Source: an uncultured Gammaproteobacteria bacterium (GTDB lineage: Bacteria; Patescibacteriota; Patescibacteriia; UBA9934). From it: a DNA stretch of 32,000 bases. Shown here one piece after another: positions 1-32,000 of the stretch. The stretch is taken from contig CAYHFQ010000006.1 in NCBI GenBank assembly GCA_964355955.1, positions 11,633 through 43,632 of the forward strand. Direction: 5' to 3'. The notes beneath the pieces are model-generated. The model searched no databases, was not told where the DNA came from, and was given only the letters and a program-made list of their open reading frames with translations. The position numbers and the translations under genes are program-made. Each line of letters starts with the position of its first letter. Within the stretch, counting starts at the first letter, position 1.

Positions 1-384
1 ACGTCCTTTGACTTTGAGGACGTAGGAGTTCATGGCGTCGGTTACAAAGTCGGCAGGAACAGCGAAGGCTTCGTGTTCTTCGATGGCTTCAATAGGGACA
101 CCAGCGGTGATGAGACCGGCTAGAGGCAACATGATTGCCATGGGCGAGAGAGGTTCGGTCTCGACGACTTCGATGGAGCGGGCGGCTCCGTTTTCACCGG
201 TGTTAATGATGCCTTTTTCACAGAGGGCTTTGATGTGTTGATGGACGGTGGCGGGGGATGATAGCCCAAGCACGTCCGCAATTTCGCGGTAGGACGGCGT
301 GTAGCCCTGTTCCTGCACGAACTTCTCGATGCAAGAGAGGACTTCGCGCTGTTTTTTTGTGATTGAGGGTAATCTTGGAGACAT
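1..384 (-). CDS. lexA: LexA repressor, N-terminal 128 codons (gene continues past the window start)
   Basis: Not in the ORF track because it runs off the window. Reverse-complement translation from ATG at 384-382 gives MSPRLPSITKKQREVLSCIEKFVQEQGYTPSYREIADVLGLSSPATVHQHIKALCEKGII (LexA-type winged HTH), then LPLAGLITAGVPIEA (Ala-Gly cleavage-site region). Confidence 0.85.
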   Translation of the reverse strand, partial: MSPRLPSITKKQREVLSCIEKFVQEQGYTPSYREIADVLGLSSPATVHQHIKALCEKGIINTGENGAARSIEVVETEPLSPMAIMLPLAGLITAGVPIEAIEEHEAFAVPADFVTDAMNSYVLKVKGR

Positions 385-403
385 AATTTGTTGTTTTTTG
401 ACT

Positions 404-450
404 GAACTGTTCTCTATCTGTTCGTATTCTATAACGAACAAAAACCGAAC
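404..450. promoter_or_regulatory. Candidate LexA operator cluster in the lexA-metK divergent region
   Basis: GAAC 404-407 and GTTC 409-412. GTTC 409-412 and GTTC 420-423 form GTTC-N7-GTTC. GAAC 436-439 and GAAC 447-450 form GAAC-N7-GAAC. The palindrome GTTCG (420-424)-N10-CGAAC (435-439) encloses -10-like hexamers (TATAAC on +, TAGAAT on -). Confidence 0.45.
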
Positions 451-545
451 GCAATGTTGGGGTGGGGATAAGTATGTCGAAGCCTGGTTTAAGCTAGGCT
501 TTGGTGCTTTGCTTTAACGTCTAAAATGACTTAAACTCAGGGGGT

Positions 546-1583
546 ATGTTGAAGGTTGTTGAAGCACCATTTCCGGGTCACCCGGACAAAATGTGCGATC
601 AGATAGTGGAAGCGATTGTAGATGAATATCTGCGCCGTGATCCACTAAGTCGCTTGGATTTGCAGGCCTTGGGTAGCCACGGCATGATTATGATTGGTGG
701 CGTGGTGGATAGCCGCGCAGATTTTGATGCGTCTGATTTAGCGCGTACAGTTTATACCAAAATTGGTTACGTTGATGGCCTCGAGCCGTTTGTGAATACG
801 GAACGGCCGACAGAAGATGTGGCGCGCACAATTGTGCAGGGTGGTGCGCAAGGCACGACGGTGGTGCATGGTTATGCCACGCGAGAGACGCGGGAGTTTA
901 TGCCGCGACCGGTGGTTTATGCTAATGCGTTAGCCAAACGCGTGGATGATTTGCGGCGCACTGATCCGTTGTTTAGTTGGCTGAAGCCGGATGGTAAAGT
1001 GCAGGTGGCGATGGATGGCGAGCAGATCGTCGGCGTGACCTTGATTATTGAACATGACGACGTGATGGAGCAGGCTCAGGTACAGTCGTTGTTGTATGAC
1101 GAGGTGATTGTGCCGATTTGTGGAACTGGTGAGGGCATGAAGGTGTTGGTTAATCCTAGCGGGAAGTTTACGAACGGTGGTTTTGCGGCTGGTGTCGGCG
1201 TTAGTGGGCGCAAAGTTTTAGCCGATAGTTACGGCGGGCTGTTGCCGCATGGTGGGGCAAGTACAGCGGGTAAGGATCCATTAAAGCCAGCCAGGGCTGG
1301 GAGTTATATGGCTCGCGCTGTGGCTAAGCAGTTGGTGAGTGAAGGGACGGCAAATAATGTGCTCGTCACTATTGTTTACACGGCTGGCATGAAGGAGCCG
1401 ACCTTGCTTTCGGTACGCGGTGGCGACGGCCTCGATTTGACCGACTTGGTGAAGAAGCGGTTTGATTTCCGACCAGAAGCTATCGTCGAACGTCTGAAGT
1501 TGCGCCAACCGTGGTATGAGGCGACGAGTATTTTTGGACAGTTTGGCAGGCCGGGAGTCCCGTGGGAAGAGCCGCTGGAGTAG
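546..1583 (+). CDS. metK: S-adenosylmethionine synthetase, short divergent form
   Basis: Motifs GHPDKMCDQI, GYATRET, KPDGK, DSYGG and GGASTAGKDPLKPARAGSYMAR are collinear with bacterial MetK. GGGGG Shine-Dalgarno sits 3 nt upstream of the ATG. Confidence 0.85.
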   Translation: MLKVVEAPFPGHPDKMCDQIVEAIVDEYLRRDPLSRLDLQALGSHGMIMIGGVVDSRADFDASDLARTVYTKIGYVDGLEPFVNTERPTEDVARTIVQGGAQGTTVVHGYATRETREFMPRPVVYANALAKRVDDLRRTDPLFSWLKPDGKVQVAMDGEQIVGVTLIIEHDDVMEQAQVQSLLYDEVIVPICGTGEGMKVLVNPSGKFTNGGFAAGVGVSGRKVLADSYGGLLPHGGASTAGKDPLKPARAGSYMARAVAKQLVSEGTANNVLVTIVYTAGMKEPTLLSVRGGDGLDLTDLVKKRFDFRPEAIVERLKLRQPWYEATSIFGQFGRPGVPWEEPLE

Positions 1584-1678
1584 AACTAAGCCTAAAAAGC
1601 TTTTCTAGCTGCGCACTCAAACTAGTCGCAAATCTGAAGGTTCTATAAGGGAGAGTCGTTTTCTGCTATACTTCCCTC

Positions 1679-2503
1679 ATGATTAAGAAATCGATCATGT
1701 GGACGACGGTGTTTGTGTTCTTGGCGCTTGGGAGCGTGTGGTTTATGTTTACAGCCAATCCTGAGGAGATGGTGATAGCGAGTACGGATGGGGAAGTGAC
1801 GGTGACGGGAATAGCGAGGGAGAGTGCGCCGTTGGCTATAACGACTGTAGCGGACGCTAGACCGAAGATTGAGAATGGCGGTTCGTCGATTAGTAAGAGT
1901 TATTTGATTAAGCCAGATGTGACGCCGCTCACCAAACCGGTGGTTTTGACGTGGCAGCTTGCCCCAGTAGCAGACGCTGAGAGTGTTGCTACGGGGTTGG
2001 CCCCAGCAGTAGACGACGGTGTCGTCACGGCGGGGCTTGCGGTTTATAGATTTAATGAAGATTCATTGATGTGGGAGATGGTGTTGCCGATTGTTGCTTA
2101 TAGCGACACGATGTTGGCAGTGGAAACGTCGATTTTGGGGACTTTTGCGTTAGGTAAGAGAGAGATGGTGACAGTACCGGAATTTGTGGAAGTATATAAA
2201 GATATTTTAGTTTCTAGGCCGGAGGAGGCAGTTGGTTTTGTAACGACGGTTGGCTATGCGCGGAAAGGGGAGTCGATAGTTAAGTTACCAAGCGGGGGAC
2301 AGCAAGGCGGATGTGGCGGAGCTGTGAAGCCAGGTGTGAGTGAACAGAAATCGACCGTGACACGAGACGTGACTTTACTCGTCGACGATGTGCAGACTAA
2401 GGTGACGCTGACGTTTTTTACGCGTTGGCTGATGGGGGATGGTTGCCCTGTGGATGAGCCGTTTATAGCGGCGCAAAATTATGGTATACTGCCGACATCG
2501 TAG
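1679..2503 (+). CDS. Hypothetical protein with N-terminal signal anchor
   Basis: Long ORF with hydrophobic N-terminus MWTTVFVFLALGSVWFMF. No recognisable domain. Confidence 0.55.
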   Translation: MIKKSIMWTTVFVFLALGSVWFMFTANPEEMVIASTDGEVTVTGIARESAPLAITTVADARPKIENGGSSISKSYLIKPDVTPLTKPVVLTWQLAPVADAESVATGLAPAVDDGVVTAGLAVYRFNEDSLMWEMVLPIVAYSDTMLAVETSILGTFALGKREMVTVPEFVEVYKDILVSRPEEAVGFVTTVGYARKGESIVKLPSGGQQGGCGGAVKPGVSEQKSTVTRDVTLLVDDVQTKVTLTFFTRWLMGDGCPVDEPFIAAQNYGILPTS

Positions 2504-2548
2504 TAGTTTGAAAGTAATAATATAATCAAAATTTTAAGGAGGAAAAAT

Positions 2549-2815
2549 ATGATTACGCCAAAGAAGCGAGCAGCCGTGAGTCGTGCTAAGAAGTCCGTGT
2601 CGCCAATTTCTTTGCAGAATAGTTTTAGTAAGAAGGGCTGCGATGCTTGCAACTCCTTGCCGGTTGGCAGCATTGAATTGACGGCACTGATGTTGGTCTT
2701 GGTGTTCTCTTTGTCCGCCGTGTTGTTTACGTCAGTTTTTGCCTTACAGACTAAGAATGCAGAGATCAAGCAGTTGCAGAGTCAAGTGTCGGCCAACTTG
2801 CCAGTAGCTGAATAA
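2549..2815 (+). CDS. Small bitopic membrane protein with a short coiled-coil tail
   Basis: Strong SD AAGGAGG 6 nt upstream. Basic N-terminus, one TM segment (LTALMLVLVFSLSAVLFTSVFAL), then QTKNAEIKQLQSQV. Confidence 0.55.
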   Translation: MITPKKRAAVSRAKKSVSPISLQNSFSKKGCDACNSLPVGSIELTALMLVLVFSLSAVLFTSVFALQTKNAEIKQLQSQVSANLPVAE

Positions 2816-2827
2816 TCAAGTAAAAAG

Positions 2828-2857
2828 AAGGGGTCAGAATTGACTCCTTTATTATTT
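2828..2857 (+). terminator. Intrinsic terminator-like hairpin
   Basis: Stem AAGGGGTCA / TGACTCCTT (one G-U pair), loop GAAT, followed by a T-rich run TTTATTATTT. Confidence 0.55.
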
Positions 2858-2859
2858 CT

Positions 2860-3510
2860 ATGAAGAAATCGACGAAGGTCCTAGTGACTTTAGCGACGTT
2901 GTCTATGCTCGGTGCCGGCTGTTCGGCTAGTAAGCCAGTAGCCACGACTGTGCCAGGTACGCAGGATGCCGCAGCTGCGACGACCGATAAGCCAGTAGAT
3001 TCTACTCAATCTTTACCAACCCCAGTTATGGATACAGCTTTGACATTTCCTGGCGTTTTGCCCGCCGAACAGATTAACGGCAAAGAAGTCAAGATCAGCA
3101 CAGCTAAGGGCGACATCGTGATTAAGCTTTACCCAGACACGGCGCCGAATACAGTTTCCAACTTTGTTTACTTGATTAGCCAGAAGTTCTATGATGGCGT
3201 TATTTTCCACCGTCGTGAAGAGGGCTTCGTAATTCAGGGTGGTGACCCAACTGGCACCGGCCGTGGCGGTCCTGGTTACAGCTTTGCGGATGAGTTGAAG
3301 GACGACAAGACTTACAAGCGTGGTACTGTAGCTATGGCTAATGCTGGGCCAAACACGAATGGTAGTCAGTTCTTTGTGATGTTGGACAACGTGGCTTTGC
3401 CGCACTTGTACACGATCTTTGGTGAAGTAACCGAGGGTATGGATGTGGTGGACAAGATCGCCGTGGGTGACAAGATGACAAGCGTTACTTTGGAAGAAGC
3501 AGTTAAATAA
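2860..3510 (+). CDS. Cyclophilin-type peptidyl-prolyl cis-trans isomerase, lipoprotein
   Basis: Lipobox LGAGCS. Cyclophilin motifs FHRREEGFVIQGGDPTGTGRGGPGY and MANAGPNTNGSQFFV. Confidence 0.9.
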   Translation: MKKSTKVLVTLATLSMLGAGCSASKPVATTVPGTQDAAAATTDKPVDSTQSLPTPVMDTALTFPGVLPAEQINGKEVKISTAKGDIVIKLYPDTAPNTVSNFVYLISQKFYDGVIFHRREEGFVIQGGDPTGTGRGGPGYSFADELKDDKTYKRGTVAMANAGPNTNGSQFFVMLDNVALPHLYTIFGEVTEGMDVVDKIAVGDKMTSVTLEEAVK

Positions 3511-3531
3511 TGAAAAAAAAAGGAGATAAAC

Positions 3532-3557
3532 AAAAACGAGCCAATTGGCTCGTTTTT
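3532..3557. terminator. Bidirectional intrinsic terminator between the PPIase gene and rpmA
   Basis: AAAAACGAGCC-AATT-GGCTCGTTTTT, with A/T runs on both sides. Confidence 0.75.
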
Positions 3558-3584
3558 GTAACTGTACTTAAAGGCCCCCTCCAA

Positions 3585-3604
3585 CTCCCCCATGACTGGG
3601 GGAG
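3585..3604 (-). terminator. GC-rich hairpin immediately after the rpmA stop
   Basis: CTCCCCCA-TGAC-TGGGGGAG: 8-bp stem with a 4-nt loop. Confidence 0.45.
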
Positions 3605-3607
3605 GGT

Positions 3608-3880
3608 TTACTTTACGCTGACGAAAGTGCGCTGCTTGAGAACGCCGGTAAAGTTTGGCATTTTCTTTTTCATGAAACCAACAACGCCAGAAGTGATGGC
3701 GTACAAGGTGTCGTCCTTGGCGCGACGGACGTTAGCGCCTGGGTGGATAGCGGTACCGCGCTGACGGACCAAAATTTCACCGGAGAGGACTTTAGTGCCG
3801 TCGCTGCGCTTGACGCCGAGGCGTTGGGCGCGGGAATCTCGGCCGTTAGTTGTAGAGCCTTGAGCTTTTTTGTGTGCCAT
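3608..3880 (-). CDS. rpmA: 50S ribosomal protein L27
   Basis: [25 protein letters not shown]... is canonical L27. SD AAGGAAG lies upstream. Confidence 0.95.
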
Positions 3881-4016
3881 AGAATTCCAGAACTTCCTTA
3901 TTAATAGGAAAGTGCCGCGTTATTAGTAGAGGTATTTCGGCGGTACTATAGCTAAAATGGGGGGTATCGTCAAGGTAGGCTGGTGAGTGAGAGACAATTA
4001 GGGTATACTGCAGGCT

Positions 4017-4244
4017 ATGGAAGCGCTTATATTGTCGATTTTAGCTGAAGTTAGCAGTCGTTTGGCAGGACACGGGGGAGGCGTTGAATTTGTGAGATTT
4101 ACGGAGGAAACTGGCATATTGGAGGTTAGTTTTGCTGGTGCTTGCCGAACTTGTCCGTTAGCCGCTTTTACCTTGGAACATGGCGTGGCGGCGGCTGTTA
4201 AAGAACGAATTCCAGCTGTCCTTAAAGTAATTCTTGTCTCATAA
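4017..4244 (+). CDS. NifU-like (Nfu C-terminal domain) Fe-S cluster protein
   Basis: GGGVEFV...GACRTCPLAAFTLEHGV CxxC motif. TATACT (4004-4009) ends 7 nt before the ATG and there is no SD. Confidence 0.8.
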   Translation: MEALILSILAEVSSRLAGHGGGVEFVRFTEETGILEVSFAGACRTCPLAAFTLEHGVAAAVKERIPAVLKVILVS

Positions 4245-4249
4245 AACGT

Positions 4250-4615
4250 GTGGCTGCTTTTCTTAAAAACCTACGTTTTGCTCGCTTAGCCCTGGTTATT
4301 TGTGGTCTGTTGTTGCTGGCTGGGGTGCTGCTCGTTTGGTTTGCCTTGTTTCCGGCAGTGGAAACCTGGCGTGTTGTGCCACTCCATTATAATATTCACC
4401 TTGGTGTGGATAAGGTTGGCAAGTGGTGGGAGCTTTTTGTTCCTTCGGGGATTGGCGTAATTTTAACCTTGCTTAATGCTGGTTATGCGTCAATAATTTG
4501 GAAGCGCGAAAAGGTGATTGCTTATGCGGCGATTGTGACGGCGGTGATAGTCGATGCTTTAATTCTGATTCACTTAATTTTCCTTGTTCATTTGAACGTC
4601 ACTTATTATGCTTGA
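4250..4615 (+). CDS. Hypothetical integral membrane protein (GTG start)
   Basis: Three predicted hydrophobic helices. Overlaps the mraY start by 8 nt. Confidence 0.55.
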   Translation: MAAFLKNLRFARLALVICGLLLLAGVLLVWFALFPAVETWRVVPLHYNIHLGVDKVGKWWELFVPSGIGVILTLLNAGYASIIWKREKVIAYAAIVTAVIVDALILIHLIFLVHLNVTYYA

Positions 4616-5663
4616 TGCCTTTGCCTTGTCGAAAATTTTGGTCTTGGCCACGTTGTCGTTTTTGCTGGCCTTGGCCTGGACGCCACTTTTGACGCATTTT
4701 CTGTATCGTTTCCGTTTGGGAAAGTCGATTAGAAGTGCAGTTACGGCTCCAATGTTCGCCAAACTTCACGCTAAAAAGGCTGGAGTGCCTACGATGGGCG
4801 GGTTGCTCATGTGGGTAACGCCATTAGTGCTAGCTTTGATATTTTTCATCATCGCTGGATTAGCACCGGACTCCGCGATTGGCCAACTGAACTTCCTGTC
4901 ACGTCAGCAAACTTGGTTGCCATTATTCGCTCTGGTGGCTGCTGGCTTGCTTGGCTTAGTTGATGACTACTTGAACGTACGCGGAATTGGAGAGCATGGT
5001 GGCGGGATTCATATTCGTCATCGCTTGGTATTGTATACGATTATTGCGGCGATTGGTGCCTGGTGGTTTTACGTCAAATTGGGTTGGGATTCTCTGCATA
5101 TTCCGTTAGTCGGTAGCGTGACGATCGGCTGGTGGTATATTCCTTTGTTCATTGCGGTAATTGTCGCTACGTCATTTTCCGTTAATCAGACGGACGGTTT
5201 GGACGGTTTGGCTGGTGGGACACTGGCGTCGGCCTTTGGCGCCTATGCCGTGATTGCTTTGTTACAAGGGCAGGTCGACTTGGCTGCTTTCTGCGCGGTA
5301 ATTATGGGAGCGTTGTTCGCTTTCCTGTGGTTCAATATTTGGCCAGCCAGGTTTATTATGGGCGATACTGGGGCGATGTCGCTTGGGGTGACGCTTGGCG
5401 TGGTCGCGATGTTGACTGATTCGGCTTTGCTTTTACCAATCATTGGTATCGTCTTTGTAGTGGAAGCGGTGACGACAGCGATTCAGTTGATTTCCAAGAA
5501 GTTATTTCACAAAAAGGTGTTTTTGATTGCGCCGATTCATCATCATTTTGAAGCGAAGGGCTGGCCAGAGCCAAAAGTGGTTATGAGATTCTGGTTACTC
5601 TCTTGGATGGGGGCGGCGATTGGCTTGATTGTGGCGTTGCTCGATACCGCCTTGCTAGGATAG
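4608..5663 (+). CDS. mraY: Phospho-N-acetylmuramoyl-pentapeptide transferase
   Basis: Motifs DDYLNVRG, NQTDGLDGLAGG, GDTGAMSLG and APIHHHFE. Confidence 0.95.
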   Translation: MLDAFALSKILVLATLSFLLALAWTPLLTHFLYRFRLGKSIRSAVTAPMFAKLHAKKAGVPTMGGLLMWVTPLVLALIFFIIAGLAPDSAIGQLNFLSRQQTWLPLFALVAAGLLGLVDDYLNVRGIGEHGGGIHIRHRLVLYTIIAAIGAWWFYVKLGWDSLHIPLVGSVTIGWWYIPLFIAVIVATSFSVNQTDGLDGLAGGTLASAFGAYAVIALLQGQVDLAAFCAVIMGALFAFLWFNIWPARFIMGDTGAMSLGVTLGVVAMLTDSALLLPIIGIVFVVEAVTTAIQLISKKLFHKKVFLIAPIHHHFEAKGWPEPKVVMRFWLLSWMGAAIGLIVALLDTALLG

Positions 5664-5678
5664 ATAACCCAGTAATCA

Positions 5679-6791
5679 TTGCGTATGGAGCGAGGCGAGG
5701 GGGCAGTTGATCGCGGATTTCTACTGCTACTTGGTGGCATGGTGCTGTTTGGTTTGGTGATGTTGACGTCTGCTTCGTTCCCACTTGGTTTGAGTAAATT
5801 TGGTAATGGTTATTATTACTTGATTCACCAAGTTATCTTTGGCTTGTTGCCTGGCTTGGTTGGTTTTGCCATTGCCTATAAGCTGCCTTACACGGTTTAC
5901 AGGCGTTATGCTGGAGTGATGTTGTTCGTGTCGATTGCTCTATTGTTGTTAGTATTTATTCCTGGCATCGGTAAAGAGTTTGGTGGTTCACGAAGCTGGA
6001 TTGTGATTGGTTCGTTCTCCATGCAGCCTTCTGAGTTAGTGAAGCTGACATTTATGTTCTATTTGGCTGGCTGGCTGGAGAAGCGCAGTCAGCATGAGTT
6101 AAAGGATTTTTCTAAAGGTGTTTTACCGTTCCTATGCGTGCTTGGCGTGATTGCTTTCTTTTTGATTGAGCAGCCGGACACTGGCAGTATGTCGATTATT
6201 GTGGCTATGGCTTTAGCTACTTACTTTTCGGCTGGAGCGCCACTTAAGTATTTGCCGGGGGTAGTAGCGGCTGGCGTCGCTGGTTTGGCGTTATTGATTA
6301 AATTATCGCCGTACCGAGCAGCCCGATTCACGACCTTTTTGCATCCGGAACTTGATCCGCAGGGCGTGGGTTATCACATTAACCAGGCGTTGTTAGCGAT
6401 TGGCTCTGGCGGCTTGTTTGGTCGGGGCTATGGGCATTCATTGCAGAAATTTCAGTATTTACCAGAGGTGGCTGGCGACTCTATTTTTGCGGTGATTGGT
6501 GAGGAATTGGGTTTGATTTTTACTTGGGCTTTTTTGGCTCTAAATTTAGCTTTTTTATGGCGAGGTTTCCGGATTGCAGAACGTGCACCGGACGGCTTTA
6601 GTCGTTACCTAGTTGTTGGTATAATGACCTGGCTAGGCGTGCAGGCGGTGGTTAATATCGGAGCGATGGTCGGCTTGTTGCCGATTACGGGCGTACCATT
6701 ACCGCTCGTGAGTTATGGTGGTACGGCGCTCGTGGTCACGCTGACGGCTATGGGAATTGTGGCCAATGTGTCGAAGCATGGTAAAGGATGA
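5679..6791 (+). CDS. ftsW: SEDS-family peptidoglycan polymerase FtsW/RodA (TTG start at 5679, or ATG at 5685)
   Basis: Polytopic membrane protein. Motifs GGSRSWI, QPSELVKL and TGVPLPLVSYGGTAL. Positioned between mraY and murG. Confidence 0.9.
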   Translation: MRMERGEGAVDRGFLLLLGGMVLFGLVMLTSASFPLGLSKFGNGYYYLIHQVIFGLLPGLVGFAIAYKLPYTVYRRYAGVMLFVSIALLLLVFIPGIGKEFGGSRSWIVIGSFSMQPSELVKLTFMFYLAGWLEKRSQHELKDFSKGVLPFLCVLGVIAFFLIEQPDTGSMSIIVAMALATYFSAGAPLKYLPGVVAAGVAGLALLIKLSPYRAARFTTFLHPELDPQGVGYHINQALLAIGSGGLFGRGYGHSLQKFQYLPEVAGDSIFAVIGEELGLIFTWAFLALNLAFLWRGFRIAERAPDGFSRYLVVGIMTWLGVQAVVNIGAMVGLLPITGVPLPLVSYGGTALVVTLTAMGIVANVSKHGKG

Positions 6792-6797
6792 GGGATG

Positions 6798-6823
6798 GTA
6801 GATTGTAGAGAGTAGATAGTAGA
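6798..6823. repeat. Heptad array (GTAGANN)x4 in the ftsW-murG spacer
   Basis: GTAGA at 6798, 6805, 6812 and 6819: exact 7-nt period. Confidence 0.8.
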
Positions 6824-6834
6824 ATTATAATATT

Positions 6835-7917
6835 ATGTCTCAAGAGCAACATTTTTTACTAACCGGTGGTGGGACGCTCGGCAGCGTGACCCCGCTTTTA
6901 GCAATTGCGGCGGAATTACGGAAGCGAAATGCTAATGTATCGCTGTCATTTATTGGCACGCCGAATGGTCCTGAGCGATTGATTGTGGAGAGCCAACGGA
7001 TCCCTTTTTGGCAGTTGGCGGCGCCGAAACTTGACCGTCATCGTAAGTGGCTGTGGCCTATTTTACCGTTCATGTTTTTCTTTAGTTGGTTGCGGGCGTT
7101 GCGCCTGTTGTATGTCATGAAGCCGAACTTTGTTTTTGCGGCTGGTGGTTATGTTGGCGTGCCGGTCGCTTGGGCAGCGTTCTTTTTACGCATTCCGGTT
7201 TGGGTGCATCAGTTAGATGTATTGCCAGGCTTGGCGAATAAGCTGATGGCGCCAGTAGCTAAGAAAATTAGTGTTACTTTTGAAGAAACGGCTAGACATT
7301 TTTCGGCTAAAAAGACGATAGTGGTGGGTAGTATGGTGCGCCAGGCGATTCGTCATGGCGAAAGGGAGATTGCTTTGCAGCGTTATGGGTTTAACGTGGC
7401 TCTGCCGACCTTGTTAGTGGTTGGTGGTGGCACAGGTGCGGCGGCGATTAACGAGGCCTGTGCGGTTATTTGGCAGGACTTGGTACCATACATGAACGTG
7501 TTGCATTTGGTGGGTAGAGGTAAAATGTTGACGGCACTCGAACAGGCAAAACCCAGTTATGTGGCACTAGAGTTTTTAAATGAAGGCATGGCCGACGCTT
7601 ACGCGATTGCAGATATTGTAGTGTCGCGAGCAGGTCTAGGAACGATCTCGGAGTTGGCGGCACTGGGTAAGCCGGCGATAATTATTCCAATTCATGAACC
7701 GTTCCAGGAGGCCAATGCTCGAGTTTTGGAAGAACGAAAAGCAGCGCAGGTGATTTGGCATACGACACCACAGATATTAGAACAAACCATTAGGCGCTTG
7801 CTCGACAACCCAGAACTATGTGCAGATCTCAGTAAGAATATTCGAGGATTGTTCGCTTTGAATGCGGACGAACGTATTGCGCACGAAGCTTTGACTTTAT
7901 TAGCTCCAAAACTATGA
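6835..7917 (+). CDS. murG: UDP-GlcNAc:lipid I N-acetylglucosaminyltransferase
   Basis: Motifs GGGTLGSVTPLLAIA, VVGGGTGAAAIN and VVSRAGLGTISELAALGKPAIIIP. Confidence 0.92.
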   Translation: MSQEQHFLLTGGGTLGSVTPLLAIAAELRKRNANVSLSFIGTPNGPERLIVESQRIPFWQLAAPKLDRHRKWLWPILPFMFFFSWLRALRLLYVMKPNFVFAAGGYVGVPVAWAAFFLRIPVWVHQLDVLPGLANKLMAPVAKKISVTFEETARHFSAKKTIVVGSMVRQAIRHGEREIALQRYGFNVALPTLLVVGGGTGAAAINEACAVIWQDLVPYMNVLHLVGRGKMLTALEQAKPSYVALEFLNEGMADAYAIADIVVSRAGLGTISELAALGKPAIIIPIHEPFQEANARVLEERKAAQVIWHTTPQILEQTIRRLLDNPELCADLSKNIRGLFALNADERIAHEALTLLAPKL

Positions 7918-8189
7918 ATAAGGCTCAGTCGTTACGACCAATGTGGATTGGTTTAGCTTGTATGCTTGGGGGCGTGTTGGTAATTTGGTTGACGTTTCAT
8001 TTGGGTCGTGGTGCCACGCAGCAAGTTGTGGATACTACTGTAACTACGCCAGTAACCGAAAATGACAGTACGGGCGGCACAGCCTGTATTCAGGTGATTA
8101 CGCCGGCGAAGAATTTGACGACGGGTGAGGTTGTTGATTATCCAACGCCATGTGATGTGCCAGAAGGTTGGGAGGTAGTGGCAAAATAA
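7914..8189 (+). CDS. Small secreted/anchored protein with a Cys pair
   Basis: ATGA overlap with the murG stop. One TM segment, then C...TPCDVPEGWE. Confidence 0.55.
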   Translation: MNKAQSLRPMWIGLACMLGGVLVIWLTFHLGRGATQQVVDTTVTTPVTENDSTGGTACIQVITPAKNLTTGEVVDYPTPCDVPEGWEVVAK

Positions 8190-8258
8190 TTTAAAAAGAA
8201 GAACCGCTGCCTCACGCGCGGCTCTTCAAGAGAAGTTGAAGAGGGGTGAGGTGGCGGT

Positions 8259-8666
8259 TCAGAAGAGGGGAGGCTTGATGTCCATGATGGCGTCAGTGGC
8301 CTTGTTCAGCCGGCTGATCTCGTCGGTGCTGAAGATGTTTGGTCGCAGAGACTCTTCAGCGAACCAGGTGTGGATCTTGCCGGTTGGTACGAGTGGGCAG
8401 ACGGGCTTGAAAGACTGCTCCACAACACTATGTTGACGAAGGGCCACGGCGAGGGCGAGGTGCCAGTGGCGGAGGATCAACTCGCTCTTTTGGATGTCCT
8501 TGTAGCGCAGGACCTCGATGATGGTGGCCCAGACTTGGGCGAACTGCTCATCGGTCATCAGAGGAGTCTCGTTCTCCCAGACGATGGGTCGAGCGGAGCT
8601 GAAGATGGGCGGAGGCTCTGGGGCCTTGAAGGGCCAGGCTGGACTGCGTGGAGAACGGAAAGCCAT
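8259..8666 (-). CDS. Hypothetical 135-aa protein, codon-usage outlier
   Basis: The most protein-like of four overlapping ORFs here. All 11 Ile codons are ATC and all 8 Phe codons are TTC. SD AAGGA and a TTGACT-N17-TACATT promoter-like pair lie upstream on the minus strand. Confidence 0.5.
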   Translation of the reverse strand: MAFRSPRSPAWPFKAPEPPPIFSSARPIVWENETPLMTDEQFAQVWATIIEVLRYKDIQKSELILRHWHLALAVALRQHSVVEQSFKPVCPLVPTGKIHTWFAEESLRPNIFSTDEISRLNKATDAIMDIKPPLF

Positions 8667-8786
8667 GTGGGCATCCTTTTTATCAGCTGGGCTGATGGGG
8701 TGTGGGGGTGGTGGTGTGTCCGGTTGGACGGCGAAAATGTACTCCAGTTTTAAGCTGAAGTCAATAATGTTAGCAGTATTTTGTGA

Positions 8787-9524
8787 CTATTTGGTTTTCT
8801 TGTAGACACCGGTAACGAGGTTATGCTTAATGCGAAAGAGGTCGTTTAAAGTGCGCCAAGCGTCGTGGATAGGGCGGACGCGGGAGTCCTTGGAGTTGTA
8901 CCAGGAGACGGCAACTTCCTTGATTTTGTAGTGAAAAATGGATTGAGCGATAGCTAAAACTTCCATGTCGAAGCCGAAGCCGGTGGTGCGTTGTTTGGCA
9001 AAGATGTTGTGAGCAGCCGCCTTGGTAAAGAGTTTGAAGCCGCATTGCGTGTCGCGAATGCCGCGAATGAGGAGCGTTTGAATGAGGAGGTTGCCGAGTC
9101 GACTTAGGATGATGCGGTAAAGAGGTTGCTTGATGACGACATTACTCGTATGGAGATGGCGTGAGCCGATGGCGACTTCGTGGGTGTTCATGTAGGGGAG
9201 GAGCTTTTCGACTTCGCGGAGTGGAGTGGAATTGTCCGCGTCCATGAAGAGGGCGAGCTTGCCAGTACTGGCTAGCATGCCGTGCTTAACAGCGTGACCT
9301 TTACCCTGGTTTTTAGCGAAGGGGAGGACACGGAGCATCGGTAAGAGTTTCTGGAGGTCGGTAGCAACCTCGACTGTATTGTCCTTGCTGCCGTCGTCGA
9401 CCACAATAATCTCCACCGTTAAGTCTGAGGTGATGAGATATTTGGCAATGTCACGAAGAGTAGCGGGCAGACGCTCCGCTTCGTTATAGCAAGGAATGAT
9501 GATGCTGAGATCCGGTGTCTTCAT
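8787..9524 (-). CDS. GT2 polyprenyl-phosphate glycosyltransferase
   Basis: Motifs LSIIIPCYNEAERL, VVDDGSKDNT and FMDADNS (DXD). Confidence 0.9.
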   Translation of the reverse strand: MKTPDLSIIIPCYNEAERLPATLRDIAKYLITSDLTVEIIVVDDGSKDNTVEVATDLQKLLPMLRVLPFAKNQGKGHAVKHGMLASTGKLALFMDADNSTPLREVEKLLPYMNTHEVAIGSRHLHTSNVVIKQPLYRIILSRLGNLLIQTLLIRGIRDTQCGFKLFTKAAAHNIFAKQRTTGFGFDMEVLAIAQSIFHYKIKEVAVSWYNSKDSRVRPIHDAWRTLNDLFRIKHNLVTGVYKKTK

Positions 9525-9525
9525 A

Positions 9526-10020
9526 CTACTTTTTAAACGTCCAGAAGCGATTAGCTAAGAAATTGTACATCAGGACGGCGATAGACGCAGCTATTTTAGC
9601 AACTGTGAGGCCCCAAGTTGGGATTGGCGCGCCACCTGCAATGAATGAAGAGCTAATCAGTAGCTGGTAGAGAGCAGCCGAGAAGATGGTGAGGAAGAAG
9701 AGGTTGAGCAGCCAACCGCCAGTCGAAACAAGGAGGAATTTAGCGTATTGTTTTTTGCTACCAGCACGATTATCGGCGGCGAAGGTCCAGCGACTATTCC
9801 AGTAATAGTTGTTGGTGACGGCGAGGATGAAGCTGGTGGAGGCGGCGACGGCGTGTAGGGCTGGGGTCGAGCCTAGGAAGGTGGTGGCAATGAGAAAGGT
9901 GAAAAGGCCGACATCGATGAAGGTGCCGCTAATGCCAACTAGGGCGTACTTGAGGAAGACTAGACCGTGCTGTTGCCTTAGTTGTTGCAGTTTCTTTAAG
10001 GCTATTTTTTTGTTTGACAC
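9526..10020 (-). CDS. GtrA-family membrane protein
   Basis: Four TM segments. Motifs YYWNSRWTF and NRFWTF. Confidence 0.85.
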   Translation of the reverse strand: MSNKKIALKKLQQLRQQHGLVFLKYALVGISGTFIDVGLFTFLIATTFLGSTPALHAVAASTSFILAVTNNYYWNSRWTFAADNRAGSKKQYAKFLLVSTGGWLLNLFFLTIFSAALYQLLISSSFIAGGAPIPTWGLTVAKIAASIAVLMYNFLANRFWTFKK

Positions 10021-10023
10021 AGA

Positions 10024-11460
10024 TTAGTTTTGCATGAGTGAGATGTCGTTGACAGTGCCTGTGACGTGATAATCAGGGAAATCGGTTGGATGATGAGCGA
10101 CGATGATTGTGGGAGCGACGGGTAGCGTGAATACTTGATTAGCGGATCTGTCTGCAATGAGAGCCCAGCCGCCGATGTATTCTGTGTTGCCGTTAGCGTC
10201 AGGGGTTAAGTAGACGTGAAGGCTACGCGTTTCGCCGAGATAGAAACGGAGTAATATGAAGTCGAAAGGATCTGTGGCGAGCACTTCACTGTGCGGAGCC
10301 AGCTGGTTAATTTTGTTGGCTAAGGTTGAAAAATGCGGACTGTAGGTGTTAGGCTTGATGGCTAAAACAAGCAGAATATAAACGCCGACGGTGGTTTTAA
10401 GAATGGCAAATTTGTTATCTAGACGACTGAGGGCGAGGATAAGGAAGAGAACCAAGAAGAGGCCGCTACCGGTTAAAAAGCGTTCGACGAAAAGTTGAAC
10501 ATGAATTAACTGGAGGGCGAGAGCAGCAAGTAATGGAAAAGCGGTCATGAAGCCGGTCACAGCGAGAGTGGCGTCCCATTTTTTGCGGAGAGTGATGACG
10601 ACGACGAGGGTGGTGATGAGAATAACCAAGATGACACTGACGGAAGCGACGGAGAGCCATTCGACGCGGTAACCGAGGGCGGGAGGCACGCCGGCGACAC
10701 CGACTGGGGCGCCGAAGAGGAAGATGTGAAGGGCGGTCGGTAAATGGTCGAAGGTTGTGTTGGGGACCCAGCCAAGGGAGTCATGGCTGCTGACTTGAGT
10801 ATGAAAAGAGGGGAGCCAAGCGAGGCCGCCAATGAGGGGAATAAGGTAAGACTGCCAAATGATGCGACGATGCTTGATGATGTCGGCGACAACGAAAGCA
10901 AGGGCGAAGACGAAGCCCAGGTAGTGAGTTAACATGAGGGCGAGGAGCAGGAAGCCGTAAAGGAGATTTAGTTTGAGGGATGGCTTGGCCCAGGACTTGG
11001 TTAAAACGATAGTAGTGAGGGCGAGGAGAAATGCGAAGAGGGCATACATGCGAGCTTCTTGGCCGTAGTTGATGAAGAAGGGGTTGATGGCCATGACGAG
11101 GCTGCCGAGAATGGCGGGGAGGGGACTCTTGGGGCACCACTGGCGGAGGGCGACGTAGACCAAGCCGATGGTGGCGACGCTTAAGATGACCGAGAAGCTG
11201 CGGATGGCCAGCGGGCTGCTGGTGGCGACGAGCGTCCAGAGTTTGAGGAGAAGATAGTAAAGTGGTGGATGGACGTCGTGGACGATGATGCTCATCATTT
11301 GGCCCCAGGTTTGGCGGACGGTGACGCCGGTGAAGGCTTCGTCGTACCAGAAGTCGCGTTGCATGAGGGGGATGGCGCGGAGAATGGCACCCAAGGCCAT
11401 GGTGCCGAGGACGGCCAAGGACGGCCAGAGGGACTTTATTTTGAAGGAGATTTTAGACAT
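10024..11460 (-). CDS. GT-C fold (GT39/ArnT-like) membrane glycosyltransferase
   Basis: Polytopic. The first loop carries RDFWYDEAFTG. I prefer the MSKISF start at 11460, because a TATACT -10 (11477-11472, minus) lies inside the longer ORF that starts at 11481. Confidence 0.8.
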   Translation of the reverse strand: MSKISFKIKSLWPSLAVLGTMALGAILRAIPLMQRDFWYDEAFTGVTVRQTWGQMMSIIVHDVHPPLYYLLLKLWTLVATSSPLAIRSFSVILSVATIGLVYVALRQWCPKSPLPAILGSLVMAINPFFINYGQEARMYALFAFLLALTTIVLTKSWAKPSLKLNLLYGFLLLALMLTHYLGFVFALAFVVADIIKHRRIIWQSYLIPLIGGLAWLPSFHTQVSSHDSLGWVPNTTFDHLPTALHIFLFGAPVGVAGVPPALGYRVEWLSVASVSVILVILITTLVVVITLRKKWDATLAVTGFMTAFPLLAALALQLIHVQLFVERFLTGSGLFLVLFLILALSRLDNKFAILKTTVGVYILLVLAIKPNTYSPHFSTLANKINQLAPHSEVLATDPFDFILLRFYLGETRSLHVYLTPDANGNTEYIGGWALIADRSANQVFTLPVAPTIIVAHHPTDFPDYHVTGTVNDISLMQN

Positions 11461-11489
11461 AGATTGTGTGAAGTATAGCACGATGACGT

Positions 11490-11636
11490 GAGACTCGGGA
11501 GGGGATCGCCCGCGCCTAAAGCCTCGTCGTCACTTGGCTTTGGCTGGGCACCAGCTCGCGGTTCCGTGTGGTCACGGAACATCGCTCCGCTGTTCGATCC
11601 CCGACATAGGCCAAGCAGTTGGCCTATTCTCGGGCA
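11490..11636. other. GC-rich structured patch containing tRNA-Lys T-arm-derived fragments
   Basis: GAGACTCGGG at 11490-11499. GGGGATCG (11501-11508) is complementary to CGATCCCC (11595-11602). Hairpins: AAAGCC/GGCTTT (11518-11541), GTTCCGTG/CACGGAAC (11561-11580) and ATAGGCCAA/TTGGCCTAT (11606-11627). GTTCGATCCCCG (11592-11603) is identical to the tRNA-Lys T-arm. Confidence 0.4.
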
Positions 11637-11663
11637 CAAAAAAACAGCCTAGGGCTGTTTTTT
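11636..11663. terminator. Bidirectional terminator after tRNA-Lys
   Basis: AAAAAAACAGCC-TAG-GGCTGTTTTTTT. Confidence 0.75.
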
Positions 11664-11738
11664 TGGTGCGCCGAGCGGGGATCGAACCCGCGACCACAGG
11701 CTTAAAAGGCCTTTGCTCTACCACTGAGCTACCAGCGC
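11664..11738 (-). tRNA. tRNA-Lys (anticodon UUU), CCA encoded
   Basis: Manual cloverleaf: GCGCTGG/TA/GCTC-AGTGGTA-GAGC/A/AAGGC-CTTTTAA-GCCTG/TGGTC/GCGGG-TTCGATC-CCCGC/TCGGCGC/A/CCA. Confidence 0.93.
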
Positions 11739-11802
11739 CAGCTGGATTTGTGACGGGGGGAGAATAGCATTATTGGTGGATAAAATCAAGTTGGGCGGCT
11801 TG

Positions 11803-11811
11803 TGATATAAT
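11803..11811 (+). promoter_or_regulatory. Extended -10 (TGaTATAAT) for murD
   Basis: TATAAT at 11806-11811 ends 10 nt before the ATG at 11822. There is no SD, implying a leader of only a few nt. Confidence 0.5.
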
Positions 11812-11821
11812 CGAACCATAT

Positions 11822-13276
11822 ATGGACTTATTAAAACAAGAGAGTTTTCAAGATGCGATTGTGACCGTAATGGGACTGGGGAGATATGGTGGCGGAGGGG
11901 GGTTGAGCGCTACTAAATGGTTACTCCGACATGGGAGCCAGATTGTGATTACGGATTTGAAAGATGCTGCCGAGCTTAAGGAAAGCGTCGACGGCGTGAT
12001 GGAGTGGTTCAATAAGTATCGTGAGCTATTTCCAGATAGGACGATTTATCAGCCGTTGTTTATTTTGGGTCAACACAGGCCGGAGGATTTTTTGAGTGTG
12101 GATTGTGTAGTGCAGTCGCCGGGCGTGCAGAGTGAAGTGGAGTTTGTGCAGCAGGCCAAGGACAAGGGTGTAGCGATAGAGTCGGACGTCAGCCTTTTCT
12201 TCCGGTACTTTCCATTCCCGACGATTGCGGTGACTGGCACGCGGGGCAAGACGACTACTACACGTTTGCTTGGAGCGATGCTGAAGAAGATGGATGAGGG
12301 TGCTGTGATGGCTGGTAATATTGTGATGTCGCCGCTTGAGGTGCTTGATGAATTAATAGCCAAGAAGTCGCCGACGCCGGTGGTGATTGAATTGTCTTCC
12401 TGGATTTTGGAGAGTTTACCGACTGTTTTTTCCGACTTGAAGAAGGGGCCAGATATTGCGGTGATCACGAACGTCTTCCCGGATCACTTGAGCCGTTATG
12501 CAGATTTTGACGCTTATATCGCGTCGAAGGAGATAATGATAGCCAAACAGACGCCAGCCCAGTTTACAGTATTGAATTATGATAACGAGCCACTGCGGAA
12601 GTTGGCGGAGAAAGTGACCGGTAAGCTGTTTTGGTGTTCCGGTACGTCGCAAGAACATGACGGTTGCTATGTAAAAAATGGCCAGGTGGTGTTCCGTCAG
12701 GATAATTTGGAAACGGTTATTTTGCCGGTAGTTGAGCTTGGTTTGCAGAGTCCAGAAAATTTGGAAAATGTGTTGACGGCGGCTTGTGCGGCGATGTTGC
12801 GTGGTGTTAAAGTGGCTGATGTGGCTGCGACGCTCAAAGAATTTGTTGGTGCCAGCGAGCCACAAGAGTTGGTGCGCGAGGTCGACGATATTACTTTTAT
12901 CAACGATACAGTGGCAATTACGCCGAATGCGACAATTGAGGCACTCAAGAAGTTCGGCGGGCACGGCGACGTGGTGTTGATTGCTGGTGGCGAGGACCAG
13001 AGTGTTGATTATAAGGAGTTGATTGAGGCTATTGCTAGGTCATGTAAGCACGTCATCTTGCTGCCTGGCACAGCGTCGGACAGTTTTGAGACGATGTTGC
13101 AGGGTAAAATAGAGACTGAACGGGCACTGGAGATGGCCGACGCGGTAATGAAGGCGAGGGCGGCAGCGGTGCGCGGCACGGTAGTCCTGTTGTCGCCAGC
13201 TGCGCCAGGTGCTCCACTTTTTGCGAATGAGTTTGTACGAGGGGAGCAGTTTAGAGACGCTGTCCGAACCTTATAA
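11822..13276 (+). CDS. murD: UDP-N-acetylmuramoylalanine--D-glutamate ligase
   Basis: Rossmann-like N-terminus VMGLGRYGGG. Mur ligase P-loop VTGTRGKTTTTRL. C-terminal LLSPAAPGAPLF..F..RGEQF. Confidence 0.88.
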   Translation: MDLLKQESFQDAIVTVMGLGRYGGGGGLSATKWLLRHGSQIVITDLKDAAELKESVDGVMEWFNKYRELFPDRTIYQPLFILGQHRPEDFLSVDCVVQSPGVQSEVEFVQQAKDKGVAIESDVSLFFRYFPFPTIAVTGTRGKTTTTRLLGAMLKKMDEGAVMAGNIVMSPLEVLDELIAKKSPTPVVIELSSWILESLPTVFSDLKKGPDIAVITNVFPDHLSRYADFDAYIASKEIMIAKQTPAQFTVLNYDNEPLRKLAEKVTGKLFWCSGTSQEHDGCYVKNGQVVFRQDNLETVILPVVELGLQSPENLENVLTAACAAMLRGVKVADVAATLKEFVGASEPQELVREVDDITFINDTVAITPNATIEALKKFGGHGDVVLIAGGEDQSVDYKELIEAIARSCKHVILLPGTASDSFETMLQGKIETERALEMADAVMKARAAAVRGTVVLLSPAAPGAPLFANEFVRGEQFRDAVRTL

Positions 13277-13550
13277 TAGGCGGGGTTACCACGCCCCGCT
13301 GTATCTGTCTTTGCGAGCGTCAGCGAAGCAATCTTGGCCAGCGATTCGCCGTTCCAGTCAACGCGAGACTCGGGGAGTCCCTTTCTTTCTCCGTCGGGCG
13401 TTTAGACGATCGACAATTACTATTGAATGTGAATTGTCGACATATAAACGCGCGTCCCTCGGTCGACGAAAGGGACATCCCACTCGTCTTCGTTGACTAC
13501 GGGCTCGATAATACGTTTAATCTACCAACTACCGACTACCAACTTTTCTT
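13277..13550 (+). repeat. 274-nt modular GC-rich intergenic element (copy A)
   Basis: Modules AATAGGCGGGGTTACCACGCCCCGC (13275-13299), GTCTTTGCGAGCGT (13307-13320) and GAGACTCGGGG (13365-13375). Hairpins at 13410-13440 and 13454-13476. GATAAT at 13507-13512. Heptads CTACC at 13522, 13529 and 13536. Confidence 0.6.
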
Positions 13551-14876
13551 ATGGGTCTCCTCCATACAATTAAATCCAAAATACCTTCAGCCTGGCTACA
13601 GCCGTACCATTATGTTTTGGCGCGGGGATCGGCCTTGGTTTATGGTAATCCGTCGAATAAGCTGATAGTGATTGGTGTGACGGGCACCAAGGGCAAGAGT
13701 TCCACCACGCAGATGATGGCGCAGTTACTGACGGCGTCGGGTAAAAAAGTGGGCTATACGGGGACGGCCGGGTTTTCGATTGCGGGACAGGTGATTGAGA
13801 ATAGAATGAAGATGACGATGCCGGGGCGGTTTGTGTTGCAACGTTTGTTGCGAGCAATGGTGAAAGCTGGTTGTGAGTATGCGATTATTGAGACGTCGTC
13901 GCAAGGTTTGTTGCAGTATCGTCATTTAGGGATAAATTACGATGTGGCAGTTTTTACTAATTTGAGCCCGGAGCATATTGAAGCGCACGGTGGTTTTGCG
14001 GCCTATCGGGCGGCGAAGAAGTTGTTGTTTACGCACTTATTGATGAGAGTGCACAAGATCATTGACGGTCAGAAAATTGATAAAGTGATTGTCACGAATG
14101 GCGATGATGAGGCGAGTGAGTACTACGCTGATGCGCCGGCGGATAAGAAGTTTAGTTTTTCTTGGCACGGCCAGGCGTCGGCGAACAGAATTGTACCAAC
14201 GAGTGTTATTCGTGATGAAAACGGTTTGCGGATGACGATAGACCATGTCGATTTTGCTGTGCCGCTGGTGGCTGAATTTGAACAACAAAATGCCTTATGT
14301 GCGATTGCTACGCTAGCCTCAGTGGGGATTCCGTTGACGCAGTTGGCTAGGGCGGCCCAGAGTTTGCAGTCTATTCCGGGACGGTTTGAACGGATTGTGG
14401 GTGGTCAGCCGTTTACGGTTATTGTTGACTATGCTTATGAACCGAAAGCGATCGAGACTTTGTTGCGTTCCGTTGAGCCGTTGAAGCCTAAACGAATAAT
14501 TGGCGTGCATGGTTCGGCTGGTGGTGGTAGGGACGTGGCACGCCGCGAAAAGATTGGGCGTTTGGCAGGTGCCAAAGAAGACGTAGTGATTGTGACCAAT
14601 GAGGATCCATACGACGACAATCCGGAGGAGATTGTGCGGATGGTGGCAGACGGGGCGAGGGCGGTGGGGAAGACTGATGGTCAGAATTTGTTCGTGATAA
14701 TGGATAGACAAGTGGCGATAGATAAGGCTATGCAGTTAGCTCAGCCAGGGGACGTGGTACTACTGACCGGTAAAGGATCGGAGCCGGTCATGGCTGTGGC
14801 TGGTGGCGTTAAGCTGCCTTGGGACGATAGAACTGCAGCGCGCAAGGCTTTAGCTAAACTTGGTTACAGCGTATGA
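13551..14876 (+). CDS. murE: Mur ligase, MurE-like, with a very short N-terminal domain
   Basis: P-loop GVTGTKGKSSTT starts at residue 42. Also LTGKGSE and PWDDR near the C-terminus. Located in the dcw context directly after murD. Confidence 0.75.
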   Translation: MGLLHTIKSKIPSAWLQPYHYVLARGSALVYGNPSNKLIVIGVTGTKGKSSTTQMMAQLLTASGKKVGYTGTAGFSIAGQVIENRMKMTMPGRFVLQRLLRAMVKAGCEYAIIETSSQGLLQYRHLGINYDVAVFTNLSPEHIEAHGGFAAYRAAKKLLFTHLLMRVHKIIDGQKIDKVIVTNGDDEASEYYADAPADKKFSFSWHGQASANRIVPTSVIRDENGLRMTIDHVDFAVPLVAEFEQQNALCAIATLASVGIPLTQLARAAQSLQSIPGRFERIVGGQPFTVIVDYAYEPKAIETLLRSVEPLKPKRIIGVHGSAGGGRDVARREKIGRLAGAKEDVVIVTNEDPYDDNPEEIVRMVADGARAVGKTDGQNLFVIMDRQVAIDKAMQLAQPGDVVLLTGKGSEPVMAVAGGVKLPWDDRTAARKALAKLGYSV

Positions 14877-15343
14877 TGAATCATGTTCATTTACCCTTGC
14901 ATGACCGTGAAGAACGCTACGGAATGTTCCGGGCCAGCGGGAGGTCGATAATGCCGAAGATTATATTTGGCGTGATTTGGACGTTGTTACCGTTTTTTTT
15001 GCTGTTTGAGATTTTGCGTTTAGAGTGGTACGGCGTAATTTTGTTAATGGTAGTTGGGATTTCTGGTTTACGTTATTTGTTGGCGGTGCGAGCTGGTTGG
15101 TATGGGAGTGTGTTAGTGGTGACGAATGAGCGAGTGATTGATGTTACTAAAAAAGGTTTTGATAAACCGGTCATGACCAGCGTTGGCTGGAATGAGATGA
15201 AGGCAGTGAAGCTTGGGGTAAGATCGATCATCATCGAAACATGTACGAAAGTACCAATGATGTTGACGCTCACCAACGTCAAGAAGCCTGCTCTCGTCAT
15301 GAACCTTATTTCTGAGGTACAATCTAAGCACGCTAAACGATAA
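14873..15343 (+). CDS. Membrane protein with a bacterial PH (YdbS/YdbT-like) domain
   Basis: ATGA overlap with the upstream stop. Two TM segments, then VVTNERVIDV...TLTNVKKP. Confidence 0.65.
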   Translation: MMNHVHLPLHDREERYGMFRASGRSIMPKIIFGVIWTLLPFFLLFEILRLEWYGVILLMVVGISGLRYLLAVRAGWYGSVLVVTNERVIDVTKKGFDKPVMTSVGWNEMKAVKLGVRSIIIETCTKVPMMLTLTNVKKPALVMNLISEVQSKHAKR

Positions 15344-15345
15344 CT

Positions 15346-15762
15346 ATGCGGACTGAACGACCGTGGCTGCGCTCAATAACTAAGTTCGGCACCGTCTTTG
15401 TGATTGGTGTAGCTGTTTTGTTTTTACTGTGTTTGGGCTTTGGCCGTGAGTATTTGCGTAACCGAGAGATTGAGAGAAATATTCATGATCTACAGGTACA
15501 AAATGACGAATTGTCTGGCAAGCAGCTGGCAGCTTTGAGTGTAATTCAATCATTGTCGAGTGAATATTATTTGGAAGGAGAGGCACGAGCTAAGCGTGGT
15601 TTGGCTAAGCCTGGCGAAGAAGAGGTGGTAATTCAACAGCCGGAAACGACCGATCTAACTATTACAGATACGCGGAACGAGGCCGCCAGTGCCAGTAATT
15701 TAAGACGTTGGTACTATTACTTTTTTGATAAACAGAAGTTCGCTGAACTTCGAGCGCTATGA
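15346..15762 (+). CDS. FtsB/DivIC-like septum formation initiator
   Basis: One TM segment, a coiled coil (REIERNIHDLQVQNDEL), then SEYYLEGEARAKRGLAKPGEEEVVI. Confidence 0.6.
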   Translation: MRTERPWLRSITKFGTVFVIGVAVLFLLCLGFGREYLRNREIERNIHDLQVQNDELSGKQLAALSVIQSLSSEYYLEGEARAKRGLAKPGEEEVVIQQPETTDLTITDTRNEAASASNLRRWYYYFFDKQKFAELRAL

Positions 15763-16550
15763 CAGTAAGGTTGCTTGAGGCAGCGCCACAGGCTGTTGTG
15801 CGTTATAAATTTTCGCGAGTTTTTGTATTTATTGGAGTTTTTGGTTTAGTGGTTGGTTGTGGTGTGGTGAGTATTTTGCTGGCTTTTTGGTATTTTCATG
15901 TGCACAACGGTTTTGGTAAGACATTGGCACAGATTATTCCGGTACCAGCAGCTATCGTTGACGGCAATGTGGTGTGGTATGGCGAGGTAGCCAAGAATGC
16001 CACAGCACTTGAGGACGATGCTGGCCTGAGTAGTGTTGAAGCTATGCACCGTGGATTGTTGCTGGCTGAAAGATATGAGGTGACGCGACAAATCGGCTCG
16101 ACGGTTGGCGTTGATGAGAATGACGATCGGTTGGTTTATGATAGGGCGGTGGAGGAGGCTTTGTTAGCTTCAGACAACTATCAGGGTGAGGCTAGATCGA
16201 GGATTGAAAGATTGCAGGCTAAGCTGACGCAAGGGATTCAGTTTAGGGATTTGGCGACGCAGTACAGCGAAGGGGCCTCGGCCAGTGTTGGTGGCGACTT
16301 GGGTTATGTCGACCCGGCTGCCTTGCCGCCTGATTTGAACAGTGTAGTGCAAGCAATGTTGCCTGGCACGGTTTCCGCGATTACCGAGACACGAACTTCA
16401 TTTTGGTTAGTGCAATGTAATGAGGTTATTGAGAATGGGGATGGCACGAAAAAGGCCTGGTTGAGAGTGATTGAAATTAAAAAGGATTTGTTGGGGCCGA
16501 TCATTGACCGGGCTATGCTGACAGCGAATATTCGGGAGTTTGTGAGGTAA
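15759..16550 (+). CDS. Parvulin-type (PpiC/SurA-like) peptidyl-prolyl isomerase, membrane anchored
   Basis: FRDLATQYSEGASASVGGDLGYVDPAALPPDL is a rotamase motif. 4-nt overlap with the upstream gene. Confidence 0.8.
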   Translation: MTVRLLEAAPQAVVRYKFSRVFVFIGVFGLVVGCGVVSILLAFWYFHVHNGFGKTLAQIIPVPAAIVDGNVVWYGEVAKNATALEDDAGLSSVEAMHRGLLLAERYEVTRQIGSTVGVDENDDRLVYDRAVEEALLASDNYQGEARSRIERLQAKLTQGIQFRDLATQYSEGASASVGGDLGYVDPAALPPDLNSVVQAMLPGTVSAITETRTSFWLVQCNEVIENGDGTKKAWLRVIEIKKDLLGPIIDRAMLTANIREFVR

Positions 16551-16551
16551 C

Positions 16552-16581
16552 AAAAAAGTCGTGCCGGAGCACGATTTTTTT
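16552..16581. terminator. Bidirectional intrinsic terminator
   Basis: AAAAAAGTCGTGC-CGGA-GCACGATTTTTTT. Confidence 0.75.
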
Positions 16582-16656
16582 GGAGCCATTTCCGGGATTC
16601 GGACCCGGGACCTCTGCTTTACGAAAGCATTGCTCTACCAGCTGAGCTAAAATGGC
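16581..16656 (-). tRNA. tRNA-Thr (anticodon CGU), CCA encoded
   Basis: Manual cloverleaf: GCCATTT/TA/GCTC-AGCTGGTA-GAGC/A/ATGCT-TTCGTAA-AGCAG/AGGTC/CCGGG-TCCGAAT-CCCGG/AAATGGC/T/CCA. Confidence 0.9.
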
Positions 16657-16657
16657 A

Positions 16658-16732
16658 TGGAGCGGGAAATGGGGCTCGAACCCACGACCTTCTGCTTGGG
16701 AAGCAGACGTTCTACCACTGAACTATTCCCGC
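16658..16732 (-). tRNA. tRNA-Gly (anticodon CCC), CCA encoded
   Basis: Manual cloverleaf: GCGGGAA/TA/GTTC-AGTGGTA-GAAC/G/TCTGC-TTCCCAA-GCAGA/AGGTC/GTGGG-TTCGAGC-CCCAT/TTCCCGC/T/CCA. Confidence 0.92.
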
Positions 16733-16797
16733 AATGTGGCCGTATAGTATCTAAAACTTGGGTTTTCGGCAAGTGCTAGGAAGGCGATATTCAATCG

Positions 16798-16806
16798 TGC
16801 TATAAT
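16798..16806 (+). promoter_or_regulatory. Extended -10 (TGcTATAAT) placing the predicted +1 on the A of the ftsE ATG
   Basis: TATAAT at 16801-16806, a 6-nt gap GCCTGC, then ATG at 16813. No SD. Confidence 0.55.
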
Positions 16807-16812
16807 GCCTGC

Positions 16813-17496
16813 ATGATTCGTTTTACCAATGTCAATAAAGTCTACAAACCAACAACTCATGCTTTGAGTGGCATTAGTTTTCATGTTAAACCAGGGGAGT
16901 TTGTGTCGATTGTTGGTTCGAGTGGATCGGGCAAGACGACGCTGGCTAAGTTGTTGTTTGCAGAGGAACGGCCGACGAGCGGCAAGATTGTGGTGGGGGA
17001 TTGGGATATTACGGCTATTCATCGGTCAGAAATTCCAACTTTGCGGCGGCAGATTGGGGTAGTGTTTCAAGATTTTAAGTTGCTCGGCCGCAAGACGGTG
17101 TATGAGAATGTGGCTTTTGCGTTAGAAGTTGCAGGGGCGGCAAATGCGAGGATCAAAGAAGTAGTGCCGCAAGTGCTGAAGATTGTGGGCTTGGGCGACA
17201 AGCATGAGCGTTATCCCAACCAGCTTTCAGGCGGTGAACAGCAGCGCGTGAGTATTGCGCGAGCCTTGGTGCACCGGCCCAAGATTATTGTGGCCGACGA
17301 GCCAACTGGTAACCTCGACACCGTCACGTCGCGCGAGATTATTGAGTTACTGAAAAAGATTAACGAGTTTGGGACGACGGTGGTGCTCGTGACGCACGAT
17401 AGGGATATTGTGAATGCGCTCAAAAAGAGGGTGTTGACGATCAACGGTGGCAAGATTGTGAGTGACGTCGAGCATGGGAAGTACATGCTCGGTTAA
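16813..17496 (+). CDS. ftsE: Cell-division ABC ATPase FtsE
   Basis: Walker [10 protein letters not shown], signature LSGGEQQRV, Walker [13 protein letters not shown]. ftsX lies downstream. Confidence 0.9.
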
Positions 17497-17771
17497 AGAT
17501 CTAATCCGTCTTTGCGAGCGTTAGTAATAGGCGGGGTCACCGTCCCCCGCCAGTAGAGACTCGGCTCCACGGCCAAGGCTCGGGGACATTACTTCGCGGG
17601 TCCTGCCGACTGCGGACCCCGTTCGGTGCTCGCAAGCTGCGCGCCGCCCGGGGGCCTCCCTCCGCGTCACCCGCTAAAGGAATTAGCCTGCCTCTCGCTA
17701 CTTGGCCTTACAGGTTCAATAATTCGTCAAATCTACTTTCTACCTTCTACAATCCACTAGCTCACTACTCT
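17497..17771 (+). repeat. 275-nt modular GC-rich intergenic element (copy B)
   Basis: GTCTTTGCGAGCGT at 17508-17521. Hairpin module AATAGGCGGGGTCACCGTCCCCCGCCAG at 17526-17553. GAGACTCGG at 17556-17564. GGGTCC/GGACCC at 17598-17619. AATAAT at 17718-17723. Heptads TCTAC at 17732, 17739 and 17746 (TCCAC at 17753). Confidence 0.6.
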
Positions 17772-18683
17772 ATGCGAACAATCCTCCGCGTCATCAAGTT
17801 TACAGGTCAGAGTCTGTGGCGCAACGCCTGGTTGTCGCTGATAACGCTGACGATTTTTGTGCTGACGCTGATGACGGTCAATGCGGTGTTGTTGGTCAAT
17901 GTGGTGACGAGTAGTGCGATTAAGGCGGTGCAGAATGAGGTACAGGTGGCGGTTTACTTTGTGCCGGGGACGAGTGAAGCCACGGAGAAAGCAGTGCGTG
18001 GCTATCTTCTCGGTTTGAGTCAAGTAAAAACGGTGGAGGTGATTACGGCTGAGCAAGCGTTGCAAAACTTCAGGGATAAGAATGCAGGTGATCCAACTGT
18101 TCTCTCAGCACTCGACGAGGTAGGCGGTAATCCGTTTGGGGACGCGGTGGTGGTGTCGGCCAAGTCGCCTGACGATTTCTCTTTCATTATCGAAGCAATC
18201 AAGACGCCAGAATTCGCGCCGTCAATTAAACAGACGGATTATACGGATTATCAGGTGGTGATTGAAAAGCTAACGTCGTTTACGGATAAGTTACGTTTGG
18301 CTGGCTTGGTGTTGGCTGGTTTCTTTGGGCTCATTTCCATGTTGATTATCTTCAATGCTATTCGTATTGCTATTTACGTCCACAGAGACGAGATTGCGAT
18401 TATGAAGTTGGTAGGGGCGCAGGATTGGTTTATTCGCGCGCCGTTCTTGTTGGAAGCTGTGCTTTTGTCCTTGTTAGCAACGGTAATTATGACGGGTGTG
18501 GTATTGGCGTCGACTAAGGCGCTGGATGTGCCGCTCATGCAATATTTTGGTCAGGCTAACTTGAGTTTGTGGAGTTACTTCACGAGTAACGCTTTAGTTA
18601 TTTTTGGTGGTGAGTTCTTGGGCCTGGCAATCCTCAGCGTGTTGACGACGGTCTTTGCGATTAGGAAACATTTAAGAGTTTAA
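17772..18683 (+). CDS. ftsX: Cell-division permease-like protein FtsX
   Basis: N-terminal TM segment, an extracytoplasmic domain, three C-terminal TM segments, and EIAIMKLVGAQDWFIR. Confidence 0.88.
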   Translation: MRTILRVIKFTGQSLWRNAWLSLITLTIFVLTLMTVNAVLLVNVVTSSAIKAVQNEVQVAVYFVPGTSEATEKAVRGYLLGLSQVKTVEVITAEQALQNFRDKNAGDPTVLSALDEVGGNPFGDAVVVSAKSPDDFSFIIEAIKTPEFAPSIKQTDYTDYQVVIEKLTSFTDKLRLAGLVLAGFFGLISMLIIFNAIRIAIYVHRDEIAIMKLVGAQDWFIRAPFLLEAVLLSLLATVIMTGVVLASTKALDVPLMQYFGQANLSLWSYFTSNALVIFGGEFLGLAILSVLTTVFAIRKHLRV

Positions 18684-20483
18684 GCGGAGCCATTCTTCTT
18701 CTTCGGAAGCGAGGAGAGTGGTGAGTTCTTTGAGTTCACGGTTTTTTTCTGGTGCGTAGTCGGTGGGGTTGTCAAAGAAAAATTGGAGGAGTTCGCTTTT
18801 CTTTTTGTCTTGCTCGGCCATTAATTTTTCTAGTTGAGCGATTTGCCGCTGTTTGGTTTTTTGTTCCAGGCGACGGCGTTGGCGTTCGAGTTCACTTTCA
18901 TTCTGGCGGGGGGCGGTGACCCCGCCTATTGCGCCGTCGACGTCAGCGGTAAGGACTTCTTCTAGGCTGGCGACGTAATCCTCGTAGGTGTCGGGGTAGG
19001 TGCGCACGGTGCCGTTACTTACTTCGAGTAAACGATTGGCCACGGTGTTGACGAAGGTGCGGCTGTGGCTGACGAAGATGACGGTACCGCCGTAGTTGGC
19101 CAGGGCGTCGGCCAAGGCTTCTGAGGTCTCGAAGTCGAGGTGGTTAGTTGGCTCGTCGAGCAGAAGGACGTTGTGGGCGTGCAAAAGAATACCGGCTAAA
19201 CAGAGGCGGGCTTTTTCGCCACCGGACAGAACAGAGACAGTTTTGCTTAAGTCGTCGCGGCGGAAGAGGAAGTTGCCGGCCATGCGGAGGACGTCTTCTT
19301 CTTTAGCATCGACCGGGGCGCAACGGCGGAGGTATTCGTCAACGCGATCGCTGGGGCGGAGGGCGGCTTCCACATGTTGAGCGTAGTAGCCAAAGTCGGC
19401 CTTGTGCCACCAGGCTATTTTGCTATCTTCGCCGAGTGGCGGAAGTTCGCCGGCGAGGGTTTTGAGCAGAGTCGTTTTGCCTTGGCCGTTGTTGCCGAGA
19501 ATGACTACTTTGTCGCCACGAGGAATTTCGAAAGAGATATTGTCGGCGATGACTTTGCTGCCGTAACCGATAGCGAGATGTTCGACGCGGAGAATACTGC
19601 CGGGCTTGGTGACGACGGGCGGGAGGGCAATGCGGGCGGTGGCGAGTTTGTTGTCGATGCTAATAGTGTGGAGTTTAGCAATAGCTTTGAGTTTGGATTG
19701 GGCTTGTTTGGCTTTGCTGGCTTTGTAGCGGAAACGGTCGACAAAGTCTTGCAGATGTTCTTTCTGCGCCATGATCTTCTTGTTAGTGTTTTGGATGTAG
19801 CCGGCCTGTTCTTCTTTGAACGCCAAATAAGATTCAACGTCACCGGGGAAAAAGGTGAGGCGGCCGTGGGCGACTTCCAAGGTGGAGGTGCAGGTGCGTT
19901 TGAGGAATTCGCGGTCGTGGCTAATGACCAGGATGCTGCCGCGGAAGGTTTGCAGGACGTGTTCGAGGAGCAAGAGGGTGGTGAGGTCGAGGTAGTTGGT
20001 TGGTTCGTCGAGTAGGAGAAGATTAGGGTCAGCAAGAAGCATGGCGGTTAGTTTGACGCGCATGCGGTAGCCGCCGGAGAGACTGGCGGCGACGGTGGTG
20101 AGGAGGTCGCGTTTGAGTTGGAAGCGACCGGACATTTTGGCGCATTCCCAGTCGGCTTTACCGCTGACCCGCATGAGGAAGTCGAGGACGGTTTCGGTTG
20201 GCGGGAACTCGGCGTGTTGCTCAACGTAGCCCAAGCGGACGCCGGGGAGGTGTTTGATTTGGCCCGCATCTAGCTCTTCTTGACCCAGGATCATTTTGAA
20301 GAGGGTTGACTTGCCGGCGCCGTTGCGACCAATGACGGCGGTCTTTTGCTCGTCGTTAATGACGATGTTGGCGTCGTCAAAAATGACGGTATTACCGTAT
20401 TTTTTGCTAAGGTCAGTGATTTCTAGAAGTGGGCGAATATGGGCCTGATGATAGCTTAATTGACAAAATTTGGCCAATACCAT
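18672..20483 (-). CDS. ABC-F family ATPase (two ABC cassettes, no TM domain)
   Basis: GRNGAGKST / LSGGYRMRV and GNNGQGKTT / LSGGEKARL. Charged coiled-coil C-terminal tail. 12-nt convergent overlap with ftsX. Confidence 0.9.
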   Translation of the reverse strand: MVLAKFCQLSYHQAHIRPLLEITDLSKKYGNTVIFDDANIVINDEQKTAVIGRNGAGKSTLFKMILGQEELDAGQIKHLPGVRLGYVEQHAEFPPTETVLDFLMRVSGKADWECAKMSGRFQLKRDLLTTVAASLSGGYRMRVKLTAMLLADPNLLLLDEPTNYLDLTTLLLLEHVLQTFRGSILVISHDREFLKRTCTSTLEVAHGRLTFFPGDVESYLAFKEEQAGYIQNTNKKIMAQKEHLQDFVDRFRYKASKAKQAQSKLKAIAKLHTISIDNKLATARIALPPVVTKPGSILRVEHLAIGYGSKVIADNISFEIPRGDKVVILGNNGQGKTTLLKTLAGELPPLGEDSKIAWWHKADFGYYAQHVEAALRPSDRVDEYLRRCAPVDAKEEDVLRMAGNFLFRRDDLSKTVSVLSGGEKARLCLAGILLHAHNVLLLDEPTNHLDFETSEALADALANYGGTVIFVSHSRTFVNTVANRLLEVSNGTVRTYPDTYEDYVASLEEVLTADVDGAIGGVTAPRQNESELERQRRRLEQKTKQRQIAQLEKLMAEQDKKKSELLQFFFDNPTDYAPEKNRELKELTTLLASEEEEWLRLNS

Positions 20484-20488
20484 AGACT
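20460..20488 (+). promoter_or_regulatory. Candidate rpmG promoter
   Basis: TTGACA (20460-20465), a 17-nt spacer, then TAGACT (20483-20488). Confidence 0.4.
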
Positions 20489-20512
20489 TCTGCTATCAAT
20501 TTTTTTTGCCGT

Positions 20513-20668
20513 ATGTCCCAGGAAAATCTCATCAAGCTCGAATGTACTGTTTGTAAGGAGCCAAACTACCGCTCCCTTAAGAACAAGAAGAAGCTCAAGG
20601 AACGCTTGGAAATCAAGAAGTTCTGCCCAACTTGCGGCAAGCACACCATGCACAAGGAGACAAAATAA
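20513..20668 (+). CDS. rpmG: 50S ribosomal protein L33 (zinc-ribbon form)
   Basis: 51 codons, below the ORF-track cutoff: [51 protein letters not shown], with CxxC...CxxC. Confidence 0.9.
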
Positions 20669-20672
20669 GAAC

Positions 20673-20699
20673 AAAATCGACCTATTGCAGGTCGATTTT
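20673..20699. terminator. Bidirectional terminator shared by rpmG and tmk
   Basis: AAAATCGACCT-ATTGC-AGGTCGATTTT followed by a T run. Overlaps the last tmk codons. Confidence 0.7.
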
Positions 20700-21311
20700 T
20701 TCTATTATGCGTTGGAAAACTTCTTCGCGGCTGCCGTTAGCGTCGACGGTTTGCCAGATATTGGTGAATTTGGGGTGATGGCTCAGGAAGTCGTAACCTT
20801 CGCGACAACGGGTGAAAAACTCTACCGGCAGGCTTTCGAACTTGTCACCAGCTGCGTCGCTGGTACGTTTAAGGGCTATGGCTGGATCGAGATCGAGACA
20901 GAAGATGATATTGGGTAAGTATTGCCCGACAGCAGCCTCGTTGATCTTCCAAATCGCGTCAAAGCCGAGTTCACGGCCAAAGCCTTGCCAAGCAACGCTG
21001 GTTAGGAAGCTGCGGTCCGCAATGACAATTCCGCCAGCCTCAAGAACGGGGGCGATAACAGTGCGAAGAGACTGGGCGCGGGCGGCGGCGTAGAGATAGG
21101 CTTCGCAGATGGGGTCCATGGTTTCAGCAAAAGGCGTGCCTTGGACGACTTTGCGAATAGCTTCGGCGATTTCGCTGCCCCCTGGTTCGCGGGTCCAGAT
21201 AACCTGCCGATCGGGGAAACGATTGGTGAGGTAGGCTTGCAGCTGCTTGGATTGCGTGCTTTTGCCGGTTCCCACGACGCCCTCGAAGACGATGTAATAG
21301 CCTTTAGTCAT
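20682..21311 (-). CDS. tmk: Thymidylate kinase
   Basis: P-loop FEGVVGTGKSTQ directly after MTKGYYIV. I prefer the ATG at 21311; the track start at 21368 would lie inside the 56-nt palindrome. Confidence 0.85.
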   Translation of the reverse strand: MTKGYYIVFEGVVGTGKSTQSKQLQAYLTNRFPDRQVIWTREPGGSEIAEAIRKVVQGTPFAETMDPICEAYLYAAARAQSLRTVIAPVLEAGGIVIADRSFLTSVAWQGFGRELGFDAIWKINEAAVGQYLPNIIFCLDLDPAIALKRTSDAAGDKFESLPVEFFTRCREGYDFLSHHPKFTNIWQTVDANGSREEVFQRIIEKIDLQ

Positions 21312-21344
21312 ATGGGTAGAGTTTAGCATGAAATCAAAAAGAGG

Positions 21345-21400
21345 TGTGGATAAGTGGTCTACATTCAACGTATACGTTGAATGTAGACCACTTATCCACA
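21345..21400. repeat. Perfect 56-nt palindrome (28-bp arms); minus-strand terminator-like; arms end in consensus DnaA boxes
   Basis: All 28 pairs checked base by base. TGTGGATAA at 21345-21353 and TTATCCACA at 21392-21400. On the minus strand it is followed by CCTCTTTTTGATTTC. Confidence 0.85.
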
Positions 21401-22000
21401 GGTGAGGCGGCCGGCAGCGATTTCGATGGCGTCGGCGGGGCGGAGGTTTTGACGTTGTTTGGGGGTGAGAATGGCGTGATGTTTAACGTTGACGAGATGA
21501 ACGGGTATATACCAGACTGGTTCAACTGATGTCATCCAGCCCTGTTTGTCGAAACGGGCGAGGTTGACTGGCTTGGTGAAGCTGCGGAGGGTTTTACGGC
21601 CGTCGTTTAAAAAGTATTCATGGAAGTACGACATAACGAGTTCGCGGATGGTGCGGTAGATTGGTTCACGGTAGCGGAGCACGGCGTGATTAGTCTTGGA
21701 AATAGCGCCCCAATGACGGCCACCTTTGAAGACGGCAATGACGTGGTCGAAGTCGTCTTTGCTGCTGGTTAAATCGACGATTAGCGGTTGGTGACCGTGA
21801 AAACGTAAAGCCGCGGCGGCGAGCATGGCGCCTTCCATGCATTGAGCGGTACCGAAACGAATAACTTCTTTAGGTGACAGACAGGTGTCGTTAGCGTCGA
21901 CGAAGTGAAAGGGGAGAGAATTCAAATAATCCTGGATTTTGGCCGGGGTTGAGAGCTTTTTGAGCTGTTTGCGTTCGCTGGCGGTAAAGTCGGAAAACAT
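21392..22000 (-). CDS. Transglutaminase-like cysteine-protease-fold protein (hypothetical)
   Basis: Candidate Cys-His triad context: GTAQCMEGAML ... DFDHVIAVF ... HWGAISKTNH. Confidence 0.6.
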   Translation of the reverse strand: MFSDFTASERKQLKKLSTPAKIQDYLNSLPFHFVDANDTCLSPKEVIRFGTAQCMEGAMLAAAALRFHGHQPLIVDLTSSKDDFDHVIAVFKGGRHWGAISKTNHAVLRYREPIYRTIRELVMSYFHEYFLNDGRKTLRSFTKPVNLARFDKQGWMTSVEPVWYIPVHLVNVKHHAILTPKQRQNLRPADAIEIAAGRLTCG

Positions 22001-22039
22001 AGTGCATTTATGGTATTATTGTAGCAGATAATTACGAAT

Positions 22040-22113
22040 GTAGAATGTAGATGGTAGAGAGTAGAAACTCATAAGCAGAATGAGCCGTCTACCGACTACA
22101 ATCTACATTCTAC
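22040..22113. repeat. Facing heptad arrays (GTAGANN)x4 and (NCTACNN)x4
   Basis: GTAGA at 22040, 22047, 22054 and 22061. CTAC at 22089, 22096, 22103 and 22110. GTAGAATGTAGAT (22040-22052) is the exact complement of 22101-22113. Confidence 0.8.
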
Positions 22114-22131
22114 CAACTATAAATAATTTTT

Positions 22132-22272
22132 ATGGCAGGTCTTAAGTATGTCATCTTTGGTTCTGGCTTGATGATTTCGGCGACTCAGATGGGCGGGGGT
22201 GTTTTCTCGATTATCCTTTTTGTAGTGGGTCTTGTCCTCAGTTTGGCTGGTTTATCGAGCAAAGAGAAATGA
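22132..22272 (+). CDS. 46-aa two-helix membrane peptide
   Basis: MAGLKYVIFGSGLMISATQMGGGVFSIILFVVGLVLSLAGLSSKEK. TATAAA at 22118-22123 ends 8 nt before the ATG. Below the ORF-track cutoff. Confidence 0.4.
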   Translation: MAGLKYVIFGSGLMISATQMGGGVFSIILFVVGLVLSLAGLSSKEK

Positions 22273-22320
22273 TTGGCATAATGTGCTATGCTGTAAATAT
22301 TATTCATTAACTATTCGTCT

Positions 22321-22533
22321 ATGCATGAGTGTTCTGCCAACGGAATGTGTAAGTGTCCACATCACAAGATGGTTCCATTGTGCATCACATTGATTGGTTT
22401 GGCCTTTTTCTTGCAGGCCATCGGTGTGCTCGGTCAACCATTCGTCGACGTTGCTTGGCCGGTCTTGCTGACCTTGATTGGTTTGCAGAAGCTGTCGAGT
22501 GGCATGTGTTCATGTTGCGGCGACAAAAAATAG
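22321..22533 (+). CDS. Cys/His-rich small membrane protein
   Basis: N-terminal HECSANGMCKCPHHK, two TM helices, C-terminal GMCSCCGDKK. Confidence 0.55.
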   Translation: MHECSANGMCKCPHHKMVPLCITLIGLAFFLQAIGVLGQPFVDVAWPVLLTLIGLQKLSSGMCSCCGDKK

Positions 22534-23423
22534 TTTTTGGTGGGGCTTGCTTGATAGTGATAGCGGCTCTTGGCGTAGGGTATTGTGTCGGTGCTAATTG
22601 GCCGAAGCGATACCCTATTGTTGTGGCCGAGGTTGACGACAGGCCGACGTATACGAGTGGTTTGCAAACTAAAGATTTTTTCGATCGGGCTTATAACGAA
22701 GCAACAGGGGAGCCGGTAGCAGGAGCGATTAGCGGACTTTCGGCGCACCATTTACTTATTGGTAGTGATATCGCCACGGTGTTTGAAGATTTAGCGAGCG
22801 ATGATGTTAAGACGGTTGTACTGGTGAGCCCAAATCATTTTAAACGCGGACGGTCGACGGCTCAGGTTTCCAAGGGTCAATGGATGACGCCTTACGGAAC
22901 GGTGGTGACGGATGATGAAGCGGTCGATAAGCTGTTAGCGATGGACTCGATGCTCAAGCAGGAAGAGGCGGCCTATGAGACTGAACATGGAATTTACGGG
23001 CTGACGCCGTTTGTGAAGCGGTCGTTTCCAGGCGCGAAAATCGTTTCGATAATACTTGATGATAGTTTGCCGACGGCTGAGGCTTGGCGGCTTGGGCAGG
23101 AGATTGCGCAGACTTTGCCGGATGCGGTGCTCTTGGCAAGCGTCGACATGACGCATTACCACGACGTCGACTATACAGCTAAGAATGATGTGAAGGTGCT
23201 GCAGCTATTAGCCGAGGCTGGATTGTGTGGTTTGTTGCCCTGTACTGATGAGCTGGATATTGATTCGAATGCTTCGCTGCGAGTGTTGTTTGGTTTTAAC
23301 GCCGAACATGGCACGCAAGAGTGGCATTTGACGCATCACGGCAGCTCGCTCCAGATGGGGGCGACGAAGGATTGGCACGATAATACGAGCCATATTTTGG
23401 GCTACTTTTTACCGAATAAATAA
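22512..23423 (+). CDS. Memo-like (AmmeMemoRadiSam system protein B family) protein with an N-terminal membrane anchor
   Basis: I prefer the start MLRRQKIVFGGACLIVIAALGV at 22512; the track extension from 22353 overlaps the previous gene out of frame. Motifs LVSPNHF, TEHGIYGLTPF, SVDMTHYH and THHGSS. Confidence 0.6.
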   Translation: MLRRQKIVFGGACLIVIAALGVGYCVGANWPKRYPIVVAEVDDRPTYTSGLQTKDFFDRAYNEATGEPVAGAISGLSAHHLLIGSDIATVFEDLASDDVKTVVLVSPNHFKRGRSTAQVSKGQWMTPYGTVVTDDEAVDKLLAMDSMLKQEEAAYETEHGIYGLTPFVKRSFPGAKIVSIILDDSLPTAEAWRLGQEIAQTLPDAVLLASVDMTHYHDVDYTAKNDVKVLQLLAEAGLCGLLPCTDELDIDSNASLRVLFGFNAEHGTQEWHLTHHGSSLQMGATKDWHDNTSHILGYFLPNK

Positions 23424-23445
23424 GCTATACTTACCGTATAAGATA

Positions 23446-25230
23446 ATGAAATTTATGACTGAACTTGAACACGGAGAGGATTGTCAGCATGAGCATGATC
23501 ACGAACATGTCCACGGTATTCCGGTGCACTGGGCTGTGCTTGGTGTTTCCTTCTTTCTGGTTATTTTGGCGACGATGTTCTTGATTGGCATGGCTTTGGG
23601 GCGTGGAGCGCAGTTGGCCGACACGGGTAATCCTTCGGGGGAGACAGAAGGCATCATCAACGAAGTAATAACTCTTGGCCTGCAAGTCACTTGGTTGCCA
23701 GTGGAGCAACATACGCCTTACTCGTTCAATGCTACTTTGCGTACTTGGTTTGATAAAGAAAGTTTAGCTAATGACAATGGACAGGGTATTAGTTATGAAG
23801 CAGTACAAGTTGGCTCGGCAACTCTTGATGGTGCAGAGTATCGGTTAATGGCGGAAACTGTCGGTTTGCCGGCGATGGGCGATGATAGGCGGACATTTTA
23901 TTTACTGGAGCACGCACCTACAAATGGAGAAAAAGTGAAGGAACCAGTACTACTCATGAATTATAATTTCTTTGAGCCAGGCTTTGGCCCGACTGGAAGT
24001 GTGACAAAGGTTGAATGGCCAGTCACGGCAGCTGATGGCTTGGTGGTTAGTTACGCTAAGATTGAGGCGCTCGAAACACAAGGTAACGTGGATGCGACAA
24101 GTCTTGGCTTTGCTAAACTTATTGGCATTGGTATTTTGCCAACGGTTAAAGAGTTGGGTTTGCTTCGACAATATGCGGTGGTAGGAACGTTGGAAAATGG
24201 TAGAGCGTTGCGAGTATACGATGGGACTATTTCTGTTGATAGCGCAGCCTTGAATGAATTGTTTACATTTGGTGATGACGGTCGCGTGATTTGGTATAAT
24301 CTGTCTTTGCCATTTTATACGTTAGCTGACGAGAATATTGATAGCCAGACATTCATTACTTGGAATGATGGAACAGTAGCTACTGAGCAATATACACCGC
24401 AGTTGTCTGGTGGTTGCGGCCATCTGGCAATGACTAATGTTGTTTCTGATCCTCCAGTGTTAGCGGTAGCCGGCTTTGTTACAACGGATCATTCGATGGT
24501 TATTTATGAGCCAGCCGACTTCGCGGATCCTGCGCTGAATGAAGACTTTATGAATTGGCGGTCGCAACATGCTGATGGCACGATGGAGCAGTTCGCTGCA
24601 AGCCATCCGTATTTCTATTTTAAGGACGCTCTCGGCCGTTATGTTAAATTAACTAGAACCGATGTTATTTCACCAGGTGAATGTGGTAAGCCAGTTATCT
24701 ACCTTTATCCGACGAAAACCACGGACATTAATGTGCAGCTGAGTCCAGTTGGTGGGTTTACGAAGACAGAACCGGCCTATGGCGAAGGCTGGAATGTGAC
24801 GGCAAGTCCGGATGGGAGTCTCGTGAATAAGGCTGACGGCGAGACATATCCGTACCTATTTTGGGAGGGTAGGGGCGGGTTCTATGCTGAACCGAAGTAC
24901 TTTGATGTTATCGCTAAGGCTGACGTCGACCAGTATTTGACGATGACGCTCGCGAAGTATGGTTTGAACGCGCAAGAGATGGCTGACTTTAAGGAGTTCT
25001 GGTTGCCACGCATGCAGAGTGCTGATTATTACAAGATTGGTTGGCACGGAACGAGTGTGATGAATGCTTTGGCGCCACTGCACTTGAGCCTGGCTCCGCA
25101 GACGTTGATTCGTATTCTCATGGATTATACGGAGTTATCGAGCCCTGTAGTGGGCAAACCGTTGCCGTCGATTGCCACGCCGGAACGTCAGGGCTTCACG
25201 GTGGTAGAGTGGGGAGGCGTGTTGCGGTAG
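23446..25230 (+). CDS. Hypothetical membrane-anchored protein with a His-rich N-terminus
   Basis: HGEDCQHEHDHEHVHGIPVH, then a TM segment, then a large domain of about 530 aa. The conserved-looking C-terminal part includes CGKPVIYLYP...YPYLFWEG. Confidence 0.6.
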   Translation: MKFMTELEHGEDCQHEHDHEHVHGIPVHWAVLGVSFFLVILATMFLIGMALGRGAQLADTGNPSGETEGIINEVITLGLQVTWLPVEQHTPYSFNATLRTWFDKESLANDNGQGISYEAVQVGSATLDGAEYRLMAETVGLPAMGDDRRTFYLLEHAPTNGEKVKEPVLLMNYNFFEPGFGPTGSVTKVEWPVTAADGLVVSYAKIEALETQGNVDATSLGFAKLIGIGILPTVKELGLLRQYAVVGTLENGRALRVYDGTISVDSAALNELFTFGDDGRVIWYNLSLPFYTLADENIDSQTFITWNDGTVATEQYTPQLSGGCGHLAMTNVVSDPPVLAVAGFVTTDHSMVIYEPADFADPALNEDFMNWRSQHADGTMEQFAASHPYFYFKDALGRYVKLTRTDVISPGECGKPVIYLYPTKTTDINVQLSPVGGFTKTEPAYGEGWNVTASPDGSLVNKADGETYPYLFWEGRGGFYAEPKYFDVIAKADVDQYLTMTLAKYGLNAQEMADFKEFWLPRMQSADYYKIGWHGTSVMNALAPLHLSLAPQTLIRILMDYTELSSPVVGKPLPSIATPERQGFTVVEWGGVLR

Positions 25231-25254
25231 AGATGTGAAAGAAGTATGAAGAAG

Positions 25255-25289
25255 TCCCCAGCTTGGCCATTGCCGAGACTGGGGATTTT
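25255..25289 (+). terminator. Intrinsic terminator
   Basis: TCCCCAGCTTGGC-CATT-GCCGAGACTGGGGA (one bulge), followed by TTTTC. Confidence 0.7.
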
Positions 25290-25297
25290 CTGTTAAG

Positions 25298-25867
25298 ATG
25301 GCGGCGATAAGATTGGTCAATAATCTATATTTTATGACAGAGATGGAGCCTGTAGTAGGTGAAAAGAAGGTAATTTCACCGGTAATTATTTTAGCTGTAG
25401 TAGCGGTCGTGATAGTGGCGCTAATTGTATACGCTTCAAATAAGTCGACGAGTGAAGTAGCGTTGAATGATCAGCTTGCGCCAGTTGCTGATAACACAGT
25501 AGCTGCAGCACCAGTGGTAATCGATACTGTGCCAGTTGAACCAACTCCAGTAACAGATACTCAGGTGGTGGCGTATAAGGATGGTACGTACACAGCACAA
25601 GGCGATTATACTGCCCCAAGTGGTGCAGAAAGTATCAAAGTAACTTTAACCCTGAAGGATAACGTGGTTACGGCCAGTACGGTGACCGCTTCTTCTGCTT
25701 CTGAATATTCTGAAAGAATGCAGGAGATGTTTATGGCCAATTATAAGACGATGGTGGTTGGCAAAAAAATTACCGATATTAAGTTGGGTAAGGTTTCTGG
25801 TTCTTCGTTGACGCCAATCGGATTCAATGACGCTGTGATGAAGATCGAAGCTCAAGCAAAGGTTTAA
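25298..25867 (+). CDS. Membrane-anchored FMN_bind-domain protein (alternative start 25334)
   Basis: TM anchor, then YKDGTYTAQGDYTAPSGAESIKVTLTLKDNVV, and a C-terminal KVSGSSLT resembling the flavinylation motif. Confidence 0.65.
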   Translation: MAAIRLVNNLYFMTEMEPVVGEKKVISPVIILAVVAVVIVALIVYASNKSTSEVALNDQLAPVADNTVAAAPVVIDTVPVEPTPVTDTQVVAYKDGTYTAQGDYTAPSGAESIKVTLTLKDNVVTASTVTASSASEYSERMQEMFMANYKTMVVGKKITDIKLGKVSGSSLTPIGFNDAVMKIEAQAKV

Positions 25868-25870
25868 AAT

Positions 25871-26749
25871 GTGGCTCGTCAGTTAGTGTTTGAGGCGATT
25901 GGGACACATTGGGTGATTGACATTGAGGACGAGATCGATGACGTTTTAGCCGAATCATTGAAACGAGCAATTCACCAGCGAATCGAGGAGTTTGATAAGA
26001 ATTACTCACGCTTCCGGCATGATGGCTGGATAGAGCGGCTAGCGACTAAAGCTGGTACTTATGAAGTGCCAGCAGATGCGGAGCCGCTTTTGGCGTTGTA
26101 TGCGCAGGCGTATCGATTAACCGATGGCGCAGTGACGCCGCTGATTGGCCAAGTGTTGATTGATGCTGGGTATGACGCTGACTATTCGTTACAGCCGAAG
26201 AACAAGCTGATGACGCCACCGAAGTGGGAAGATATCATGGAGTACAGGCATCTGCTGTTAACGATGAAGAAGCCGGCAGTGTTGGACTTTGGGGCGGCTG
26301 GTAAGGGGTATCTAGTCGACTTGATTGCCGAATTGCTGAGTTCGTTTGGCATCATTTCGTTTACTGTTGATGCTGGCGGGGACATGAGTCACCAAAGTTC
26401 AACTAACGAAGTATTGAGGGTTGGCTTGGAGCATCCTGAAGATACAACACAAGCGATTGGCGTGGTCGAGCTTGGTAATAAAAGTTTGTGTGGTTCGGCT
26501 GGGAATAGGAGAAAGTGGGGAGAGTATCATCATATTATTGATTCGCGAACGTTGTCTTCACCGCGTAATATTTTGGCGGTGTGGGTAATCGCGGAGAGTA
26601 CGATGTTGGCTGATGTATTGACGACTTGTTTATTTTTCGTGGGGCCAAACATATTAATGACGGAATTTGTTTTTGATTATTTGATAATGTATGCCGATAG
26701 TTCTGTTGAGATGTCGACAGGTTTTACGGCTGAGGTGTTTACAAGCTAA
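25871..26749 (+). CDS. apbE: FAD:protein FMN transferase ApbE (GTG start, no signal peptide)
   Basis: Motifs DFGAAGKGYLVD, VDAGGDM and GSAGNRRKWGEYHHIIDSRT. Confidence 0.8.
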   Translation: MARQLVFEAIGTHWVIDIEDEIDDVLAESLKRAIHQRIEEFDKNYSRFRHDGWIERLATKAGTYEVPADAEPLLALYAQAYRLTDGAVTPLIGQVLIDAGYDADYSLQPKNKLMTPPKWEDIMEYRHLLLTMKKPAVLDFGAAGKGYLVDLIAELLSSFGIISFTVDAGGDMSHQSSTNEVLRVGLEHPEDTTQAIGVVELGNKSLCGSAGNRRKWGEYHHIIDSRTLSSPRNILAVWVIAESTMLADVLTTCLFFVGPNILMTEFVFDYLIMYADSSVEMSTGFTAEVFTS

Positions 26750-26821
26750 TATATTCGTATAGTGATTCTATTCGGTTGTGTTATACTTGAATTATTAGCC
26801 AAGATTCAAGCTTTAGAATAT

Positions 26822-29602
26822 ATGACAACCAATCATAGAAGTCGCCGTTTCACGAGCGGAATATTCTTATTTTCTGCTTTGACTGTGTTCGTGGTATTCG
26901 CAGCTGTGGTTCTGCTAAGCTCGTCGCCACTGCGGAGTTGGCTGAGGCAGGTGACGCTCGATAAGGCTGGTATTAATGCGGCCTCGGCCGACGCTCCTGT
27001 GACTGCTGTTAGTTTGGGGTCAGCTAATATTTCCGAATTGACGGGAGAAGTGACACTGGATGCGACCGGTATTAAAACGATTACAGCCGGAGATGTTAAT
27101 AATGATGGATATAGTGATTTTTTGGTAGCTTCCAAGACTAATGATGATGCTGGACTAAACGCTGGGGCTGCATATCTGGTCTATGGAAGGTCGACGGTGT
27201 TGACTTCAGAAAGTTTGGGCGGCAGTTCAAACACAGTGGTCGAATTTACTGGTGAAGCGGCGAGCGATTATGCGGGTACGATAGTTGGGCCGGCAGGTGA
27301 TGTGAACAATGATGGATATGCTGATTTTCTAATAACTTCATATCAGCCAGGACCAGGTGTTGGTAATGGTCAAACGTATTTAATTTATGGCCAGGCCGCT
27401 ACTTTTGCGTCGACAACCAGCTTAGGAGCAGCTGGGATTGTTAAATTCACGGGTGAGGCGCTGAACGATGCTGCAGGATCGATGGCTAATGGTGTTGGTG
27501 ACGTGAATAATGATAGTTACGACGATTTCATGATTGGAGCTACGGCGAATGATGATACTGCGCTAAACGCTGGCGCGGCTTACCTTATTTATGGTCAAGC
27601 GGCGCCCTTAGTGTCGGCTAATTTAAGTACAGCTATTGAATTTGCTGGTGAGGCGACTGCTGATACTGCGGGAGTATGTATTTCAGGTGGCGACTTTAAT
27701 AATGACGGGTATAGTGACATGCTTATTTCAGCCTCGACCTATGCTGCTAATAACTTAGGCCGAACGTACCTCTTCTACGGTAAAGCGGAGGCTTTTACTT
27801 CTGCCAACCTTAGCACAGCAGATGCTATTTTTACTGGCGAGGTAGCAGAGGATTCATCGGGTATAAATATTGACTCGGCGGGCGATGTAAATAATGATAC
27901 ATACGACGATATTATTATCGCTGCTTCAGCTAATGATGATGCGGGGACTGGCGCAGGAGCTGTTTACCTGATCTACGGCCAGGCTGCTCATTTAGCTTCT
28001 GCTAGTTTGAGTACCGCCGTAGAGTTTACTGGTGAAGCTGCTGGTGATGCGGCTGGTAATTCAGTGAGTAAGGCAGGTGATATAAATGCTGATGGTTACG
28101 ACGACTTCTTGGTTGGCGCCCCGTTAAATAATGATGCGGCGAGTGATGCTGGAGCGGCTTACTTGATTTACGGCCAAGCGGCTGCCTTGACGGCGGCTAG
28201 CTTAAGCACGTTTGTTGAGTATACTGGAGAAGCCGCTAGCGATAGAGCAGGTAATAGTGTTAGTACCGGTGGCGATATAAATAATGATGGTTATCTTGAT
28301 TTGTTGATTAGTAGTAGATATAGCGATGATAATGCTGTTGATGCTGGAGCAGTTTATATTGTGTATTATCAGCCACCAACAGTGTCTCTGACGGCAGCCA
28401 CGCAAACTGTGGCTGAGAGCGTGGCGTCGGGTACGGTGACGGCTCAGCTGGCCTTGGCTTTTCCATATACCGTAACGGTGCCTTATACGGTTACTGGTAC
28501 AGCGACTGGTGGGGGGACGGACTATACTTTAGCGAATGGTAATATTACTATTCCGGTTGGTACAACGAGTGGTGATGTGAGCTTCACGGTTTTTGATGAT
28601 TTTACATATGAGCTTGATGAGACGATGATTGTGACGATTAGTCGACCAAGTTACGGAACATTGTCTGGCACCACGGTGCAAACTATTACTATCACCAACA
28701 ACGATACTCCTTCCAAAGTAATATCTAACCCAGCTACGACGGCTGCTAAAACAATTACAGTTTTGACGCCAATAATAGCTACAGAAATAGTTGAGGGTTC
28801 AACGATGGGTGTAACTTGGCAATATACTGGGGTTATTCCAGCGGTGTCGGTGTATGTGTCGACTAACGGCGGGACGAGCTGGACGGTAATGAAAGCCAAT
28901 ATCTCGAATGAAGGATCGACGACGTTTGCTGCGCCTTTTGTGACAACGAGTCAGGCCTTGGTGAAGGTTGAAGGGACTGATTTGGCGACGGTCTTAGCGA
29001 CGGGGATTAGCGACCCATTTTATTTGCTGAAAGCGGCTGGTGACGTACCAACGGAGATTATTGTCATTCCAGAGACTCCGATTAGCACTGGAGCTGGCTC
29101 GACAGAAGCTGAAACGTTAATAGCCACTTGGCCAGCTGCGGTAAGTGTGGATACGCTGATTAAAATTAGAGGTGATGGCGATGAGTCGACGACTTATGAC
29201 GCTGTAGTTTATGCGCTGAGTGCTGACGGCTACCGTCATGCTTTCCCGAATGAGAGCGTCTACTTTACTTGGTATAGTAGCTTTGATGATATAACAAAAA
29301 TATCGGCGGCTGACATGGCGAAGATTAAACTGGGGAGTAACGTGACTTACCGGCCAGGTAGCAAGATGGTTAAGTTTACAACAGGAAATAAGGTTTACGC
29401 AGTAGATCGAGGCGGTGTGTTGCGTTGGGTGACGACCGAAGCCGCGGCACGAGTATTGTATGGTAATGATTGGAATACTAAAATTGATGACATTTCCGAT
29501 GCCTTGTTTGGTAGCTACAGCTTTGGCGCCATTATTAATTCGGAAGTCGACTACGACCCAAATGGATTTACTGACGTGGTGAACCCGGGTGATTCGCTGT
29601 AG
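26822..29602 (+). CDS. Large surface protein: signal anchor, seven FG-GAP repeats, a Calx-beta-like domain and a C-terminal domain
   Basis: Seven units of GD(V/I/F)NNDGY(S/D)DFL...NAGAAYL(I/V)YG spaced about 65-70 aa apart (nt about 27086-28382). Then TVSLTAATQTVAESVASGT...VTGTATGGGTDY...DDFTYELDE. I prefer the ATG at 26822 (MTTNHRSRRF plus TM). Confidence 0.8.
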   Translation: MTTNHRSRRFTSGIFLFSALTVFVVFAAVVLLSSSPLRSWLRQVTLDKAGINAASADAPVTAVSLGSANISELTGEVTLDATGIKTITAGDVNNDGYSDFLVASKTNDDAGLNAGAAYLVYGRSTVLTSESLGGSSNTVVEFTGEAASDYAGTIVGPAGDVNNDGYADFLITSYQPGPGVGNGQTYLIYGQAATFASTTSLGAAGIVKFTGEALNDAAGSMANGVGDVNNDSYDDFMIGATANDDTALNAGAAYLIYGQAAPLVSANLSTAIEFAGEATADTAGVCISGGDFNNDGYSDMLISASTYAANNLGRTYLFYGKAEAFTSANLSTADAIFTGEVAEDSSGINIDSAGDVNNDTYDDIIIAASANDDAGTGAGAVYLIYGQAAHLASASLSTAVEFTGEAAGDAAGNSVSKAGDINADGYDDFLVGAPLNNDAASDAGAAYLIYGQAAALTAASLSTFVEYTGEAASDRAGNSVSTGGDINNDGYLDLLISSRYSDDNAVDAGAVYIVYYQPPTVSLTAATQTVAESVASGTVTAQLALAFPYTVTVPYTVTGTATGGGTDYTLANGNITIPVGTTSGDVSFTVFDDFTYELDETMIVTISRPSYGTLSGTTVQTITITNNDTPSKVISNPATTAAKTITVLTPIIATEIVEGSTMGVTWQYTGVIPAVSVYVSTNGGTSWTVMKANISNEGSTTFAAPFVTTSQALVKVEGTDLATVLATGISDPFYLLKAAGDVPTEIIVIPETPISTGAGSTEAETLIATWPAAVSVDTLIKIRGDGDESTTYDAVVYALSADGYRHAFPNESVYFTWYSSFDDITKISAADMAKIKLGSNVTYRPGSKMVKFTTGNKVYAVDRGGVLRWVTTEAAARVLYGNDWNTKIDDISDALFGSYSFGAIINSEVDYDPNGFTDVVNPGDSL

Positions 29603-30562
29603 TTATTGAGAGATGCAAGCAGAAAAGGCTGGGGCAAACTCAGCCTTTTCGATTTGTGTGCCGATGAGAACGAGATCACTTTTGCGTTCTTCGTTTGGCA
29701 GCCAAGCGCGGTCAGGGAGAAGTTCAAAGTTGAACTGCACGCCTTGAAAAACGAATCGTTCAGGGCGGCTGTTGATATTGAAAATGCCTTTGTAGCGGAG
29801 TAAGCGGTCGCCGTTAGCTACGAGGTATTCGCCTATGAAACGGCTGACTTTGGCTAGGTCGAGGGGTTGTGTTTCGCGCAGATGGATGGAGGTGATGTCG
29901 CTATGGCTATGGTGATCATCGTTCTTTTGGGCATCGGCAGCTTTGGCGTGTAGGCGTTCAGTGTCGGCGGGTAGTGGTGTGTTGAAGAGTTCGCTTACTT
30001 TAAGGCCGCCTTTGACGGCGATGATGATTTTGGCGGATGGATTGAGTTCGGTTATTTTGCTACCAACGTCCAGTAAGCGCTGGGCGTCGACGAGGTCCGA
30101 CTTGGTGACGACGATGATGTCGGCGATGGCGATTTGTTTAATAGCTTCTTCAGTGTCGATTAGGCGTTCGAGGAGCGTGCTGGCGTCAACGAGTGTGGTG
30201 ATGGCGTCGAGGGAAAAGGCTTTTTCGAGCGACGGACGATTAATAAAAGCTTTGGCGAGAGGGAGAGGATCGGCCAGACCGGTGGTTTCGATGATGACGC
30301 GGTCGAAGTTTTTGTTGCTGGCCAAGAGGGAGGTGATGGCTTGGACGGTGTCACCCATGGCCGCGCAGCAGATAGCCCCGCCATTAAGCTCGATGAGACC
30401 GGTTTTGGCGCCGTCGAGTAATGATCCGTCAAGACCGATGTCGCCGAATTCGTTGACGATGACAGCAAACTTTTGGTCGACATTCTCTTTGAGCAGGCGA
30501 TTAAGAAGAGTTGTTTTACCGGCGCCGAGGAAGCCGGTTAAGATGGTTACAGGAATGCGCAT
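29603..30562 (-). CDS. COG0523/CobW-family G3E GTPase (putative metallochaperone)
   Basis: Motifs GFLGAGKTTLLN, ETTGLADP and TKSDL, His-rich linker NDDHHSHSD, and a CobW C-terminal domain. The stop abuts the stop of the FG-GAP gene. Confidence 0.85.
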   Translation of the reverse strand: MRIPVTILTGFLGAGKTTLLNRLLKENVDQKFAVIVNEFGDIGLDGSLLDGAKTGLIELNGGAICCAAMGDTVQAITSLLASNKNFDRVIIETTGLADPLPLAKAFINRPSLEKAFSLDAITTLVDASTLLERLIDTEEAIKQIAIADIIVVTKSDLVDAQRLLDVGSKITELNPSAKIIIAVKGGLKVSELFNTPLPADTERLHAKAADAQKNDDHHSHSDITSIHLRETQPLDLAKVSRFIGEYLVANGDRLLRYKGIFNINSRPERFVFQGVQFNFELLPDRAWLPNEERKSDLVLIGTQIEKAEFAPAFSACISQ

Positions 30563-30580
30563 AGTGTATGATGTTAGTAT

Positions 30581-31099
30581 ATGGAAAAATCAAATGTGTA
30601 TCGATTTTCGCTGCTGGGCCCTGGGCGATTGCTTTTTGGGCCGCTGATGATGGTATTTGGTGTCGGCCTGTTATTGACCGAGAAAGCGCAGATGGCACAT
30701 CGCGTGGCTAATGGTGGTCGAATTTTCGGCTCGTCATTTGATGTGGTGTTGTGGGTTGGCTTTGCAGTCGTTGGACTACTTTGTTTAGCTTGGGGAATTT
30801 GGATGTTGCAGAGTGACCGTAGAAGCTGGATTGAGAACGGTGAGCTACACACTGTACGAGGCATGGTGCCCATGTTTCACAAACGATACGCCAAGCAGGA
30901 TATAGAAAGATTTGAAGTCAGTAAACAACCGATAACTGTGGTATTTGGTAATCGCTCAACCACGATGGGAGAACGCTACCAAGTGGCGGTGTGGTTGAAG
31001 AGAGGGGGACGAAAATCAAAGATGTTAATTATCACGAATTGTAATAATGAGTCTACGGCACTTAAGATAAAGGCTGAGCTCGCAGGGCTTTCTCGATAG
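30581..31099 (+). CDS. Hypothetical two-TM membrane protein
   Basis: Long ORF with two hydrophobic helices. No recognisable domain. Confidence 0.5.
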   Translation: MEKSNVYRFSLLGPGRLLFGPLMMVFGVGLLLTEKAQMAHRVANGGRIFGSSFDVVLWVGFAVVGLLCLAWGIWMLQSDRRSWIENGELHTVRGMVPMFHKRYAKQDIERFEVSKQPITVVFGNRSTTMGERYQVAVWLKRGGRKSKMLIITNCNNESTALKIKAELAGLSR

Positions 31100-31643
31100 C
31101 TTCGTTTAGTTCGCCACGACCTTTGCCGAGAACAGAAGAGTGCTGAACGAAGGTGACGTTAGGGAAGATTGGGGTCATGGCTGGGATGACTTTGGCCAGT
31201 TCGTTTTTAGAGAGCTTATCGATTTTGTTGAGGACGACAACGATTGGGAGCTGCATGGTTTCTAAGAAAGCGAAAATTTCTTGGTCGAGAACGGTGGGCG
31301 GAATGCTGGCGTCGATAATGAGGACGACGAGTTTGAGTTGTTCGGTTTCGCGTAAATAGTCGGCAATCATGTCCTGAAAGTCGACGCGCTGGACTTTAGA
31401 AGTCTTGGCGTAGCCGAAGCCTGGGAGATCAATGAGATAGTAACGCTTGTCTACCTCGTAGACGTTCATGGCCTGAGTGTGGCCTGGTTTAGCGCTAACT
31501 CTAGCCAAAGCAGTTTGCTTGGTTAGTTGGTTGACGAGGGTCGATTTACCCACGTTACTGCGGCCAACAATGGCAATATGGGGCTTGTTGCCCTCAGGGA
31601 GTTGGCTGAGTAAAGTGGCGCTTTTGAGGAATACGGCTGGCAT
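31062..31643 (-). CDS. engB: Ribosome-biogenesis GTPase EngB/YsxC/YihA
   Basis: Motifs GRSNVGKSTLVN, DLPGFGYA and NKIDK. Confidence 0.88.
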   Translation of the reverse strand: MPAVFLKSATLLSQLPEGNKPHIAIVGRSNVGKSTLVNQLTKQTALARVSAKPGHTQAMNVYEVDKRYYLIDLPGFGYAKTSKVQRVDFQDMIADYLRETEQLKLVVLIIDASIPPTVLDQEIFAFLETMQLPIVVVLNKIDKLSKNELAKVIPAMTPIFPNVTFVQHSSVLGKGRGELNEAIEKALRAQPLS

Positions 31644-31666
31644 AGTGGGAGCACTGTAGCACAGAA

Positions 31667-32000
31667 TTAGGAAAGAGTGAGAGCTTTGTTGATTTTGGTG
31701 AGGAGAAGGAGTTCGGCTAGGATGGCTAGAATGAAGATGAAGAAGCCCACACGGAGGACCAGTAGAGGTAATTGGCTGCCGATGTAAATGAGAGGGACGA
31801 GGACAATTAAGCGGCCAGCGTTCAGGAATACCTCGCGATCAAGGAAGCAGATGGCGCGTTGCTGTTCGTCGTTTTTAGCTTGTTTGGAGATGGCGTTCAT
31901 GACGACGTAGCTGATACTGCTGGCAGTGAAGGGGGCAATTAGGCTGCGTAGGAAAATGGCGACGAGTAGGGCCCAAGGTGAGAAGAAGAGACTGATGAGG
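31667..32000 (-). CDS. Integral membrane protein, C-terminal part (open frame continues past the window end)
   Basis: The frame stays open upstream of the M at 31900 (…LISLFFSPWALLVAIFLRSLIAPFTASSISYVVMNAISK…). Hydrophobic, transporter-like. Confidence 0.5.
   Translation of the reverse strand, partial: LISLFFSPWALLVAIFLRSLIAPFTASSISYVVMNAISKQAKNDEQQRAICFLDREVFLNAGRLIVLVPLIYIGSQLPLLVLRVGFFIFILAILAELLLLTKINKALTLS

Follow-up and report, generated by a model that had tools for sequence, protein, structure and literature searches.

A probable mosaic of mobile repeats in the murD/murE spacer of an Uhrbacteria-like genome

Examination of the gap between murD and murE in a 32-kb stretch of DNA (the window) indicates that this spacer, hereafter spacer A, is likely to be a BIME-like mosaic of selfish repeats that accumulated in one narrow Uhrbacteria-like (Patescibacteria/CPR) lineage, upstream of the murE leader. 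By sequence comparison, each of its repeat units, namely a REP unit, a short module and a 143-nt palindrome, was shown to recur elsewhere with unrelated flanks, including at non-orthologous and in-frame sites.

Composition of the two spacers

In the window, murD (11822-13276; TIGR01087, 325.7 bits) is followed by a ligase gene (13551-14876) assigned to murE by TIGR01085 (334 bits), which leaves a gap of exactly 274 nt. A second gap of 275 nt, spacer B, separates ftsE (16813-17496) from ftsX (17772-18683). An independent assembly (L081) contains both spacers in identical form, and they are therefore not an assembly artefact. The repeat-bearing spacers have a G+C content of 59% (11482-11663 and B) or 52% (A), compared with 18-48% for most other spacers, and a recount of positions 13281-13400 returned the 74/120 previously counted by hand.

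Spacer A is made of four parts. The first is a 30-nt REP unit on the forward strand (13275-13304; AATA, GGCGGGGTTACCACGCCCCGC, TGTAT), with an 8-bp G+C stem, a 6-nt loop and a predicted fold of -15 kcal/mol. It contains the hairpin motif AATAGGCGGGGTTACCACGCCCCGC (13275-13299), and the AA with which it begins also completes the murD stop codon TAA. Module 2 follows on the same strand (13305-13353; GTCTTTGCGAGCGTCAGCGAAGCAATCTTGG plus linker) and includes the motif GTCTTTGCGAGCGT (13307-13320), an exact 14-mer found again at 17508. The third part, the A-core (13356-13498, no strand assigned), is a 143-nt rod-forming imperfect palindrome whose terminal inverted repeats, AGTCAACGCGAGAC and GTCTTCGTTGACT, pair in the predicted fold. 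Within it lie the motif GAGACTCGGGG (13365-13375) and the arms TCGACAATT/AATTGTCGA (13410-13418 and 13432-13440) and GTCCCT/AGGGAC (13454-13459 and 13471-13476). The original prediction had located all of its motifs correctly and had read these arms as two clean hairpins; their positions stand, and both are inner parts of a single rod-like palindrome rather than separate hairpins. The last part is a 52-nt forward-strand tail (13499-13550) consisting of ACGGGCTCGATAATACGTTTAATCTAC, the CTAC heptad leader TCTACCA-ACTACCG-ACTACCA and 11 nt before the murE ATG.

On the forward strand, spacer B contains a truncated module 2 (17504-17524; ATCCGTCTTTGCGAGCGTTAG), a REP unit of the GTCACCG subfamily (17526-17555) and a tail formed by TTACAGGTTCAATAATTCGTCAAATCTAC and heptads leading to the ftsX ATG (17710-17771). 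Between the REP unit and the tail lies the B-core (17571-17709, no strand assigned), which is rich in G+C, measures 139 nt and has the terminal inverted repeat GGCCAAG/CTTGGCC. The first two modules stand in the reverse order to those of A, as had been noted (module 2 at 17508, then the REP unit at 17526). Alignment of A with B matched in just 128 of 301 columns, so that the resemblance is limited to short modules and the tail. All that the two have in common is the REP unit, part of module 2 and the previously reported tail, in which A shares about 25 of 31 positions, by eye, with 17710-17740 upstream of ftsX. The proposal that A and B are sibling copies of one 274-nt element had to be abandoned, the cores (13356-13498 and 17571-17709) coming from different repeat families. 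The near-equal lengths on which it drew were confirmed by measurement (274 and 275 nt) and look coincidental, because the main bodies, the 143-nt and 139-nt cores, are unrelated.

A mosaic rather than a simple duplication, as originally suggested, is supported by the hairpin being an independent 30-nt unit, placed differently relative to the GTCTTTGCGAGCGT module in the two spacers. In L085 that module lies directly 3' of the murD stop (1366-1395, a 96.7% match to module 2 over 30 nt), and the REP unit is absent from this orthologous murD/murE position. Across the window, GTCTTTGCGAGCGT has 2 matches at two mismatches or fewer against 0.23 expected, and none of 100 shuffles reached 2. Three matches to AATAGGCGGGGTNACC were found against 0.02 expected, the third of which (minus strand, 18915-18930, inside an ABC-F gene) is absent from the original prediction. 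GAGACTCGG was rejected as a stand-alone module, its 7 matches at one mismatch or fewer not being significant against 5.07 expected. Module 2 alone shows no significant fold (z = -0.25).

REP units and the RAYT gene

The modules are not limited to the two spacers. A third REP unit of the window (18901-18930, minus strand), 27/28 identical to the copy in B, lies in frame in an ABC-F ATPase gene (18672-20483, minus strand), where it encodes IGGVTAPRQN. Among 33 copies from Uhrbacteria loci, a 30-nt frame is conserved, from -4 (AATA) to +5 (YANRA), around a 7-8 bp G+C stem and a 6-7 nt loop. The 5' tag AATA followed by G (ATAG) occurs in 28-31 of these 33 copies, among which neither a GTAG nor a CGTC tag is present, and the flanks are unrelated in all copies compared. 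A genome scan with the REP pattern gave 18 matches, all of them in four MAGs, three from Candidatus Uhrbacteria and one from an unclassified bacterium, with 10 exact-pattern copies in LJ_bin-3226. In the sequence attributed to the source genome, the 32-kb window accounts for 3 copies and the 12.7-kb locus L089 for 6. Scans of viral contigs for the REP pattern and the 5' end of the A-core returned no match, nor did a blastn search of spacer A against phage and plasmid collections.

Of 21 REP copies, about half fall within open frames of 120 aa or more, and the intragenic ones are mostly in one frame (IGGVTAPR). Copies were also found beside divergent genes, so that a restriction to gaps between co-directional genes, a check proposed with the original prediction, does not hold. 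In-frame units occur in MurE of L086, in the ribonucleotide reductase of L089 and in ABC-F of the window. The MurE of L086 (P0009) carries an 11-residue insertion, LAGYGDPAYRG, which corresponds to the reverse-strand reading of a REP unit at 10937 and reads as a clean 11-codon REP insertion. The ABC-F gene was rejected as a second clean case: its L085 orthologue has at this place the similarly long TIDEPTKPNANE, 15/30 nt identical, and because this may be a decayed REP copy the ABC-F case cannot show insertion. The part of the L089 reductase that can be aligned to solved structures includes neither of its REP units. At orthologous sites, REP units are 83-93% identical, against 46-89% for the coding flanks; conservation at least equal to that of the flanks would fit selection or concerted evolution, and not just junk.

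A search for a Y1/RAYT transposase, suggested in the original prediction, was positive. With NF047646, the model for REP-associated tyrosine transposases (cut-off 80), the 161-aa protein P0122 reaches 101.7 bits; it contains HFH and WQDSFFDY. Its gene occupies 4644-5129 of L089, with REP units at 4372 (+), 4601 (-), 4933 (-, inside the gene) and 5131 (-), the outermost pair (4372 and 5131) being in inverted orientation. The source genome very probably encodes this RAYT amid REP units. One REP unit lies within the RAYT gene itself in all 7 homologues examined. A RAYT of L002 first taken as flanked by two REPs was set aside: one of the units in fact lies within the gene, which is the case in every homologue, and the L002 copy is truncated. 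The clean RAYT/REP arrangement is seen in L089 and not in L002.

By analogy with the E. coli RAYT and its GTAG-tagged REPs, the enzyme would bind the folded single-stranded REP hairpin and cut beside the conserved unpaired ATAG/AATA tag, and such cutting would spread the REP units.

The palindromic cores

The A-core is devoid of any ORF and has a minimum free energy of -66.2 kcal/mol on the plus strand (z = -7.2) and -68.5 kcal/mol on the minus strand (z = -6.7). Both strands fold equally well, as expected of a palindrome at the DNA level; its arms are unrelated to the 30-nt REP unit. A copy in L083 (11656-11759) is 95% identical over 105 nt and lies between two other genes, at a non-orthologous site. 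Copies of 86% identity were found in L009 and L084 (at least one, probably two, in the latter), and in the 143-nt version of L084 the rod is kept, 4 pairs being changed on both sides. The A-core is absent from the orthologous murD/murE spacer of L083, L085, L086 and L087. The contigs L083, L084 and L009 end within a copy of it, and the contigs L001 and L082, from the window's own strain, start within it. In the L084 contig, the 5' part of an A-core is found at the end, just downstream of ftsE, and a 3' part at the start, upstream of murE; these parts overlap by 34 nt with 100% identity, which suggests that A-core copies occupy both L084 spacers (murD/murE and ftsE/ftsX).

The B-core behaves similarly in L083, where a copy (4831-4975, 90% over 145 nt) lies beside a glycosyltransferase gene, again at a non-orthologous site. 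The genes flanking the L083 copies are about 80% identical in DNA, against 95% for the A-core and 90% for the B-core. A 696-aa ORF of L002 carries two B-core copies (86% and 77%), both in frame, and homologues show a gap at the second (residues 435-460). The fold of the B-core is not significant (z = -1.3).

Neither core showed a target-site duplication; at five A-core copies the flanks show no direct repeat, and there was no clean filled/empty pair with both junctions among them. Nor did the loci read contain a transposase with ends matching the cores (GTCAACGCGAGAC or GGCCAAG). Each core occurs once in the approximately 45 kb attributed to the source genome (window and L089), and the relatives point to multicopy status there. 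The 143-nt and 139-nt cores would be non-autonomous MITE/REPIN-like units, moved by an enzyme recognising the hairpin or the termini.

Turnover of the spacers among relatives

In most relatives the genes of each pair are adjacent or nearly so. For murD and murE, L020, L022, L024 and L025 show direct adjacency or overlap, and the separation is about 27 nt in L021 and 25 nt in L087; the ftsE/ftsX gap measures 0-25 nt in L020, L035 and L050, and 3 nt in L086. None of the modules was present in 63 metagenome loci with a MurE identity of 63% or less, and the use made of these loci is limited to showing the usual adjacency of the genes. The window aligns with L083 (MurE 89% and MurD 93% identical) up to 13277 and again from 13536, with 282 nt of different sequence between the alignment blocks in the L083 gap. 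The murD/murE gaps of L085 (217 nt) and L086 (151 nt) each contain other palindromic units. As these alignments read, the spacers are lineage-specific and their contents turn over faster than the flanks.

The point at which synteny with L083 resumes (13536) lies in the tail, and heptad arrays precede further genes too, among them dnaK- and dnaJ-like genes in L016. The tail of A is probably the promoter/leader region of murE itself and not part of a mobile unit. A consensus scan detected no consensus sigma-70 promoter in either tail; in A, TTGACT (13493), 17 nt and TTTAAT (13516) can be read in the sequence, the second hexamer failing the scan rule.

The two spacers of L085 share a repeat, 90% identical over 69 nt. 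The same pair of spacers shares a repeat family in three genomes, those of the window, L085 and probably L084, and the family differs between genomes. This sharing could reflect targeting or function.

Origin and possible role of the spacers

A mosaic of mobile repeats has to be weighed against several other origins. The stable fold of A (z = -5.0 for the full spacer, in addition to that of the A-core) might be that of a structured RNA, either a cis-regulatory leader of murE or a small RNA, with a paralogue before ftsX that would co-regulate peptidoglycan synthesis and division. In its favour, paired positions change on both sides between the window and L084, the spacer lies directly 5' of a gene, its tail is common to the upstream regions of murE and ftsX, and a terminator-like hairpin, GACTCGGGGAGTC, is followed by a T-rich run (13367-13379). 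We nevertheless regard such an RNA as quite unlikely: neither A nor B has an Rfam match, even with E up to 10, and the whole window at gathering thresholds gave only three tRNAs; the equal folding of both strands is that of a DNA palindrome; spacer B folds no better than shuffles (z = -0.66); the A-core sits at non-orthologous sites in L009 as well as L083 and is missing from four orthologous spacers; and the B-core and REP unit also lie in frame within ORFs. An origin as the remnant of a gene once present between murD and murE can be given hardly any credence, although the more distant relatives L023, L058 and L035 carry 650-980 nt with ORFs in this gap and one frame of A is open over its whole length. 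The other five frames contain stops, tblastx of A and B against these longer gaps yielded a best E of 0.12 with inconsistent frames, no frame-consistent protein similarity was found, and the sequence is accounted for by repeats with homologues of their own. Equally remote is the derivation of the hairpin from a tRNA T-arm, put forward with the original prediction on the grounds that the tRNA-Lys T-arm (GCGGG-TTCGATC-CCCGC) and the REP stem share GCGGG/CCCGC. The best ungapped match between the REP unit and tRNA-Lys is 13/29, a chance level reached by 717 of 1000 shuffles; loop, tag and flanks all differ, and a G+C stem of 5 bp has no diagnostic value.

True paralogy of A and B, by segmental duplication or ectopic gene conversion over 3.9 kb with the order scrambled by later insertions, is a more serious though still doubtful possibility. 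Module 2 and the tail are common to both spacers and otherwise occur, in about 1 Mb of related sequence, only in the orthologous spacers of L085 and L084; the spacer pairs of these two genomes, as described above, show or suggest the same kind of sharing. Against it, A and B have in common just about 20 nt of module 2 and 30 nt of tail, and their cores are unrelated; the shared family varies by genome, which repeated colonisation of permissive gaps would fit at least equally well. Paralogy would be an addition to the mobile-repeat account, not a substitute for it. Under the mobile-repeat account, the likeness of A and B would arise from two permissive gaps having received the same REP family while keeping a similar leader, and gene conversion between them may have contributed further.

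If the mosaic were co-transcribed, its stable hairpins might protect the 3' end of the upstream cistron or attenuate read-through, in which case murE would depend on a start site in the tail. We infer all such effects on mRNA or expression from the DNA sequence. A stronger claim, that the repeats are maintained rather than merely tolerated, with RAYT/REP and the palindromic cores forming a host-integrated layer acting on DNA or mRNA, appears unlikely. It draws on REP units that are nearly unchanged at orthologous sites in essential genes, namely those of the ribonucleotide reductase and the RAYT itself, while the flanks diverge, and on the family shared by the two gaps. If true, the repeats would, for example, define the boundaries of transcripts or fix the stoichiometry of genes for the cell wall and for division.

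Significance for CPR genomes

Genomes of CPR/Patescibacteria, of about 1 Mb, are tightly packed and usually held to be repeat-poor. Here, several palindromic families together with a RAYT split essential operons (the dcw cluster and ftsEX), and palindromic repeats lie in frame in essential proteins, namely a MurE orthologue, a ribonucleotide reductase and an ABC-F protein. These repeats break metagenome assemblies, five contigs beginning or ending inside them, and they mislead gene callers: the start of MurE is placed 28-54 codons late in three public calls, and in two, ftsE or ftsX is prolonged into the spacer. Use as strain markers is conceivable, and the repeats offer a compact system for studying the persistence of REP/RAYT pairs as well as a means to test whether operon-internal hairpins tune expression in organisms with very few regulators.

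Comparison with known repeat systems

REP/BIME-type repeats are familiar bacterial junk DNA and, as far as we found, have not been described in this lineage; no report of REP, RAYT or MITE elements from CPR came up in the literature searched. Palindromic MITE-like repeats are known in the form of ERIC/IRU, Correia (NEMIS) and REPIN elements (PMC10969869, PMC3116915). Like these, the 143-nt A-core is without ORF, has terminal inverted repeats, forms one long hairpin on either strand and lies in transcribed intergenic space, at positions varying among related strains; unlike them, it showed neither a target-site duplication nor a parent IS in the loci read. The REPs of A and B differ from REPINs in being singlets rather than inverted doublets, and the arms of the A-core are not REP copies. 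Rickettsia palindromic elements (RPE) reportedly occur as in-frame insertions in protein genes. They are mentioned in PMC3733652 and PMC10969869. The resemblance is that, in a reduced genome, a B-core-like unit and a REP occupy in-frame positions in genes and leave these unbroken; the sequences are not related to RPEs, the REP is far shorter here (10-11 codons), and a RAYT is present.

The BIMEs of E. coli reportedly join REPs to further short conserved motifs within transcribed intergenic regions. Here too, a REP is accompanied by other recurring short motifs, in an order that varies by locus, between co-directional operon genes, and the total size of the spacers falls in the 40-500 nt range. 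BIMEs, however, are composed of REPs of two types in alternating orientation, whereas each spacer here has one REP, both on the plus strand, and adds a large palindromic core unrelated to REP.

The REP/RAYT system, or REPtron, is known in E. coli, Pseudomonas and Stenotrophomonas (PMC3116915, PMC3733652, PMC5581495), and the described REP super-families have a conserved unpaired GTAG or CGTC at one end (PMC3733652). The units reported here are likewise short imperfect palindromes, rich in G+C, that carry a conserved unpaired tag at one terminus, and they show the same dispersal in many copies with unrelated flanks, and the same location just 3' of stop codons inside operons; one RAYT homologue passes the NCBI equivalog model and has REPs around it, the outermost pair being inverted. 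They differ by their variant tag, ATAG/AATA in place of GTAG or CGTC, and by a conserved unit of exactly 30 nt. Intragenic REPs are on record and are a minority elsewhere (PMC3733652), whereas about half of the present copies are intragenic and in frame, mostly as IGGVTAPR, which is unusual for REPs, and a REP lies inside the RAYT gene in all seven homologues examined. Finally, the host of this system is a CPR bacterium with a genome of about 1 Mb.

Composition of the two spacers

Two pairs of genes in the window are separated by gaps of nearly equal length, murD (11822-13276) and the MurE-type ligase gene murE (13551-14876) by 274 nt (spacer A), and ftsE (16813-17496) and ftsX (17772-18683) by 275 nt (spacer B). 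The motifs quoted in the original prediction all lie where it placed them, and its G+C count of 74/120 was correct. In the window there are two occurrences of the 14-mer GTCTTTGCGAGCGT (0.23 expected) and three of the hairpin head AATAGGCGGGGTNACC (0.02 expected), the third copy, overlooked until now, being on the minus strand within an ABC-F ATPase gene (18901-18930); GAGACTCGG taken alone is not above chance in the window. An independent assembly reproduces each spacer exactly, so neither is an artefact. Aligned with each other, they agree at only 128 of 301 columns. A description as two permissive gaps within operons, into which several repeat families have moved, suits them better than that of one 274-nt element with a sibling.

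Spacer A begins with a 30-nt hairpin repeat, the REP unit (13275-13304), whose conserved part in 33 copies takes in the stem with the 4 nt preceding it (AATA) and the 5 nt following it (YANRA). Module 2 (13305-13353) follows and is common to spacer B and to the orthologous spacer of the relative L085 (96.7% over 30 nt). There it comes directly after the murD stop without the hairpin, which makes the REP unit of spacer A a discrete indel of about 28-30 nt. The A-core (13356-13498), a 143-nt imperfect palindrome with the termini AGTCAACGCGAGAC and GTCTTCGTTGACT, folds into one rod (plus strand, -66.2 kcal/mol, z = -7.2; minus strand, -68.5 kcal/mol, z = -6.7), of which the two separate hairpins proposed earlier are both inner parts. 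The copy reconstructed from L084 is 86% identical and also 143 nt long, and its rod is preserved, both partners being changed in four pairs. A terminator-like GACTCGGGGAGTC, then a T-rich run, is found at 13367. The tail (13499-13550) contains GATAAT (13507), followed by TCTACCA-ACTACCG-ACTACCA and a further 11 nt up to the ATG.

Spacer B contains a truncated module 2 (17504-17524), a REP unit (17526-17555), 15 nt, the 139-nt B-core (17571-17709), which has the termini GGCCAAG/CTTGGCC, and a tail. Between the two cores there is no relationship, and that of B folds no better than shuffled sequences. The predicted difference in module order thus stands, its cause being an independent REP unit on different sides of module 2.

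Turnover and mobility of spacer sequences

Gene spacing in relatives indicates that both spacers are lineage-specific insertions. murD and murE are adjacent or overlapping in L020, L022, L024 and L025 (MurE 54-59% identical to that of the window), and are separated by about 27 nt in L021 (60%), about 100 nt in L018 (63%), 25 nt in L087 (73%), 151 nt in L086 (72%), 217 nt in L085 (84%) and 282 nt in L083 (88%). The ftsE-ftsX distance is 0-25 nt in L020, L035 and L050 and 3 nt in L086. Genes of the window and L083 are about 80% identical, the alignment breaking at 13277 and picking up at 13536 with unrelated sequence between, so that spacer content turns over faster than the flanking genes diverge. 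Public gene calls place the MurE start 28-54 codons late in L081 (1287), L083 (10001) and L085 (1667), and in L084 (3372) and L085 (5530) they run ftsE or ftsX on into the spacer; these look like annotation errors due to repeat-filled spacers.

Both cores have copies elsewhere in L083. The A-core (95% over 105 nt) lies between the gene after murE and divIC, the counterparts of its flanking genes being 2 nt apart in the window, and the B-core (90% over 145 nt) is flanked by a glycosyltransferase gene and by a small ORF that follows murG. At its end, shortly after ftsE, the L084 contig breaks off in the 5' part of an A-core; at its start, upstream of murE, it opens in the 3' part, and the two ends overlap by 34 identical nt. 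Contigs L009 and L083 end within A-core copies, and L001 and L082 begin within the window's own A-core, breaks of this kind being usual assembler behaviour at repeats and palindromes. A third repeat family is common to both L085 spacers (90% over 69 nt) and also present in L083, L013, L015 and L016, and a further, different palindrome can be read in the sequence between murD and murE of L086. L002 has an ORF for a 696-aa membrane protein that includes two B-core-like units in frame; where the second lies, homologues lack 27-33 residues.

A third G+C-rich spacer (59%; 11482-11663), from a PMT-like membrane glycosyltransferase gene to tRNA-Lys, contains GAGACTCGGG, and its L083 orthologue carries a unit of the family present in both L085 spacers. 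The 785-nt segment at 8003-8787, with a 135-aa minus-strand ORF (8259-8666) and a longer small ORF after murG, corresponds to only 167 nt in L083 (4809-4975), mostly the B-core copy. The gap separating the thymidylate kinase gene from the next contains a perfect, gapless 56-nt palindrome (28 + 28 nt; 21345-21400) with ends resembling DnaA boxes (TGTGGATAA ... TTATCCACA). About 95% conserved in another Uhrbacteria genome (L006 3707-3757), and with a related palindrome opening L089 (1-50), it may represent either a further repeat family or a site bound by DnaA. In the 946-aa ORF at 26762-29602 a unit of about 195 nt occurs in tandem at least seven times, and each repeat codes for GDVNNDGY-type motifs (FG-GAP/VCBS-like).

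The REP unit, its probable transposase and intragenic copies

In a species-representative genome collection, the hairpin pattern was confined to four MAGs, three of Candidatus Uhrbacteria and one of an unclassified bacterium, and the window is taken to come from a Patescibacteria/CPR organism related closely to Uhrbacteria. L002 has a 119-aa ORF, adjoining two REP units, with a Pfam match to Y1_Tnp (E = 4.5e-8). Among the full-length relatives of this ORF the best is P0122 (161 aa, 73% identical), which scores 101.7 bits against the NCBI equivalog model for REP-associated tyrosine transposase (RAYT; cut-off 80), and the transposase lead of the original prediction thus proved sound. The longest contig carrying P0122 has 1,085,513 nt, the same as that for a protein 100% identical to the window's MurE, and P0122 is very probably encoded by the source genome of the window. 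At its locus, L089, REP units lie around the RAYT gene (4372, plus; 4601, minus), within it (4933, minus, read as RGMVTPPI) and directly after its stop (5131, minus). Two more (3409 and 3901) are in frame in a class II ribonucleotide reductase gene, at sites orthologous in two to three genomes.

About half of 21 REP copies lie in long open frames, mostly read IGGVTAPR(Q/H)(N/E). In-frame units amount to 10-11 codons and occur in ABC-F, ribonucleotide reductase, a MurE orthologue and the RAYT gene (P0122-P0127); in all seven RAYT homologues a REP-derived peptide lies between the HUH motif and the WQDSFFDY region. The clean case is the L086 MurE (72% identical to that of the window), in which the 11-residue insertion LAGYGDPAYRG coincides exactly with an opposite-strand REP unit (L086 10937). 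Identity between REP units at orthologous positions is 83-93%, against 46-89% for the 90-nt flanks. Sense-strand intragenic copies nearly all use the IGGVTAPR frame, though a second sense frame is also open. The ABC-F orthologue of L085 (6760-6810) has TIDEPTKPNANE in place of the window's AIGGVTAPRQNE (18895-18945, minus), with I, T, P, N and E equally spaced and 15 of 30 nt identical. It may be a decayed REP copy, in which case the window's copy would have been kept pristine.

Probable expression signals in the tails

The tails of A and B have about 25 of 31 positions in common by eye, TC[G/A]ATAAT[A/T]CGTNNAATCTAC, which may reflect a shared promoter or a trace of gene conversion; a consensus scan of both found no sigma-70 promoter. 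Alignment with L083 still holds over the 15 or so nt that lead up to the murE ATG, and CTAC heptad arrays precede several other window genes as well as dnaK- and dnaJ-like genes in L016 (2903 and 6117), which argues that the heptad leader serves as a native signal for expression and does not belong to the mobile units. Arrays of 3-5 heptads, (N)CTACNN, stand 10-35 nt upstream of start codons, at 13521-13539 (plus, murE), 17732-17750 (plus, ftsX), 22088-22113 (plus) and 22040-22065 (minus; two divergent genes), 6798-6823 (minus; upstream of murG in reverse orientation, then TATAAT) and L004 2053. They may be a lineage-specific promoter or leader signal replacing the Shine-Dalgarno sequence. At many genes (upstream of 11822, 16813, 1679, 6835, 23446 and, on the minus strand, 29603) a TATAAT-like hexamer precedes the ATG by only 4-12 nt and there is no Shine-Dalgarno sequence, which suggests leaderless or near-leaderless mRNAs; a Shine-Dalgarno-like sequence is present in a few (2549, 546).

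Possible mechanism, alternatives and known systems

The composition of the spacers, the mobility between relatives and the association with a RAYT are shown. By analogy with E. coli RAYT and IS200/IS605 enzymes (PMC3733652, PMC3116915), the transposase would recognise the folded single-stranded REP and cut beside an unpaired tag, which in this case is ATAG in place of GTAG. The two large cores would be non-autonomous palindromic units dependent on some enzyme for their movement. On a transcript covering several genes, the hairpin formed by the REP unit at the end of murD and the rod of -66 kcal/mol would act as a 3' barrier, RNase target or attenuator, with murE then depending on initiation within the tail.

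An explanation by a regulatory or small RNA is disfavoured: there is no Rfam match, both strands fold symmetrically, positions are non-orthologous and the element is missing from orthologous spacers of relatives. Decayed coding sequence finds no support, and the resemblance to a tRNA T-arm, raised earlier as a hint of origin, is at chance level. Local duplication or gene conversion between A and B may explain module 2 and the tail, and complements the mobile-repeat explanation without replacing it.

In the literature searched, no description of repeats like these from CPR bacteria was found. The closest systems are REP/RAYT, E. coli BIME (bacterial interspersed mosaic element) mosaics and palindromic MITEs (ERIC, Correia, REPINs). 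The palindrome, dispersion and RAYT association are those of REP/RAYT systems, but the canonical GTAG/CGTC tag is lacking. For in-frame copies the nearest parallel is with the Rickettsia RPEs; since intragenic REPs have already been reported (PMC3733652), the present case is unusual in degree, not in kind.

Follow-up and report, generated by a model that had tools for sequence, protein, structure and literature searches.

The genes ftsE and ftsX lie on the plus strand of the window, the whole 32,000-nt stretch of DNA analysed here. The ABC ATPase gene ftsE occupies 16813..17496 and was recognised from the listing of open reading frames (ORFs) and the Pfam domain ABC_tran; ftsX occupies 17772..18683 and was recognised from the same listing and the Pfam domains FtsX_ECD and FtsX. 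The TAA stop codon of ftsE (17494-17496) and the ATG of ftsX form the left and right boundaries of an insertion, and the N-terminus of FtsX (MRTILRVIKF) is kept in all relatives compared. The original prediction had described the spacer between the two genes as a GC-rich tract of recurring modules without sizeable ORFs, a description that proved accurate. The spacer measures 275 nt (17497-17771), and its longest ORFs, of 44 aa on the plus strand and 49 aa on the minus strand, gave no match in a Pfam scan. The element is regarded as non-coding because its copies differ by 1-nt indels and these small ORFs have no Pfam match. The G+C content of 17561-17680, earlier counted by hand, is exactly 87/120 (72.5%), compared with 50% in ftsE and 48.5% in ftsX. 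This segment is the GC maximum of the 32-kb window, in which 0.09% of 120-nt windows reach such a value. Coding DNA of relatives aligns to the window at 76-87%; the alignment breaks at the ftsE stop codon and resumes at the ftsX start codon, and the same break is seen at a second GC-rich spacer, between two Mur ligase genes.

The Patescibacteria relatives in which the original prediction proposed to look for copies turned out to be Candidatus Uhrbacteria. A search with FtsX found four GTDB genomes from this group with an 88-97% identical protein. Further loci compared were L006 (FtsX 95% identical), the Logan contigs L008 (95%) and L020 (92%), and the outgroup L009-L012 (74%). At the ftsE/ftsX junction, L008 reads TAG-T-ATG, the gap is 4 nt in L020, and it is 3 nt in the outgroup. 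Filled sites vary in length (window, 275 nt; L004, 221 nt; L006, 308 nt; L003, 129 nt) and largely differ in content. Since close relatives and the outgroup have the two genes 1-4 nt apart, the 275 nt represent an insertion or a locally expanded mosaic, not an ancestral regulatory region, and since adjacency is the outgroup state, the spacer is a lineage-specific addition. The spacer between the two Mur ligase genes is likewise only 22 nt long in L008. Comparison of filled with empty sites (ftsE|ftsX, mur|mur, and Memo|607-aa gene) revealed no target-site duplication. In a single-gene tree, which is poorly resolved, the spacer-less L008 and L020 are nested among spacer-bearing genomes; this may reflect repeated gain, (precise) loss, or recombination.

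The modules reported to recur within the window were all found at the places first given for them, and are commoner there than expected by chance. At the 5' end of the ftsE-ftsX copy, the left half of a module designated 'A', GTCTTTGCGAGCGT (17508..17521, plus strand), occurs again at 13307-13320, with 0.23 occurrences expected. The full 'A' module, GTCTTTGCGAGCGTCAGCGAAGCAATC, is itself a hairpin, and is present at 13307-13333, L021:2961-3004, and L003:1710-1740. In the ftsE-ftsX copy it is interrupted by a GC hairpin (17526..17553, plus strand), whose stem is preceded by a run of stop codons, TAGTAATAG (17522-17530). The 7-bp GC stem pairs GGCGGGG (17530-17536) with CCCCGCC (17545-17551) around an 8-nt loop, with a predicted energy of -16 kcal/mol and a z score of -3.9. 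A relative of this hairpin lies at 13275-13299, and the sequence AATAGGCGGGGTNACC is found at 13275, at 17526 and, inverted, at 18915-18930. The inverted copy (18903..18930, minus strand) matches 17526-17553 at 27/28 nt and lies inside the coding sequence of an ABC-F gene. There it is in frame and in the ABC-F sense orientation, within a variable linker, and adds 2 codons relative to L002-L004. The three hairpin copies share a 5' AATA and differ in their 3' flanks (AGTAG, TGTAT, AGAAT).

Further 3', GAGACTCGG occurs three times in the window (11490, 13365, and 17556), with 0.10 occurrences expected and none of 100 shuffles reaching three. At 17556..17583 (plus strand) lies a conserved 5' block, GAGACTCGGCTCCACGGCCAAGGCTCGG, which, counted with the A before it, matches the L006 ftsE-ftsX element at 28/29 positions, and part of which recurs in the enolase copy (L021). 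The GC-rich core that follows (17592..17682, plus strand), here termed G-type, is homologous to the core of the mur spacer in L004 and has a further homologous copy in L006, where it is located upstream of a 607-aa gene and is split by a ~130-nt insert. Its conserved blocks are CGGGTCCTGCCG (17597-17608), GGTGCTC (17625-17631), TGCGCGCC (17638-17645), and CGCGTCACCCG (17663-17673), and the complementary pair GGGTCC/GGACCC noted earlier is present at 17598-17619. A conserved 3' flank, CTCTCGCTAC...ACAGGTTC (17686..17732, plus strand), aligns with the 3' flanks of other copies (GCTCGCTCCTACARGGCTCAGGCT..AAAA..GTTTAAA) and holds an A-rich, -10-like box, AATAAT (17718-17723), followed by TCGTCAAAT. 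The copy ends in a G-poor tail of CTACNNN heptads (17733..17771, plus strand), which runs to the ftsX ATG and has low predicted pairing. The heptad tail had also been recognised originally; CTAC stands at 17733, 17740, and 17747, and there are 2 G in 46 nt, compared with 31% G in the window.

In the 44.5 kb sampled from this genome, the element has at least four copies, which lie upstream of ftsX, of a Mur ligase gene, and of the enolase gene, and beside dinB. This amounts to roughly one 130–350-nt repeat per 11 kb in the sampled region; the count rests on 44.5 kb of a ~1.09-Mb genome, so that a figure of ~100 copies per genome is an extrapolation. The paralogous copy between the two Mur ligase genes (13277..13550, plus strand; z -5.0) comprises the hairpin, the 'A' module, the 3' flank, and heptads, and its core is a long imperfect inverted repeat (13355-13495). 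The 3.9 kb to the left of the window (L021, 99.97% identical) contain two further copies, and the 8.6 kb to its right (L024, 100% identical) contain no full copy. The enolase copy abuts the enolase start codon, and the dinB copy, placed between dinB and a small gene, runs opposite to both of them.

The nhmmer search for other copies or homologs, proposed originally as a check, found them both in this genome and in relatives. The ftsE-ftsX copy matches the mur copy of the window with an E value of 1.5e-4 over q8-258 (near full length) and the ftsE-ftsX copy of L006 with an E value of 3e-6; the intervals matched in L006 are L006:2280-2579 and L006:9799-10122. In L006, a 353-nt spacer upstream of the 607-aa gene is matched in two pieces; the window site orthologous to L006:9799-10122, 23424-23445, has 22 nt. 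Pieces of the window copy match L006 copies at 28/29, 40/44, and 24/24 positions, in two cases at another locus, and the nucleotide identity of ftsX between the window and L006 is only 82%. In L002, the right arm of the inverted-repeat core of the window's mur copy sits upstream of ftsX. Further copies are found at other, non-orthologous loci in four related genomes, and three independent assemblies end within copies (DOZH01000013.1, JAGVNL010000023.1, and the 394-kb JGI contig, L006). On shared k-mers and nhmmer matches, all GC-rich spacers belong to one family. Almost all of these matches are same-strand; on the reverse strand, nhmmer gave the ABC-F hairpin and a weak match in L019 that overlaps itself. 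No match to the family was detected by nhmmer in L008, L009, or L020.

Alignment of the copies shows that they are mosaics of ~130–350 nt with a common layout. From 5' to 3', hairpin modules are followed by a swappable GC-rich stem-loop core, a 3' flank with an A-rich box, G-poor CTAC heptads, and an ATG. The optional 5' modules are the 'A' hairpin, the GC hairpin (AATAGGCGGGG...CCCCGCC) directly 3' of stop codons, and a GAGACTCGGCTCyACGGCCAAGGCTCGG block; after these stands a 5' flank, TCGCTCGCAACCG. The core is one of several unrelated GC-rich stem-loops, G-type in the ftsE-ftsX copy of the window and S-type or inverted-repeat-type elsewhere. The 3' flank has the form GTCGCTCGCTCCTACArGGCTCaGGCT and is followed by the A-rich box and GTTTAAA, by three to five CTACNNN heptads, and then by ~10-20 nt leading to the ATG. 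The window's ftsE-ftsX copy has an 'A' module interrupted by the GC hairpin, no 5' flank, and a G-type core. The end motifs of the element, GTCGCTCGCAAC... and GTCGCTCGCTCC..., are conserved and direct, not inverted, and the orientation of the modules is nearly always that of the downstream gene.

Together, these observations make it very probable that the spacer is a copy of a lineage-restricted, multi-copy, modular intergenic repeat, which, in one Uhrbacteria subclade, fills the ftsE|ftsX junction. The family is a previously undescribed, BOX/BIME-like intergenic repeat restricted to one small group within Candidatus Uhrbacteria. Of the two interpretations offered originally, it is the modular intergenic element of the BOX/REP kind that is borne out, by copies dispersed over non-orthologous loci, both in this genome and in its relatives. 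Neither a transposase nor terminal inverted repeats nor a target-site duplication could be identified, and a Pfam scan of window ORFs gave no transposase-like domain among the ORFs scanned; mobility is consequently deduced from the distribution of copies only.

The cores of the elements are constrained in structure, and their stems are kept by compensatory substitutions between copies. This is clear for the S-type core, of which five distinct copies are known, two of these from the same genome as the window but beyond its limits. Compensatory changes affect 8/15 of its pairs, no pair varies on one side only, and the 24-nt loop is almost invariant. Overall, 94.7% of cells are paired, a value that falls to <=41% when the 3' partner is slid by 1-3 columns. 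A covariance model of the S-core recovered only the copies from which it was built and duplicates in L019 and L022. It had no match in the window, and the window's ftsE-ftsX copy therefore lacks an S-core. For the G-type core, a stem-loop is predicted at 17617-17621/17649-17653 and 17624-17629/17641-17646, and it is predicted in L004 too, with swaps of C-G to A-T and of C-G to T-A; between the window and L004, the outer stem has its 3' strand shifted by one nt. The G-type stem is thus probably also kept by compensatory change, with thinner support than for the S-type, from two to three copies. The role of the core stems may lie in RNA or in DNA hairpins. For most copies, folding is better by 5-30 kcal/mol on the minus strand, and the four unpaired cells of the S-core are all A·C; this strand asymmetry and the A·C cells hint, weakly, at the other strand. 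Compensatory evolution, conservation above that of coding DNA, and orientation towards start codons are features that a functional cassette selected by the host would also be expected to show.

The original prediction had also suggested a 10-bp long-range helix between 17511-17520 and 17627-17636. The plus-strand complementarity, with its two G-U pairs, is indeed present. The helix itself appears in neither the minimum-energy nor the centroid fold, and it competes with a local stem (17617-17653) that has compensatory changes. The two partners are recurrent motifs, TTGCGAGCG and GCTCGCAA, which are invariant among copies and are opposed also in the L006 and dinB copies. This helix bears on the other interpretation put forward originally, that of a structured RNA, taken here to mean a dedicated RNA of the ftsEX operon that acts in cis on the plus-strand transcript as a riboswitch, an attenuator, or a processing site. 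The spacer is GC-rich and has several local hairpins, including the stable one at 17530-17551, and the G-U pairs of the long-range helix would work only in a plus-strand RNA. However, Rfam 15 returned nothing in 17400-17850 at E<=10, and folding of the whole 275-nt spacer is no more stable than that of its dinucleotide shuffles (plus strand, z -0.66; minus strand, z -0.85). Where FtsX is 92-97% identical, the relative either lacks a spacer or carries an unrelated one: there is none in L008 and L020, nor in the outgroup L009, and the content differs in L003, L004, and L006. The same modules also stand upstream of unrelated genes, and the long-range helix clashes with the covarying local stem. 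On these comparative sequence data, a regulatory RNA specific to this locus appears largely refuted and is very unlikely. Still less probable is a separate gene for a small RNA, or for a diverged housekeeping RNA, between ftsE and ftsX. Structured RNA genes typically stand out by their high G+C in a genome of 50% GC, but no Rfam family was matched on either strand, and the spacer contains no terminator-like site. Its sole promoter-like match, TCGTCA-18-TACAAT (17724-17753), is weak and falls in the heptad tail, and the sequence is multi-copy with variable module content, and absent from close relatives. Repeats of this family do break related assemblies, which might point to an artefact or chimeric join in the window as well. 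This is exceedingly improbable, as an independent ENA contig spanning the spacer is 100% identical over 12,799 nt (window 12349-25147), and the exact FtsX protein is found on three contigs, one of 1.09 Mb.

A different account accepts the repeats themselves and makes them useful to their host. It holds that they are not selfish DNA but a portable expression cassette or regulon signal selected by the host, made up of a structured RNA or DNA stem-loop, an A-rich box, and a G-less heptad leader, which would give ftsX, the Mur ligase gene, divIC, and the enolase gene a Shine-Dalgarno-independent and separately controlled expression. In keeping with this, most copies are co-oriented with the downstream gene and end at its ATG, and 6/8 heptad arrays lie <=45 nt 5' of a same-strand start codon. 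Conservation of module pieces exceeds that of coding DNA, the S-core loops are invariant while their stems covary, and pairing in the ATG region is lower in heptad-bearing copies. Yet every site examined is filled in some very close relatives and empty in others, cores have been exchanged between loci, and the genes served differ between genomes. The dinB copy, moreover, is reversed with respect to both neighbouring genes, and a hairpin module lies within a coding sequence, that of ABC-F. Selection by the host in place of selfish spread is therefore judged unlikely. In a related formulation, the elements are portable, structure-constrained cassettes that join a covarying stem-loop to a G-less CTAC leader, a tandem array of -10-like heptamers, and provide Shine-Dalgarno-independent starts and possibly promoters; this is doubtful, though conceivable. 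If it were true, spread of the elements would rewire operons such as ftsEX, and heptad copy number would tune expression. It would matter in a genome that otherwise uses leaderless mRNAs and stop/start coupling. The reading preferred here remains that of a lineage-restricted intergenic repeat.

How such a repeat might affect ftsX can be considered against the way in which genes of this genome appear to be expressed. Inspection of upstream regions indicates that most genes here are without a Shine-Dalgarno site. Many have TGCTATAAT or TGCTATACT 6-14 nt 5' of the ATG, which suggests leaderless mRNAs or very short leaders, and internal operon genes overlap or abut their upstream neighbour. Within the heptad tail, TTCTACAAT (17745-17753) agrees at 7/9 positions with the -10 motif of the TGCTATAAT type seen in the upstream regions of this genome. 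It is located 18 nt 5' of the ATG, a spacing that resembles TGCTACAAT-N17-ATG at the 21392-22000 gene. Both -10-like boxes, AATAAT at 17718-17723 and TTCTACAAT, are weak and are not conserved among copies, so that read-through from ftsE is equally possible. Predicted pairing near the ATG is 0.13-0.37 in heptad-bearing copies and 0.48-0.51 in heptad-less copies, and reaches 0.55-0.68 in element bodies. Because an absence of local structure permits Shine-Dalgarno-independent initiation, low pairing at the ATG fits this mode of initiation.

Insertion of the element would have abolished the stop/start translational coupling of ftsX to ftsE, and translation of ftsX would then start de novo on the heptad leader, which is predicted to be unstructured and has no Shine-Dalgarno site. 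Its transcript could come from read-through or from a weak -10-like element, either AATAAT (17718-17723) or TTCTACAAT (17745-17753). The GC-rich hairpins, which are without U-tracts, probably behave like REP or BOX hairpins, as selfish or neutral DNA, and may stabilise or attenuate the upstream ftsE transcript.

Several families of bacterial repeats offer points of comparison. REP sequences have known roles in mRNA stabilisation and attenuation inside operons, as in the malE-malF case. Neisseria Correia elements and miniature inverted-repeat transposable elements (MITEs) have terminal inverted repeats and a target-site duplication. The present element has neither, and its end motifs are direct, which sets it apart from both; it resembles them as a ~100-300-nt non-autonomous intergenic repeat that can bring promoter-like sequences and RNA hairpins to its neighbours. 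Mycobacterial MIRUs are 40-100-bp tandem units with small coupled ORFs. Like them, the element lies between operon genes, is oriented with the operon, and touches the flanking stop and start codons; unlike them, it is a non-coding mosaic with 1-nt indels between copies.

BOX elements of Streptococcus pneumoniae, with the structure boxA-boxBn-boxC, are small, modular, non-coding interspersed repeats confined to one species group, which Croucher et al. [quoted passage not shown] The likeness extends to conserved end modules with a variable middle, extensive secondary structure, co-transcription with neighbours, and gene arrangements that are broken or modified (PMC3049150); it is one of architecture only, with no sequence relationship detected. 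A BOX element contains a variable number of boxB units, whereas the element described here contains one of several unrelated stem-loop cores. It further differs in that a G-poor heptad tract abuts the start codon, and in its host, with a genome of ~1 Mb in Patescibacteria. REPs and BIMEs of Proteobacteria are short, GC-rich extragenic palindromes that combine into mosaics (PMC2817692, PMC3733652). They share with the present family a location between co-directional genes, often directly 3' of stop codons, some intragenic copies, and compensatory change in stems. The 17526-17553 hairpin falls within the definition of a REP as a 20-40-bp imperfect palindrome; that definition also includes more than 100 copies per genome and an associated RAYT transposase gene. 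REPs of the GTAG- or CGTC-tagged kind can be set aside, as there is no conserved tag beside the hairpin and the stem/loop geometry differs. CGTC REP families have stems of 8-9 bp that begin with A-T pairs, and loops of 4-5 nt (PMC3733652). A BIME, in which REP units alternate in orientation with conserved linkers between them, was also rejected, as the modules are collinear and do not alternate in orientation. Rickettsia palindromic elements, as cited in PMC3733652, place a palindromic repeat in frame in a protein-coding gene. The 18903-18930 hairpin in ABC-F is similar in this respect; the difference is that only the 28-nt hairpin is intragenic here, and full elements are strictly intergenic.

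Wider searches with parts of the family returned few matches. Rfam searches of the window and five related loci, at gathering thresholds and at E<=10, returned tRNAs only, and those of the enolase copy and of 11440-11680 gave chance-level matches at most. A metagenome scan with the G-core motif CGCGTCACCCGN{0,1}CTANAGGAA found four unrelated high-GC contigs, attributable to chance, and missed the motif-bearing JGI contig, so that it is uninformative on copy number. A scan of viral contigs with the S-core loop motif gave 0 matches, and blastn found no match of the spacer to phages or of the enolase copy to plasmids. The searchable literature on interspersed repeats in Patescibacteria yielded nothing relevant, which is absence of evidence only. 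TIGR-Tas arrays, which lie beside a Nop-domain Tas gene and have variable spacers between conserved edges, occur in Patescibacteria, and a TIGR array was considered and rejected: neighbouring ORFs scanned had no Nop-domain match, and the loops of the element are conserved while its stems vary, the opposite of guide arrays.

Genomes of Patescibacteria are ~1 Mb in size and usually regarded as streamlined. The family described here is distinctive in that it combines a mosaic repeat in a very small genome with a G-less heptad leader and clear structural covariation. Its members split essential genes that are normally coupled (ftsE from ftsX, and one Mur ligase gene from the other), and metagenome assemblies break at these loci. 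They account for contig ends and for an over-extended gene call in relatives, a 345-aa 'FtsX', and can serve to trace recent genome dynamics in Uhrbacteria that are closely related. They also provide a natural test case of how a mostly Shine-Dalgarno-less bacterium re-establishes expression of a gene that has been cut from its upstream partner. Of the eight heptad arrays in this genome, the six that end close to a same-strand start codon do so within the 45 nt given above, and one of them is a stand-alone array in a 58-nt spacer before a sortase gene.

Tandem arrays of the CTACNNN heptad, one of the named parts of the mosaic element, are confined to the spacer-bearing subclade, the Uhrbacteria group with a spacer between ftsE and ftsX. 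In the window, they lie at 6798-6822 (minus strand), 13522-13539, 17733-17750, 22040-22064 (minus strand), and 22089-22113. On the flanking contigs of the same genome, they occur at about 340-370 of L021, to the left, and at 1962-1996 and 3701-3735 of L024, to the right. Within 22040-22113, where the neighbouring genes diverge, two arrays oppose each other and make up an inverted repeat of 26 nt. The number of units varies from three to five among relatives, and one locus of the related L004 has a variant with a period of 8 (CTACCCAG). Most arrays are found a short way upstream of a start codon, and the unit CTACAAT is similar to the -10 motif of the window's genome.

Translation starts were surveyed across the window from the sequence ahead of some 30 genes. 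A Shine–Dalgarno sequence is missing from most of them, and strong sites are found in only a few, such as the AAGGAGG preceding a small open reading frame near 2549. In many genes the ATG is preceded, at a distance of 6-14 nt, by TGCTATAAT or TGCTATACT, which suggests that their mRNAs are leaderless or have very short leaders.

In L008, a related locus that is free of the element, the Mur-Mur spacer is only 22 nt long (ATGTTGCTCGCAACTGACAGTT, L008:2374-2396) and includes GCTCGCAAC, a motif that serves as the 5' flank in full elements and with which the L004 mur copy begins (L004:1586-1607). This sequence could be either a preferred target site or the footprint of a lost element. The 'A' module (GTCwTTGCGAGCGTCAGCGAAGCAATC) is present at 13307-13333 in the window, at L003:1710-1740 in a relative, and at L021:2961-3004. 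It may be akin to a short hairpin repeat of many unrelated environmental genomes, one often mistranslated as small ORFs.

The element's 28-nt GC hairpin module is also inserted in frame within the ABC-F gene (18903-18930, minus strand; coding sequence 18672-20483), where it encodes IGGVTAPRQ in the variable linker that precedes the C-terminal coiled coil. Half of this module occupies the same place in L001/L006, whereas L002-L004 have none. In the L003 lineage (L003 and L019, protein P0006), the 129-nt element between the two genes ftsE and ftsX has no stop codon in the ftsX frame. Consequently, the called 'FtsX' has 345 aa and starts 3 nt past ftsE, which is probably an annotation artefact due to the element.

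A GC-rich region of 159 nt (11482-11640) separates two minus-strand features, the tRNA-Lys terminator and the 5' end of a PMT_2 glycosyltransferase gene. It contains GAGACTCGGG and is predicted to adopt a multi-branch fold far better than shuffled sequences (z of -4.5 and -4.9 for the plus and minus strands, respectively). Searches with nhmmer detected no homology to the mosaic family, and there was no Rfam match. A plus-strand reading would stop at the bidirectional terminator at 11639-11663.

A perfect, loopless palindrome of 28+28 nt (21345-21400) overlaps the 3' end of a 202-aa gene and the 5' end of the thymidylate kinase gene, with perfect DnaA boxes at its outer ends (TGTGGATAA / TTATCCACA). 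Its conservation in L004 is 96%, and L002 has it too, with compensatory changes in both arms. The Logan contig underlying L024 terminates within this palindrome.

Follow-up and report, generated by a model that had tools for sequence, protein, structure and literature searches.

Inverted hairpins around ftsX belong to a RAYT-associated REP family in Candidatus Uhrbacteria

Two hairpin arms around ftsX

We wanted to establish why two nearly identical hairpins face each other across ftsX, one of them lying in frame inside an ABC-F gene. They could be members of a mobile hairpin family, crossover sites of a DNA inversion, or coding sequence copied into a neighbouring spacer. The window, that is the whole stretch of DNA analysed, comprises 32,000 nucleotides. 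A repeat search of the window returned arms of 28 nt at 17526-17553 and 18903-18930 that are 96% complementary and have 1349 nt between them; the plus-strand and minus-strand arms are identical at 27 of 28 bases. This reproduced both the inverted recurrence with one mismatch and the spacing given in the original prediction. When up to 3 mismatches were allowed, a pattern search recovered exactly these two sites in the window, with 0.00 expected (100 shuffles). The reading of the minus-strand arm as AIGGVTAPRQ was also confirmed, as the ORF at 18672-20483 contains ...DVDG-AIGGVTAPRQ-NESELERQ...; the last repeat residue of the 603 aa is Q527, which agrees with the 76 codons counted past the repeat. 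The features of the locus are as follows.

13275..13300, plus strand: REP copy A, T-type variant (GTTACCACGCCCCGCT), overlapping the murD stop codon TAA (13274-13276)
13277..13550, plus strand: murD-mur ligase spacer (element A), 274 nt, with REP copy A at its 5' edge
16813..17496, plus strand: ftsE, ABC ATPase, 227 aa
17497..17771, plus strand: ftsE-ftsX spacer (element B), 275 nt, carrying REP copy B as a separable sub-module
17526..17553, plus strand: REP copy B, intergenic hairpin with AATAG tag, GGCGGGG/CCCCGCC stem and loop TCACCGTC
17772..18683, plus strand: ftsX, 303 aa, FtsX_ECD and FtsX, bracketed by copies B and C
18672..20483, minus strand: ABC-F ATPase gene, 603 aa, host of REP copy C
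18903..18930, minus strand: REP copy C, intragenic hairpin, on the ABC-F sense strand, translated as AIGGVTAPRQ (aa 518-527)

Copy B sits in the ftsE-ftsX spacer, 30 nt past the stop codon of ftsE, and is missing from the homologous spacer of the relative L002. Element B itself is conserved there without the REP; L003, in which the two genes overlap, lacks it. Element A is paralogous to element B, and the equivalent spacer of L003 has 22 nt only. Copy A is a third copy in the window, more diverged than B and C. Rfam identified only tRNAs in the whole window at the gathering threshold and had no match at E <= 1 for the ftsE-ftsX spacer, and the fold of the entire 275-nt spacer was energetically no better than that of shuffles (z = -0.66). 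In addition, a perfect palindrome of 56 nt that resembles a local inverted duplication is present in the window.

The 26-nt core of copy C (18905-18930) is identical to intragenic copies in L031, L076 and L092. The single base that distinguishes B from C is diagnostic of copy class in other genomes, being GTC in intergenic and GCC in intragenic copies. Therefore neither B nor C is a recent copy of the other.

A dispersed hairpin family and its RAYT gene

The hairpin proved to be a dispersed repeat family of 26-27 nt, consisting of an ATAG tag, a 7-bp GC stem and an 8-nt loop. Folded as RNA, it (26-28 nt) reached about -15 to -17 kcal/mol (z about -3 to -3.6 against shuffles), and it is a short palindrome with a stable stem-loop in the size range of REPs (repetitive extragenic palindromes; about 20-40 nt). 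Across approximately 176 kb of sequence, which represents at least five genomes of Candidatus Uhrbacteria, we counted 23 copies. Sixteen of them were found in 144 kb of Uhrbacteria sequence, where 0.1 would be expected; one further copy came from L125 and six from L127. A 16-mer scan covered 596 Gb of genomes plus viral contigs. Among the matches listed (at least about 120 loci), which for the genomes were mostly chance 16-mers, the full hairpin with the right spacing occurred only in Candidatus Uhrbacteria MAGs, and the viral contigs gave chance 16-mer matches only, none with the hairpin. The full 26-nt degenerate pattern had 0 matches in the metagenome contig collection. The copies are dense, with 3 in the 32-kb window and 6 in the 12.7 kb of L127. 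L127 is probably part of the same genome as the window, judging from matching sources and from the longest carrying contig, which measures 1,085,513 bp both for its RAYT protein P0243 and for the exact ABC-F protein of the window (P0121); the probable source genome would then hold 9 copies in the approximately 45 kb covered. Extrapolated at that density, roughly 100-200 copies would be expected in some 1.1 Mb.

The head tetranucleotide ATAG (AATAG-GCGGGG) was present in 3/3 window copies, which were found without requiring the tag, and in nearly all copies outside the window. Compared with GTAG, it keeps T2, A3 and G4 and differs in the first base. In known systems the 5' tetranucleotide is required for binding and cleavage, and A3 and G4 specify cleavage in E. 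coli (PMC3479197). We had also considered a DNA-uptake-sequence-like motif, which we dropped after the association with RAYT emerged. A CRISPR repeat, a tRNA fragment and a peptide-level motif were ruled out, because the identity is at the nucleotide level and extends over unrelated genes and intergenic sites.

In two genomes, copies of the hairpin both flank a RAYT gene and sit within it, and this identifies the hairpin as a REP element. Inverted REPs on either side of RAYT genes are described in the literature (PMC2817692). The gene at 4644-5129 of L127 encodes P0243 (161 aa), which scored 101.7 bits against the NCBIfam model NF047646, 'REP-associated tyrosine transposase' (cutoff 80), and covered positions 11-145 of the 146 in the profile. 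P0243 has an HUH motif (PDHFHCII) and a Tyr motif (WYIIRNPVE), and its top PDB match is E. coli TnpA_REP (4ER8). The REPs at this gene are as follows.

4372-4397, plus strand: REP near the RAYT gene
4601-4626, minus strand: REP 17 nt ahead of the RAYT ATG
4933-4958, minus strand: REP within the RAYT gene
5131-5156, minus strand: REP 1 nt past the RAYT stop

Inverted REPs likewise enclose a truncated RAYT in L021 (Pfam Y1_Tnp, E = 4.5e-8; NF047646, E = 5.9e-14), in which one deletion endpoint falls at a REP. The RAYT copy of LJ_bin-3226 is a pseudogene without the Tyr region. RAYT genes themselves hold REP-derived codons between the HUH and Tyr motifs.

Two features set the family apart from the usual description of REPs. 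REPs are expected to be extragenic, but 12 of the 23 copies lie inside non-RAYT genes and more lie inside RAYT genes. Instead of REPIN doublets or BIMEs, we observed singletons in the window and at most loci, and doublet-like pairs only inside the RAYT proteins P0244, P0245 and P0248 and around RAYT genes.

Copies inside protein-coding genes

The 12 copies in non-RAYT genes occupy 8 sites, and all have a single orientation and a single frame that reads IGGVTxPR, in the variants IGGVT(A/M/T)PR. Their hosts, confirmed with Pfam, include the ABC-F gene, the class II ribonucleotide reductase (twice), SufS and SufU. Four of the six frames of the unit are free of stops, and the same frame would be found at 8 sites by chance with a probability of approximately (1/4)^7 = 6e-5. 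At site 1 of nrdJ in L076, cutting out exactly 27 nt (9 codons) restored the linker length of the REP-free L126. P0124 is an nrdJ product with a REP at site 2. Orthologous intragenic copies were conserved at 46 of 52 positions (88%), compared with 64.5% of the four-fold synonymous sites of the same gene, and pure junk would not show this. In the L125 copy the stem remained perfect, with changes in the flank and the loop.

The ABC-F protein consists of two ABC cassettes, an ABC_tran_Xtn linker domain and a C-terminal helical tail. Its AlphaFold2 model had a pLDDT of 87, with values below 50 only at residues 1-14 and 518-529. Residues 518-529, between the helices 500-516 and 527-571, are thus the only internal low-confidence segment, and this is the segment that the REP encodes. 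At this position the relatives P0001, P0003 and P0004 read (E/V)N(K/T)E(P/Q)(S/P)LPNLD; P0001 is a REP-free ABC-F allele with 96% identity. The ABC-F gene of L002 keeps only the left 18 nt of the REP and has lost the 3' arm, and the gene is still intact; at this site of L002, 18 nt were replaced with no change in length.

The original prediction proposed that a REP-like hairpin had been inserted into a tolerant linker, and ortholog alignment was suggested as a way to see whether IGGVTAPRQ is an insertion. The element is indeed a RAYT-linked REP in the sole internal disordered segment of the predicted protein, and its peptide is not found in REP-free relatives, but the insertion was not clean. 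With its 13 codons, the linker is 2 codons longer than the 11-codon linker of the relatives, which means that some 7-8 ancestral codons disappeared or were overwritten. Judging from these lengths, the site would need either later compensating deletions or patch-like conversion, and the way in which copy C replaced the approximately 8 codons is our reconstruction. A tree of the ABC-F genes of the window, P0001 and P0002, with the REP excluded, had no resolved branching and did not separate a single gain from recombination. The expectation that an in-frame hairpin would itself be unusual did not hold, as REPs inside genes have already been described, and so have REPs at most 20 bp from the 3' ends of ORFs (PMC3733652).

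Origin of the arms and comparison with known systems

Taken as a whole, these data make it very probable that the arms are independent members of the REP family of this Candidatus Uhrbacteria clade (Patescibacteria/CPR), associated with RAYT, and not a switch. In the unit of approximately 27 nt, a 5' A-ATAG tag precedes a hairpin whose GC stem of 7 bp (GGCGGGG/CCCCGCC) closes a loop of 8 nt. The associated RAYT is an HUH/Y1 transposase that acts on single-stranded DNA and belongs to the IS200/IS605 superfamily. We infer that RAYT mobilises these hairpins. Like TnpA_REP of E. coli, it would bind the folded hairpin and the 5' tetranucleotide in single-stranded DNA, and would next cut and rejoin strands, so that copies spread across the genome. 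Extragenic copies would survive within approximately 30 nt downstream of stop codons. Intragenic copies would survive in disordered linkers, where in frame they encode a small flexible peptide, IGGVT(A/M/T)PR, and because the unit is 27 nt (9 codons) the reading frame is never shifted. Copy C, in the loop that joins the second ABC cassette to the C-terminal helical tail, would be one of these intragenic survivors, and copy B an ordinary copy after the stop codon of ftsE. That B and C face each other across ftsX would be a by-product of the local REP density (3 in 32 kb).

We considered it unlikely, although less so than the other alternatives, that the REP/RAYT system is no longer merely selfish in genomes as small as those of the CPR, that is, that in-frame hairpins are selected at the nucleic-acid level in a family that is mainly intragenic. 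They could serve, for example, as RAYT-binding or mRNA-structure elements at domain boundaries. The conservation in excess of synonymous sites, the one frame at 8/8 sites and the REP-derived codons of RAYT are hints in this direction.

Slightly less probable is that the hairpins are kept chiefly for a host RNA or DNA role, for example as 3'-end mRNA stabilisers, terminators behind genes or protein-binding sites, with RAYT spread being secondary and the intragenic copies under selection at the nucleic-acid level. The positions of the copies are in line with such roles, as 8 of the 10 outside host genes (counting the RAYT-internal L021a) lie at most 30 nt downstream of a stop codon, T6 follows the L099 copy, and an orthologous L005/L050 copy was kept in a 5' leader. 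In E. coli, REPs are reported to act as 3'UTR regulators (10.64898/2026.03.23.713779). The 88% identity of orthologous copies and the perfect stem in L125 fit as well, but this conservation comes from small samples and could have other causes, namely a recent origin of the copies, gene conversion among them or constraint on the peptide. Against a host role, the window copies have no T-tract and none was called by the terminator scan, stem-breaking changes occurred in the copies of L076 site 1 and L005, and the ABC-F gene of L002 is intact although the 3' arm of its REP is gone.

We found it very improbable that the arms are crossover sites of an invertible segment (phase variation). Inversion would cut ABC-F at Q527 and remove the C-terminal helical tail, and would turn ftsX, together with its leader, into the direction of ABC-F and uncouple it from ftsE, with the junctions ...GTTAGTAATAGGCGGGGTCACCGYCCCCCGCCAGAATGAAAGTG... 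and ...GACGGCGCAATAGG...CGCCAGTAGAGACTCGG.... A simulated inversion placed TAG in frame directly after ...CGC CAG, as had been predicted for an exchange of partners, and gave a 527-aa product ending ...GVTAPRQ*. Identity of 27/28 is close to the minimum length for homologous recombination, REPs are known rearrangement sites, and the deletion endpoint at a REP in the L021 RAYT also favours this reading. However, Pfam scans of 20 window ORFs revealed no invertase, recombinase or transposase domain (the remaining window ORFs were annotated via orthologous loci), in agreement with the earlier statement that the window has no recombinase gene, and the RAYT, which was found elsewhere, belongs to the single-strand HUH nucleases and not to the invertases. 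Gene order was constant: the independent assembly L001 has the reference orientation, the exact full-length 603-aa ABC-F protein (P0121) is recorded on four contigs, and the convergent ftsX/ABC-F order recurs in the contigs of P0001 and in L002, L003 and L004. Neither of the predicted 527-aa products (A and V variants) was present among approximately 15 billion proteins. Moreover, each arm carries a different class-diagnostic base, which means that exchange has not homogenised them, and this REP is also found as a single copy in many unrelated genes.

Weakest of all is the reading in which the ABC-F coding segment was the original, with no wider meaning of the repeat, and was copied into the ftsE-ftsX spacer 1.35 kb away, for example by a replication template switch onto the opposite strand: inverted orientation at short distance is a signature of template switching, the 56-nt palindrome has a similar appearance, and L002 has a partial coding copy and none in the homologous spacer (which makes the coding copy no younger than the spacer copy here), but it is effectively refuted by the dispersed family, as at least five genomes carry this 26-mer, both between genes and within unrelated ones, and it flanks RAYT genes, the peptide is missing from closer and more distant ABC-F orthologs, and copy B has the base typical of intergenic copies elsewhere and not that of copy C.

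The REP family agrees with known REP/RAYT systems (E. coli REP with TnpA_REP/YafM; REPs and REPINs of Stenotrophomonas and Pseudomonas) in its GC-rich imperfect palindrome with a conserved 5' tetranucleotide, its clade-restricted dispersal, its repeat-flanked RAYT gene (NCBIfam equivalog passed; best PDB 4ER8) and its extragenic placement just downstream of ORFs. It differs in that the tag is ATAG and not GTAG/GT(A/G)G or CGTC, the copies are mostly singletons, over half are intragenic, RAYT genes carry REP-derived codons, and the host is a Patescibacteria genome of approximately 1.1 Mb, not a proteobacterium. GTAG- and CGTC-tagged intragenic REPs were described in Opitutus terrae and Thauera, with uvrA and dnaE among the hosts (Di Nocera et al. 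2013, PMC3733652). As there, housekeeping genes are entered in frame, sometimes twice per gene, and the peptides are tolerated decorations, not functional domains. Those REPs are mostly dimers of 20-30 residues (PMC3733652), whereas ours are single 27-nt hairpins of approximately 9 residues that keep strictly to one orientation and one frame at 8 host sites; they also differ in lineage and tag.

Rickettsia palindromic elements (RPE) are also selfish in-frame palindromes in many unrelated essential genes with a tolerated peptide. Elements of the RPE-1 type have approximately 100-150 bp, a conserved peptide of 30-50 aa and no associated transposase, in contrast to the Uhrbacteria unit of 27 nt (9 aa). 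RPE-4 and RPE-6 are CGTC-type REPs (PMC3733652); we noticed no sequence similarity to them, and a cognate RAYT is present in Uhrbacteria. Invertons (Hin, Fim, PhaseFinder-type) share the short inverted-repeat pair around a gene-sized segment, but there is no site-specific recombinase nearby in the window, the repeat is a genome-wide REP, the assemblies examined show the reference orientation and the flipped state would truncate a conserved protein.

In summary, a striking local feature is explained by a genome-wide process, and the story of an ftsX switch is tempting but unsupported. The kind of selfish DNA is already known; the bacterial lineage is new, as we found no report of a REP/RAYT system in the Candidate Phyla Radiation in the searchable literature. 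The system documented here is mostly intragenic, with a unit that is a multiple of three and a single frame in host genes. For annotation, IGGVTxPR in Uhrbacteria proteins is a REP footprint and not a functional motif. These genomes of approximately 1 Mb offer a compact natural test bed for REP insertion, for the tolerance of proteins to 9-residue insertions at domain boundaries and for a possible domestication of RAYTs.

The inverted repeat and its distribution

We confirmed the inverted repeat of the original prediction. Its arms match at 27 of 28 positions and lie 1349 nt apart, and no equivalent was obtained in 100 shuffles. We also found a third copy of the module (copy A).

Hairpin copies and neighbouring genes in the window
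13275-13300, plus strand: copy A, overlapping the murD stop codon
16813-17496, plus strand: ftsE
between ftsE and ftsX: spacer of 275 nt
17526-17553, plus strand: copy B, first arm, in this spacer
17772-18683, plus strand: ftsX
18672-20483, minus strand: ABC-F gene (603 aa), convergent with ftsX
18903-18930, minus strand: copy C, second arm, in the ABC-F gene

Every copy forms a hairpin with a GC stem of 7 bp and a loop of 8 nt, at about -16 kcal/mol. As proposed, translation of the minus-strand arm gives AIGGVTAPRQ (aa 518-527 of ABC-F), and 76 codons remain downstream. ABC-F homologs placed the window within Patescibacteria, near Candidatus Uhrbacteria, and gene order was unchanged in orthologous loci. 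Three tRNA genes lie on the minus strand (16584-16732 and 11667-11738); two of them separate the rotamase gene from ftsE, so ftsE opens a new transcription context. A 946-aa ORF (26762-29602) holds seven tandem units of ~195 nt (FG-GAP-type repeats, 27086-28314).

We searched 596 Gb of species-representative genomes for the 16-mer AATAGGCGGGGTYACC. The matches listed were mostly due to chance, and recurrence was seen in Candidatus Uhrbacteria MAGs LJ_bin-3226, Umea1p2_bin-0579 and UBA11707. Among the matches listed, a correctly spaced complementary arm occurred only at Candidatus Uhrbacteria loci; it was absent from every non-Uhrbacteria and viral match. A fuzzy search of the window and 12 Uhrbacteria loci (144 kb) detected 16 copies, with 0.1 expected, and further copies were found in L125, from another Uhrbacteria genome (one), and in locus L127 (six). 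The full pattern had no match in the JGI metagenome collection, so the distribution of the family is narrow.

A REP family and its transposase

At locus L021 two inverted copies flank an ORF of 119 aa that contains the motif VVMPDHFHCIIWP. This ORF matched Pfam Y1_Tnp above the cutoff (E = 4.5e-8), and its best NCBIfam match was NF047646, 'REP-associated tyrosine transposase' (RAYT; E = 5.9e-14), limited to profile positions 11-88 of 146. The gene (2319-2678, MAG LJ_bin-3226) breaks off exactly at the 3' side of its internal REP, and the Tyr motif is missing. We read this truncated form, recorded on 7 contigs, as a pseudogene in which a deletion ended at a REP. Its relative P0243 (161 aa) scored 101.7 bits against NF047646 (curated equivalog cutoff 80) over positions 11-145 of 146. 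Both HUH and Tyr motifs were present, and the best solved-structure match was E. coli TnpA_REP (4ER8).

P0243 gene and REPs in L127
4372-4397, plus strand: REP
4601-4626, minus strand: REP, 17 nt 5' of the ATG
4644-5129: P0243 gene
4933-4958, minus strand: REP, internal
5131-5156, minus strand: REP, 1 nt past the stop

The adjoining nrdJ gene carries two more copies. Since P0243 and the exact ABC-F protein of the window were recorded from the same sources, the longest contig bearing each being 1,085,513 bp, the window's genome very probably encodes this intact RAYT, outside the window.

REP/RAYT systems are defined by a RAYT gene with inverted REPs on its flanks (PMC2817692). To bind and cleave, TnpA_REP needs a 5' tetranucleotide at the hairpin foot, in which A3 and G4 specify the cut site (PMC3479197). 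Compared with that substrate, the head here is ATAG, with T2, A3 and G4 kept. On this sequence evidence we identify the hairpin family as a REP with its RAYT. Codons derived from REPs also occur in the RAYT genes themselves (P0242-P0248), in the stretch that separates the HUH motif from the catalytic Tyr helix: in P0243 they read RGMVTPPI, in antisense frame, and P0244, P0245 and P0248 have two inverted REP copies each, adding ~30 residues.

The segment between the arms may rarely be flipped by RecA. That the arms are crossover sites of an invertible segment, as had also been proposed, is very improbable. The simulated inversion indeed placed TAG directly after CGC CAG, yielding a 527-aa product; however, both predicted 527-aa inversion products were absent from a collection of ~15 billion proteins, the exact full-length ABC-F protein occurred on four contigs, and the independent assembly L001 had the reference orientation. 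Domain scans of 20 window ORFs, with the others annotated through orthologous loci, found no recombinase or transposase domain, and RAYTs are HUH nucleases acting on single-stranded DNA rather than invertases. The arm mismatch (GTC vs GCC) is at the base tending to split intergenic from intragenic C-type copies elsewhere: intragenic copies had GCx in 9/9 cases and extragenic ones GTx in 6/7 (Fisher p = 0.0009, with counts not fully independent). Each arm thus resembles its own class, not the neighbouring arm.

REPs within genes

Twelve copies were found in non-transposase genes, at 8 sites.

Intragenic hosts
ABC-F: window and L002
class II ribonucleotide reductase (nrdJ), two linker sites: L076 and L127; site 1 also L125
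SufS-like C-terminus, and SufU/NifU_N protein: L074
bPH_2 membrane protein: L061
two membrane proteins, Pro-rich N-terminal tails: L031 and L092

All eight host sites had a single orientation and frame, IGGVT(A/M/T)PR. Four of the six frames of the module are stop-free, and one frame at 8/8 sites would arise by chance with a probability of ~6e-5. At nrdJ site 1, the L076 linker minus exactly 27 nt has the length of that in REP-free L126; insertion thus adds 27 nt (9 codons), which makes a frame shift impossible. Copies in nrdJ orthologs were patchy and confined to linkers. Apart from ABC-F, the host sites were low-complexity linkers or termini, except the SufU copy (L074), which lies in a normally structured region. 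Orthologous intragenic copies were identical at 46/52 positions, compared with 64.5% at four-fold sites of the same gene, and for the ABC-F copy the window and L002 were identical across the left 18 nt, compared with 61% at four-fold sites. This suggests constraint, homogenisation or recent origin.

ABC-F linkers
window: DVDG-AIGGVTAPRQNES-ELERQ
L002 (95% identical over shared columns): DVDG-VIGGVTAPNEN-ELERQ
P0001 (96%), P0003, P0004: DVDG-(E/V)N(K/T)E(P/Q)(S/P)LPNLD-ELERQ

The original prediction of a REP-like hairpin in frame in a tolerant linker held, but not as a clean insertion, since ~8 ancestral codons were replaced. Of the module, L002 DNA retains just the left 18 nt (ATAGGCGGGGTCACCGCG), in a linker as long as that of REP-free L004; the window linker has the complete hairpin and two additional codons. 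Outside the module, the window/P0001/P0002 tree (2 vs 0 informative sites) leaves the branching unresolved, so a single gain in the ancestor of the window and L002 is possible. In an AlphaFold2 model of ABC-F from 44 homologs (mean pLDDT 87.1), only residues 1-14 and 518-529 fell below 50. The latter segment is the REP-encoded peptide, preceded by helix 500-516 and followed by the long C-terminal helix 527-571; its place in a low-confidence inter-helix segment would explain why copy C is tolerated. NESE follows the REP peptide in the window ABC-F (18933-18941) and also in the SufU-like protein of L074, which is unrelated and uses different codons; the agreement is probably coincidental, because in SufU NESE aligns with native sequence.

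Extragenic copies and paralogous spacers

Of ten copies outside host genes, eight follow a stop codon by no more than 30 nt (window A and B; L021a and b; L099; L127 4372, 4601 and 5131), in agreement with the published REP pattern (PMC3733652). L021a is the RAYT-internal copy, counted as extragenic relative to a convergent 696-aa ORF. The L099 copy is followed by T6; the window copies had no T-tract and no call in a terminator scan. The orthologous L005/L050 copy is in a 5' leader.

Copies A and B are carried by two paralogous ~275-nt spacers (elements A, 13277-13550, and B, 17497-17771) inserted between co-directional cell-division genes (murD and a mur ligase gene; ftsE and ftsX). Both are missing in the related locus L003, where ftsE overlaps ftsX and 22 nt separate murD from the mur ligase gene that follows. 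Since L003 is compact at both junctions, both spacers are additions in the window lineage. L002 keeps element B as a homologous spacer without the hairpin, in place of which are ~26 nt common to L002 and the window's other spacer; as a module, the hairpin can thus be separated from the spacer. The spacers share the blocks GTCTTTGCGAGCGTyAG, GAGACTCGG and ATAATwCGT..AATCTAC..CTACC, none of which was found in other Uhrbacteria loci. They had no Rfam match and ordinary fold energy, and their 3' ends look promoter- or leader-like. G-poor CTAC-rich stretches immediately 5' of start codons (13520-13550, 17735-17771 and 22040-22113, the last making a 26-nt inverted repeat) may act as a leader or ribosome-loading signal specific to the lineage.

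A 56-nt perfect palindrome (28+28, zero spacer; 21345-21400) with DnaA-box-like outer ends (TGTGGATAA ... TTATCCACA) sits between the stop of a 202-aa ORF (21392-22000, minus strand) and the tmk start. Since L002, L003 and L004 have one TTATCCACA only at the equivalent place, a local inverted duplication in the window lineage seems to have produced it. Between ABC-F and ftsX, L002 has an extra 512-aa ORF (11831-13369) and L003 a 136-aa ORF (2702-3112); L003 also has a 1197-aa ORF (4807-8400) beside ftsE. All three are without Pfam match. We consider the ftsX/ABC-F junction a variable spot among relatives.

Intragenic GTAG-/CGTC-tagged REPs are known in several phyla, including two in one gene, and Rickettsia RPE-4 and RPE-6 are classed among them (PMC3733652, PMC10969869). 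For Patescibacteria/CPR we found no REP/RAYT report in the searchable literature. The family stands out by its ATAG head, 27-nt singletons, an intragenic majority in one frame and REP-derived codons within RAYT genes.

Follow-up and report, generated by a model that had tools for sequence, protein, structure and literature searches.

The 32-kb window, that is, the whole stretch of DNA analysed here, holds a cell-wall and division neighbourhood whose genes include metK, mraY, ftsW, murG, Mur ligases, ftsE/X, an ABC-F protein and rpmG. On its minus strand, a gene for a conserved hypothetical protein of 202 amino acids is followed by the co-directional gene tmk (thymidylate kinase), and a long palindrome lies at the junction of the two (Table 1). 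The identity of tmk, as given in the original prediction, is borne out by a match to Pfam PF02223 (E 1.7e-39). The label 'transglutaminase-like' that had been attached to the upstream gene has as its sole basis a sub-threshold Pfam match (DUF553, E 0.058, 13.3 bits versus a cut-off of 20.5), and we do not adopt it. Homologues of this protein are widespread across Patescibacteria and DPANN archaea. No dnaA, dnaN or transposase domains were found among the open reading frames of the window, and GC skew stays between +0.15 and +0.30 throughout its 32 kb, monotonic and with no switch.

Comparison of the two arms (21345-21372 and 21373-21400) confirmed that they are complementary at all 28 positions with a loop of 0 nt, and that the residues immediately outside, 21344 and 21401, are both G and unpaired. 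The outermost nine nucleotides are TGTGGATAA and TTATCCACA and, as had been pointed out, match the DnaA box exactly. By hand arithmetic, the odds of such a palindrome arising in the window by chance are approximately 0.25^28 x 32000 centres, or about 4e-13, which excludes chance as its source. The predicted folding energy is -29.4 kcal/mol (z = -14.6) as single-stranded DNA and -50.7 kcal/mol (z = -8.9) as RNA in context. Searching Rfam at gathering thresholds returned three tRNAs only and no known RNA family at the palindrome; a permissive search gave a single, meaningless miRNA match on it.

The original prediction placed the palindrome between the two genes. This holds for its tmk side, which is non-coding, but not for the nine gene-proximal nucleotides, which encode Cys-Gly-TAA, the end of a protein that terminates in ...AAGRLTCG*. 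The T-rich tail reported to follow the palindrome on the minus strand is present (CCTCTTTTTGATTTC). Beyond it, the -10-like element of tmk (TGnTAAACT) is invariant as TG.TAAACTCTA in an alignment of four relatives, irrespective of whether the palindrome is there.

The sole other long inverted repeat in the window is an imperfect heptad hairpin at 22036-22113. As originally noted, the inner 9-mer of the palindrome (GAATGTAGA/TCTACATTC) recurs there, at 22036, 22043 and 22102. This is a chance-level match: about 98% of simulated sequences are expected to have a 9-mer in common with the window somewhere along its length. On this ground we find no support for connecting the palindrome with this nearby GTAG heptad hairpin, and none in a close relative either, Ca. 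Uhrbacteria LJ_bin-3226, where the orthologous heptad array differs in sequence and has no 9-mer in common with the palindrome. Avoidance of the central GTATAC as a restriction site was likewise not seen: the window contains 8 such sites versus 4.6 expected.

Table 1. Positions of the palindrome, its parts and its neighbours in the window, and of other family copies on their respective contigs
Feature	Position	Strand	Description
Palindrome (repeat-family copy)	21345-21400	.	28/28 match; assigned from other copies, family alignment, pair counts and nhmmer scan
Gene-proximal arm, outer 9 nt	21392-21400	-	Reads TGT GGA TAA: two final codons and stop codon of the 202-aa gene; TTATCCACA on the + strand
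tmk-proximal arm, outer 9 nt	21345-21353	-	Reads TTATCCACA, non-coding; its end lies 19 nt before the -10 hexamer of tmk
Central GTATAC	21370-21375	.	Hairpin tip; kept in 7/8 aligned copies, ATATAC/GTATAT in one decaying copy
Inner heptamer (variable)	21363-21369	.	ATTCAAC in the window copy; pairs with 21376-21382; both arms change in step between copies
T-rich run CCTCTTTTTGATTTC	21330-21344	-	Directly 3' of the hairpin on the transcribed strand; terminator-like form for the window copy
Extended -10-like tmk promoter element TGCTAAACT	21320-21328	-	8-9 nt before the ATG
Upstream gene, 202-aa conserved hypothetical protein	21392-22000	-	3' end made by the element
tmk, downstream co-directional gene	20682-21311	-	Thymidylate kinase
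Window-genome copy W_exo	L024 2902-2957		Both tips intact; heptamer GTCAAAG/GTCAAAC; one G/G mismatch
Window-genome copy W_third	L024 4900-4947		One arm truncated, T/G mismatch; AAA_18 gene ends within the element
LJ_bin ABC-2 copy (J_ABC2)	L009 5105-5160		3' of an ABC-2 permease gene; tips TGGGGATAAG and CTTATCCACG; supplies the gene's GGA TAA
LJ_bin exo copy (J_exo)	L012 7726-7775		3' of an Exo_endo_phos gene; one tip gone
LJ_bin third copy (J_third)	L012 5894-5950		Orthologue of W_third, more decayed; two mismatches

Copies at other loci and in related genomes

We scanned species-representative genomes, one per species, with the exact pattern GTGGTCTACATN{8,24}ATGTAGACCAC, which misses copies with other heptamers. 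This revealed three copies on three contigs of LJ_bin-3226, at the tmk, ABC-2 and exo loci. Tracing the proteins that flank the LJ_bin copies to the 269-kb contig L024 of the window genome located two further copies there, W_exo and W_third. The resulting copy numbers are lower bounds drawn from approximately 60 kb of sampled sequence and one exact-pattern scan: at least 3 for the window genome, at least 5 for LJ_bin-3226. A family-profile search (nhmmer) of all fetched sequence found no further copies within the 32-kb window, which holds one. Alignment of eight copies gave the consensus TGTGGATAAGTGGTCTAC-N7-GTATAC-N7'-GTAGACCACTTATCCACA, and ENA, NCBI and Logan data each contain independent assemblies of the family. 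The palindrome belongs to a small dispersed family of hairpin repeats in this Uhrbacteria-like (Patescibacteria) genome and its relatives.

Membership in a repeat family was one of the roles originally proposed, and the near-identical palindromes on L024 and at four further sites in LJ_bin-3226 confirm it. The original prediction had regarded near-identical palindromes lacking DnaA-box ends as the mark of a generic repeat; other palindromes do occur in the genome, but box-like ends are part of their consensus rather than absent. The element occupies five independent loci (tmk, ABC-2, exo, third and the tmk locus of DeMMO3), at each of which it lies at or overlaps the 3' end of a gene, and the upstream gene is co-directional at every copy. 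No consistent target-site duplication or common flanking motif was found at the copies compared, whose flanks read AGAGG/GGTGA (window), TTTTC/TGTCA (W_exo) and GAGGG/GAGGC (J_ABC2); old insertions could have lost such duplications. Phage and plasmid collections and viral contigs gave no match to the element. A metagenome scan with the exact-arm pattern returned two unrelated high-GC chance matches only. The genome scan also yielded an Acidobacteriaceae match (L011) with a non-palindromic loop; about one chance match is expected by hand arithmetic.

The original prediction suggested looking for the palindrome at orthologous tmk loci, and there it is complete in one relative, shortened in a second and reduced to a coding remnant in a third. 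In LJ_bin-3226, the 94% relative (L002, L003, L010), the locus carries a 56-nt perfect palindrome with one mirrored change, CAACGTATACGTTG to CAATGTATACATTG. A 90% relative (L007) is represented by a contig that breaks off within the element, with GTGTGTCTACCTTCAACGT as a variant arm. In the 86% relative, DEP96 (L004-L006), only the 10 nt TGTGGATAAG are left, as coding sequence, followed by an unrelated short hairpin and no second box. The 83% relative DeMMO3_42 (L008/L013) carries a perfect palindrome of 44 nt, in which three more changes are mirrored (ATCGAGT) and the distal TTATCCACA is intact; its homologue of the 202-aa protein has a different tail, ...KLVINNT*. In the 69% outgroup (L023), where tmk is convergent, the two genes are separated by a different long hairpin.

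More distant homologues of the 202-aa protein end in ...AGKLxEWxx, which indicates that the CG* tail is a derived feature contributed by the element. Judging from these C-termini, the element at the tmk locus has evidently replaced the ancestral C-terminus of the 202-aa gene and given it its last two codons and stop. We also considered whether TGTGGATAA might be ancestral coding sequence that was mirrored by a local inverted duplication. This idea is out, because the distant homologues end in ...EWxx and not in CG*, and it is also contradicted by the same tips at unrelated loci.

At the ABC-2 locus, the site is filled in LJ_bin (L009) only and is empty in the window genome, where the spacer is 21 nt, as well as in DEP96 and DeMMO3. 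The ABC-2 gene ends in CGT GGA TAA at the filled site and in CGT GGC TGA, CGC GGC TAA or CGG GGT TAG at the empty ones. The inner 50 nt of this copy are identical to those of two other LJ_bin copies. A single gain is more parsimonious than several losses, and the contrast between filled and empty sites points to recent mobility of the element. The intergenic flanks at this site have diverged, which blurs the boundaries of the insertion.

Covariation and possible exchange between copies

Within the eight-copy alignment, changes on both sides of the stem affect 5 pairs and 10 cells, and none of 500 shuffles gave as much covariation. The pairs that border the variable heptamer, outwards in GTGGTCTAC and inwards in GTATAC, are invariant, with the exception of one G-U in a decaying copy. 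The outer six pairs, which make up part of the 'DnaA box', are the most variable or lost part of the family, whereas the non-box core is invariant; the exact 9-mer is present at 10 of the 16 element ends. Uncompensated intermediates also exist (the T/G in W_third, the G/G in W_exo and the two mismatches in J_third), which indicates that the symmetry of the arms is regained over time and is not absolute.

The types of heptamer appear exchanged between genomes: at the exo locus the window genome has GTCAAAG and LJ_bin has ATTCAAT, and the reverse is seen at the third locus. Gene order and orientation around both copies are the same in the two genomes. The swap suggests that copies trade sequence or get replaced.

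Alternative readings of the palindrome

The original prediction raised the possibility that two inverted high-affinity boxes titrate DnaA or couple tmk, and with it dTTP supply, to initiation of replication, with the repeat as their vehicle. Both tips are indeed exact copies of TTATCCACA (minus strand on the tmk side, plus strand on the other), the tmk-proximal box ends in what would be the usual -35 zone, the exact 9-mer has been kept at most element ends, and one box survives in DeMMO3 and in J_exo despite loss of the partner arm or tip. A third exact box, at 4405-4413, was confirmed as described; it lies in frame in an open reading frame and shares a 12-mer (4403-4414) with the palindrome, for which P is about 0.04. 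However, nothing in the 32-kb window marks an origin, as neither dnaA, dnaN, a skew switch nor a cluster of boxes is present, and one-mismatch boxes are not significantly enriched (11 versus 6.5 expected). On the gene side the box is coding sequence, DEP96 keeps this coding box alone, and the outer pairs are the least conserved of the family. The distance from box to -10 element also varies, from 19 nt in the window to 28 nt in DeMMO3 and about 36 nt at the ABC-2 copy. We therefore regard a role in DnaA titration or tmk coupling as unlikely, and from the family alignment the match of the TTATCCACA tips, which are the terminal sequence of the family, to the DnaA box is most likely incidental. 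An exact consensus box at the tips of the element is then a coincidence left over, and counts against the repeat reading. A combined form, in which a self-propagating element with working DnaA-box termini plants DnaA sites by promoters at each insertion and so builds a mobile titration or regulatory network, moved by an enzyme that is neither RAYT nor IS200, seems to us very unlikely.

The palindrome might instead be an intrinsic terminator of unusual length that arose on the spot, between the 202-aa gene and tmk; a stable hairpin followed by CCTCTTTTTGATTTC on the transcribed strand would suggest this. The LJ_bin orthologue has the same layout, with CTTCTTTTGATTTTC after the hairpin, and relatives without the element carry other hairpins at the equivalent place. 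Against this, the same sequence type occurs at unrelated loci in two genomes, one insertion appears recent, and the T-run is missing from most copies (DeMMO3, ABC-2, exo and third). The clear terminators of the window, at 3530-3559, 11637-11665 and 20673-20699, are much shorter and of another form, an A-tract, an 8-11 bp GC stem and a T-tract, and a terminator consensus scan did not call the palindrome. As a complete explanation, a terminator evolved in place is contradicted by the copies at other loci and is quite unlikely; the terminator role originally proposed survives only as a plausible local function of the window copy, with its T-run, and does not extend to the family. Perfect symmetry and a conserved 6-bp centre would also suit a DNA-level recombination or resolution site or a cruciform target, such as a core for a tyrosine recombinase or a protelomerase-like enzyme with arms around GTATAC, and the apparent exchange of heptamer types between the neighbouring exo and third copies would fit as well. 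Yet gene order and orientation around the copies are equal in both genomes, several symmetric sites in one small genome would be destabilising, no recombinase gene lies adjacent to the palindrome in the window, and the phage and plasmid collections hold no match; we give such a site very little credence. An assembly artefact, for example a fold-back chimera, is exceedingly improbable. In three cases (L001, L007 and one end of L025), a Logan short-read de Bruijn contig does break off at the centre of the palindrome or no more than 2 nt from it, but the flanks differ on the two sides and are syntenic with those of relatives, and several independent assemblies and samples read through the full element. 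Contig breaks of this kind are the expected behaviour of an assembler at a palindrome and no sign of a chimera, and the breakpoints at the palindrome, for which the original prediction proposed a check, are these Logan contig ends, which reflect assembler effects rather than rearrangements.

Integron attC-like cores (RYYYAAC/GTTRRRY) were considered separately and dropped; judged by eye, they suit the window copy but not the variants of LJ_bin and DeMMO3.

Taken together, we consider it likely that the palindrome belongs to a family of palindromic intergenic repeats of about 56 bp, a REP/MITE-like miniature mobile element of an Uhrbacteria-like lineage that acts as a hairpin and that, at tmk, probably ends or insulates the upstream transcript. 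The active or propagating form would be the hairpin, in single-stranded DNA or in RNA. Complementarity of the arms may be kept by a need for the hairpin, by intrastrand template switching in which one arm is copied from the other, or by both; such template switching is the process known as quasi-palindrome correction. Copies would also trade sequence among themselves. At the tmk locus, the upstream transcript may be ended or insulated by the transcribed hairpin and its U-rich run, 19 nt before the -10 element of tmk. At several loci (the 202-aa, ABC-2 and AAA_18 genes) the element supplies or has replaced the 3' end and stop of the upstream gene.

Relation to known repeats and meaning for the host

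We compared the family with REPs and REPINs as previously defined (PMC3733652, PMC3116915). REPs are palindromes of 20-40 bp that carry an unpaired tag, GTAG or CGTC; most are found 3' of genes, and many are linked to RAYT transposases (PMC3733652). Like them, the family is short, hairpin-forming, non-coding and dispersed, lies mostly 3' of coding regions and between co-directional genes, has arms that co-evolve and is plausibly transcribed as RNA hairpins, and lacks target-site duplications. Unlike them, it consists of a single perfect or near-perfect loopless palindrome of 56 bp rather than an imperfect 20-40 bp unit or a doublet with a spacer. It has no unpaired GTAG/CGTC tag; GTAG/CTAC is instead internal, at arm positions 15-18 and mutually paired, and the ends read TGTGG...CCACA. 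Taken by itself as a REP-like unit, the 28-nt arm has no clear palindrome and, by eye, only a weak 6-bp TGTGGA/TCTACA pairing. Its copy number as observed is low, on the lower bounds of at least 3 and at least 5 copies, there is no RAYT gene among the window's open reading frames, and the host phylum, Patescibacteria, is also a point of difference.

MITEs measure 70-300 bp and have terminal inverted repeats of 15-30 bp (PMC3733652). The family resembles bacterial MITEs such as Correia/NEMIS, RUP and ERIC in its TG...CA termini and in its 28-bp arms, which are the size of terminal inverted repeats, and also in that it inserts at or into gene ends, can give stop codons and forms a strong hairpin that may affect expression of its neighbours. 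It departs from them as an element of 56 bp, below their size range, made of two abutting inverted repeats with no internal core; its copies show no consistent target-site duplication, and no parent insertion sequence with the same ends was found in the phage and plasmid collections. The family behaves like both REPs and MITEs yet fails the formal definitions of each.

Further likenesses are partial. Rickettsia palindromic elements are also palindromic repeats of a reduced genome that can join coding sequence, but they are longer and lie in frame inside genes, whereas the element described here takes only the extreme 3' end and stop. At the tmk locus it resembles an intrinsic terminator, with a stable hairpin followed by a T-rich run between a gene end and the next promoter, but its stem of 26-28 bp is not GC-rich, the T-run begins after CC, and other copies have no such run. 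Its two exact TTATCCACA 9-mers, one of them beside a promoter, recall the clusters of DnaA boxes at oriC, datA, DARS and DnaA-regulated promoters, but the locus has neither a cluster nor a DNA-unwinding element, dnaA/dnaN or a skew switch, and its boxes are neither conserved at the orthologous site nor fixed relative to promoters. A narrow full-text search of the literature found no description of such small mobile repeats in Patescibacteria.

These observations bear on genome analysis as well as on genome biology. The elements break short-read assemblies at predictable points and can mislead motif-based calls of DnaA boxes and origins in uncultivated genomes. If the tips were truly to bind DnaA, the family would be an unusual case of a mobile element that spreads replication-initiator sites. 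The genomes of Patescibacteria (CPR) are small and streamlined, and hairpin-type repeats nonetheless persist and, as the ABC-2 site suggests, move there. Within them, the family remodels the 3' ends of genes and provides their stop codons. Its arms, which stay complementary despite drift, offer a compact natural case in which to study the upkeep of palindromes, whether by selection for the hairpin or by template-switch correction.

Palindromes and hairpins

The ordinary terminators of the window genome are also perfect palindromes, 27-30 nt long and composed of an A-tract, a GC stem and a T-tract, and are presumably bidirectional. A second perfect-palindrome family, with 26-nt members that contain CGTC (ACCACGTCGTTCGCGAACGACGTGGT), was represented by two copies in L012, a contig of the relative LJ_bin-3226, that are two mirrored changes apart. 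The copy at 7694 directly adjoins a member of the dispersed 56-nt palindrome family and, compared with the window genome (contig L024), is a clean insertion (CAATTG^ACAAC, with TG duplicated). Three neighbouring perfect hairpins, with stems of 16, 13 and 13 bp and 3-nt loops, lie inside 120 nt of intergenic DNA in L009, from the same relative. Post-stop placement of the same kind was observed for short palindromes in two other relatives, DeMMO3_42 (CAACCCTAAGGGTTG, in tandem) and DEP96 (GGCCTAGCCTAGGCC). Hairpins at the 3' ends of genes appear to turn over fast in this lineage.

Logan de Bruijn contigs end inside palindromes, mostly at most 2 nt from the centre; one of them, the 2010-bp L025, carries a copy of the 56-nt family at each end.

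A third DnaA-box match

A third exact occurrence of the consensus DnaA-box 9-mer TTATCCACA, found also at the outer tips of the 56-nt palindrome, is located in the window together with the shared 12-mer GGTGTGGATAAG. Both fall in frame (G V D K) within a 121-aa ORF that precedes mraY. The 12-mer match is borderline by simulation (P ~0.04), and could reflect either chance or the remnant of an element tip. GC skew on the + strand is very strong and uniform over window positions 1-32000, at +0.15 to +0.30.

Features near gene starts

Short spacers immediately 5' of gene starts repeatedly contain GTAG (or CTAC) arrays with a period of 7 nt, or 8 nt in the L002 array (LJ_bin-3226), and with variable bases between the repeats. 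These arrays change rapidly from relative to relative and match nothing in Rfam. Two inverted arrays in the window flank a conserved GCTCAT-N7-ATGAG centre, forming a hairpin with a folding energy of -39.7 kcal/mol (z = -6.3). The UAG-N4 spacing is reminiscent of HutP-type RNA sites or GTAG-tagged REPs. The spacer between ftsE and ftsX is unusually long and is filled by a 220-nt stretch that is GC-rich, looks structured and gave no hit in Rfam at either threshold.

Coordinates of the repeats, hairpins and promoter-like elements
Feature	Window	Other contigs
Ordinary terminators	3530-3559, 11637-11665, 20673-20699	
26-nt CGTC palindromes		L012 7694-7719, 1558-1583 (compared with L024 2958-2975)
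Three hairpins		L009 2442-2560
Short post-stop palindromes		L017 2338-2368 (DeMMO3_42), L006 3618-3632 (DEP96)
Contig ends in palindromes		L001 end (3630), L007 end (3628), L025 start and end
DnaA-box and 12-mer match	4403-4414	
GTAG/CTAC arrays	6798-6822, 13522-13539, 17733-17750, 22040-22064, 22089-22113	L006 1242-1266, 2896-2961; L002 604-631; L008 4346-4370; L016 3048-3072
Inverted-array hairpin	22036-22113	
ftsE-ftsX spacer stretch	17500-17720	
-10-like elements	21312-21328 (tmk)	L009 5062-5075, L016 2340-2358

In addition, tmk and several other genes lack an obvious Shine-Dalgarno sequence and carry a -10 element, resembling TGnTAAACT or CTAACT, 8-9 nt before the ATG. Together, these two sequence features suggest that leaderless mRNAs occur in this lineage.
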